Sequence record: SRR20825010_478
Reading direction: 5' to 3' (one strand)
Length of the DNA: 46,796 nucleotides
Shown: piece after piece, positions 1 through 46,796 of the stretch
Layout: every line of letters starts with the position of its first letter
Numbering within the stretch: position 1 is the stretch's first letter
Notes under the pieces: generated by a model
Database searches by the model: none
Told to the model about the DNA's origin: nothing
The model's input: only the letters and a program-made list of their open reading frames with translations
Position numbers and translations under genes: made by a program

Positions 1-2
1 TA

Positions 3-29
3 CCCGATCATTCCTGCCGACCTGCTTAG
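3..29 (-). repeat. Copy 1 of a ~27-bp dispersed intergenic repeat (reverse complement CTAAGCAGGTCGGCAGGAATGATCGGG)
   Basis: Reverse complement matches 37401-37427 at 25/27 positions; intergenic; may extend beyond the window edge. Confidence 0.85.
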
Positions 30-135
30 CAGGCGGTTGATTGAGTCACCCGGAACGCGATAGCGTCCAGTTCGTCTCCGGTAACCGTCGGCGAGCGTCC
101 GTCGACTGAGCTTTCGATCTGAGAAACGTTCTGCT

Positions 136-780
136 TCAAAAGTCTGCTAGTATTTCAGCGATTGTCGATGCCAGTGCGGTACCGAGTGCTTGATGTTGTT
201 CTTGATCGAGATGGACTCCGTCGATCACACTTGTTGTGGTGGCCGTGGCCGCATCGAAGAATTCGCAGGAGTGTTCTGTTGAGACCTTGCGAATCGCATC
301 TGCGAGTCCCGTCGATTTCATGCCCGCGTCTTGGAACTTCGCCGCCATATCAAATTTCGGGTGGTGAACCGCCGGTGGTGCGACAAGCAGGATTTTCGGT
401 GTCGGCATTCCTGGTTCGATAGGGGAGCGACGGATCGCGTCGACAAGCAGTGCGAGTCCTTGTGCCGATTGCTCGGCATGGAATTCGTGGACGGACTGAA
501 AATCGTTGGTCCCCAGAAAGAGCACGACGAGTGACAGAGGTGAATTGATTTCGATCCGTTGCTGCAAACCATCTAGGCCATTGCGTCCGGGTTTGATTGG
601 ATCTTCCAAGACGGTTCGTCGGCCATTGAGGCAGTCTTCGATGACACGGGCATCGATTCCAGTTTGTCGCAGTTCAATCTCCATGACGCCCGGCCAACGC
701 TGATGGAACGCGAAGCGACGACGCGTGCCGGGAATGATTCCCCAACTGAGAGAATCGCCATAGACGAGGATTGCATGCAT
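136..780 (-). CDS. SGNH/GDSL hydrolase (arylesterase/acyltransferase-like)
   Basis: Block I GDSLSWG, block III LGTND, block V DGVH; 214 aa; starts 10 nt after the stop of the upstream gene. Confidence 0.92.
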   Translation of the reverse strand: MHAILVYGDSLSWGIIPGTRRRFAFHQRWPGVMEIELRQTGIDARVIEDCLNGRRTVLEDPIKPGRNGLDGLQQRIEINSPLSLVVLFLGTNDFQSVHEFHAEQSAQGLALLVDAIRRSPIEPGMPTPKILLVAPPAVHHPKFDMAAKFQDAGMKSTGLADAIRKVSTEHSCEFFDAATATTTSVIDGVHLDQEQHQALGTALASTIAEILADF

Positions 781-790
781 TTGGGGCCTG

Positions 791-2971
791 TCAGTTGTTC
801 CAAAGGTCTTCGTACTTGGAACGCAGGTTCGTTTCGGCTGGGGTTCCGATCGATTTGTAAGCGTCCCAGGCGGGTTTGGCCGCGCCGCGTGGTTGCTCAG
901 GAGAACCCAGCCCGCGCAGGCCTAGATGCAGGCCTCCTTCGTTGCGATTGTCGACGGGGCGGTGATAGTCGAGTGCGAGAATCGATTTGCACTTGCGAAT
1001 CTGTTCGAACGTGTAGAGCACCGCAGCGGCTTGTTGTTCCAACGCTTCCGGATCGTTTTCGGACGCATGGAAACCTTGTTCGCTGAGCAATACGGCACGC
1101 ACGTTGCCCTCGGGATCACGCAAGCGTTTGGCGTGCAACCAATCGTCGAGCACCTGCCAGTTTTTAAGCGTGAACATACTGGCGTCGAGCGAGAATTCAA
1201 CGTTGTCGTTCCAAGTGTCCGATTCCCACAAACTTTCGGGGTAGGGATGATGGGCCAATCCCCACGGAAAATTGCCATCGACTTCACCGTGGCGGACGAG
1301 TGCCTGCATGATGTCTTTGGACCTGTACCACCGCCAATGTGGTGGATCTTCTAGGTTCCAGTGGTGTGTCAACGAAATGAAGGTGCGAGCGTGTGGATTG
1401 ATGCGCCGAGTCGCGGCATCGACCAGACGCATCGAGCGAAAGTAGTGGTCAAGGTAGATGTGCATGGGGACTTCGCCCATGTTCGTCCATTGCCAACCGG
1501 CGTCAATTTCGTTGTGGACGATCCAGTGATCGATTCGAAGACTGCCTTCGCTGTAGCGGTCGGCGAGAAAGTCGAGCGTGTCAGCGTACAGTTGAGCGGA
1601 TGCTTCGTCAGTCAGGTTCGGCATCGTGTAGGTGCCAGCAGGATCTGCGTCGGGATGCTCCAAACTGGGAGCATCCTCGGTCGACTTGGTTTGTGAATTG
1701 GGGATCAACAAGATCGCAGCCATCACCAAACCGGCGTCACGTCCTTTCGCAACGCGGTGGTCGAGGTTGCGCACGGCGGCTTGGTTGACGTAACGTTCTT
1801 TCCCGCGAATTTTCGTTGGGTGATAGCCGGGGCGCGGCGTCGGCGAGACCAGATTGCTCAGAACGAGGTTGACCGAACCGTGGGCCAGCCCGAGTTCCTC
1901 GACGTGTTCGGGCGCCAACTCGGCCAGGCAAGTCATTCCTTTGGCGGCTCGCAGCTTGGGAGTCGGAGCAAGCTGTTTGGCCTCTGCTGCGTCGTAGCGA
2001 TCGACGTGGTGGACGGCGGAATACGGAGTCGTGGATCGTGTTCCATCCGAGTTGAGTTGGCTGGAAATCGACACAATTTGCCAGCGAAGCCCGGTGTTTC
2101 GAAGCGTCGAGTGTTTGTCGACTGGGATACGGACCATGAAGTTTCCGTCCGCATCAATTCTTACCGGGCGTAGGAACGTGGTTGAATGCACCTTCGCAGG
2201 TAAGGCGGAAATGTCAGTCAGACCCCGAGCGATCAGGCTGAGGTTGGCCGTCGATAGTTGTCCGACCGCTTTTCCCGAAACGAGGATCGCGTCGGCGGCG
2301 TGCTCCACTCGCGTGATTTCGATCGGGAACTGCGTTTGGTAGTAAGAGGCGATCTGTTCGTTCAGTCGTTCGAGTCGCTTGACCCGTTCTTCTCTTTCCT
2401 GATTTTGACGCAGCTCGAGATCGTTTTCTAAACGCAGGACGATATTCTGTATTTGAAACCGTTTGTCAGCTTGGTTTCCGAAATCAAGTCGCAACCAAAG
2501 TGGCTTGTCCTCCCGCAAAAACTCATGGCCGAGAGAGAGGTCGCACGTGTAAGTGGTCCAACCTTCTGCGCGGCTCAAATGTGGCAAATCGATTCGGCGT
2601 TTTTCACTCCAAGGTTGTCCGTAGAACAGTTGCATGTTCTGGATGCCGTGGGGACAGAACACTTCCATCGCCAAAATCCAACGTCGTTCATTGGCGGGCG
2701 TCGGCGGGATTTGAAAGACAATGAACGGATCATTGCCGTTGGTTCGGAACGCGATGGCGTCGTCTGCAGGTTCCATCTCCAGGTGTTTGAGCTGCACTTG
2801 CTCGCTGGAAAACGAAATTGTTCGCGGCTCGACGGCGGTTGGGGATTGGGAAGCCGCGAGCGAAGTGAATAGGGGACTCAAGGCCAAGCAAACCAAAATT
2901 GGCAGCACGTCACGAACCAAGGGCGTGAAACATTTTCTTTGGCGAGCAAACCAATAGGAAGAACGATTCAT
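791..2971 (-). CDS. Secreted DUF5722-like protein with a putative clan GH-A glycoside hydrolase TIM barrel
   Basis: Start moved to ATG 2971 (MNRSSYWF...), followed by a hydrophobic signal-like stretch; this removes the overlap with the porin. C-terminal WIVHNEID, HHPYP and LLSEQG motifs. Confidence 0.75.
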   Translation of the reverse strand: MNRSSYWFARQRKCFTPLVRDVLPILVCLALSPLFTSLAASQSPTAVEPRTISFSSEQVQLKHLEMEPADDAIAFRTNGNDPFIVFQIPPTPANERRWILAMEVFCPHGIQNMQLFYGQPWSEKRRIDLPHLSRAEGWTTYTCDLSLGHEFLREDKPLWLRLDFGNQADKRFQIQNIVLRLENDLELRQNQEREERVKRLERLNEQIASYYQTQFPIEITRVEHAADAILVSGKAVGQLSTANLSLIARGLTDISALPAKVHSTTFLRPVRIDADGNFMVRIPVDKHSTLRNTGLRWQIVSISSQLNSDGTRSTTPYSAVHHVDRYDAAEAKQLAPTPKLRAAKGMTCLAELAPEHVEELGLAHGSVNLVLSNLVSPTPRPGYHPTKIRGKERYVNQAAVRNLDHRVAKGRDAGLVMAAILLIPNSQTKSTEDAPSLEHPDADPAGTYTMPNLTDEASAQLYADTLDFLADRYSEGSLRIDHWIVHNEIDAGWQWTNMGEVPMHIYLDHYFRSMRLVDAATRRINPHARTFISLTHHWNLEDPPHWRWYRSKDIMQALVRHGEVDGNFPWGLAHHPYPESLWESDTWNDNVEFSLDASMFTLKNWQVLDDWLHAKRLRDPEGNVRAVLLSEQGFHASENDPEALEQQAAAVLYTFEQIRKCKSILALDYHRPVDNRNEGGLHLGLRGLGSPEQPRGAAKPAWDAYKSIGTPAETNLRSKYEDLWNN

Positions 2972-3245
2972 TCGAAGGAGGGGATTTTGTGGGGCGGGAA
3001 TTCGGCGGCGAAGGAGGGAGAGACCGCCGTCGGGGAGGTGTGTTTGTTCCGATTGTAACGGTTCGACGCAGCGGTCTACATCCGAGTGGTGGTCATGTCG
3101 ACTTTGATCATCGGAGCGAAACGAAGCAACAAACCTTGTGGGACGGTTATCCGGGACGCAAGGCTTGCATCGAAAGAAGTGACTTCCAATCAAAGGCGGA
3201 TGGATGACAGGGCAAGTGGTCGGAAAAACACGCGGGAAAAATGAA

Positions 3246-4718
3246 ATGGCATTCCGCGATGTCACTTTGCAAATCGTCGTGATCTTGGGGGCGTTGTTCA
3301 GCGTTCAGGTGACGGTAGCAGGCGGACAGGACAACATGGTCTTGGGAAGTGGGATCACGAACCAGCCGACCACCGCCACTGAGTTGGGAGTCCCCTTTTC
3401 AGAGAGTTCCTTGGATGCAAACGGCGCGGGTGATGCGTCGGATGAAGTGGCATCAGAACTGGCTCGGTTGCAGGCTCAGATCGATGAGCTGAAACAAGCG
3501 TCCAAAATCTCCCAAGAGCCGATCTACGTCTATCCGGAGGAGTCTCCCGCAATGGCTTGCAGTCCTCCTGAGGTGAGCAAGTTTCCCACCGTGCGGCTGA
3601 CCGGCTTCTTCCAAGCCGACACTGCCTGGTTCCATCAAAGCGAACGAAACATTGCGGCAGTGGGCGACGCGGAAGATGGTTCGGACTTTCGACGAGCTCG
3701 ATTGGCCGCAGTTGGCAACGTTTGGGAAAACGTTGCTTATTCGCTCGAGATGGACTTTGGCTTCCCTGGCCGTCCCAGTTTCATGGACGTTTGGGTCGAC
3801 ATGGAAGATGTGATCGGGAGTGCCAATCTACGGGTTGGCCAATTTCGTCAACCGATCGGAATGGAAGGACTGACCAGTGTGAAAGAACTGACGTTCTTGG
3901 AACGTTCGTTGCCGTTTGCCTTGATCCCGTTCCGTCAGGTGGGGGCGGTTGCCTATGGAACCGCGTCGGACGACTTGATGACTTGGGCGGTCAGTGGCTT
4001 CCGATTCCCCACCGATGTCTATGGGGGCAGTGTCGGCGAGAACGGTGGTTACGGAACCGCCGCCCGTGTGACTGGGTTGCTGGTCGATCGCGAACCGGGC
4101 AACGTTCGTTTTCACGTCGGTGGAGCTTACAGCTTCATCGATCCTTCGAACGATTTGTTTCAATACCGCAGCCAGCCCGAAGTGTTTGTCAGCGAAACCG
4201 GTGGCGGAGTCCCTGCTGCCGTGGCCGTGAACACACCCTTCTTCGTTGATACCGGAATCATCGACGCGGAGCACACCAATTTGTTTGGTGCGGAACTCGC
4301 CGCGTCGGCCGGATCCTTCTACGCCCAATCGGAATACTTGGTCAGCGTTGTGGATCAGATCGGCGGACCAACCGTCGCACTGCCGGGCGCCTATGCCTAC
4401 GCCGGCTATTTCCTAACTGGCGAACAACGTTCGTATGACAAGAAGAACGGAGTCTTCGGTGACGTGGTACCGAACTGCAGCGTCGGCAAAGATGGCGGCA
4501 TCGGTGCTTGGGAACTGGCCGTTCGCTATTCCTATCTCGACTTCAACGATGCAAACGTGCAAGGCGGTCGTTTGAGCGACATCACGGCAGGAGTCAACTG
4601 GCACTGGAACCCACACACCAAGTTCCAACTGAACTACATCCACGCGATGTTAGACAGCCCGGTCAATGGCGACAGTGACGCCAGCATCTTTGCCATGCGA
4701 GCTCACCTCGATTTTTAG
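3246..4718 (+). CDS. OprO/OprP family phosphate-selective porin
   Basis: Signal peptide, short coiled coil, FRRARL, LTFLERS, GAWELAVRYS, GVNWHWN and a C-terminal Phe (HLDF); ATG 3246 is the preferred start. Confidence 0.9.
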   Translation: MAFRDVTLQIVVILGALFSVQVTVAGGQDNMVLGSGITNQPTTATELGVPFSESSLDANGAGDASDEVASELARLQAQIDELKQASKISQEPIYVYPEESPAMACSPPEVSKFPTVRLTGFFQADTAWFHQSERNIAAVGDAEDGSDFRRARLAAVGNVWENVAYSLEMDFGFPGRPSFMDVWVDMEDVIGSANLRVGQFRQPIGMEGLTSVKELTFLERSLPFALIPFRQVGAVAYGTASDDLMTWAVSGFRFPTDVYGGSVGENGGYGTAARVTGLLVDREPGNVRFHVGGAYSFIDPSNDLFQYRSQPEVFVSETGGGVPAAVAVNTPFFVDTGIIDAEHTNLFGAELAASAGSFYAQSEYLVSVVDQIGGPTVALPGAYAYAGYFLTGEQRSYDKKNGVFGDVVPNCSVGKDGGIGAWELAVRYSYLDFNDANVQGGRLSDITAGVNWHWNPHTKFQLNYIHAMLDSPVNGDSDASIFAMRAHLDF

Positions 4719-4752
4719 GGTGAGATTGGATGACGACTCAAACTCTTGCGGG

Positions 4753-4773
4753 GCGATCGAGCGAGCCGATCGC
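4753..4773. terminator. Possible bidirectional hairpin between convergent porin and nadB
   Basis: GCGATCG-N7-CGATCGC inverted repeat; no strong U-tract. Confidence 0.3.
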
Positions 4774-4787
4774 AAAGTCGGATCGAT

Positions 4788-6470
4788 TCAATCGACCGTC
4801 GAGTTCGTCTGCGTTGATTCACGTGTGATCACGGGAGACGTCATTGGTTCGCCTTTTCGTGGCATGCCACCATCAACGTCGACTTGAACGCTGAGGTGGC
4901 ATCGCCAATTCTCGTCGTCCGGTTCGGGGTAATCGCTGCGAAGATGCACGCCGCGGGATTCGGTCCGTGCCAGTGCCGATGAGGCCATGCAGTGGGCGGT
5001 CAGCAATAGATTCTGAAGTTCCCAACCTTCGACGCTGTTGAATTGGTGTCGCATCACGTAAGCGGCCAACGATCGAATTTGCCCGTCGGCTTGACGGAGC
5101 CCCTCGGCATCTCTTTGAACGCCTACCAATCGACCCATCAGGCTTTTCAACGACACACGGACGTCGGCGACATCAAAGGATTCGTTGAGCGTGTGGTCTG
5201 CGTGTTGGATGCGGCGCGCAACCATTTTATGTGGGCCTTCCGCGGCGGAACGGCTGGCCGCTTCTCCGGCGTGAGCACCATAGACCAAACCTTCGAGCAA
5301 GCTGTTACTGGCCAATCGATTGGCGCCGTGCAGTCCGGAGCTGGTCGCTTCGCCCGCCGCCCACAATCCAGGCAGACTGGTTCGTCCCAACATGTCGACC
5401 CGAACGCCGCCGATCATGTAGTGAGCTCCCGGACGAACCGGGATGCGATCGGTGGCGATATCCAACCCGAACTTGCCGCAAGTCTCTGCGATGCCAGGGA
5501 AGCGAGCTCGCACATGTTCAGCGTTGAGGTGGGATAGGTCCAAGTACACGCACGGATGTGCGGTCTCGTTCATTTGATTGACAATCGATTGACTGACGAT
5601 ATCTCGAGGGGCGAGTTCACCGCGTGAATCGTAGTCGGGCATGAAGCGATGACCGGTCGCATCACGAAGGTAAGCTCCGTCGCCACGGACGGCTTCGGTG
5701 ATCAATGAACGGGACGATCCGGCGATGTACAAAACGGTCGGATGGAACTGGATGAACTCCATGTCTCTCAGTTCAACGCCGGCTCGATAAGCCAGCGAGG
5801 TTCCGTCACCCGTTGCGACTGGCGGATTGGTCGATTCGCGATAAACCTGGCCCACGCCGCCGGTGCAAAGAATCGTTTCTTTGGCCCACACCATTGTCGG
5901 GCGTCCATCGCTGGTGACGACAATCGCACCGTGGCAACGACCTTCTTGGCTGAGCAAATCGACCGTGAAGGCGTTTTCCCAGATGTCGATGTTGGCGGCT
6001 TCGCGTGAACGTGCGATCACGGCTCGCATCACTTCGCGTCCAGTCGCATCGCCCATGGCATGAACAATGCGTTCGTGGCTGTGCCCGCCTTCTCGTCCGA
6101 GAGCGAGTTCACCTTCGCTTTTGTCAAACTGGGTGCCCCAGTGGATCAGTTCTTCGATCCGACGCGGGCCTTCGTGAATGACCCTCGCGACGACGGCCGG
6201 ATCACAAAGGTTGCCACCCGCAATCAATGTGTCTCGGATATGATCGTCAAAACAATCTTCGGGATCCAAGACGCCGGCGATGCCGCCTTGTGCGTAGTTG
6301 CTGTTGGACTCACGAAGCTCGTCTTTGGTCACAACCAAAACAGACAGGTTCGGTTCCACCGCGTTGGCCGCTCGCAAACCCGCCAAACCACCGCCGATGA
6401 CCAGGACGTCTGTGAAACGATGAAGGGCTCTTCGCGAATCAAACGGCAAAAGATACCGGGGTGTGATCAT
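4788..6470 (-). CDS. nadB: L-aspartate oxidase
   Basis: GGGLAG FAD motif, SNYAQGGIA, REGGHS, QFHPT, LITEAVRG, ELAPRD, GLHGANRLASNSLLE, ESRGVH. Confidence 0.95.
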   Translation of the reverse strand: MITPRYLLPFDSRRALHRFTDVLVIGGGLAGLRAANAVEPNLSVLVVTKDELRESNSNYAQGGIAGVLDPEDCFDDHIRDTLIAGGNLCDPAVVARVIHEGPRRIEELIHWGTQFDKSEGELALGREGGHSHERIVHAMGDATGREVMRAVIARSREAANIDIWENAFTVDLLSQEGRCHGAIVVTSDGRPTMVWAKETILCTGGVGQVYRESTNPPVATGDGTSLAYRAGVELRDMEFIQFHPTVLYIAGSSRSLITEAVRGDGAYLRDATGHRFMPDYDSRGELAPRDIVSQSIVNQMNETAHPCVYLDLSHLNAEHVRARFPGIAETCGKFGLDIATDRIPVRPGAHYMIGGVRVDMLGRTSLPGLWAAGEATSSGLHGANRLASNSLLEGLVYGAHAGEAASRSAAEGPHKMVARRIQHADHTLNESFDVADVRVSLKSLMGRLVGVQRDAEGLRQADGQIRSLAAYVMRHQFNSVEGWELQNLLLTAHCMASSALARTESRGVHLRSDYPEPDDENWRCHLSVQVDVDGGMPRKGEPMTSPVITRESTQTNSTVD

Positions 6471-6594
6471 CGTCCATCCAACGGGGTAGCAAATTCGAGT
6501 GCGAGTGTTCTCGACAATTTCACAGTGTAACCAGTACGCTTCACGCTGACCGGCCCCCTGCCAAGCCGTCGTTTTTGGCTTTCATATTGAATTC

Positions 6595-7590
6595 ATGGCC
6601 AGCTATTTGTCCTCCAACGCTTCCGTCCCGCTCAACGATCCAATCCCGCCGTCTTCTGATGCGGCGATGTTGGAAGAGCCAGCCATGGACCCAGCGCTGA
6701 AATCGATTCAGCCCGGTGGTGGAGTGGTGATGACAATTGAGTTGGCGTGGGGGAGGTTTCGGCGAGCTTGGTTGAACGCGGTTCGACCCAAGTACGTGGC
6801 GAAAATGCGGGATCGTCGCCAAGGCCATCGTGGCGAGTTGCCGTTCGAGCCGGTCGATTCGCGAGACATGAAATACTATCGCAATCAAGACAGTTATTGG
6901 TGGGCTGACGCCGATGACCCGTTCCTGTGGCGAGAATCGCTTCCGTTTGTGCGGGTTGGGTTGGCCGAACTGATCATCATGACACTGGTCTCGCTCGTCC
7001 TGGCGGTCATCGCCGGGTGGTTCTGGTGGCCCCTGGCCGTTCCGTTCGTTTTGGTTGCCGCATTGGTGGCTTGGTTCTTCCGCAATCCGCGTCGCAAAGT
7101 GCCAGAAACGATCGGCACCGTTGTCTCACCCGCGGATGGAAAGTTGGTCGAGATCGTTGAAGTCGATGATCCGATCATCGGGGCCGCTGTCCGATTTGGA
7201 ATCTTTTTGTCGGTTTTCAATGTGCACGCCAACCGGATTGCGATGCCCGGCCGAGTCGTCCGGGTTCGTTATCGTCCGGGCAAATTTCTCAATGCGCTGC
7301 GTTCCGAATCGACCAAAGAAAACGAAAACATGGACGTCGAATTGGAATGTCCGGAAATCGGAGGCCGAATCGTCCGGATTCGGCAGATCACCGGCCAATT
7401 CGCGAGAAGAATTGTTTGCTGGGCTCGCGTGGGCGACGTTTTACAGCGCGGAGAAATGTTCGGAATGATTAAACTGGGATCGCGAACCGAGTTGGTGATT
7501 CCTCGCGACGAAGCCCTCGAGATCGTGGCACAAGTCGGTGAAAAGGTGTGTGCCGGCTCGACGGTGTTCGCCCGCTATCAACAAGGTTGA
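6595..7590 (+). CDS. psd: Phosphatidylserine decarboxylase proenzyme
   Basis: FFRNP, SPADG, IFLSVFNVH and GMIKLGSRT autocleavage (pyruvoyl) motif; adjacent to pssA; exact start uncertain. Confidence 0.92.
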   Translation: MASYLSSNASVPLNDPIPPSSDAAMLEEPAMDPALKSIQPGGGVVMTIELAWGRFRRAWLNAVRPKYVAKMRDRRQGHRGELPFEPVDSRDMKYYRNQDSYWWADADDPFLWRESLPFVRVGLAELIIMTLVSLVLAVIAGWFWWPLAVPFVLVAALVAWFFRNPRRKVPETIGTVVSPADGKLVEIVEVDDPIIGAAVRFGIFLSVFNVHANRIAMPGRVVRVRYRPGKFLNALRSESTKENENMDVELECPEIGGRIVRIRQITGQFARRIVCWARVGDVLQRGEMFGMIKLGSRTELVIPRDEALEIVAQVGEKVCAGSTVFARYQQG

Positions 7591-7595
7591 TCGAA

Positions 7596-8537
7596 ATGAG
7601 CGAACTGAAACCAAGATTGCCAATCCAGGACGACGACAGCGTCGATGACGAATCGGACCTCATCCAAGAGGACGGAGTCACTGAACGTTCGAAATTTGGT
7701 CGCCGACGCCGCCGTGGTAAGAAGCGACGTTTGACGCTGGCGGTGTTGCCAACTTTGTTGACGCTCGGAAATGGCGTCTGCGGTCTGGCGGCGATCGCAA
7801 TCGCTGTCAGCACAGAGTCGCTGGATTGGACGCCCGAGTCGAAGTTGTTTGCCGCTGGTTTGTTGATCTTTGGCGGCATGTTGTTTGATGCCCTGGATGG
7901 ATCAGCGGCTCGGTTGACTGGTCAAGCCAGCCGGTTCGGCGCGGAGCTGGATTCGTTGTGCGATGCGGTCACGTTCGGAGTCGCACCCGCGGTGATCGTT
8001 TGGCGGATCAGCGATGTGTTGTTGCAGCGTTTGACTTGGGGCATCGGCGTTTTGTTCGCGCTTTGCGTTCTGATCCGCTTGGCTCGTTTCAATGTCGAAA
8101 CGCCAGAGGATGACGACCACGAAGGCTTTGAAGGTTTGCCGTCGCCGGCCGCCGCAGGAACGATCGCGGCGTTTGCGATTGCGATTCCGGACCTGGCCGA
8201 CTTCTCCGTCGGTGAAGCCTATCCCGAATGGATTCATTCGATGGCCGGCCTCGCGCTGGATGCGTCGCACTATGTGATTCCGACCCTGGCTTTGGTGCTG
8301 GCGTTTTTGATGGTGTCGCGATACGAGTACCCTCACGTGTTCGCACAATTGGTTCGTGGACGGCGAGCACCGCACCAGATCGGACAGGCTTTGTTTGCGG
8401 TGGTGGGTTTGTTCCTGCTTCACTGGGTCGCTCTTCCAGTTGTGTTTTGCTATTTCGCATTTATGTCACCAATCCGATCGCTGTTGCAACGCAACTCGAA
8501 ACCCGCAACGTCGACTTCGTCGGTAGAAGGCGGATGA
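7596..8537 (+). CDS. pssA: CDP-diacylglycerol--serine O-phosphatidyltransferase
   Basis: CDP-alcohol phosphotransferase motif DALDGSAAR...FGAELDSLCDAVTFG, plus RLARFN and FEGLPSP; ATG 7596 lies 5 nt after the psd stop. Confidence 0.92.
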   Translation: MSELKPRLPIQDDDSVDDESDLIQEDGVTERSKFGRRRRRGKKRRLTLAVLPTLLTLGNGVCGLAAIAIAVSTESLDWTPESKLFAAGLLIFGGMLFDALDGSAARLTGQASRFGAELDSLCDAVTFGVAPAVIVWRISDVLLQRLTWGIGVLFALCVLIRLARFNVETPEDDDHEGFEGLPSPAAAGTIAAFAIAIPDLADFSVGEAYPEWIHSMAGLALDASHYVIPTLALVLAFLMVSRYEYPHVFAQLVRGRRAPHQIGQALFAVVGLFLLHWVALPVVFCYFAFMSPIRSLLQRNSKPATSTSSVEGG

Positions 8538-9598
8538 TCGTTCGCTGGTTGATCGGTCTGTCGTTGGGCACCCTGATCATCGCAGCGACATCGCCATGGT
8601 TTGTGCGCAGCTATGTGCCACGCACGTTCGATGACGTTCGGCAACGTGTGGTGCTCTCGCCAGGCCAAACCTATCGATGGCGAGCGGAAGGTTATGCGAC
8701 CACTTCGGTTGGGCCTCACGGGATGATGGGCAGGATCAACCTGCCACAGACCGGTGATTCACGAATCAAGATGCTCACACTTTGGGGTGATTCGCAAGCG
8801 GAAGGCGTGAGTGTCGCTGACGCCGACAAATTGTGGCGTCAGCTTGAAGATTCGCTTGGTGACTCGGCCTCGAATGGTGAACAACGTGGCGTGAAAGTGC
8901 ACGTTCTTCCGATGGCCAGCAGCGGTGATGATGCTGGCTCTTGGAGACACCAGATGCCGTTGGTTGAACAAGAGCTGAACGTCAGTGCGCACGTTCTTTT
9001 GCTTTGTGAACTGGTCGACTTGATGGGGACGGTTGAAAACTTAAGCGATCAATCCACGGTGGATTCAACGAACCTCGCCGCCACAAACAGGGTGGCGAAC
9101 TGGGTACCGGATTTTGCAATTCATGCCGGGCGAAACTTGTTGATTGACCCGCAGACGATGGAGCGTCGTCGACTGAGGTTTGGTGTTGGACCAGTTCCCA
9201 AGTATCTATCTCCGACCCAACTAGCAGTTCAAGAAGAATCGGATCGAGCCGCAGCGGAACGCCGGATCGTCGACAACCTGAACGCGATCAGCGCGGAGGC
9301 AACGAAGCCCATTTGGGTCGTCTATGCGCCTCGTTGCCCATTGATCATGGACGGGCAGCTTCGTGTGGAGGATCCGGACAGTCATCTATGGAACGTTGTC
9401 GAGCGAAATGCGGATGGGACGTCGACGAAAGTCATTGATTGTCGCGGCGCATTTCGGCATTCGGTTGCGCGCGGCGTTTACCCACACGGTTTTCACAATG
9501 GACGTTTTGGAAATGGACACCTCAACGCGGTCGGCTACCAATTGATTGCCACTGAGGTCGCGAAGCACTGGCATGAAGCTCTCGGAGTGGCCGAGTGA
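8534..9598 (+). CDS. Membrane-anchored SGNH-like protein, putative periplasmic O-acyltransferase (AlgJ/PatB-like role)
   Basis: ATGA overlap with the pssA stop; N-terminal TM helix; GDSQAEG nucleophile block and C-terminal GHLN. Confidence 0.7.
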   Translation: MIVRWLIGLSLGTLIIAATSPWFVRSYVPRTFDDVRQRVVLSPGQTYRWRAEGYATTSVGPHGMMGRINLPQTGDSRIKMLTLWGDSQAEGVSVADADKLWRQLEDSLGDSASNGEQRGVKVHVLPMASSGDDAGSWRHQMPLVEQELNVSAHVLLLCELVDLMGTVENLSDQSTVDSTNLAATNRVANWVPDFAIHAGRNLLIDPQTMERRRLRFGVGPVPKYLSPTQLAVQEESDRAAAERRIVDNLNAISAEATKPIWVVYAPRCPLIMDGQLRVEDPDSHLWNVVERNADGTSTKVIDCRGAFRHSVARGVYPHGFHNGRFGNGHLNAVGYQLIATEVAKHWHEALGVAE

Positions 9599-11007
9599 AC
9601 TTCACGCAATTGGAATTCTTGTGCTTCTTGTTGTGCGTCGTGTCGATCGCGTGGATGCTTCGGGGACGCGTGGGGCGCAACGCGTTTTTATTGCTGGCCA
9701 GCTACTACTTCTACGCGTACTGGGACATTCGATTCTGCGGATTGTTGTTGCTGTCGACGGCGGTGGACTTTGTCGTCGCAAAGAAGATTGCGGCGAGTGA
9801 CAATCAAACGACTCGCAAGCGTTGGCTGTTGTGCAGCCTGACCGTGAACCTCGGCATGCTGGGCATTTTCAAGTACTTCAACTTCTTCTTGGAATCCGCC
9901 GAACCGTTGGTGCGAGCGATTGGGTTGAATTCCTCAACGCTGCCCATCGTGTTGCCGGTTGGGATTTCGTTCTTCACCTTTCAGACGCTCAGCTACACGA
10001 TCGATGTGTATCGTCGAAAAATGAAGCCAACGAGCAGCCTGCTTGATTTCTCGCTGTACGTTTCGTTCTTCCCGCAATTGGTGGCTGGACCGATCGTTCG
10101 TGCGTCGCATTTGTTGCCGCAATTGGCGGTGACTCCGAATTGGAACTCCAAGCGGATGTACAACGGAGCCCAGCAGTTGCTTCGAGGTGCGGTGAAGAAG
10201 GTCTTGATTGCCGATCATTTAGCAGACTTGGTCGAAGGCGTTTTCGCAGGACCGGAGCTCTATCATCCAGCAACGGTTTGGCTTGCCGTTTTGGCCTATG
10301 CCGGACAAATCTACTATGACTTTTCCGGCTACAGCGACATGGCGATCGGGATCGCGAAGATGCTTGGGTATCGGTTTCCGGTCAACTTTCGGCATCCGTA
10401 CCTATCCACTTCGGTCAGCGAATTCTGGCGACGCTGGCACATCACATTGTCGACGTGGTTGCGTGATTACCTTTTCATTCCATTGGGTGGCTCCCGCGGC
10501 ACAGCCTGGAACACCAATCGGAATTTGTTGATCACCATGACGCTCGGAGGACTTTGGCATGGTGCTGCGCTGACCTTTGTGAGTTGGGGCGTTTGGCATG
10601 GGATCACGCTTGTCGTGGCCCGATGCAGTCGCGTGCGATTGCCCCGCGTTGCAGGATGGCTGGCGACGATGAGCGTTGTTCTGTTCGGTTGGGTTCTGTT
10701 CCGCGCGACATCGTTTGAGAACGCGATGGTCGTCTATCGCGGGATGTTCGGCGGCACGACTCCGCTTGGCCTTCCGGGGACCGAATCTTGGTCGGTGGCC
10801 GGGGCGATTCTGTGGTTGCCACCATTGCCGCTGTTGGCACTGGCGTGCATGATTGTCGATCACCTGGTTTGGCGAACTCGCGGGCGTCGGTGGATGCGTT
10901 TGCCGGCAGATCGGTGGTTCAGTCCCGTGGCGACCGCCATGATGATTTGGGCATTGGTGTTGTATGCCCCTCGTGGATTCCGCCCGTTTGTGTACTTTCA
11001 GTTTTGA
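9595..11007 (+). CDS. MBOAT family O-acyltransferase (AlgI/PatA/DltB-like)
   Basis: LPVGISFFTFQ, FFPQLVAGPI, DFSGYSDMAIG, FWRRWHITLS, GLWHGA and C-terminal FVYFQF; GTGA overlap with the upstream gene. Confidence 0.95.
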   Translation: MNFTQLEFLCFLLCVVSIAWMLRGRVGRNAFLLLASYYFYAYWDIRFCGLLLLSTAVDFVVAKKIAASDNQTTRKRWLLCSLTVNLGMLGIFKYFNFFLESAEPLVRAIGLNSSTLPIVLPVGISFFTFQTLSYTIDVYRRKMKPTSSLLDFSLYVSFFPQLVAGPIVRASHLLPQLAVTPNWNSKRMYNGAQQLLRGAVKKVLIADHLADLVEGVFAGPELYHPATVWLAVLAYAGQIYYDFSGYSDMAIGIAKMLGYRFPVNFRHPYLSTSVSEFWRRWHITLSTWLRDYLFIPLGGSRGTAWNTNRNLLITMTLGGLWHGAALTFVSWGVWHGITLVVARCSRVRLPRVAGWLATMSVVLFGWVLFRATSFENAMVVYRGMFGGTTPLGLPGTESWSVAGAILWLPPLPLLALACMIVDHLVWRTRGRRWMRLPADRWFSPVATAMMIWALVLYAPRGFRPFVYFQF

Positions 11008-11070
11008 GTTTGACTTGCCAATCGATCAGCGATTCATGCAATGCTGATTCGTGTTCGAAGGCCGCGACGT

Positions 11071-11982
11071 TCAACGTTTGAGCCAGTCGATTCCCGATAG
11101 GTTTGCTATAGCAAGTGCCAATGCGTGTGTTCCGTCACGGCCGTGACCCTGTGCCGCGACGGCTTGATAGAGCTGTTCTGCCAGAGCCAATCCCGGCATG
11201 GAAAGACTCATTGCTCGGCACTCGGCAAGTGCAATTCCCATGTCTTTGATGAAGTGTTCGACGTAGAAGCCGGGATCAAACTGATTGTCGATGATTCGCG
11301 GTCCCAAGTTGTTCAGCGACCAGCTTCCCGCTGCACCGGATCCGACCGATTGCAGAACCGTTGGCAAATCCAATCCGGCTTTGTGTCCGTAGACCAACGC
11401 CTCACAAACGCCGATCATGTTGGTTGCGATCAAGATTTGATTGACCATTTTTGTGTGCTGGCCCGCACCGGGACCGCCCTGATGGACGATGGTCTTGCCC
11501 ATCAAATCCAGGCAAGGCTGCACCTTTGTGAGTGCACGACCGCTACCACCGACCATGATGGACAGCGTTCCACCTTTTGCGCCCGTGTCACCGCCGGAAA
11601 CGGGAGCGTCGAGCGAGTCGACTTCTCGGCGAGCCGCTGCTTCGGCGATTTCAACGGCCAGCGACGGTTGGCTGGTCGTCATGTCGACAATCACATTGCC
11701 TGGTTTGCAGCCCGCCAGGACTCCGGTTTCTGGGTCCAAGATGACTTCACGAACGTCGTGTGGGTAACCAACGATCGTGAAGATTAGATCGCTACTTTCC
11801 GCCACCGCTCTAGGCGTCTTCACCCAAGTCGCGCCGCGAGTCAGTAGCAACTCAGCTTTCGCAAGTGTTCGAGTTGTCAGCGTGACTTCATAGCCGGCGT
11901 CAAGCAGATGGCCGCACATGCTGGCCCCCATCACTCCCGTCCCAACCCATCCGATTTTCGGGAGCGATTTGTCGTCGGCCAT
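11071..11982 (-). CDS. Beta-hydroxyacid dehydrogenase (3-hydroxyisobutyrate dehydrogenase / 2-hydroxy-3-oxopropionate reductase family)
   Basis: [34 protein letters not shown]. Confidence 0.92.
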
Positions 11983-11988
11983 TTGCTT

Positions 11989-13044
11989 TCACTTTATGGG
12001 TAGAGGAATCCGCAAGATGCGGTGATTGAAGCTGTCTGCAATGTAAAGTTGATCGCCGCGAACGCAAACACCGTGAGGACGACGAAGTGTGTATTCGCCC
12101 AGATTCAGTGTCTGGACGACGTCGGTTTCTGGATCGTAGACTCGGACCAGGTGGTTGACATCGTCGGCGATGTAGACGCGTCCATCAGGTGCCACGTCCA
12201 TGTGCTTTGGTCCGTTGAAGCTAGCCTGTTTCGCATCACCGTCGGCGGTCCCCTTTTTGCCACTGCCAGCGAGTGTCGTGATGTCACCGTTTGATTCGAC
12301 ACGTCGCAACCGATTGCCGTTGCGTTCCAACACGAGCAGACGGCGGTTGCCGTCCAAGTCCACCGCTCGCGGATCTTTGAGTTTGGATGTCCTTCCGGCG
12401 AGAGTAGTGACCAAACCCGATGAAAGATCGATTGACCGGACGACTTGATTGCCGATGTCGGCAATCAACAGGCGATTGCCTTCCGCGTCCAACGTGCCAG
12501 AGATGGGTTCGTGAAAGGTGGCGTCCCGCCGGTCGACGTTGTCGGTTGCAGGACCTTCCTTGCCTTGGCCAGCATACGTGTCAACCATCCATGCTCCATC
12601 GGTTGTCTGGATCAACCTGCGAACGGAATGGTTCGCATGGTCGGACAAGTAGAGCACATCCTCCGCGTCGATCACCAGGTTGTGCAGCTTGTTGAACCGC
12701 GCCGATCGGGCGGGGCCATCAACGTATCCAAGTGCGTTGGGTTCAGTTGCCGATTCGGGACCAGCGATCACGCTTGGGTCGCTAAAATCATTGGGCTCGC
12801 AACGCAACACGCGTCCGCCATCGAACTCGACGATCCACATGCGGTTCTGTGAGTCGAATTCGACAGCAAAAGGCGTCCGCAACGGTCCAGGATCGGGCGC
12901 ATCCTCGGGAGCGGGTTCAGTTGGACCGATTAGGACCTCAACCGGTAGTGAAGGCATCTCATCAGCTGTCGAGTTGTTGGCAAGAAATACCAACGTGTAG
13001 ACGGTCACCACCAATGAACAGCTACGAAACGTGAACGACGTCAT
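11989..13044 (-). CDS. Secreted NHL-repeat beta-propeller protein
   Basis: Signal peptide; repeated LY(I/L)(A/S)D..NH.(V/I)R and AG.G..G..DG...A.F..P units. Confidence 0.85.
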   Translation of the reverse strand: MTSFTFRSCSLVVTVYTLVFLANNSTADEMPSLPVEVLIGPTEPAPEDAPDPGPLRTPFAVEFDSQNRMWIVEFDGGRVLRCEPNDFSDPSVIAGPESATEPNALGYVDGPARSARFNKLHNLVIDAEDVLYLSDHANHSVRRLIQTTDGAWMVDTYAGQGKEGPATDNVDRRDATFHEPISGTLDAEGNRLLIADIGNQVVRSIDLSSGLVTTLAGRTSKLKDPRAVDLDGNRRLLVLERNGNRLRRVESNGDITTLAGSGKKGTADGDAKQASFNGPKHMDVAPDGRVYIADDVNHLVRVYDPETDVVQTLNLGEYTLRRPHGVCVRGDQLYIADSFNHRILRIPLPIK

Positions 13045-13497
13045 GAGAAACTCGGTACAAGAAAGGATGCGTTTTGGAGAACGGCAATGAAACAGGTGTG
13101 ACGCGTCAATGGCACAGTCGTTAGTTTAGCGAATCGATGTTGAGTCGTTGACTTTCGTGCCCCGTCGATTTCAGGAACGAACGCAGAGTGAATGAATTAG
13201 AATGAGTTTCTTGAACAGGCCCGCGAGGGGCTCCTCTGTCGAACGCCGAAGGTTGGTGATGTCTTGCCTTGGAACATCGAAAATGAGCGTGTTCAGTCGA
13301 GCATACATCCGGGTTAGATTGTCGCCACGAAATGAATCCGAAGCTGCAATGCAACCGAAATGGACGACAGCGTCGCGGTTTCTTGATCGTAAATCGCGAG
13401 GATGGCTGCAACGAGTTCCACAACCACCGAAAGCTGTAGTAGAACGTAGGGCAATCGGTAAAGCTTTCACTTTCAATCATCAAAACAGGCGGACCCA

Positions 13498-14064
13498 GTG
13501 TCAGACACACCTCAAGAATCAGCGAATCAACCTTCTTCACCTCAGCCCAAAGGCAGTCGTGGTGGCCACAAGGGACTGTTCATCATACTTGCCGTGATTG
13601 CCGTCGTACTTGCGGCATTCTGCTATGAAACCTTCCTCGCCCCAGCGAACCTGCAAGCTGGCTTTGACAAAGTCGCCGAGGCACAGTTTAAGAGCTTGGC
13701 GGACAACAAGACTCTGTCAAATCTCGACGTGCGAGAGGTGTTGGGCAAAGAACCTGCCAATACCTATGAAGAGGGCGAAGAGTACGTCGAGGTGTTTCAT
13801 TGGATGGGTGGCATGATTGTGAATTCCCATAAACTGTATGCGGTCTATCGAAAGCAGGGTGAGGATTGGACGTTCGTTCGCCACTCGCTGAAGCCCAAGG
13901 AGGAGACCGATGAGCAGACCATTGTCATCGACCCAGAGGCAATCGAGGGAGATTCAGAACCTCCAATGGAAACCGCGGACGATAGCGGACCGCCGACGGA
14001 ACCGAACGGAGAAGATGATTCCTCCGAGGCCGACCAGTCCGTCAAAGACGACAACAACCAGTAA
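13498..14064 (+). CDS. Hypothetical single-TM protein with an acidic C-terminal tail
   Basis: GTG start after AGGCGGA; TM helix LFIILAVIAVVLAAF; natural composition; fills the gap between genes. Confidence 0.7.
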   Translation: MSDTPQESANQPSSPQPKGSRGGHKGLFIILAVIAVVLAAFCYETFLAPANLQAGFDKVAEAQFKSLADNKTLSNLDVREVLGKEPANTYEEGEEYVEVFHWMGGMIVNSHKLYAVYRKQGEDWTFVRHSLKPKEETDEQTIVIDPEAIEGDSEPPMETADDSGPPTEPNGEDDSSEADQSVKDDNNQ

Positions 14065-14100
14065 CGAAGGTTGCTGGCGGGTGGGTTTGATGTTGGCTGA

Positions 14101-14122
14101 CGGCGATTCGGCAAAATCGCCG
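14101..14122. terminator. Hairpin between convergent genes (possible terminator)
   Basis: CGGCGATT-CGGCAA-AATCGCCG, 8-bp stem. Confidence 0.4.
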
Positions 14123-14195
14123 CTGGGGACAAACTTCTTGTCGAGCACATTCGACGAAAATCAATCGCTTGATAGTGGCAGGCAGCGTGAACGAA

Positions 14196-15503
14196 TCAAA
14201 TGAGCAATGACCGAATTGGTTTTCCGTTGTCTGTGATTGGGATCGGACGGTCGCCGTCGTAGAGCAATTTTTGTGGGTCGATTCCGAGCGACGCGTGCAC
14301 GGTCGCAAATAGATCTGGAACGCTGACCGGCGATTCGACGATGTTTTGTGAAAGCTCGTCAGTCAGTCCATAGGCTCCGCTGTGGTTCAGTCCGCCGCCC
14401 GCCAGGACACAGGTGAACGCCTTGCCTTGGTGACCTCGTCCGCCGCCGGCGTCGAAGCCTGGTGGTCGTCCAAATTCAGACGACACCATGATCAACGTTT
14501 TGTCCAGCATTGAGTGCTTTTCCAAGTCATCGATCAACGTTGACATGGCTGTGTCCAAGTCTCGGATCAGTTCATGCTGTTTGTTGATGCCATCGTTGTG
14601 GACATCCCAACCCGTACCGTTGATGAAGTTCAGGTTATGGGAGACTTCCACAAACCGAACGCCTCGCTGGACCAAGCGTCGAGCCAGCAAACATCGTTGA
14701 CCGAATTCGCTGCCGTATTGATTGCGAAGTTGGCCGCTCTCGTTTTCCAGTTCGAAAACTTCTCCGAACTCCGGACCGGACAAACGCAGCGATTGTGCGA
14801 TGACCGAATCGTAATTCGCGACAGCTGAATCGTTGTCGAAGCGACGCCGAGCTGATGCTCTTGTTGCACTCAGCAGATGCTCGCGTCGTGATTGACGTTC
14901 CGCATCAATCCCGTGTGGTAGTGACAATCCGGACGGGCCTTTGCTGGTATCCGTCAGATACAGGTAACCACTTGATGCACCCAGGAATCCTGGACCGCGA
15001 GTCACGTTTGGATAGCCGATCAAGACGTAAGGCGGGACGCTGGAATCTGCTGCACCGAGTTCGTGAGCAACGACGCTGCCCAGCGACGGGTAAGTAACGG
15101 TTCCTGTCACGACACGACCGGTGTGCATTCGGTTTGTCGCCGCCGCGTGTTCATCAATCACGTCATGGTGAACCGTTCGAACAGCCGTGACACGATCCAT
15201 GCGTTCGGCGAGTCGCGGCAAGTGTTCACAAACGGAAACTCCAGCCACGGCCGTGTCGATCGATTTATATAGCGAACCCGGTTTTCGAGCCTTTTGGTCA
15301 CCCATTCGTTTGGGATCAAACGTGTCGATCTGCCCCATGCCGCCACCAAGCCAAATCGAGATGACGCGTTCGGCTTTCCCGAATGGCGTGGCGGCAATTG
15401 ATTCATTCGCTCGCAACAATCCACTCACGCCAGCGGATGACGCGGCAATGGCGGTGCTGCCTGCTGCAACGCTTTGCAGCCAACTTCGTCGAGATTGCAA
15501 CAT
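14196..15503 (-). CDS. DUF1501 family protein with a Tat signal
   Basis: ATG 15503 ([10 protein letters not shown], twin-Arg) overlaps the upstream stop (TGATG); [34 protein letters not shown]. Confidence 0.92.
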
Positions 15504-18500
15504 CAGGGGATCCAGATGAATTCGGGGGAATTGAGCAATGACCAAATGACGTCTTCGTAGCTTTGACGCCACGTTGAACGCAAACGTGAATCGGGGGCAT
15601 CGCCACGAACGGCTCGTTGTTCCAGTTCGAGTTTGATGCTGTTGGCACGGTCGGCCAAATGATTCGACCAAGAAACGTGCTCAAGCTCCGGAAGCGGTTC
15701 GGCGCGATGACGATGAGCCTTCGGAACGATGCGGTCATCAAATCCATCGGACAACACATTCGCGAAAAGTTCGCGTTCATCATCGGTGGGTTGGCGTGAC
15801 AGGAAACGAACGAACAATGATTCGGTCAGCGAATCTGGCGTTTCAGATTGCACGGCCAAGTCAGCTAGCTCGCTGTCTTCGGATACGGCTACCGTCCAGG
15901 ATGCAAACACGGAATTTCCAACCGCGCCGGGTTGCAACACGTTCGGATCTTCGTCTCGACGATCGATCGCCGATTGTCGAGAACCGGTCCAGCCGAATGT
16001 TTTCATCACGTCCACGATCACACCCGCACGAGGGAACGCGAGACTGGGACGATCACGTTCGTTGGACAACGTGGTGAACTCCCACGCTCGCTCGGGAGCA
16101 TCCAAATGGATCATGGTCTGCGGCGGACGACGGGCTTCGGGATCGAAGGTCAACGGTTCAACGTCCAAGGGACGGCCGGAGGACATCACCATCGAATCGA
16201 TGATTTGTTCGGATGACATGCGCCGACGATCGGGGGCCGCAAAAAAGCGATTGGCTGGATTGACGGGATCGTTTTGGCCAATGGCTTCGCGCTGGTAAAC
16301 GTCGGATCGCATGATCGTGCGAACTAACTTGCGAAAGTCATAGCCGCTCGCAATGAAATCTCGCGACAACCACTCCAGCAATTCTGGATGGCTGGGCGAT
16401 GCCTTTTCCCAGTCGCCAAGTGGTTCGACAAAGCCGGTGCCAATCAGACGCTGCCAAACGCGATTGACGATCACCTTTGCGAAACGAGGGTTCTCCGGAG
16501 TCGTCACCGCGACGGCCAACCTTTCTCGAGCATCGGAAGGTTCACGCATCCAACGATCCAATCGAGAGGTGTCGACCAGATCACCGAAGGGCCAATTTGG
16601 TTCCACAGCTTCGCCGGGCGGCAAAGTGACCTGAATCAGCGAAGCTCGCCCAGGATGATCCTCGAAGAATGCGGCTGGAACGCTGCTGCTGGCGGGGACT
16701 TTCAGTTCCTTCCGAGCCAGCATCGCGGCCAGTGAATACAGGTCTTCTTGGGTCGTGGAATGGTAGGGTGAATCATGGCATCGCGCACATTGCAAGTTCA
16801 TGCCCATGAAAGCTGACGCGGCGACGATACAACGTGTTGCTTCGGGGGCGTCATTGTCGGCGGCCATTCCGAAACCTGCACTGCCGCCTTCATAGCGACT
16901 GCCGTGCAGCATCAACAGTTCGGTCGCCATGCGATCAATTGGCTTGTTGTCTATTAACGAATCGTGCAAGAAGAAACGAAATGGCCCAGTGTTATTGAGC
17001 GAGGGTTTCAACAAGTTGGGATTCTCGGCCAGCAAGTCTTGCCAGAAGCTGACCCAATGATCGGCGACTGCATCTTGTCCCATCAAGTCTTCGATCAACC
17101 GTTGTCGTTTGTCTTTGGCGGTGTCAGCGGCGAACACGAGAAACTGCGATTCAGTTGGCGGCACACCGATCGAGTCCAGGTAAACGCGGCGAATGAACGA
17201 TTCGTCGTCGACCAATTCCGCGTCCGCAATTTCGATGGTGTTTGCTTCGTCGGCCCAAATCGCACCTACGGAGATCCAACGACTGAGGATTGCGATTTCT
17301 TCATCCGGAACGGACTCCGACGGAGGCATCCGTTCCGATTCGTCGGTTGAGCGAATCCTTCGCATCAATTCGCCCGCGTGGGGGTCGCCGGAAGCCAAAA
17401 GGGTTTCGCCTGAATCACCGCCCATGCGGATCGCCTCGGCGGAACTCAGTTGCAAACCGCCTTCGCTGTCCTCGTCATGACATCGGAAGCATCGTTCCCG
17501 CAGAATGGACTGTGCCTTCAAAGACAATTCATTTGTTTCAGGTTCCGCTTCGCTCGATCTCGCATCGCGACGATACGTTTCGATCTTGGCGGTTAGAAAT
17601 CTGTCAATCGAGTGTCGTGACTGTTCAGCGTTTGTTGAATTCGTCGGGAATTCCACGGATTCAAGCGAGTCAATCCACTCATTCGCTCTCGCATGACGTT
17701 CGTCCCAATAGTCATTGTGTGCTGCGGCGCGATGCCGCCGAGTATGTACGTCGTGTGCATTGAGTTTCGTTTCGACTTGGGCCAATTCCTTTTCGACCAT
17801 TGCGTCGGTAATTGGCAGCAGTGCGTCTACATTTTCAAAGTCGGATGACAGAAAATAGAACGGCCCAGATCCACTTAACTGCACGGCGACCATCGTTTCA
17901 TCGGGTTCCGCTCGATATCGAGTACCACCCACTATTGTTTCTAGGATGAATCGTTTGTCGCCTTCCTCTTTGACAGAGTGTTCGACAATTGTTTCTTGCA
18001 CTCCATACGCCAGACGTCTCAATCCGGGGCCCGGTCTATCCGGCAATGGTTCGACTGGGTTGTGTCCGTCGGTGCGTCCGTTCTGCGGACCGATGGTTGC
18101 GATTTCCTCGTCGTTCATCCATAGCCGAGACAAGCCGCGCGTGCGAACAAGAAACCGATGGTCGCCCGCGGGAATCGACAGTTCGGTTCCCAATCGAAGG
18201 TAGACCGCTTTCGAATAGGAATCGCGGATCCCGTGCGAGTCGTACTTCTGCGGCAAACGCGAAAGCAGCATGGGAGCCTCGACGGTCAGCGAATCACCGT
18301 CATCAGAATTGACCACCGGCCACTTCGTATGCGTCGGAATGTCATCCTTCCACCACCAAGTGACCTTGCCGGGGGAAAGCAACATTTCCGGAGGTTTGGG
18401 ACGTGGTGGAGGTGGAGGATTCCAGCAACCCTTCAAGTCGTCGTCGTGAAGCAGTTTGCGAGAGACGATCAGCTGATCGATCCATCCTCGAAAGCTCGAT

Positions 18501-19291
18501 GAATGTTGACCTCCCATCGACGAGCCAATCCAAACCGGAGCGTCGTCGATGATTGGAGCCTGCTTTGTCGGTCCGCCCATGTCCCATTTTCCAGTAACCG
18601 GCTTTCCGTTTAACCAAGCGCGAACGCTTTTGGGTTCGCCAAAACGGTAAGTGACAGCGATGTGGTTCCAGGTCGCGGTTGATTCGATCCCTTCGCTCGA
18701 CGTCCATCGGTGCCAAGGTGTATTGCCGGAAACCTCCGGCGTTGCGAAAAGCAGACTGATGCGGCTACTGCCATTGAGTTGCCGCAAACGCAACGCCCAG
18801 TTTTGATTGTTGGATGCGTACTTTTTCTCGTGTGTGCGACCCTTGCCGATGACATAGACGTTTTGACCCTCGCCGATTTCGTCAATCTTGACGATGGCTT
18901 GGATCGAGAGCTCATCTCCATTGTCAAAATCCCACTGTGAATCGCTGCCCGGATCATCGATGACCAAGCGTTCGCCCTTGCCGTGAAATTGAGCTGACAG
19001 GTTGCCCGGTTTGGCTTCGGCGTATTCAGGCGGTACCGGTCCGGGGACATTCCATTTGACGGAACCATGAACGCGGATTTCCGATGGAGAGGTCGTGTTT
19101 GATTCCAACTTGGTGAAATCCAACGCTGTCACCACTTCGTTTTGGCTCGTCTGTTGAGCCAACGCTAAGGCGGAAAAGAGCGGTGCGGAGATCAGGGCAG
19201 CGAAACTGGCAACGTAGATACAGCACCGGTGCGAGTTTCTACACAGCCAAGCGTGATCACACGCTCTCGTTGTGATTCCAAACGAAAACAT
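15503..19291 (-). CDS. Planctomycete DUF1549/DUF1553 (PSD1/PSCyt) protein with an N-terminal LamG-like domain and cytochrome c motifs
   Basis: Signal peptide; WNHIAVTY...WIG...FRGWID LamG-like region; CFRCH (17477-17491), CARCH (16775-16789), [24 protein letters not shown]-terminal WSLLNSPEF. Confidence 0.92.
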
Positions 19292-19471
19292 GGCATCTCG
19301 GGGTGGGATGGGGAGGCGGGAGGGGCCGATCGGTCAAATCGACGCACCCACTATAGACTATCCCGTCCCCCCGTGTGCAATTAGTCGAGCCGATTCGCAT
19401 CGCAGTATGATCGAAAGTTCGCTCCGACTTTCGCGTGAACGATGCGATTGAGGATGTGACCGGCAAACTTG

Positions 19472-19834
19472 TTACTGGTAGCGAGCTCGAACTTCAGGGA
19501 GTGGGTATTCGGTGACGTCTCGGTCGCCGTCTTCCGAGTTGATTTCCCAAAGGCGTTGATAACCTCGTGTTACCAGATCGATCATCTCCTTGGAGTGATC
19601 CGGATCCAGTTCGGAGAGTGCAAATGGTCCTTCCACTGCGACGGGTGGAACGCGATCGTCGCGAATGCACTGAGCGAGAATTGGATTGCAGCGGATGTGG
19701 CGTTCGGGCGACACATGGAGCTTCTCGGGATCCAAGTGCCCAATGACATAGCGAAGATACAGATCGCTATCCACGATCGACATCACGTCTTCGCCACAGA
19801 CTTCGCAGCGATACCCTTCATCACACTTGGCCAA
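19472..19834 (-). CDS. Small Cys-rich hypothetical protein (putative metal-binding)
   Basis: TTG start; MAKCDEGYRCEVCG and HIRCNP; 30 nt downstream of the FtsK-like gene on the same strand. Confidence 0.75.
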   Translation of the reverse strand: MAKCDEGYRCEVCGEDVMSIVDSDLYLRYVIGHLDPEKLHVSPERHIRCNPILAQCIRDDRVPPVAVEGPFALSELDPDHSKEMIDLVTRGYQRLWEINSEDGDRDVTEYPLPEVRARYQ

Positions 19835-19864
19835 ACGAATGTCCTGGACTGAGAGAATTTGAAA

Positions 19865-22800
19865 TCAGTTAGTTGTTAACAACGCCATCAATTCTCCCGA
19901 CGTTGGCGGGTCACACAACCGGAATTTGGTCAATCGACCATCTGAATCGTCGTACAAAATCATCGTTGCCGCCGAAAGATCTGCGGCGGCAGGCAAATCA
20001 ATCAACATGGATGAATCGCCAGCGTTGAGGGCACCCACCAAACGCAATTCCAGATCGTGATGACTTTGACGCGGCAACCATCGATTGAGTGTTTCAGCCG
20101 ATGGAAGGCTCACGATGATGAATACGTTGACCGCGGGACCCTCTCGCAAGATCGATTGAAAAGCGTCGCACCCGGAAACCTGGCTGGACGCATCCAGCGA
20201 GAAGTTCATCGATTCAGGCTGTCGCAAATCGCGGAAGCGGTCGAGCCCATCGAGAACAACCAGCACTGGAGTTTCGTCGTTGTCAGGCAACTCCGCGATT
20301 GGTGGTTCTTCCGTTTGATCGCTTTTCGCTGATACCAACGTGCCACCGGAATCCAAACTGAACGCGGCGGCTGTGGATGCTGCTTCGCGATCCTCGGGGG
20401 AGTTAGCGGGAGCTTTGCCAAGTCGCGAGTCCACCAACCGCGAGAGTTGGATCATCGCAGCTTCGGCATCTCGGGTCCGAATGATTTGTCCACCAAGTTG
20501 CGGGTTCTGCTGAATCCAGTGTGCCGTCGAATCGCCTTCTTCGACGCGCGAACCATCGAAATGGATCAGTGCCATCTTGGGGCGATGTGCCTTTGCCGAT
20601 GCGATGATGCTGCCCAGAACGCTGGGGCGATTCCGAGCCGAACCAACCAGGACCGCGTTGCGACCCGTGTTGGCTTGCAACCGCAGTGCGCAGGGCGGGC
20701 CAAGTTCGACCGCTTCGCCGAGCAAGCCAACTAATGTGTCGGAGCGTCCCGATTCCGCGATGACTTCACGAACCATCGCCGCCGTAAAGCGTCCGGGGCG
20801 GTTACCTTCGAAGACAACGGCCGCTCCCAGTTCTCGCGTCCAGGATTCATCACGCTCAGCAATCTGATTGAGCAGTCGGACTTGTTCGGCGCTTTCCAGG
20901 TAAGCGACTTGGAAGGGTTGATTCCCTTCGATCAAACCACTTTCATCGTTGTAGATTGCTTCACCAGGACGCGAGATCAAGCGAGCGGCGGTGTTGTCAT
21001 CGGCCAAGATCAACGCTGCATCCGCTTCACTGCACTGCATGGCGATGCGAACGGCCATTTGTCCCAGCGTTGCCCGTGGAAGGCTGTTCGCACCCGCCAG
21101 CGATTGACTGCTGAGGACAACGTGGATGCCAAACGAGCGGCCTTGACGAACGAGTCGATCGAGCAACGCGGTGCAGTCGGCCGCCAATGAATCGTCTCGG
21201 GTGAACAACTCTTGGAATTCATCAACGACCAGCATCAGCCGTGGCATCAATTTGTTCGGGCACGCCCGGCGGTATGATCCGACTTCTTGCACACCGGCGG
21301 CACGAAACAGTTCGCCTCGTGTGGTCATCTCGGCATCCAAACGTTGCAGCACGCTACGTCCAAATTCGCGTTCGCTCTCGATCCCGATCACTCGAGCGTG
21401 AGGCAATTTTGCGTCAGCGTAGATCTTGAATTCCACGCCCTTTTTAAAGTCCAGAAGATAGAACTGCAGTTCATCAGGTTCGTACATTGCGGCACCTGAT
21501 GTCACGATGCTGTGCAACAACGTGCTCTTGCCCGAACCGGTCTTTCCTGCAATCAAAACATGTTGGCGAACCCCTTCGCCTAAGTCCAATGAGCGATTGC
21601 GTCCTGCACCAGAACTGCCGATGATTACCTCCAAACCATCTGCGGAGCTGGACGTATTGGCCGCAACGGGAATTTGTTCGCCGGGAAGCAACGATGTCAG
21701 CGGCACAATGACCTGAGAAGCTTCCTGCGCGAGCCGACCGATTCGATTGATCAGCGCCGAGCGGTCTTGTGGCATCGGTGGCGGTGCTGGCCAGAATTCA
21801 AATTCGTCCAACCCTGCGTTGAGCAAACGCCAATGGCCCGCCGTGATGCCTTCGTCAAGCAAGCGAACTCGACGTTTGGACGTGATGGGAATGATGCCGT
21901 CTTCGTTGGCTTCCGGCTTTTCACCGGTCAGGGTCGATCGATCCAGACCGTCGAATGCCACCGACGGATCTTTTCGAGCAGCTTCTTCGCCCGAGTCCAC
22001 GCCGGCTTCGCCGTATTTCAACCGTAGCAGATTCGGATGGTCAAACATTGGCATGTCGCCAGGCCACTCATGTTTTTCATCAACGACCAGGATGACAAAG
22101 ACGCCACACCGAATGCCGCTGCGAATCAATGAGCCCAAATGCGAGTAGGCTTCGCGAGACAATCCGTCGGGAAAGCCGACCGCAGCGATGGCTTCATAGG
22201 GCTGCGCAAGCGAACCGGCGACTTGGTTGTAGTCTTCCAGACGTTCATATTGGTCACGAAGGCAAGACTGCAGCAGATTCTCAGCTTGGTGTCCGATGTC
22301 GGCGATTCGTGCGGTGATTTGGTCGCCCTGAGTCCAAACGCGGTGATGGATCAGGCTTGGGTCGTGGTCAGCCAACGCGAGAAAGCTGGAGAAATTCTGG
22401 CCGCGTCCGGCTGGGTCGATCAATGTCACACGAGCTTTGCCCGGTGGCGCCGCGCTAAGCAAACGCCAAAGAATCTGGTGAGCGATTTTGATGCCATCTT
22501 CGATGTGTGCCGTTGGTGCCTCGATGATCACGCCGGAATGCTGACGACGATGCATCGCGATTGGCATCGTGTCAGGGACCTGCAATCGATTGAGAATGTC
22601 GGCTTCGTCGTGCGCGTGACCATTGGTCCCCGCGCGATGCTTGGCGTTGTATCCCAACGCCGAATCAAATTGCTTCTTCAATCGATTGCCCAACCGGAGA
22701 GATCCAAGTGGTAGGAAATCAATGCCGGGATGTTGAGGCGGTGGATTGGATAGCAATTCGTCCCAGTGAGGATGTCGATATTCGACCAAATCATTCGCAG

Positions 22801-24103
22801 CTAGAATCCGTGTCATGCCCCGGTGCATGCCGGAATTCAAACGTTGCGACAACGATTCAAGCGTATGCTGGTGTTGTTGAACGACAGCCTGCAGAGTTTG
22901 GCCCGCCGCCGCATCGGATTGACTGAGCTTTTGAGCGATTGCGTCAGCGGTTTGCTCCGCTCGTTCACGCATGGTTTGCTGCAGTTCATTGAATCCCGAT
23001 TGAAACTGTTGCTCAATCCGTTGCAATTGTTCGTTGAGCCGAGCTTCTTCAGCTGCCTGTTTTGCCGCGAGATCTTCACGCAGAGACTTCAGTTGGCTTT
23101 CTTGCCACTGGCGAGCTTCTTTCACGTGAGCGTCGCGACGCTGGATGAGCTCTTGGCTGGCTTTCTTCGCCGCTGCAGTTGAAATTCGTTTGGCTTGAAC
23201 GACAGCATCCTGCGACGCCAGTCGGATACGTTCTGTGGTCGGATGCAAGGAACGCGTCATCCGTCGCAACGGCCACATCAAAATCAGATAGCAGGTGAAT
23301 CCGATTAATCCTGAGATGATGACCGAACCGATCAAGTAGTGAAGCAGCGGTTCCGCTTTCATCAAGATGGATGCACCAGCGAATAGCACCAAAAGTACCG
23401 CGACGAGAGTAGGCAGGTAGTAAACCGCATCGACAACGTGAGCGGCAAAACCAGTTTGCATCTCCGCAACGGTCGATTTCAAACGTCGGTTCTGTCGCCG
23501 TATGAGATCCAATGCATCTTCGACACTGGTCGGTTTCGATTCGCTGAATTCCGCATAGAGGTCGCGGGGTGTTTGAGTCTCCAGCAGACGGTTCAACCTG
23601 CGAATCGTCAAAGCTCGTGCCCACTCGATGTCCTCGTTGGATTCTGCGAGAGCGGTGTCGAGTTGGTGATGCTCCTTCGTCGCGACCTTCTTAGGTTGAT
23701 CCTTGCGAGCCTCGTACTGATTTTTGACCGCGATCAATCGCTTCTCGACTTTGCCGTTGATGACCGCTTCTTCTTCGGCCAATTGGCGTCGGAATCTCGC
23801 TGAACAGCGTCGCAATTCGTCGCGAGTATGCAAAGTCGCGGATTCGTAAGCGGCAATGGTCTCTTCTTGTGCGGCATCCCATTGCTTGAGAGTGCTGAGT
23901 CGGTCGGCTTTGCAGTTCTGTTTGACCGCAGCGAGTTGGTCAGCAAGTTTCTGTTCGATGTCCGCGTGTTGGTCACCTTGTTGGCGAACCAATCGGGAGT
24001 GTTCCTCTCGCGACGCCGCAACGCGTTGTATCAATCCATGAAGCAGACGGCGTTGGCGTTCCGGAGCAAACAGCAGCGCAGGCGAAACAGCAGAGTCTTT
24101 CAT
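19865..24103 (-). CDS. Membrane-anchored FtsK/SpoIIIE-domain ATPase, EssC/EccC (type VII secretion)-like architecture
   Basis: Coiled coil - 2 TM - coiled coil - RecA-like domains; HVLIAGKTGSGKS Walker A (21524-21547), LLDFKKGVEF, VVDEFQELF Walker B, RQGRSFGIHVVLSSQ. Confidence 0.85.
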   Translation of the reverse strand: MKDSAVSPALLFAPERQRRLLHGLIQRVAASREEHSRLVRQQGDQHADIEQKLADQLAAVKQNCKADRLSTLKQWDAAQEETIAAYESATLHTRDELRRCSARFRRQLAEEEAVINGKVEKRLIAVKNQYEARKDQPKKVATKEHHQLDTALAESNEDIEWARALTIRRLNRLLETQTPRDLYAEFSESKPTSVEDALDLIRRQNRRLKSTVAEMQTGFAAHVVDAVYYLPTLVAVLLVLFAGASILMKAEPLLHYLIGSVIISGLIGFTCYLILMWPLRRMTRSLHPTTERIRLASQDAVVQAKRISTAAAKKASQELIQRRDAHVKEARQWQESQLKSLREDLAAKQAAEEARLNEQLQRIEQQFQSGFNELQQTMRERAEQTADAIAQKLSQSDAAAGQTLQAVVQQHQHTLESLSQRLNSGMHRGMTRILAANDLVEYRHPHWDELLSNPPPQHPGIDFLPLGSLRLGNRLKKQFDSALGYNAKHRAGTNGHAHDEADILNRLQVPDTMPIAMHRRQHSGVIIEAPTAHIEDGIKIAHQILWRLLSAAPPGKARVTLIDPAGRGQNFSSFLALADHDPSLIHHRVWTQGDQITARIADIGHQAENLLQSCLRDQYERLEDYNQVAGSLAQPYEAIAAVGFPDGLSREAYSHLGSLIRSGIRCGVFVILVVDEKHEWPGDMPMFDHPNLLRLKYGEAGVDSGEEAARKDPSVAFDGLDRSTLTGEKPEANEDGIIPITSKRRVRLLDEGITAGHWRLLNAGLDEFEFWPAPPPMPQDRSALINRIGRLAQEASQVIVPLTSLLPGEQIPVAANTSSSADGLEVIIGSSGAGRNRSLDLGEGVRQHVLIAGKTGSGKSTLLHSIVTSGAAMYEPDELQFYLLDFKKGVEFKIYADAKLPHARVIGIESEREFGRSVLQRLDAEMTTRGELFRAAGVQEVGSYRRACPNKLMPRLMLVVDEFQELFTRDDSLAADCTALLDRLVRQGRSFGIHVVLSSQSLAGANSLPRATLGQMAVRIAMQCSEADAALILADDNTAARLISRPGEAIYNDESGLIEGNQPFQVAYLESAEQVRLLNQIAERDESWTRELGAAVVFEGNRPGRFTAAMVREVIAESGRSDTLVGLLGEAVELGPPCALRLQANTGRNAVLVGSARNRPSVLGSIIASAKAHRPKMALIHFDGSRVEEGDSTAHWIQQNPQLGGQIIRTRDAEAAMIQLSRLVDSRLGKAPANSPEDREAASTAAAFSLDSGGTLVSAKSDQTEEPPIAELPDNDETPVLVVLDGLDRFRDLRQPESMNFSLDASSQVSGCDAFQSILREGPAVNVFIIVSLPSAETLNRWLPRQSHHDLELRLVGALNAGDSSMLIDLPAAADLSAATMILYDDSDGRLTKFRLCDPPTSGELMALLTTN

Positions 24104-24319
24104 GGAGTCGATTTTAACCCAAGCTGGACTGCTGCGTGGTCACAAAGGTGCCGCCAACTTCAAAACAAAACGGTTGAAGATTGAGCGGTCAAAACGAGTG
24201 ACTTTGTATCACGAAAAGTTCCCGCCTGTTTCGATCGCTCATCCAATTCGCATTTCGATCGGCGGAATCGAGTTCGCAACTCAACAAGAAGCGGATGTAC
24301 CAAACAGCAAGCTGAACGA

Positions 24320-25393
24320 TCATTCTTTCGCTGGTGACTCATCGGGCTCGGTTTCCGGCTGGATGATCTTTCCGTTAGGAAGTGTGACGTCCACTCGTGT
24401 GCCAGTTGGCTTGCGGTTGGCGATGGATTCTGGATTGCTTGGTGGCTGGTCCGCGGCGGCGGACTTTGTGGAATCGGTCGGACCCGTCTCGGTTGCAACC
24501 GTCCAGTGTCCGTCTTGGATGTTAATGCGACCGCCCAGAGCATGCGTGATGTTGCGAACCAAATACAGTCCCAAGCCGGTGCCCTGCTTGCTTCTTTCCA
24601 GTTCACTTCCCAAACGCACAAAGCGACCGAAAACTTTCCTTCGTAAGTTGGCGGGGATGCCGGTTCCATTGTCGAGGACCGACACAGTCACATCGCCCGT
24701 AGGAGAACAAACCGCGGTCAACTCAACTTTGGGAGGCGAGCCACCGTACTTGATGGCGTTGTCGATCAAATTGCGAAATAAGATTTCAATTTGCACGACC
24801 GGGGCGTGAACGTAGATCGCGGGGCAGTGAACGCTGACGGTTTCCGGTGGCATTTTGTATCGCACGCAGGCGCCTTGGGCGCATTTGGATAGAACCGTTT
24901 CCAACGACAGATCGCTGGCTTCGTATGCCTCACCACCTCGTTCCACCCGAGCTGCATCCAGTAGGTGATTGATCAGACTGTCCAGTCGCTCGACGTCTTC
25001 CAACATGATGAGGTGGAACTCTTTCTGTTGTTCCACACTGACATCGTGCCGGGTCATCGTTTGCAAATACAACTTCAATGACGCGATCGGGCTTTTCAGT
25101 TCGTGCGTGACTGAATCGATAAAGTTTGATTGGCGACGATTGAGGTTGAATGCCTTGACCGATAGCGTCAGATAAGCGATCACGCCAGCCAAAACCGCGA
25201 CGAGCAGTGGCGCACCGGCGCCCAGCATCACCCAAAACATCCCCGACGTGGAATCGTTTCGAACAGCGCCCCAAACCGTTCCGCTGATCCAAACTGCGGT
25301 CAGCAGGACGACCAAAACGATCAGAACGACGCCCAGCGTAACGGGCGTTCGCAAAGTCAGCGGGCGGTGCGAGATGGGCGTGACGATGACCAT
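24320..25393 (-). CDS. Sensor histidine kinase (2 TM + HisKA + HATPase, no extracytoplasmic sensor domain)
   Basis: VTHELKSP H-box, NLIDNAIKY, DNGTGI, GTGLGL; ATG 25393 preferred. Confidence 0.92.
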   Translation of the reverse strand: MVIVTPISHRPLTLRTPVTLGVVLIVLVVLLTAVWISGTVWGAVRNDSTSGMFWVMLGAGAPLLVAVLAGVIAYLTLSVKAFNLNRRQSNFIDSVTHELKSPIASLKLYLQTMTRHDVSVEQQKEFHLIMLEDVERLDSLINHLLDAARVERGGEAYEASDLSLETVLSKCAQGACVRYKMPPETVSVHCPAIYVHAPVVQIEILFRNLIDNAIKYGGSPPKVELTAVCSPTGDVTVSVLDNGTGIPANLRRKVFGRFVRLGSELERSKQGTGLGLYLVRNITHALGGRINIQDGHWTVATETGPTDSTKSAAADQPPSNPESIANRKPTGTRVDVTLPNGKIIQPETEPDESPAKE

Positions 25394-25766
25394 GTCCTTT
25401 GCAGGTTGAAATGGAATCGAACCAGACACTTGGTTCTTGCAAATTAAATTTCCCAAATGGGCTTTTTCGAGTCGTCACCCCGGTCCGGTCGTGGCGCTCG
25501 GCAGGGACGCACGCAACTGGTATCTGAAAGGTGCTGGCTCCGGTCAGGGGCACCTAAATGAGAGCACAAATCAGGGGCGTGATGACGTCAACGTTAGCAA
25601 CAATGCGGCGTTCACCATAGCGTCAGAGAATTTCTGTTGTTCGTCACGAGGATTTGCCGGTCGAGATCTGCGAATGCCCGATGGCCGGCGGCGGATCCGT
25701 TGCCTGATTTGATCGCGACATGCTGTCACACCAATGGGTGGCAACGAAAACGCGCAAGCCAAAAAT

Positions 25767-25795
25767 GAGTCAAAACTTCCCCAAAAATTTGACTC
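25767..25795. promoter_or_regulatory. Candidate operator (8-bp inverted repeat) in the divergent kinase / ABC-operon region
   Basis: GAGTCAAA-N13-TTTGACTC in an AT-rich patch about 80 nt upstream of the 25877 start. Confidence 0.35.
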
Positions 25796-25876
25796 CGACC
25801 ATGACGGCGGTTGCCTAACCGGCAATAATGGACCATCGGAGACTAAGTGTCTTCATCATTGCCACGCGGAGTTAGG

Positions 25877-26326
25877 ATGATGCGTGCCGAAACGCAGCAA
25901 CGACAGTATTCCGAAAGAACGCTCCAGCAGGTCCGTTTGGACGGGGTCCGTGCGCTCTCGAAAGCGAAATTCTGTCCCAAAAACAGTGAGATCGTTCGCT
26001 TGTCTTGCGTCGATGATCGTGCCGAAACGGACAATCAGTTTGGCAATCAGCTCTGGTACTTCGAAGCCAAAGGCGTCGACGAAGGCCACCACCGGCAAGA
26101 CGTGTTCGGCGTGATCGAATATCAGATCCAGTTCGGATTGCAAGAATTGGTCGAAGATGGAGTGTTCGACACCCCACAAGAACGCGAAGGTTTTCGCAGT
26201 TTGTACGATCGCGAAGTGAGTGGTCCGTCCTGGCGTCACCCCGCCAATCGGCTATTGTTGGCTGCAATGATCGCCATGGCCGCTCTAACGTTGTTCCTGT
26301 TGACGCTGAAGAATCTTCTGGCGTGA
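25877..26326 (+). CDS. Hypothetical protein with a C-terminal TM helix
   Basis: ATG 25877 after GGAGTTAGG; stop overlaps the ABC ATPase start (GTGA). Confidence 0.75.
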   Translation: MMRAETQQRQYSERTLQQVRLDGVRALSKAKFCPKNSEIVRLSCVDDRAETDNQFGNQLWYFEAKGVDEGHHRQDVFGVIEYQIQFGLQELVEDGVFDTPQEREGFRSLYDREVSGPSWRHPANRLLLAAMIAMAALTLFLLTLKNLLA

Positions 26327-27399
26327 GTTCCACCATCGCAGAACCGACCGAGGATCTTCCAGCCTCCGGCGAAGTGCTGGAAACGTCGGGCACGATCATT
26401 TCCGTCAACGGTCTGCAAAAAGTCTATCGCGGCAGTTGGTTGCGATCTTCTCACGTTCACGCTCTTTCGGGCGTGACTCTCCAAGCTGATGCGGGTCAGG
26501 TATTTGGATTGTTGGGCCCCAATGGTGCTGGCAAAACGACCCTGATCAAAATTCTGCTCGGTGTCATTCGCTCTTCCGGAGGTTCAGCCAGCCTGTTTGG
26601 ATTGCCCGCCGGATCGGCTGCCGCTCGTCGACGAGTTGGTTACCTGCCTGAATCGTTGCGAGTTGATCGACACCACACCGCACGTTCGGCACTCAAATAC
26701 TATGGACGGTTGAGCGGTTTGGACGGCACGACGATCGGCAACCGCAGCGATGAATTGCTGAAGTTGGTTGGTCTGGATGGTCGTGATCGTGAGCCAGTGC
26801 GACGTTTCAGCAAAGGAATGTTGCAGCGTTTGGGTTTGGCGCAGGCCTTGATGCACGACCCTGATTTGTTGGTTCTGGACGAACCCACCGATGGATTGGA
26901 CCCGGTCGGACGATCGGAAGTCCGTCGAGTGATCGAACGACTTCGTGATTCAGGAAAAACAATCTTCCTGAACAGTCACATCCTGCACGAAGTCGAATTG
27001 GTCTGCACTCACTTGGCGATCATGGCAAAAGGCCGCGTGCTTGCATCCGGGCCGATCAACAACCTCAGCGGGCCCGGGTTGAAGGCGTCGACATCAGAGT
27101 TGACGATCCATATGGAGATCGATCTTGAACGGTCCAACCTGGACACGCTCCAGGAACAGCTTCAGCCGATGATGTCCACCGACGCAGCGTGGCAATTGGT
27201 GCGATCGCAAGGAACCAAAGATCTTTGGCGAGTGCAATTGAACTGTGACGATCAAGCGGACGTCGATGCAAGCGTCGATTTGGTGCGAGGTATGGGTGGA
27301 TCCATCGTGACGTTGCAGCCCCACCGACACACGTTAGAAGACACCTTTATGCGATTGGTGCAGCAAGCCGGTGCTCCCGTCCCCAACGCGACGTTGTGA
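26323..27399 (+). CDS. ABC transporter ATP-binding protein (ABC-2/CcmA-like)
   Basis: GPNGAGKTT, FSKGMLQR signature, LVLDEPTDGLD, NSH switch. Confidence 0.95.
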   Translation: MSSTIAEPTEDLPASGEVLETSGTIISVNGLQKVYRGSWLRSSHVHALSGVTLQADAGQVFGLLGPNGAGKTTLIKILLGVIRSSGGSASLFGLPAGSAAARRRVGYLPESLRVDRHHTARSALKYYGRLSGLDGTTIGNRSDELLKLVGLDGRDREPVRRFSKGMLQRLGLAQALMHDPDLLVLDEPTDGLDPVGRSEVRRVIERLRDSGKTIFLNSHILHEVELVCTHLAIMAKGRVLASGPINNLSGPGLKASTSELTIHMEIDLERSNLDTLQEQLQPMMSTDAAWQLVRSQGTKDLWRVQLNCDDQADVDASVDLVRGMGGSIVTLQPHRHTLEDTFMRLVQQAGAPVPNATL

Positions 27400-27472
27400 T
27401 GACGTTGGCCTCTTTGAGCGTCGCGGAAATGCTGACGCCATCTGTTTCGAAAATGATCCCGGGAGAGAAGCT

Positions 27473-30034
27473 TTGAATTGGCGACCTTATTTCGCCGTCG
27501 TTTGGGATTCGTTTCACGCTGCGATGGCTTCACGTGTGCTTTGGGCGGCGATGCTGGCCATTTGGATCTTGCTAGCGATGCTCGCTCCGATCGGCGTTCG
27601 CGAAGATTACACGACGACGTTTCGTTTTTTCGATGTCTACAACGGGACACGAATGAAGGCGATGCTCGCCCAGGGCATGGTCGATCCCAAACAAGAAGAC
27701 GCGCCGCTGGGCCGCATTGCCGAAGCAATGCCCGAAGAATTGTCGCGAAAGCTAAAGCGTGTCGGAGAAGGCGACGAGGTTCGCATTCCATTGCCGATGC
27801 TGACCGACGCTTTGAATGATTTGATAGATCAAGAATTGAAGCTCGCGAAGGGAACGGTTGACGAAGAAGCCGAATCAAAAGACGACTCGGAGGAAGCATC
27901 CGTATCGCGACATTGGTACGACGCGGAAGCATGGAAAGAAACGGTCCGTCTTCGCGAACTTCGTGAGCTCGACGAGATGCCCACCGAAGAACTATCGGAT
28001 TCCTTGATTCGGCGGCGTGCGCGATTGCGAATCGAGGCTGCTTTGCCGGGAGTCTTCGAGGCGAGAAGCGCGAGGTCGGTGTTGTTGACTTACGGCACGT
28101 TGGATTTTCCCACTGGGTTCGAGATCGATCGAACGCAATTTGAATCGCTCTTCAATCAGTTCGTGATCCCGACGTTGGTTCACTGGTTGCTCGGCTTTGT
28201 GCTGGTCTTCCTGGGCATTTTGGTTACCGCTTCCATTATCCCCGACATGTTGCAGACGGGGTCGTTGCATCTGCTGTTAAGCAAACCCGTTTCTCGTCCG
28301 GCCTTGCTGATCGCAAAGTTTGTGGGCGGGTGTGCATTCGTGTTTCTATGCGTGGCACAACTGGTCATTGGGCTGTATTTGATCGCGGGATTGCGTTTGG
28401 AAATTTGGAACCCGCGAATTTTGTGGTGCATCCCGGTCGCGGTCTTTCTCTTTGCGGTGTTCTTCAGTGTCTCCGTACCGGCTGGTTTGAAATGGCGATC
28501 GCCGATCATTTCGATTGCCGCCGCTGGCGCGTTGGCAGCAATCTGTTTGGTGTTCAGCATCATCTCAGGGGTTTTTGACACTCGAATTGTCCAGCCGGAT
28601 CGAATTGCTGGTTTAGTGCGAGCTGGCGAGGATCTGCTTTCAGTCACCAACGGCGGTGGGCTGAATCGGATGGATGAAGATCAATTGCAATGGGTGCCGG
28701 TGATCGAGAGCAAAGCGATGTCGAATGATCGCGTTCTACGGCCCGTCGCGATCGACGACGATCATGTTTTGACCGCCAGAATCCGCAATGGAAAGTTCAA
28801 TCCGTTTGGATCTGGATCACTCGACTTGATCGTGTTGGCTCGCGACAACGAATGGAAACCTCAGCCAGGTCTGCGTTTGCCGACGGCGACGGAACGGCTG
28901 ATTCCCATTGGTGTGACTGAAGATTCTGGATCCGGTCACACATTGGCGGTCAACACAGCGGATCTGTTGATCACTCACAACCGAGATATCTTGTCGTCAA
29001 TCGGCAAGAAGGTTGAAGACGAGGACAACGATACCGGTGAAGACGGCGACGAAAGTTCAGATGGCCGTTCGCCGCGTGGACAAAATTCCAATTCGATCGG
29101 CGCTTGGTTGAGTACGCTTGTGACGATGCAGGGTGGGGCAACCGAAGAGTTCGTTTCGATCTTGCCGCGGAACGTGGCTCTCAGTCCGCCGATACGATTG
29201 GCCGTTCCGCTGGCAGCCGAAGATGCGACGGAGGATATTTCTAGCGAGACAACACGTTTGCTGATTTTGAATGGAAGTCAATTGCAACAGTTGGAACCCG
29301 ATGGAGATCCCGTCGAAAACGTGTGGCAGCGAACCCAAGTCGCTGACTTAACCCGTTCGGATACACCGCTCCCTCCTGTTTTGGCAGCGTCGAGTCGATT
29401 TGTCATTGCCAGCACCGGCGACGAGTCCGCTCGAGTGTTTGAAGGAAACGAGCTGAACGAGTTCTATGTTGGCGATTGGCCGGAAGACATCGCACCGCTT
29501 TCGATCCACGCCGTTGCGGACGATCTGTTTTTCGTTGTTACGACGGAAGGCAGCGGACATTTGCTGCGGGTACTCGACCAAGATGACGCGTCGGAGCAAC
29601 GTTTGCAGATCACCGCGACGCTGCCAGTGGATGACATCGAGACCGCGATGGTTGAAGTCGCGCCAGATGCTATGACAGCTCAGTTGATCGTCGCACACGA
29701 TGTCGATCGAATCAGCGAATTTGAGGTCAGTCATCAATCGCAATCGGCAGACATATCGTTGATTCGCAGCGTTGAACCGGAACGATCGTTTTGGCGGCGA
29801 ATTGACCGATACGGAATTGGTTTGCTGGAATTGTTGACGCCTCAGGTCTTGGCACTTGGTGATACGACCGCCGGGATGGTTTCAGGCAAGAAAGCATTCA
29901 TCATCGGCGGTGGTGACATGGAAACCGGCGAAGTGGTTCGATACGGAATCGCCACGCCTATCATCAGTTGCGGTGTGTTTATCATCGCCATGATGTTGCT
30001 AGGTTGCATCTACTTCGCACGCAGCGACTTTTAA
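27473..30034 (+). CDS. ABC-2 type permease with large extracytoplasmic domains
   Basis: TTG 27473 (MNWRPYF...); TM cluster with LLLSKPVSR..LLIAKF (ABC2_membrane-like); long soluble region; terminal TM + FARSDF. Confidence 0.85.
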   Translation: MNWRPYFAVVWDSFHAAMASRVLWAAMLAIWILLAMLAPIGVREDYTTTFRFFDVYNGTRMKAMLAQGMVDPKQEDAPLGRIAEAMPEELSRKLKRVGEGDEVRIPLPMLTDALNDLIDQELKLAKGTVDEEAESKDDSEEASVSRHWYDAEAWKETVRLRELRELDEMPTEELSDSLIRRRARLRIEAALPGVFEARSARSVLLTYGTLDFPTGFEIDRTQFESLFNQFVIPTLVHWLLGFVLVFLGILVTASIIPDMLQTGSLHLLLSKPVSRPALLIAKFVGGCAFVFLCVAQLVIGLYLIAGLRLEIWNPRILWCIPVAVFLFAVFFSVSVPAGLKWRSPIISIAAAGALAAICLVFSIISGVFDTRIVQPDRIAGLVRAGEDLLSVTNGGGLNRMDEDQLQWVPVIESKAMSNDRVLRPVAIDDDHVLTARIRNGKFNPFGSGSLDLIVLARDNEWKPQPGLRLPTATERLIPIGVTEDSGSGHTLAVNTADLLITHNRDILSSIGKKVEDEDNDTGEDGDESSDGRSPRGQNSNSIGAWLSTLVTMQGGATEEFVSILPRNVALSPPIRLAVPLAAEDATEDISSETTRLLILNGSQLQQLEPDGDPVENVWQRTQVADLTRSDTPLPPVLAASSRFVIASTGDESARVFEGNELNEFYVGDWPEDIAPLSIHAVADDLFFVVTTEGSGHLLRVLDQDDASEQRLQITATLPVDDIETAMVEVAPDAMTAQLIVAHDVDRISEFEVSHQSQSADISLIRSVEPERSFWRRIDRYGIGLLELLTPQVLALGDTTAGMVSGKKAFIIGGGDMETGEVVRYGIATPIISCGVFIIAMMLLGCIYFARSDF

Positions 30035-30433
30035 GCAGGAAGCCGTCTGTTACCTGATACGTGAAGCGTATTGAGGTTGCAACAGTCCATGTGTACCCGC
30101 TTAGACGCTTGACGAAGCACATGGGGGCCACCAAACGTCTACCCAGCCAAACTGGCGAGCGGCCCCCTTGGGATTCACTTTCTCACGGTTGAAACGCCAG
30201 CACCATCGTGTGAATCGTGATGGCTTGGAGTGGTGGTGGACGCCCGTGCATTTGGCGTAGTCAAACGGATGAAACTCCGATTGTGACGATTGTTGCGTTT
30301 GCGTGAACCTGATGTGTGGACGGTCTTCGCATTGTCGCGGAAGTCTGCCGTGCGCGCACAAATGGAGGGCTAACTTTATAGTGCCCCGCTTTTCAAATTC
30401 TTCATGTTTCACACTAAGGTGGGGAGAATCCGT

Positions 30434-30859
30434 ATGAACAAAACTGAGCGTATTTTATTCGTGGATGATGACACCATCGTCCTTCGTGTGCTCAGACGCA
30501 GCATGGAAGAAGACTACGACGTTGAGACCGCCGATTCAGGGCTGAAGGCACTCGAAATTCTGCGAGGTACGTCGCCGATCAGCTGCGTGGTCAGTGACAT
30601 GAGAATGCCAATCATGGACGGCGTCGAATTGGTCCAGAAAATCTCGTTGGAATGGCCGGAGATTCCCTGCATCATCCTGACGGGCAACCAAGACGAAGAG
30701 AGCGAACGTCGCGCGATTGAAGAAGCAAACGTTTTTTGCTTGATGAACAAACCTTCGCCTCGTGGTGAAATCATCGAAGCGATCGAGGGTGCTCTGAAAT
30801 GTCGAAGTGAAAAGGAAGCTCCGGCGAAGTCGGATACTCATTTCACGATGAGTGCATGA
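30434..30859 (+). CDS. Single-domain response regulator receiver
   Basis: ILFVDDD, VVSDMRMP phospho-Asp, ILTG, NKP; GGGGAG RBS before ATG 30434. Confidence 0.92.
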   Translation: MNKTERILFVDDDTIVLRVLRRSMEEDYDVETADSGLKALEILRGTSPISCVVSDMRMPIMDGVELVQKISLEWPEIPCIILTGNQDEESERRAIEEANVFCLMNKPSPRGEIIEAIEGALKCRSEKEAPAKSDTHFTMSA

Positions 30860-30918
30860 TCGCCCGATCCTACGTGGCGACCAACCGGCGTCCGATCTTC
30901 CTACCCTAGGAAAGTATC

Positions 30919-33900
30919 ATGAAGCGTTCTCTCACCCTTGCACTATCAGTTGCTTGCGTCGGGATAGTGATGACGGCGGCGACAGTGAATGTCGTTCGTC
31001 GATCAACGATGCGGCACGACCAGGTCCGATTTGAGCATCTTGCAGATCGCTTGCACGGCGAGTTTCAACGTCGAATGCAGCAGAGTGAACTGGGATTGGT
31101 CGCGGTTCAGTGCCTCTTTTCGGCGAGTGAATCGGTTCGGTACGACGAATTCACCAACTTGCTTGCACAAATCAATTTCGAAGATGAATTCCTTGGCGCA
31201 GAAGCGTTTGGGTATCTGGAGATCGTGCCTGATACACCTGAGGCACTGGAATCACTTAGCGATGAACTGGTTGCCTCCGGTTTGCCTCCACTCCGTTTGT
31301 TGACTCCCAAAAGCGCTGGTATTCCCTACGATCAGGTTGGCGACGACCGTCTCATTCCCGCGAGATTCATTGTCAAATTTGTTCAGCCCGGAACACGCTT
31401 TTCGCAGGTGATCGGTTTGGACATGGGCGAAGATCTCTCTCGGCGAAAAACGGCCGAACTATCTGCGCGTACCGGACAGGCCTGTATCACCCCGCGACTG
31501 CAACTCGTCGGCGCGGATCCCAATGAGGTGAACTTCCTGTACATGGTTCCTCATTACCGAGGTCTTCCCACGACCGAGGCCGAGCGATTGGAATCAATCG
31601 TTGGTTGGGTTGGAATGGTCATCGACACGTCTGCTGTGTTTGAAGGGTTGGAAACCGCGACCGGGTCCGAACTCGGTTACCGTTTGTTCATTCAGGAAGG
31701 CGACAAAGGCAAATTTGAGGTTGCTTCCAGCGGTGAGTTGGGAGAGTCCTATGTGAACAGCTTCAAACACCATGCAGCGGAAAAAATTGCGGGGCAACGC
31801 TGGGATATCGAGATGTTCCCTACTCGAACTTTCGCGACCACCGCATCTTCATTGGTCTGGATGATCGGACTGGGTGGTGCCTGTTGCACGGCGTTGGTGT
31901 CCACACTGGTATTCCTTTTGAGCTCAAGCGCATACAGGGCCAATCGAGCCGCCGCGAAAATGACCGTGGATCTGCGTAAGTTGGCGATGGTCGCTCAGCG
32001 AACAACGAACTCCGTCATCATCACTGACGCGGAACGAAGAATTACGTGGGTCAACGAGGGATTCACACGAGTCAGCGGCTATGAACTTCACGAAGTGATC
32101 GGTAGGACACCCGGAAGTTTTTTGCAATGTGAAGAAACTGATCGTCGGACGATTGCAGAAATTCGAAAAGCACTCCGCAACAAAATTGGTTTCTATGGAG
32201 AGATGCTGAACCGTCGTAAGAGCGGAGAACACTACTGGGTGAACCTCGATATTCAGCCGCTTCACGATGTGGATGGTGAACACATTGGGTACTTGGCGAT
32301 CAAAAATGATGTCACCGAGGCTCATCAAGCTGCCGAAGAATTGAAGCAAGCCACTCAGCGAACAGAGTACGCACTGGACGGTGGCAGAATGTCGATCTGG
32401 GACTGGGACGTTCAGCAAGAACGAGTCTTCTACGACAGTCGCTGCTATTCAATTACAGGACATAGAACATCTAAGGATGGTGATCCGATCCAAGCTTGGT
32501 TCGATCGCATCCATGAAGACGATCTTGAGCACGTGGAAAGAGAGATCGGCCGCTGCGTTCAAGGTGAGACTGACGTTTTCCAAATTGAATGGCGATGCAG
32601 ACGTGCCGATGGCCAATTCAATTGGTTGTTTGCACGCGGTCAGGCGCTGCAGCGTGACAAGGACGGACGGGCAACGTTCCTTGCTGGAACGACGATGGAG
32701 ATCAACGAACGAAAGCGTGTGGAAGCGGCGCTCATTGAAAACACCAAGCGTTCGCAAGCGATGTTCAATTCGTCGCAAGACGCCATCTTGTTTCTGTCCG
32801 ACGGAGAACTACTGGATTGCAATCCAAGAGCGCTCGAGATGTTTGGATTCGACACCTTGGATGAAATGCGAAGTGTCAATGTGATTTCACTGTCACCAGA
32901 GTATCAGCCCGACGGGAAACGCTCTGACGTCGAGGGTGAGAAAATTATGGAGATGATTCGTCGGGATGGAAAGAAGCATTTCGAGTGGACTCACCAAACG
33001 AAGGACAAACAACCAATCGATTGCGACATTTCGGTTGTCTCATTCGAGTTGTCGGGACGCATCTACGAACAAGCGGTGATCCGTGACATTTCGAGCAAGA
33101 AGGAAATGCAGCGACAGTTGGCACAAACGCAAAAACTAGAAAGTATCGGTCAGCTTGCCGCGGGCGTCGCACACGAGATCAACACGCCGATGCAGTGCGT
33201 GTTTGGGAATGTGGAGTATCTCAACACGGCTTTTGACAAGGCATTCGACCTGATCAACTCCTACCGTGAACTACGCAACGATGAAAACCCAAGCGAGCTT
33301 GCGCAGGAAGTCGTGCCAAAGGCAGAAGCTTCTTGTCGATTTGATTCCTTGCAACGCAACATCACCGAGTCGATTCAGGAAGCTCACGACGCGTCGAATC
33401 GCGTGATTGATATCGTGCGAGCGATGAAGACAATGTCGCATCCCGGCACTTCAGACAAAAGCACAACGGATTTGAATCAACTGATTCGTGATGCAACCAC
33501 CGTGGCTCGCAATCATTGGAAATACGTTGCGAAGTTGGAGTTGGACTTGGATGAAACCGTCACGCCACTTCCTCTTTTTCCAGCTCAAATGAGTCAGGTG
33601 ATTCTGAACTTGGTGGTCAACTCCGCCGACGCGATCGAGGAACGAGTCGGCAACGACTCTCGCGAACTTGGGAACATTTCGGTTGCAACTCGTAACGCCG
33701 GAGATGACATACAAATCGTCGTGAGTGACACGGGCTCCGGTATGCCTGAAAGCGTCCAGTGCCGAGTCTTCGATCCGTTCTTTACGACGAAGGATGTTGG
33801 CAAGGGAACCGGGCAAGGACTGGCGATTGCGTATGACGTCGTGGTCAAGCAACACGGTGGAACGATCAAGGTAGATTCCACGCCTGGCGAAGGAACTCAG

Positions 33901-34011
33901 TTCACAATCACGCTTCCGACCAACGTCGATTCGGGAATCGGGCTGATTCTCGTAGAAAACGGAATCGGTTCTGGTGAAGCCGGGAATTTGATTGAAGCAA
34001 CCGTTGGATAG
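30919..34011 (+). CDS. CHASE / multi-PAS sensor histidine kinase
   Basis: TM - CHASE-like region (VIGLDM...R...AELSARTG) - TM - three PAS/PAC - QKLESIGQLAAGVAHEINTP - FDPFFTTKDVGKGTGQGL. Confidence 0.93.
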   Translation: MKRSLTLALSVACVGIVMTAATVNVVRRSTMRHDQVRFEHLADRLHGEFQRRMQQSELGLVAVQCLFSASESVRYDEFTNLLAQINFEDEFLGAEAFGYLEIVPDTPEALESLSDELVASGLPPLRLLTPKSAGIPYDQVGDDRLIPARFIVKFVQPGTRFSQVIGLDMGEDLSRRKTAELSARTGQACITPRLQLVGADPNEVNFLYMVPHYRGLPTTEAERLESIVGWVGMVIDTSAVFEGLETATGSELGYRLFIQEGDKGKFEVASSGELGESYVNSFKHHAAEKIAGQRWDIEMFPTRTFATTASSLVWMIGLGGACCTALVSTLVFLLSSSAYRANRAAAKMTVDLRKLAMVAQRTTNSVIITDAERRITWVNEGFTRVSGYELHEVIGRTPGSFLQCEETDRRTIAEIRKALRNKIGFYGEMLNRRKSGEHYWVNLDIQPLHDVDGEHIGYLAIKNDVTEAHQAAEELKQATQRTEYALDGGRMSIWDWDVQQERVFYDSRCYSITGHRTSKDGDPIQAWFDRIHEDDLEHVEREIGRCVQGETDVFQIEWRCRRADGQFNWLFARGQALQRDKDGRATFLAGTTMEINERKRVEAALIENTKRSQAMFNSSQDAILFLSDGELLDCNPRALEMFGFDTLDEMRSVNVISLSPEYQPDGKRSDVEGEKIMEMIRRDGKKHFEWTHQTKDKQPIDCDISVVSFELSGRIYEQAVIRDISSKKEMQRQLAQTQKLESIGQLAAGVAHEINTPMQCVFGNVEYLNTAFDKAFDLINSYRELRNDENPSELAQEVVPKAEASCRFDSLQRNITESIQEAHDASNRVIDIVRAMKTMSHPGTSDKSTTDLNQLIRDATTVARNHWKYVAKLELDLDETVTPLPLFPAQMSQVILNLVVNSADAIEERVGNDSRELGNISVATRNAGDDIQIVVSDTGSGMPESVQCRVFDPFFTTKDVGKGTGQGLAIAYDVVVKQHGGTIKVDSTPGEGTQFTITLPTNVDSGIGLILVENGIGSGEAGNLIEATVG

Positions 34012-34021
34012 TATGGCGGTT

Positions 34022-34897
34022 TTATTCCGTAGCCGTTCCTGACTCTTCGGGTTGAATCGGTCGAGCGAACAGAATGCCCTCCAATCGATCGTAGTACCGA
34101 TTGCCGGTGGCTTCTTCCGAATCGACCAAGTTGTGCCATCGTTTGCTGGTCAGACTCCACTTGTATCCGGTAACGTCTCCGTTGTCGTTTAGCCGGAATT
34201 GCATGACACCGGATCCAATTCCAGTTTGTGAAATGGCATCGACCCGGCTGTCGGCCTGATGGCGAGTGTCTAGCTGTTTCGTGTGAGCACCGTTCGACGA
34301 ATCGAAAACACGGACCTGGATTGTCGAGTCATCCTGCGGAGGTTCAATCTCCCAAGCCACCATGATGTGTCCTGTGCTCGTGTTGTTTCGCTCGACACGC
34401 CAGGAATCATCGTACCGAGCGACGATCAAATCACCTGGCTTCAGGTCTGCAGCACAGCGGAAGACCAACCAATCATCGGGTTGCTGCTCGTCAAAATAGT
34501 CGTAGAACAATCCCGCAAGTGGCCGGGTCATCCACATGCGGCCATCGTCGGCCGATGGAATTGAGGTTCGATTTTTCTTCAGGTGTTCTTCGATCGCCTG
34601 ATAGTGACCGGGCAATGCATTCTTCAGCAACACTTCACCGACGAAACCGCTGCAGTCAAATTTTACCACGCCGTTTTCGAGGTCAATGACCTTATCCTTC
34701 CGATGCGTGTATTCGGTCACTTTCAAATTCGACCACACGTTTTTGACTTCGTTGACCAGCAGGATCCGCGGCGTGTTTCCGTCCAAAGGAGTGGTGTCAA
34801 TGATGACTGGCGGTGTTGGCGTCTTCTTCGTCGAGGCGGACGGTGAACCGACTTCGAAAAGGACGACCAGAGCAACAAGGATCGCAGAATTTGGCAT
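34022..34897 (-). CDS. Secreted hypothetical protein with NlpC/P60-like motifs
   Basis: Signal-like N-terminus; FDCSGFV, LKPGDLIV, TGHIMV in the expected order. Confidence 0.65.
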   Translation of the reverse strand: MPNSAILVALVVLFEVGSPSASTKKTPTPPVIIDTTPLDGNTPRILLVNEVKNVWSNLKVTEYTHRKDKVIDLENGVVKFDCSGFVGEVLLKNALPGHYQAIEEHLKKNRTSIPSADDGRMWMTRPLAGLFYDYFDEQQPDDWLVFRCAADLKPGDLIVARYDDSWRVERNNTSTGHIMVAWEIEPPQDDSTIQVRVFDSSNGAHTKQLDTRHQADSRVDAISQTGIGSGVMQFRLNDNGDVTGYKWSLTSKRWHNLVDSEEATGNRYYDRLEGILFARPIQPEESGTATE

Positions 34898-34964
34898 GAA
34901 TCAATCTGTGTGGGCGGTTGCCAAGATGAAGAGCCACCTCGGCGGAGGGAACCGCATTGTACGC

Positions 34965-35492
34965 TCAATTCAAATCGCTGTCGGGCGGTCGGGAGACATT
35001 CGTCTCACGACTCGTGCCGTTGCTACTCAGGTAGAAAATACAACCGTTGCGAAAACGCACGTATCCCAGGCAGATCGTGAGAATGCAGTAGGCAAGGACG
35101 GATAGCGTCGTGGCTCCCGATTGAAAAAGTCGGGGCGTGTCCAAGTGCGGATCGCCTGCTACCCAAGCCAACGCAAGATAGCTGCCGTTTGCGAGAATAC
35201 AAAAGTCCGCCACGAACCACACTGGGCGTCTTCGGATTACCGCCGCGGCGAAGACCGGAACAACGACACCCAGGATCGGGCCCGACCACAAAGTCAGCAA
35301 CGGATGCGGGTCAGGCGAATGGATCGAATATGGAAGCCGCCAAGGCGACAATTCCAAATCAACCAAGTTCGCACCGCCACTCCATCCGCCAACAACATGC
35401 CCAAGTTCATGAGTCAATGTCATGACGATCCAGCTTACCACCAGCAAGCACGTGAACCGAACGCCGACGTGTATACGGACGGGATTTGACAT
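34965..35492 (-). CDS. Small membrane protein with HExxH (peptidase M50-like)
   Basis: THELGH inside a hydrophobic segment, WSGP, several TM helices; ATG 35492 lies 8 nt after the VOC stop. Confidence 0.7.
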   Translation of the reverse strand: MSNPVRIHVGVRFTCLLVVSWIVMTLTHELGHVVGGWSGGANLVDLELSPWRLPYSIHSPDPHPLLTLWSGPILGVVVPVFAAAVIRRRPVWFVADFCILANGSYLALAWVAGDPHLDTPRLFQSGATTLSVLAYCILTICLGYVRFRNGCIFYLSSNGTSRETNVSRPPDSDLN

Positions 35493-35500
35493 CCAACCGG

Positions 35501-35917
35501 CTACTGCGGCCCCGTCATTTCCCAAATCACGCCACGCGTTTTCGTGGGATCTATGAAGCCGGCCTTCTTGCCGAGCACACCATCGTGAGGCGTCTCGTTC
35601 TTAGGCGACATGCCACGATCTGGTAGCTCGGCAAAGGTTGCTCGAACGTCTCTGGTCTCGAAACACAGATGGTGAAGTCCTTCACCGTTTTGATTCAGAT
35701 GGTCCATCAGCGGATGATCATCGGTCAATGGCTGAACCAATTGCAGATGCAGATTGCCCATGTCCAAATGTGTTAGCCGAACGTTTCCTGATTCGATCTT
35801 TTCGTCGATCACGACCGGAAGTCCCAGCTGATCGCGGTAGAACGAGAGGGCTTCATCAGTGTTGCGTACCACAATCGCGATGTGATCGAGTTTTTTAAAC
35901 AGTGGTGGCTGAGACAC
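35501..35917 (-). CDS. VOC family protein (methylmalonyl-CoA epimerase-like)
   Basis: LDHIAIVV, LQLVQP, GEGLHHLCF, GVIWE giving a His/Gln/His/Glu metal-ligand set. Confidence 0.88.
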   Translation of the reverse strand: MSQPPLFKKLDHIAIVVRNTDEALSFYRDQLGLPVVIDEKIESGNVRLTHLDMGNLHLQLVQPLTDDHPLMDHLNQNGEGLHHLCFETRDVRATFAELPDRGMSPKNETPHDGVLGKKAGFIDPTKTRGVIWEMTGPQ

Positions 35918-35940
35918 GGGAACCTCGGTGAAGAAAAGTA

Positions 35941-37341
35941 TTAAGCTTTGAGTTTTTGAAATGCTTCGAGCAACGCGTTTGTGCCACCAACGTTTCCGGG
36001 AAAAACGACGTACGCAATTCCCGGGAAATGACTATCAGCCGGCATCTTCCAGACCGGAACACCTGGAAGGATTTGACCGAGCACCATTGCGTGTTTGGCC
36101 TGCAAACCCTTGGTTGCAACGTCGCTTGAGGTGATACCACCCTTGGCGATCAAGAACCGCGGACGCTTGGTGAGCCTTCTGACCACTGAAACCAATGCGT
36201 CCGAAACGCGATTGCCGATCGACAAACTGGACGCAGCATCGGTGCCGGTCACCAATTTACGTGAGGATGATAAGACGACGTTGGCTGATTGAAGCGATTC
36301 ATTCACCAACTGGGTCACTTCCAACAGATACGACTCGCTGTCATCGGCAAGTAGCTTGTCCACGTCCAATACAACCGACTTCAAGGTGGGTTCACTTTCG
36401 AGCAGCGACGCGAGTTGCTGTGTTGTTTTGGGAACGTAGGATCCAACGACAACCAGACCGGTCTTCGTGTTGCCATCGACCATTTCATCCGGCGTCAGCA
36501 ATTCGCGTGGTTCCAACCCCGCAAAGGCCTGTACGAAACTTGCCGCCGTACGATAGACAAACGTCTGTCCCTTTTGTTCAGCATTCTGAGCGGCTAGCAC
36601 AAAGGCTTCCATGTCTCGCATGCACGCCGCATTGACAATGCAGACGGAACCCGGCGATAGATTGGCTAACCGATCAGTCAGTGACGACAGATCGGACGAG
36701 CGAAGTTCATTCAAACTAACCGAAGCGATTTGGTCGGCATCGATGTTGCCGTTGTGCTTTTCAATCACCCATTGTTTCAGATCGCTATTCTGGAAGCCGA
36801 ACGCGGCGTCCTGAGCAAACGGGGTTTCCGCAGCGGGGACCAATTGCTCATCCTCGGCGACGTAGTGAACGTCACCGATCGTGTAGCGACCTCCCTGTAA
36901 GAAGAAGGGGGCAATCACATGAACTGCGTCGGAAGTGCCGACCGCGGCCGCAATCGCGTCCACTTCGGCCGGGTAATGACCACGAAGGGTCGAGTCGCTG
37001 CGGCTAACAACCACGAACTTTTGCTTGGTCCGCTGAGCGGCCTCGTTCAGGTTGGCTCCGATTTCGTTTGCCAACTTGATCGCATCAGGCTCGGTCAATG
37101 AACGAGAATTGGTGAGGATGTAAAACAAGGTCCCGGGTGAGGTGAATGCCGCGGCTAGTTCGTCCACACCCCACGTGGTCAAAACCGGCGTGTCGTAGAC
37201 CGTCTGCGTTCCTGTTGGATCATCGTCCAATACGACGATCTTGCGATTCGATTTGTCATTGTTGTCACGGATCTGCGCAATCAATGATTCCGAGCGTTCT
37301 TCCGCGATGCCTTCGAGGGCTTCCGAGAGGGTTTGTGTCAT
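35941..37341 (-). CDS. Four-carbon acid-sugar kinase family protein (DUF1537/YgbK)
   Basis: VVLDDDPTG, TNSRSL, SRSDSTLRGH, VVGSY, AKGGITSSD, VFPGNVG; ATG 37341 preferred. Confidence 0.92.
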   Translation of the reverse strand: MTQTLSEALEGIAEERSESLIAQIRDNNDKSNRKIVVLDDDPTGTQTVYDTPVLTTWGVDELAAAFTSPGTLFYILTNSRSLTEPDAIKLANEIGANLNEAAQRTKQKFVVVSRSDSTLRGHYPAEVDAIAAAVGTSDAVHVIAPFFLQGGRYTIGDVHYVAEDEQLVPAAETPFAQDAAFGFQNSDLKQWVIEKHNGNIDADQIASVSLNELRSSDLSSLTDRLANLSPGSVCIVNAACMRDMEAFVLAAQNAEQKGQTFVYRTAASFVQAFAGLEPRELLTPDEMVDGNTKTGLVVVGSYVPKTTQQLASLLESEPTLKSVVLDVDKLLADDSESYLLEVTQLVNESLQSANVVLSSSRKLVTGTDAASSLSIGNRVSDALVSVVRRLTKRPRFLIAKGGITSSDVATKGLQAKHAMVLGQILPGVPVWKMPADSHFPGIAYVVFPGNVGGTNALLEAFQKLKA

Positions 37342-37400
37342 GGCAAAAAGGTTGAAAAAGAACGTGGATGAACGGCTGAATGCGACGGTTGTATTAGCTA

Positions 37401-37427
37401 CCAAGCACGTCGGCAGGAATGATCGGG
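37401..37427 (+). repeat. Copy 2 of the 27-bp intergenic repeat (CCAAGCACGTCGGCAGGAATGATCGGG), between the cyclase and kinase genes
   Basis: 25/27 identity to the reverse complement of 3-29. Confidence 0.85.
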
Positions 37428-37542
37428 AAAAGCCATGTGAGCCATTTGGGCGTTAGCCCCGGTTGTACGTGGGAACAGTGGCGTCTGTCATAACAGTTCA
37501 AATGCCGAAACACTTCTGACGACATTCTTAATCGCGGCGGAC

Positions 37543-38190
37543 TCAGGATTCGATCGGACAATCCAACAGAGCAAACGCGCGACAAGGCGCGCCGTCGCCA
37601 CCGGCAACCTTGAGCGGAGTGGCACCAAACAAACACTTTGGCTCTGTAAGCGATTCCAAATTTGTCAGCCCTTCAACGATGATCACGTTGCCTCCGAGCA
37701 GAATCTGGTGGATCTCGGTGACGGCGGGCAAATTGTTGACATCTGCGACCGATGGTGGTTCCACACCAATCAACCGAACCTTTCGCTCAACCATCCAGCG
37801 TGCAAGCTCGGGACTGATCGGCTGAAAGTTGTCTCGATAGTAGGCTGGATCCCCAACGTGCTGGCTCCACATTGTCCGGAACAAGAGTGCATCGCCGGGT
37901 GGAAAGGTTTCCGCTAGATCGCCGAGGTGGGCGATCTCGATCGGTGTCTTCGGCGGCAAATGGGCTAGATCGACAATCCACGCTATTCCGAAACAATCTT
38001 GCAGAGGAATCTGGTCGATTGTTTGTTCGCTCGCTTCGAAATGCAGCGGGGCGTCCATGTGCGTGCCGCAATGCGAATAGAGGTGCAGCGTGCTTGCGTT
38101 CCAACCATCCTTGGCCTTGGTGAACTTGCTCTCCCATTCGAAGCCTCGCATGCCTGGTTCGATACGAAGCGTTAAATCAATCACTTTCAT
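37543..38190 (-). CDS. Cyclase family metal-dependent hydrolase (kynurenine formamidase-like)
   Basis: HCGTHMDAPLHF (HxGTHxDxPxH), IHQILL, IVEGLTNL, GGDGAPCRA; ATGA overlap with the upstream stop. Confidence 0.92.
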   Translation of the reverse strand: MKVIDLTLRIEPGMRGFEWESKFTKAKDGWNASTLHLYSHCGTHMDAPLHFEASEQTIDQIPLQDCFGIAWIVDLAHLPPKTPIEIAHLGDLAETFPPGDALLFRTMWSQHVGDPAYYRDNFQPISPELARWMVERKVRLIGVEPPSVADVNNLPAVTEIHQILLGGNVIIVEGLTNLESLTEPKCLFGATPLKVAGGDGAPCRAFALLDCPIES

Positions 38191-39236
38191 ACCCGCGGTG
38201 ACTCCCAGCATCCGGACTCGGAGGACGCATACATGGCTTCCTGCACCGCCAAACTTTTCAAATAGTTCGGGCCATCTGTTTCGAATGCTTCGCCGGTCGA
38301 AAGGTTGTCAATGAAGTTTCGCTGCGTCGCGAAAACACAGTCTCCGGCAAAACCATGTTGGCTGGGTGAATAGACATGTTCGCGTTCGGATTCCCCCAAA
38401 CCCTGAATCGTCAGGCGTCCATCGTCGTACAATCGAATGCTACCGCCGTCACCTTCCAGCAGAACTTCGCCAAATGTATAGCGAGGATTCTTCGAGGTGG
38501 ATTCATTGAAGCGGTTCGCGTCGTAAAGCCCCATCGCTCCGCCCTCAAAACGAAACACTCCAACGGCGGTGTCTTCGCCCGCGATGACTGGATTGAGTTT
38601 GCGATGCCAGCACCAGGTTTGTTCGATTTCGCCGCCGAGATACCGGAAGGTATCGATCGTGTGAATGCCAGCTTCGAAAATCAGGAACTTTTCCATCGTC
38701 TGAAAGTATGGCTGGCGAGCAAGATACGCCTCGGGGCCGTGCCCGTCGCCCGCACGGTTACGGAATGATAGCGAATGCAAACGATTGCCAATCACGCCAT
38801 CTTCCATCAACCGTTTCATTTCGCGATACCAAGGTTGAAAGCGAAAGTTTTCGTGCACCATAAAGCGGATACCGCGTTCCTCCACCAACGACACCATTTC
38901 GCGAGCTTCCTGCACCGTGGGGGCCAACGGCTTTTGGCAGATGATTGCGATTCCGCGTTGCGAGATTTCGTCGACTAATTCCAGATGCGTATCTGGACGC
39001 GTGATGATGTCTACGAAGTCGACTTGATGTTGGTCGAGCATCTGTCGGTAGTCCGAATAGACGGACTTCACACCGTGTGTTTGAGCCACATCGTTCGCTT
39101 TTTCCATGTCGACGTCGCAACAAGAAACGATCTCAACATCCGGCATTCTTTTCCAGGCGTCATAGTGAAACTGGCTGAAGTAGCCGGCTCCAATCACGGC
39201 GCCTCGGTAGGTTCGTCCATCGGGTTGTGAACTCAT
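38187..39236 (-). CDS. Gfo/Idh/MocA NAD(P)-dependent sugar dehydrogenase (ApsD-like subfamily)
   Basis: AVIGAGYF, DFVDIIT, ICQKP, MVHENFRFQ, GIHTID, NPVIAGED. Confidence 0.9.
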   Translation of the reverse strand: MSSQPDGRTYRGAVIGAGYFSQFHYDAWKRMPDVEIVSCCDVDMEKANDVAQTHGVKSVYSDYRQMLDQHQVDFVDIITRPDTHLELVDEISQRGIAIICQKPLAPTVQEAREMVSLVEERGIRFMVHENFRFQPWYREMKRLMEDGVIGNRLHSLSFRNRAGDGHGPEAYLARQPYFQTMEKFLIFEAGIHTIDTFRYLGGEIEQTWCWHRKLNPVIAGEDTAVGVFRFEGGAMGLYDANRFNESTSKNPRYTFGEVLLEGDGGSIRLYDDGRLTIQGLGESEREHVYSPSQHGFAGDCVFATQRNFIDNLSTGEAFETDGPNYLKSLAVQEAMYASSESGCWESPRV

Positions 39237-40546
39237 GCCGTCGCTCCCGTGGCTGGGGAAGCCGCATTAAGTTCCTCCGCGATGGAGCGGTCCGGCGAGA
39301 TCCGAAACCACATGAAGATTGCCACAATGTTCAATGCAGCCGCCGAATAAAAGAACGGTTCGTGTGCATCGAAGTAGGCCACCAAGTATGGGAACGATAG
39401 AGATGTCGCGAAGGCACCCAGGTTGCCCACCATGTTCATCGCACCGCTGACCGCACCGGCACTCTTTCCACCGATGTCCATGCAAGTCGACCAGGACGGA
39501 CTGAGGATCATGTCACTTCCAAAGATTGCGATGCACATGCAGATGACCGCTGATGTGGGAGTTGTCATGTTGACGCACAAACTCATTCCAATCGCCCCGA
39601 GTGCAAATCCAATTGCGGCTGGCAGACGCCGGGAGAGCTTCCAATGTCCTTTGCTGTAGAGCCGATCCACCGTGAATCCGGCCAGCCAGTTTCCCACGAC
39701 GCCAAACAGCAATGGGGCCGCGGCATAGAGACCGGTTTGTTGGCTGGTCAACGAATACTGTTCCTTCAGGTACGGAAAAAACCAACTGACGGTGAAGAAA
39801 AAGGTGAAGTTGTGTGCCACGTACTGAACCATCAGCATCAACATGTTCGTTGACTGCAGCATCTGCACAAACTTGATGGGTGCTTCTGCGACGTCACTGG
39901 TTGTTCCAGCTCGCTTTGGCGATCGCGATTGGATAATGTGCGCAGCTTCGGCTTCGGAAACGGCAAAGTGATCTTCGGGCAGATCACGAAATAGCAGGAA
40001 CCAAACCACCGCGAAAAGGATTCCCATCGCACCGAAGAACCAAAACGTTTGTTGCCATCCACCCAAAGCACCAATCAACCAAACCACGCCGGGCATGGCG
40101 AGTGCAGCACCCAATCGCCCACCGGAGAAGCTGATCGAGTTGGTGATTCCACGTTCATTCATTGGCAACCATGACGTGAATGCACGTGCGAGTGTCGGAT
40201 AACCACCCGCTTCGCCCATTCCAAACAAAAATCGCAAACCGATCATGGCGGACAATCCTCGGACGACTCCGGTCAGGACGGTGAAGGCGGACCAAATCAA
40301 ACACACCACCGCCATCACGCGCCTCGGTCCAAATCGATCAGCCAGCTTCCCACTGGGCACCTGGAAAAGGGCGTAGCCAAGGGCGAAGGAGGACATGACC
40401 CAGCCCATTTGCTGGTCGGAAAACCCAAGGTCGGTCGCCATGTCTTCTTTGGCAGCCGAAATACAAGCTCGATCCACCCACATCAGCACGGACAGCAAGA
40501 ACGCGCCGAGTATTAGGAAGAAGCGTGTGGGCATCGGAGTGTCCAT
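39233..40546 (-). CDS. MFS transporter, anion:cation symporter (glucarate/galactonate-like)
   Basis: WVDRACIS, QVPSGKLADRFGPRR, RFLFGMGEA, W.P..ERG, SGAMNMVGNLG; about 12 TM. Confidence 0.92.
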   Translation of the reverse strand: MDTPMPTRFFLILGAFLLSVLMWVDRACISAAKEDMATDLGFSDQQMGWVMSSFALGYALFQVPSGKLADRFGPRRVMAVVCLIWSAFTVLTGVVRGLSAMIGLRFLFGMGEAGGYPTLARAFTSWLPMNERGITNSISFSGGRLGAALAMPGVVWLIGALGGWQQTFWFFGAMGILFAVVWFLLFRDLPEDHFAVSEAEAAHIIQSRSPKRAGTTSDVAEAPIKFVQMLQSTNMLMLMVQYVAHNFTFFFTVSWFFPYLKEQYSLTSQQTGLYAAAPLLFGVVGNWLAGFTVDRLYSKGHWKLSRRLPAAIGFALGAIGMSLCVNMTTPTSAVICMCIAIFGSDMILSPSWSTCMDIGGKSAGAVSGAMNMVGNLGAFATSLSFPYLVAYFDAHEPFFYSAAALNIVAIFMWFRISPDRSIAEELNAASPATGATA

Positions 40547-40595
40547 TCATTGGAGTGTGGAAACGTTCGCGAGCGAATCTGTTCGACGCGAAAAC

Positions 40596-41690
40596 TCAAA
40601 CAGCAGTGGTTTCACCTTGCAGTCGTTTGCTCAACCGTTCTGCGATCTTGTCTGTGATCTCAACGGTCGAGAGATTGCCGCCCATGTCAGCGGTACGCTG
40701 TGTTGGATCCGACAACACGTCAGCTATCGCGGCGTTGAGTGCATCGGCGGCACGTCGTGTTTCGGGATGGTCCAACCATTCCAGCATCATTGCGGTTGAA
40801 AGGTGCATCGCGATTGGATTGGCGATGGATTGACCGGCGATATCAGGCGCTGATCCATGTGAAGGTTGAAACACCGCTGCGTCGTCACCGATATCGCCAG
40901 ATGGTGCCATCCCCATCCCGCCAACCAACCCGGCTGCCAGGTCAGACAGGATGTCGCCGAACATGTTCTCCGTAACCATCACATCAAAGTCTTCCGGACG
41001 GCGGACCAAGAACAACGCTGCGGCATCGACATAGACGTGTTCGGCTTTGATGTCGGGGAACTCTTTGGCGACTTCATCGAACACATGCCGAAAATAAACC
41101 ATCGACGAAAGCACGTTGGCTTTGTCGATCAATGTGACGGTCTTCTTTCCATCTCGGCGACGTGCGGTCTCGAACGCCAATCGGCAGACTCGCTCGGATG
41201 CCGAACGAGTGATCCGCAACAAGTTGGTCGCTTCATCGGCTTCCAAATCGGCAATCGCATCGCGACCGTAGAACAGCCCTTCGGTGCTTTCGCGAACGAG
41301 CACGAAGTCGATGTCGCCAGGGCCGTGGCCCTTTAGTGGCGTGTCCGCTTCGTGATACAGACGGATCGGGCGAACTCCCCCGTACAACTGCAGTCTTTCA
41401 CGAAGGTCGAGTTGCGGTGCAATCTCTTTGCCGTTGGGATAACGAACGTTTGGCAGCCCCATCGCACCCAGCAGAACCGCGTCGGAGGCCAAGCAAGCAT
41501 CGTAAGCGGACTGCGGCAACGCTTCGCCGGACCGTTGATACTCACCAACACCGACGCTGTGACGATCAAGCTGGAACTCGACACCATCCAAGTGCGGCTG
41601 CATGATCTCCAGCAGACGAACCGATTGGTCACAAACTTCGGGGCCGATACCATCGCCACCTAAGATGACGAGATGAAAGGATTGGGGCAT
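40596..41690 (-). CDS. Isocitrate/isopropylmalate/tartrate dehydrogenase family protein (atypical active site)
   Basis: [39 protein letters not shown]. Confidence 0.92.
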
Positions 41691-41943
41691 GGGTGATGGT
41701 GCGAGAAAGAATGGGCGACTGGAAAATCACAACGCACGGTGAGTCGAACACGTCGCTCACCTGCGATCGAATCGCAGAGCGACACGGAACGGTCGAGAAC
41801 GACTGGATGCACTCCTTCGCGTGTCCTCAACGGCGCACATTACACCACAACAGAAACGAATTCGACAGAGGACAGCCAACATTCTTGCGCCTCGCTCTAT
41901 ACACTCACTGGTTGTGGAAGCCAGAAACGCGATTGCAAAAGGA

Positions 41944-42996
41944 ATGGATGTGTCGACTCGAATCAAACTTCTCGCGAGCTGTGTGACATTTGCATGTTGC
42001 ATCGTCGCTATCGTCCCAAATGTTTTCGCTCAGCGACCTCGTTTGGCCGTGCTGACAGATATCGGAGGCGACCCGGACGATCAGCAATCGATGATCCGTT
42101 TGCTGGTCTATTCCAACGAGTTCGAAATCGAGGCACTGATTGCAAGCGCATCAGGAACACGCGGTGAGTTGAAAGAGTCCGTGACTCGGCCCGATCTGAT
42201 TCACGAACTCATCGACGCTTACGAAACCGTTCTTCCAAATCTGAAACAGCACGCCGAAGCGTGGCCACAACCGGAAGCACTTCGCAGCGTCGTTGTGTCA
42301 GGCAATCCGCATCGCGAACGGCCACATATAGGTCAGGGACATGACACGGACGGATCGCGATTGTTGGTTCAACGCATCGACGCTGGTACCCCAAAGTCTC
42401 CGCTTTGCATCACAGTGTGGGGTGGGCAAACGGACTTGGCTCAAGCCCTGTATAGCGTGAAATCAGAACGTGACGCGGAGGGCTTTGCCGAATTCTTGAG
42501 CAAGTTTCGTGTCTATGACATTGCTGACCAAGACGGAATCGCAGACTGGATGGGTCAGGAGTTTCCTGGGATGAACTACGTTCTGTCCGCCGCCAGGCCA
42601 AAGAGCGATAAACGCATCGCGAATTTTCGCGGTATGTATTTGACAGGGGACGTCAGTACGACCAGTCGCGAATGGATCGATTCCAACGTTCGGCAGATGG
42701 GGCCACTGGGATCGCTTTATCCCATGAAGACATGGACAGCGCCCAATCCTCATGGATGTTTGAAGGAAGGCGACACGCCCTCGTGGTTCTTCTTCCTGCC
42801 GCACGGAGGCAACGATCCAAACGATCCAACTCAACCAGGTTGGGGCGGCGTGTTCGAAAAACTAGCCAACGGTTGGTATCGCGACCGCGCTGCTTCGTCG
42901 TCTTACGATCCGCGAACGTCCGTCAGTCGTTGGCGACCTGAGTTCCAAGCGGACTTTGCCAAACGAATGCGTTGGTGTCTACCAGCAGACGAGTGA
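41944..42996 (+). CDS. Secreted DUF1593 (nucleoside hydrolase-like) protein
   Basis: Signal peptide; LTDIGGDPDDQQSMIRLLVYSNEF, VWGG, EGDTPS, PGWGG, DFAKRM.W; ATG 41944 preferred. Confidence 0.88.
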   Translation: MDVSTRIKLLASCVTFACCIVAIVPNVFAQRPRLAVLTDIGGDPDDQQSMIRLLVYSNEFEIEALIASASGTRGELKESVTRPDLIHELIDAYETVLPNLKQHAEAWPQPEALRSVVVSGNPHRERPHIGQGHDTDGSRLLVQRIDAGTPKSPLCITVWGGQTDLAQALYSVKSERDAEGFAEFLSKFRVYDIADQDGIADWMGQEFPGMNYVLSAARPKSDKRIANFRGMYLTGDVSTTSREWIDSNVRQMGPLGSLYPMKTWTAPNPHGCLKEGDTPSWFFFLPHGGNDPNDPTQPGWGGVFEKLANGWYRDRAASSSYDPRTSVSRWRPEFQADFAKRMRWCLPADE

Positions 42997-43069
42997 GGCA
43001 GCAAAGGCTTCGCACGTCGTTTCAGCTCAAAGACTTAGACGCGATGGTTTGGCCGAATTGAGAATGATA

Positions 43070-44662
43070 TCACCCGATTCGGTACGCTTCGGAAAGTTTC
43101 GCGAAGGATGCAACTTGGGATTTGATCCAAGCTTCGTCGCGATCCAATTCGGATGCCATCAGCCTTGCCACGGTCTCGGAGATTGCGATTGCAGCAGCCG
43201 AATTCAGAAACAGGCAACGAGTTCGCCTCGCTAGCACATCTTCGACGGTCCTTGCCATTTCATAGCGGGTCGCCCAGATCACTTCGGCACCGGTGATTGA
43301 AAGCTCAGGATGCAAAGGTGATGCCCACTCCGCGTGTTCACGTTCGAGACTTTCGATCTCGGGCAAATCCGATCCATAGTGCCCTCGTCCCGATCCTGCG
43401 ACGGTGTTGGTGGAACCGGAATTTGGATCGTAGCCGTGCAGATGCAGTGTCTCCGTTCGGCAGGCGTTGGCCTTCAATGGATTTGCGGAATTCTTGGTCG
43501 AAGCGAGCGTGCGATCCACGCAATCCTCCGCCATTTTGCGAACCGTCGTCCACTTGCCTCCGGTAATCGTGATCAATCCAGAATCAGATAGACGAATTGT
43601 ATGGTCACGTGAAAGCGAAGCCGTCCGAGACGATTTATCTCCTTTGACGAGAGGTCGAATCCCCGTGAAAACGCTGAGAACGTCCGACCGGGTTGGAGCC
43701 TCCACCAAGTACTCCTTTGCCGTTTCGAGTAGAAACTCAATTTCACCGGCTTGCGGTTTTGGTTCTAAAGAAACGGTCTCGATGGCGGTGTCGGTCGTTC
43801 CAACGACAGCGTGGTTGTGCCACGGAATGATGAACAAGACACGTCCATCGGATGTTTTAGGAACGATCATCGCAATGTCGCCGGGAAAGAATCGCCTTGG
43901 CAAGACAATGTGCACGCCTTGGCTGGCCGCCAGCATTTTCTCAGCAGCGGGTTCATCCATCATACGGACCGCATCGCAGAATGGACCGGCGGCATTAATG
44001 ACTCGCCGAGCCATGATGCAATGCGTTTCACCCGTCTCACGGTCTTCCGCCACGACGCCATCGATATTACCGCGGGCATCCTTCGACAAATCGGTGACGG
44101 CGAAGTAGTTCAGCAAGCAAGCCCCCTGCTCATTTGCGGTTCTTGCCATACTGATCAACAACCGTGTGTCATCGAATTGCCCATCGTGATAAACGACTCC
44201 GCCGTTGGCCTTTTCGGTTTTGATCGTAGGGACTCTCTCGAGCGACTCCTTCTGATTGATTGCGTGAGATCGTCCGAATCGATTTCCGGTCGCCAAAAAG
44301 TCGTAAACCTTCAAACCAATCGCGTAGTACATCCGTTCCCATCGAGATTGACAGGGAATCAGGAACGGCATGTCGTGAACCAAGTGCGGCGCGTTATTGC
44401 GAAGCAACGTGCGTTCCTTCAATGCATCTCGCACCAAGGTGATGTTGCCTTGCTGAAGATACCGAACACCACCGTGAACCAGCTTGGTGCTACGACTGGA
44501 CGTTCCCTTTCCAAAGTCAGCTTGTTCGAGCAACAAGCAGTCCAGTCCGCGACTGGCGGCATCCATCGCGATTCCGACGCCGGTCGCACCGCCACCAATG
44601 ATGACGATGTCCCAAGGTTCGGAACGTTCTTTGAGTTTCGTCAGGGATTGTTGACGTTGCAT
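43070..44662 (-). CDS. glpD: FAD-dependent glycerol-3-phosphate dehydrogenase
   Basis: GGGATG, GTSSRSTKLVHGGVRYL, DGQFDD, GTTD, GGKWTT, DVLARRTR; adjacent to glpK. Confidence 0.95.
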   Translation of the reverse strand: MQRQQSLTKLKERSEPWDIVIIGGGATGVGIAMDAASRGLDCLLLEQADFGKGTSSRSTKLVHGGVRYLQQGNITLVRDALKERTLLRNNAPHLVHDMPFLIPCQSRWERMYYAIGLKVYDFLATGNRFGRSHAINQKESLERVPTIKTEKANGGVVYHDGQFDDTRLLISMARTANEQGACLLNYFAVTDLSKDARGNIDGVVAEDRETGETHCIMARRVINAAGPFCDAVRMMDEPAAEKMLAASQGVHIVLPRRFFPGDIAMIVPKTSDGRVLFIIPWHNHAVVGTTDTAIETVSLEPKPQAGEIEFLLETAKEYLVEAPTRSDVLSVFTGIRPLVKGDKSSRTASLSRDHTIRLSDSGLITITGGKWTTVRKMAEDCVDRTLASTKNSANPLKANACRTETLHLHGYDPNSGSTNTVAGSGRGHYGSDLPEIESLEREHAEWASPLHPELSITGAEVIWATRYEMARTVEDVLARRTRCLFLNSAAAIAISETVARLMASELDRDEAWIKSQVASFAKLSEAYRIG

Positions 44663-44727
44663 GGTCAGATACGGTGAAAAGTAGACTAAGGGGAAAAGGG
44701 GGAAGCGTTCAGACGAAGCTCGTCAGG

Positions 44728-46233
44728 TCAATCAGCGGAAGCTTCCTGTTCCACCCATTGCTTGGATCGTTCCAACGCCGCCGCCCAGCGTCGCCGTCGT
44801 CGAGCAACTTCCTCGGCGGGCATTTGAGGTTCGAAGACGCGGTCGGTTTCCCAAATTCGTTCGATGTCCGCGCTGTCTTTCCAAAATCCCGTTGCCAGCC
44901 CAGCGACGTAAGCCGCACCCGCCGCGGTCGTCTCGATGACTTTTGGCCGGACGACGCGAGCGCCGATGATGTCGGCTTGGAACTGCATCAGCAAATCGTT
45001 GGCGGCCGCTCCGCCATCGACGCGTAGTTCTTCAATCGCCACACCAGAATCTTTTCGCATCGCATCCAACACATCCGCCACTTGGAATGCGATGCCTTCT
45101 AAAGCAGCCCGTGCGATGTGGGCTTTCGTCGTACCGCGAGTCAGCCCCACGAGTATCCCGCGAGCGTACGCGTCCCAGTGCGGTGCACCCAACCCCGCGA
45201 ACGCCGGGACGAGGTAAACGCCATCGGTGTCATCGACGCTGGCGGCGAGCGATTCGACTTCCGAAGACGATTGGATGATCCCCAAACCGTCTCGCAACCA
45301 CTGCACAATCGCTCCGGCAATGAAGATGCTGCCTTCATACGCGTATTCGCGTTTGCCGCCGTCCCAACACGCGACCGTGGTCAGCAACCGCGAAGGCGAC
45401 GCGGCGGCTTCTTCGCCGATGTTCATCAGCATGAAGCAACCGGTTCCGTAAGTGTTCTTGGCCATACCAGGCTGCGTGCAATTTTGGCCGAACAAAGCCG
45501 ATTGTTGGTCGCCAGCGGCTCCGCCCAACGGAATTGATTTTCCGAACAAGCTGGATTCGGTCTCGCCGTAGATGTGACTGGATGGATGAACCGACGGAAG
45601 AACTTCTTTTGGAACCTTGAAAAGTTCCAGCAATTCGTCGTCCCACTGCCCGGTATGAATGTTCCACAGCATCGTGCGAGACGCATTGGTCACATCGGTC
45701 GCATGAAGTTTGCCGTCGGTTAGATTCCAGAACAGCCAACTGTCGATTGTCCCAAATGCCAACTCGCCATTTTCCGCTCGCTCTCTAGCTCCTGCAACAT
45801 TGTCCAGAATCCATCGCAGCTTCGTCGCACAAAAATAGGCGTCGATGATCAGTCCGGTCTTCTTTTGCACGCGATCAGAATGGCCGGCTTCCCGAAGAGC
45901 ATCGCAATCCGACGCCGTCCGGCGGTCTTGCCAGACGATTGCGTTGTGAATCGGCTCACCAGTCGCTCGATCCCAGACCAAAGTGGTCTCACGTTGATTG
46001 GTGATGCCGATGGCTTCAATGTCCGACACGTCCATGTCGTGCTGCTTCAAAACATCGCGGGCGACCGCCAACTGAGTCGTCCAAATTTCGGTCGCGTCGT
46101 GTTCCACCCAACCTGGTTTTGGATAGTGTTGTGTGAATTCCTTTTGAGACACGCCGATGATTGACCCATCGTGTGCGAAAAGGATTGCGCGAGAACTCGT
46201 TGTTCCTTGATCAAGTGCCAAAATTGCCTTCAC
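44728..46233 (-). CDS. glpK: Glycerol kinase
   Basis: GTG 46233 after [48 protein letters not shown]. Confidence 0.95.
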
Positions 46234-46397
46234 CGAAAGTCTCCGCCTGGGTGTTCGTTTGTGATCAATGCTGAAGTGGTCCCTCATTCTATCAGTGCGG
46301 TTGATAGCAGGTTCTCGAAAAGGTCGCCGAAACCGCCACGTACGCAAATGAACTTTGGATCAGATCGCCCGCAATCGACCGTGGAAGCTTGCGGTCG

Positions 46398-46429
46398 CCG
46401 GTGGCAAGAATCGAATGAATTGCCACCGG
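46398..46429. promoter_or_regulatory. Perfect 10-bp inverted repeat in the glpK / small-ORF divergent region
   Basis: CCGGTGGCAA-N12-TTGCCACCGG. Confidence 0.45.
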
Positions 46430-46511
46430 TTCCCCACCCGATGCCGAATCGTGTTCGTTAGACTAGAGGTTGGTATCGAATTCGCGGGCTCAAGTGGACC
46501 GAGGTGTGACG

Positions 46512-46745
46512 ATGTCGAAGATCCAACAAATGGCGGAATCAATTTTGCCCGCGGCTTGGTTTGTCCGCGTTCGAGACTCATCGAAACGTTGGATGATTCG
46601 ATGTCCGCAGTGCCAACGTGAACAGTCCGTTTGGGACGTTGGCGGCATCCGATGTGGAGCCGCGTCGGTCGGGAAACGGATCCAGGCTCACTGCGAGTTT
46701 TGCGGGCGTGTCACCGCGAAAATGTATTACCGGAATGACGAGTGA
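46512..46745 (+). CDS. Small zinc-ribbon-like hypothetical protein
   Basis: GAGGT RBS, ATG 46512; CPQC...CEFC pair. Confidence 0.7.
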   Translation: MSKIQQMAESILPAAWFVRVRDSSKRWMIRCPQCQREQSVWDVGGIRCGAASVGKRIQAHCEFCGRVTAKMYYRNDE

Positions 46746-46766
46746 CACTTCAGGCTCAGCGAACGC

Positions 46767-46793
46767 CTAAGCACGTGAGCGGGAGTCATTGGG
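46767..46793 (+). repeat. Diverged copy 3 of the 27-bp intergenic repeat (CTAAGCACGTGAGCGGGAGTCATTGGG)
   Basis: 20/27 ungapped identity to each of the other two copies; intergenic; at the window edge. Confidence 0.55.
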
Positions 46794-46796
46794 CTT

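Follow-up and report, generated by a model that had tools for sequence, protein, structure and literature searches.

Cassette of six genes beside glpK and glpD

The window, a stretch of 46,796 nucleotides from sequence record SRR20825010_478, raises the question of whether six co-oriented genes downstream of glpK and glpD encode a catabolic route for a sugar or acid sugar and, if so, how that route begins and ends. An earlier note on this DNA had assigned the six products to families and proposed that a C3 product was passed on to GlpK and GlpD. Profile matches confirm all six genes, with the families proposed for them, on the minus strand (Table 1), and we conclude that they are most likely a self-contained catabolic cassette.

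Table 1. Genes of the cassette and of its upstream flank, with positions in the window.
Feature	Position	Strand	Profile match or remark
VOC / glyoxalase-fold protein	35501-35917	-	Glyoxalase_4 9.5e-19; methylmalonyl-CoA-epimerase-like
DUF1537 four-carbon acid-sugar kinase, ~466 aa, deep subfamily	35941-37341, or to TTG at 37404	-	SBD_N 4.3e-52, NBD_C 1.3e-39
Cyclase-family metal-dependent hydrolase, proposed lactonase	37543-38190, alternative start 38211	-	PF04199 2.1e-28
Gfo/Idh/MocA oxidoreductase, probable sugar 1-dehydrogenase	38187-39236	-	Pfam
MFS transporter, anion:cation symporter (ACS) type	39233-40546	-	MFS_1 1.6e-54
Iso_dh-family NAD-dependent dehydrogenase 'type A', IPMDH/homoisocitrate-DH-like	40596-41690	-	PF00180 2e-96
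Sde182 nucleoside-hydrolase-like protein, outside conserved set	41821-42996	+	PF07632 2e-81
glpD, ordinary glycerol gene	43070-44662	-	best matches are G3P dehydrogenase models
glpK, ordinary glycerol gene	44728-46347	-	GlpK equivalog passed, 736 against cut-off 590

Both of the ATGA overlaps that had been described can be found: the MFS stop and the Gfo start share positions 39236-39233, and the Gfo/cyclase overlap is present at 38190-38187 if the cyclase uses its second ATG, the first one giving a 25-nt overlap instead. The cyclase gene is set off from that of the kinase by a gap of 138-201 nt. A plus-strand gene for a Sde182-like protein, missing from the earlier description, lies between the Iso_dh gene and glpD; its orientation is divergent relative to the cassette and convergent relative to glpD. 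Scans for promoters and terminators gave counts at or near the level of shuffled sequence (3 against 3.6±1.9, and 13 against 9.8±3.2, respectively).

Conservation of the cassette and its variants

Three sets of loci were compared: 80 anchored on the kinase, nine others from Pirellulales, and 20 metagenome loci anchored on the Iso_dh enzyme and extending 4 kb or more to either side of it. A near-identical close relative of the window's genome, from a different assembly and 99% complete (G001), served as a stand-in for genome-wide checks. The neighbourhood analysis that had been suggested shows the gene set recurring across three phyla. Genes for the Iso_dh enzyme, a cyclase-type hydrolase, the MFS transporter and the Gfo enzyme all lie beside the kinase gene in 16 of the 80 kinase-anchored loci, from Planctomycetota, Verrucomicrobiota and Bacteroidota, and the identical six-gene order is found in three other Pirellulaceae genomes (L087, L089 and L090). 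Among the 20 Iso_dh-anchored loci a Gfo gene is present in 14 and a DUF1537 kinase gene in nine, while four have none of the partners. Bacteroidota versions of the cassette are found without the VOC gene; variants occur on plasmids of Pseudomonadota, and a partial version in Thermodesulfobacteriota. The flanking genes differ from genome to genome, and the cassette looks horizontally mobile. A literature search found no paper describing it.

In marine and soil polysaccharide degraders the cassette is adjoined by secreted glycan-cutting enzymes and sulfatases. Proteins of the DUF5060...Collagen_bind_2 type are found in eight cassette loci and in no non-cassette locus; a PDB sequence search with the one from L025 gave no match. 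We considered these proteins as GH140 apiosidases and rejected the assignment, as only two of ten reach the Apiosidase model with their catalytic part, at about 27 bits.

Two positions in the cassette are filled by different families in different variants. The transporter may be of the ACS-MFS, TTT or TRAP family, all of which are anion importers, and the lactonase slot is occupied by unrelated proteins (cyclase, Zn hydrolase, MBL-type AHL-lactonase or Amidohydro_2). On a Sulfitobacter plasmid, Iso_dh (48.6% identical) and Gfo (41.6%) enzymes are encoded together with OtnK and OtnC, both at equivalog level (498 against a cut-off of 350, and 299.7 against 250, respectively), and in L171 a single row of genes encodes Iso_dh, Amidohydro_2, MFS, Gfo, DUF1537, Aldolase_II and AP_endonuc_2 proteins. 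OtnK and OtnC are jointly present in four of the 20 well-flanked Iso_dh loci. These slot swaps and OtnK/OtnC variants point to a path from acid sugar to lactone, (di)acid, oxo-tetronate-type acid and DHAP. A general skeleton of oxidase, lactonase, Iso_dh, kinase and then DHAP is probable, judging from gene content. The C3 end product that had been proposed agrees with this, since DHAP fits the variants with equivalog-level OtnK and OtnC.

Oxidation, lactone opening and transport

The best solved relative of the window Gfo enzyme is 5uhw (E 7.4e-44; next best, 2.1e-21), against which its predicted model (pLDDT 89.9) gives a Z of 42.9 at 31% identity. The 5uhw protein is an orthologue (648 bits) of the Gfo enzyme inside an oiaX apiose cluster, and to this latter enzyme the window protein is 34% identical, a clear best match but a distant one. 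Its reading as an aldose (sugar 1-) oxidase, and that of the cyclase as a lactonase, had already been put forward and fit the comparative data, in which unrelated lactonases fill the same slot. The cyclase translation contains HCGTHMDAPLH, which agrees with HxGTHxDxPxH, the metal motif of the kynurenine formamidase/cyclase family; the protein scores 75.1 against 223 on the arylformamidase equivalog, and its best PDB match is 1r61. For the MFS transporter the best NCBIfam match is a D-galactonate transporter subfamily (246 bits, under the cut-off of 395), and its orthologues in cassette loci are 42-52% identical. The VOC protein, a candidate epimerase or isomerase, falls below the methylmalonyl-CoA epimerase equivalog (97.4 against 114.95). 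Its gene adjoins that of the kinase in nine of the 80 loci, some of them without the rest of the cassette.

The DUF1537 kinase

With both SBD_N (PF07005) and NBD_C (PF17042), the kinase fits the definition of the DUF1537 family. Compared with the characterised OtnK, DtnK and OiaK equivalogs, its sole match was to the D-threonate kinase model (77.8 against 450); BLAST at E 1e-3 gave no match to the Sulfitobacter OtnK or to the R. leguminosarum kinase, and its only PDB match is marginal. We scored 7999 homologues, the top matches being 51-98% identical and from several phyla. In a quick tree, which is poorly resolved, the cassette kinases cluster without forming one clade. Relatives of the kinase adjoin class II FBP-aldolase-type (F_bP_aldolase) genes in eight of the 80 loci and a HIBADH-type gene in five, neighbours that the window has neither of. 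The F_bP_aldolase neighbour is of the 2-OtnC type, according to the available text of PMC12540250. One 'LtnD-like' (HIBADH-type) neighbour of a related kinase scored 359.9 against 340.75 as a tartronate semialdehyde reductase and 201 against 350 as an L-threonate dehydrogenase, so the label 2-OtnK for this kinase subfamily is only putative. Elsewhere in the window, at 11071-11982, lies a HIBADH-family gene that we rejected as a candidate LtnD (168.7 against 350; 24 kb away).

An Iso_dh enzyme without the catalytic tyrosine

The Iso_dh enzyme of the window matches PF00180 only; neither the PdxA domain (PF04166) nor the D-threonate-4-phosphate dehydrogenase model is matched, and its scores reach none of the NCBIfam equivalog cut-offs (best, 323 against 540; LeuB, 288 against 353; TTC, 251 against 470). 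In an alignment to IPMDH structures, its Phe140 falls at the LYFG motif's Tyr, the catalytic residue which is present in the comparison structures 3u1h, 1v5b and 3flk. Phe was found at this position in 18 of 18 cassette homologues and in five of five further ones; the enzyme of the Sulfitobacter plasmid keeps it. The Arg triad, the catalytic Lys, the three Asp metal ligands and a loop of 12 residues are kept. The Iso_dh slot is occupied by two separate lineages, types A and B, and Phe replaces Tyr in both; type B proteins score 466-469, just under the tartrate dehydrogenase cut-off of 470.4, which we count in favour of a possible tartrate-like substrate. The catalytic Tyr protonates C3 after decarboxylation, and its loss would suit a dehydrogenase that does not decarboxylate at least as well as one that does.

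Tentatively, we read the cassette as breaking down an acidic apiose-like sugar, or a closely related acid, with the Iso_dh enzyme decarboxylating a dicarboxylate. Another reading keeps the same skeleton and makes the Iso_dh enzyme non-decarboxylating: a metal-dependent 2-hydroxy-acid dehydrogenase or oxidoisomerase would replace LtnD/DenD or ApnO, its substrate being D-apionate, D-erythronate or L-threonate, a mono-acid made by Gfo and lactonase from apiose or a tetrose, or imported directly, and the kinase and tail would match those of the tetronate and apionate routes already described. The Phe shared by the two lineages speaks for this, yet all three substrate-binding Arg of a di-acid-binding family are kept in both, and type B is by its score almost a tartrate dehydrogenase. 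The relationship of the Gfo enzyme to the oxidoreductase of an oiaX/apionate cluster, the DUF5060 proteins near both cassette and oiaX clusters, and an anion transporter suited to import of the aldonate itself would all agree with a mono-acid; so would the ability of ApnO to convert D-erythronate as well, bypassing the dehydrogenase and OtnI steps (PMC13753588, in its available text). For apionate, however, the quaternary C3 makes an OtnI-type isomerisation impossible, and the OtnK of the Sulfitobacter variant scores 97 against 700 on the OiaK model, yet passes the OtnK model. On balance we regard the non-decarboxylating reading as possible, though rather unlikely.

The end of the route and the glycerol genes

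The earlier note had the kinase acting first and the Iso_dh enzyme replacing PdxA2, so that oxidative decarboxylation of the phosphorylated acid would yield a C3 product (DHA or glycerol) for GlpK and GlpD. PdxA and Iso_dh enzymes have a common fold and chemistry, which we counted for this version. As the note had said, no gene for PdxA, a class II aldolase or a RuBisCO-like protein is seen among the window ORFs scanned; OtnC is likewise absent from the window. The canonical PdxA2, OtnC or RuBisCO-like partner that might have stood elsewhere in the genome was not found in G001 either. Its single PdxA, beside mutL, is of the housekeeping type (357 against 290 on the pdxA model; 239 against 583 on that for D-threonate-4-P dehydrogenase, a failure), RuBisCO_large has no match in this genome, its OtnC-like proteins are sub-threshold (135 and 173 against 250), and its one class II FBP aldolase is housekeeping-like, with 36% identity to a 2-OtnC-like neighbour. 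The absence of clear partners would leave room for a PdxA2 substitute, but in the variants OtnC (and OtnI) coexist with the Iso_dh enzyme and supply the tail where present, which places that enzyme upstream of the kinase and not in the role of a terminal decarboxylase. Moreover, a Marinovum plasmid has Iso_dh and Gfo genes, and among the genes listed for the 19-kb region covered there is no kinase.

The position of the glycerol genes had been given correctly, 1.4 kb upstream and on the same strand, and would favour the same version; the functional link drawn from it was not supported. The opposite-strand Sde182-like gene parts glpD from the cassette, which rules out a common transcript of glpK and glpD with the cassette genes. 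Neither gene was found near the cassette in the 80 kinase-anchored, nine other Pirellulales and 20 well-flanked Iso_dh-anchored loci, with the sole exception of an FGGY match of 27% identity in L039. Both accompany the cassette only in the near-identical G001, and the link therefore appears coincidental. (A homologue of the Sde182-like gene is near the cassette in one of the 80 loci, L028, at 65%, and in G001.) DHAP as end product requires neither GlpK nor GlpD. Judged by these neighbourhoods, glpK and glpD are chance neighbours without a part in the route, and the version with a PdxA2 substitute feeding them is very improbable. Slightly less probable still is a lineage-specific patchwork of unrelated enzymes without a common pathway: the gap that splits the window cassette, the flanks that vary in every genome and the occurrence of kinase and VOC genes without the other cassette genes would suit it, but the recurrence of the same set in at least three phyla, its translational coupling, the recovery of the same partners from an independent Iso_dh anchor and the unrelated but functionally equivalent proteins in the same slots argue against it.

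Proposed route

Under the decarboxylating reading, the anion-type MFS would bring the acid in, the Gfo enzyme would oxidise its anomeric carbon to give a lactone, and the cyclase-family metallohydrolase would open the latter. The Iso_dh enzyme lacking the catalytic Tyr would then oxidise the 2-hydroxyl and most likely also take off the C3 carboxylate, giving a 2-oxo- or 3-oxo-tetronate-type acid. The DUF1537 kinase would phosphorylate the terminal hydroxyl, and the completion of isomerisation and decarboxylation to DHAP would fall to the VOC protein or to some housekeeping enzyme. Counted against the route were that the window has no recognised decarboxylase for the phosphorylated acid, that the Bacteroidota versions are without even the VOC gene, and that we know of no natural 3-C-carboxy-tetrose. 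An apiose-like start, the likeliest one, is suggested by the Gfo enzyme, whose nearest solved relative is the orthologue of a Gfo enzyme from an oiaX cluster, and by the DUF5060 proteins near the cassette. Hexuronate-to-aldarate routes and Kdo/Dha were rejected on chemical reasoning alone, as was a reading of the kinase as a glycerate kinase, with tartrate as substrate, which also fits poorly with the OtnK/OtnC variants.

A more specific and decidedly speculative version, which we consider unlikely as a whole, would have the cassette break down a branched-chain furanose of the 3-C-carboxy type, aceric-acid-like or an 'oxidised apiose', which the DUF5060 enzymes would free from pectic or algal glycans. 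The Tyr-less Iso_dh enzyme would take the branch carboxylate off a 3-substituted tartrate to leave an oxo-tetronate, sugar lactonases would gain a new class in the cyclase family, and the VOC protein would replace OtnI/OtnC.

If the route is as proposed, the few acid-sugar pathways with DUF1537 kinases described so far would be joined by a widespread one, and the cyclase family would gain its first sugar-lactonase role. Within the isocitrate/isopropylmalate-type dehydrogenases it would also mark out a subfamily that gave up the catalytic Tyr in two separate lineages, a handle for enzymology, and the identity of the substrate could reveal the recycling of a rare plant or algal sugar.

Comparison with known systems

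Two tetronate routes are described in the available texts of later papers, one of four steps with LtnD/DenD, OtnI, OtnK and OtnC (work of Zhang et al. 2016 summarised in PMC12540250 and PMC13753588) and one of three with LtnD, 2-OtnK and 2-OtnC (work of Guo et al. 2024 cited in PMC12540250 and PMC12994016). With these the cassette would have in common a DUF1537 kinase whose substrate is an oxidised four-carbon acid sugar, and DHAP as end point, and its variants share equivalog-level OtnK and OtnC and, in L171, an OtnI-type AP_endonuc_2 gene. It differs in having no LtnD-type dehydrogenase, the Tyr-less Iso_dh enzyme taking that slot with a Gfo oxidase and a lactonase before it, and in the window there is only a VOC protein, and no OtnI, OtnC or 2-OtnC.

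The oxidative D-apiose/D-apionate routes use ApsD, ApnL, ApnO, OiaK and the RuBisCO-like OiaX/OiaT (Carter et al. 2018, as summarised in the available text of PMC13753588). Their order of sugar 1-dehydrogenase, lactonase, NAD- and metal-dependent oxidation of the aldonate, DUF1537 kinase and decarboxylation is the one that we propose for the cassette; however, their lactonase, aldonate-oxidising enzyme and kinase subfamily are not those of the cassette, and no RuBisCO-like protein is found in G001 or among the window ORFs scanned. Also, the oiaX locus uses a sugar ABC transporter, whereas the cassette uses anion importers.

In the L-ascorbate pathway of Cupriavidus necator, reported by Stack et al. 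in 2020, a lactonase is said to open the lactone of a carboxy-branched sugar acid, and a member of the PdxA/Iso_dh fold group reportedly removes the extra carboxylate; that pathway differs from the cassette in enzyme families and substrate and, reportedly, in having no kinase. Finally, the cassette dehydrogenase shares with tartrate dehydrogenase/decarboxylase, IPMDH and homoisocitrate dehydrogenase a full-length Iso_dh domain, the Arg triad, the catalytic Lys, the three Asp and the 12-residue loop. It is set apart from them by Phe in every cassette member examined and, for the window protein, by scores below the cut-offs, and its genomic context is one of sugar catabolism and not of amino-acid synthesis.

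Gene content and conservation of the cassette

The six co-oriented genes reported in the earlier note (the cassette, listed in the table) are present, all on the minus strand, and both ATGA overlaps were confirmed. As stated there, glpD and glpK lie farther along the same strand, but an intervening plus-strand Sde182-like gene had been overlooked. The cyclase and kinase genes are separated by an untranslated gap of 138-201 nt, unlike in related Pirellulaceae loci, where they almost touch. Directly downstream of the VOC gene are two ORFs of 291 and 186 aa, for which Pfam and NCBIfam gave no match; between the second and the VOC stop there is a 25-nt overlap, and this ORF is membrane-bound by appearance. 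Homologues of both adjoin the cassette only in G001, the genome nearest to that of the window. The window further contains a HIBADH/tartronate-semialdehyde-reductase-family gene 24 kb off the cassette (under all equivalog cut-offs), a planctomycete-typical DUF1501/PSCyt-PSD1 gene pair, and genes for a CHASE-PAS histidine kinase and a response regulator that follow closely downstream of the cassette region.

Positions of features in the window and in comparison loci (L-numbers)
Source	Feature	Position	Strand	Remark
Window	HIBADH/tartronate-semialdehyde-reductase family	11071-11982	-	
Window	DUF1501 / PSCyt-PSD1 (DUF1549/DUF1553) pair	14196-19291		
Window	CHASE-PAS histidine kinase and response regulator	30404-34011		
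Window	ORF, 291 aa	34022-34897	-	
Window	ORF, 186 aa	34965-35525	-	
Window	VOC	35501-35917	-	
Window	DUF1537 kinase	35941-37341	-	ORF extending to TTG at 37404
Window	Cyclase-kinase gap	37342-37542		
Window	Cyclase-family hydrolase	37543-38190/38211	-	
Window	Gfo/Idh/MocA oxidoreductase (Gfo)	38187-39236	-	
Window	ACS-type MFS	39233-40546	-	
Window	Iso_dh-family dehydrogenase (Iso_dh)	40596-41690	-	
Window	Sde182 nucleoside-hydrolase-like gene	41821-42996	+	2e-81
L087	3-hydroxyacyl-CoA-dehydrogenase family	8895-9836		Also in L089
L060	GH115_C-like, stand-alone	7538-8266		
L066	GH115_C-like, stand-alone	7158-8270		
L099	GH115_C-like, stand-alone	3734-4429		
L059	Kelch-repeat, NanM-like	9740-10810		
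L040	Kelch-repeat, NanM-like	10965-12017		
L099	Kelch-repeat, NanM-like	1029-2375		

We used an alignment of kinase homologues as anchor, with one genome per species, retained the best 80 of 596 confirmed loci, and compared the window proteins with these 80 by tblastn (at least half of the query covered, E ≤ 1e-10). Matches were found in 23 loci for Gfo, in 21 each for MFS and cyclase, in 19 for Iso_dh and in 10 for VOC; the Sde182-like protein had one, GlpK one (27% identity, another FGGY kinase) and GlpD none. A small number of the matches for Gfo, MFS and cyclase are at only 24-32% identity and are probably paralogues. The genes for Iso_dh, cyclase, MFS and Gfo all adjoin the kinase in 16 of these best 80 loci, from Bacteroidota (11), Verrucomicrobiota (3) and Planctomycetota (2); this core of the grouping on which the earlier note built its pathway is kept together in other genomes of three phyla. 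Several other kinase-anchored loci hold partial cassettes on short contigs. Where VOC is found with the kinase, this is chiefly in the Planctomycetota-Verrucomicrobiota group; the Bacteroidota versions lack it. Among the carriers in culture are a Rhodopirellula strain, Zobellia uliginosa, Ulvibacterium marinum, Chondrinema litorale and Sulfitobacter mediterraneus M342.

The six genes occur in the same order in three further genomes (the Pirellulaceae loci L087, L089 and L090), and a further locus, L088, has all but the Iso_dh gene. In L087 and L089 a 3-hydroxyacyl-CoA-dehydrogenase-family gene is inserted between Iso_dh and MFS; L-gulonate 3-dehydrogenase belongs to this family. Among named proteins, the kinase has its closest homologues in Rhodopirellula species. 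Since the kinase is rare in the lineage of the window (2/151 sampled genomes of the order, 11/201 of the family and 1/3 of the genus), the flanks differ in every genome compared, and glpK, glpD and the Sde182-like gene adjoin the cassette in G001 only, the cassette resembles a mobile accessory unit, next to which the glycerol genes lie by chance. The proposed link to glpKD is not supported, the 80 kinase-anchored loci holding nothing of it beyond the single FGGY match.

A second search, with aligned type A Iso_dh proteins (the window's lineage of this enzyme) as anchor, was run over metagenome contigs, and 80 loci were kept, 20 of them well flanked (at least 4 kb on either side). Because the Phe motif discussed below formed part of one of the two search patterns, neighbours were counted and the motif itself was left out. 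Among the 20 well-flanked loci, Gfo is a neighbour in 14, MFS in 8, cyclase, VOC and a DUF5060-type protein in 6 each, and a window-type kinase in 5; an OtnK-type kinase and an OtnC-type protein co-occur in the same 4. None of the 20 has GlpK, GlpD or the Sde182-like protein, and 4 have no partner at all.

Exchangeable slots and a predicted route

A plasmid protein search with Gfo as query yielded three informative variants of the cassette. On a Sulfitobacter mediterraneus plasmid, an operon of three TRAP genes, an ABM-type protein, an AHL-lactonase-family hydrolase, otnK and an aldolase is divergent from the genes for Iso_dh, Gfo and a GntR regulator, the Iso_dh and Gfo being 48.6% and 41.6% identical to the window proteins. 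A Marinovum plasmid carries TctCBA, a Zn hydrolase, Iso_dh, Gfo and a regulator, with no kinase listed within the 19-kb region. The third, the metagenome locus L171, lines up genes for Iso_dh, Amidohydro_2, MFS, Gfo, a DUF1537 kinase, Aldolase_II and AP_endonuc_2. What all versions share is Gfo and the Iso_dh enzyme. Three anion-importer families take the transporter slot and several unrelated types (cyclase family, AHL-lactonase/Zn-hydrolase type, Amidohydro_2) the hydrolase slot; the tail is either OtnK/OtnC, in some cases joined by an OtnI type, or the window's kinase and VOC. These swaps suggest that the substrate would be acidic, that the cyclase protein may act as a lactonase, and that an oxo-tetronate-type intermediate would be formed and end as DHAP.

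The window kinase is far from characterised kinases (77.8 vs 450 for the D-threonate kinase model) and has only a marginal match in the PDB. Its subfamily (36-56% identity) adjoins, among the best 80 of 596 loci, class II FBP-aldolase-type genes in 8 and HIBADH-type genes in 5. According to PMC12540250, the 2-OtnC of the three-step tetronate route has an F_bP_aldolase domain and LtnD has NAD_binding_2/11 domains. Because the neighbours match these domains, 2-oxo-tetronate kinases plausibly belong to the subfamily. A counter-indication is that one HIBADH-type neighbour is by score a tartronate semialdehyde reductase and not an L-threonate dehydrogenase. A transketolase split into N and pyrimidine/C halves adjoins the kinase in 9-11 of the same best 80 of 596 loci, for instance in the non-cassette loci L069, L082 and L067, a pairing that suggests a possible further route.

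The canonical partners that the earlier note did not see in the window were sought in G001 as a stand-in for the window's own genome; 62% of the window's sampled words recur in G001, and its proteins here are 95-100% identical to those of the window. It has one DUF1537 gene and one class II FBP aldolase. Since its single PdxA is of the housekeeping type, adjoining mutL, RuBisCO_large has no match there, and its class II aldolase-family proteins lie under the OtnC cut-off and distant from the cassette, no partner obviously completes a known pathway, and the last step of the predicted route is left without an assigned enzyme in this genome.

An Iso_dh enzyme without the catalytic Tyr

Two lineages fill the dehydrogenase slot. 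Type A, found in the window, Verrucomicrobiota, Thermogutta, a Desulfobacteraceae genome and Roseobacter plasmids, resembles IPMDH/homoisocitrate dehydrogenase and lies under every equivalog cut-off. Type B, found in Bacteroidota and Sedimentisphaerales, shares just 33-38% identity with type A; it scores 466-469 with the tartrate dehydrogenase model (cut-off 470.4), and its best structure is 3flk. Both types retain the three Arg, the Lys, the three Asp and the NAD loop, and both have Phe at the position of the catalytic Tyr of IPMDH and tartrate dehydrogenase (18/18 sequences, and 5/5 more), where 3u1h, 1v5b and 3flk have Tyr. When the whole library is reduced to 50%-identity representatives, 24 of the best 150 have Phe and 113 have Tyr, with Phe in 18 of the top-ranked 33. 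The Tyr of IPMDH-type enzymes protonates C3 after decarboxylation, and its loss in two lineages suggests an altered chemistry. Either the enediol arising from a 3-hydroxy-3-carboxy acid would be handled in another way, or the enzyme would carry out no decarboxylation whatever; this is the main split between the best explanation and its first rival.

Hints of an apiose-like substrate

The closest solved relative of Gfo is 5uhw (E 7.4e-44; next 2.1e-21), probably the D-apiose dehydrogenase ApsD, and the Gfo model (pLDDT 89.9) superimposes on it with Z 42.9 at 31% identity. An orthologue of 5uhw (648 bits) is encoded on a Rhizobium leguminosarum plasmid, clustered with oiaX (the RuBisCO-like gene of the apiose cluster), a DUF1537 kinase, a 6PGDH-C-domain protein, a sugar ABC system and a DUF5060 protein; it is 34% identical to the window Gfo. 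Large DUF5060...Collagen_bind_2 proteins, frequently with a GH115_C-like domain, were found at 8 cassette loci and at no non-cassette locus, and their catalytic part matches the Apiosidase model in just 2/10 (~27 bits). Sulfatases, LacI/GntR regulators and further glycan-degrading genes are common neighbours. These are hints, not proof, that the cassette may start from an apiose-like furanose freed from glycans.

The GH115_C-like domain is fused to DUF5060 proteins in other phyla and stand-alone in Bacteroidota, where a protein of ~230-370 aa is encoded just upstream of Iso_dh in several cassettes (L060, L066, L099 and others). In three Bacteroidota loci the cassette is followed or flanked by Kelch-repeat genes of NanM-like (sialate mutarotase-like) type.

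Comparison with known pathways

A literature search, supplements aside, found no paper describing the cassette. Tetronate routes are described in PMC12540250 and PMC13753588. For a pathway of a known type, the predicted enzymology of the cassette is unusual.
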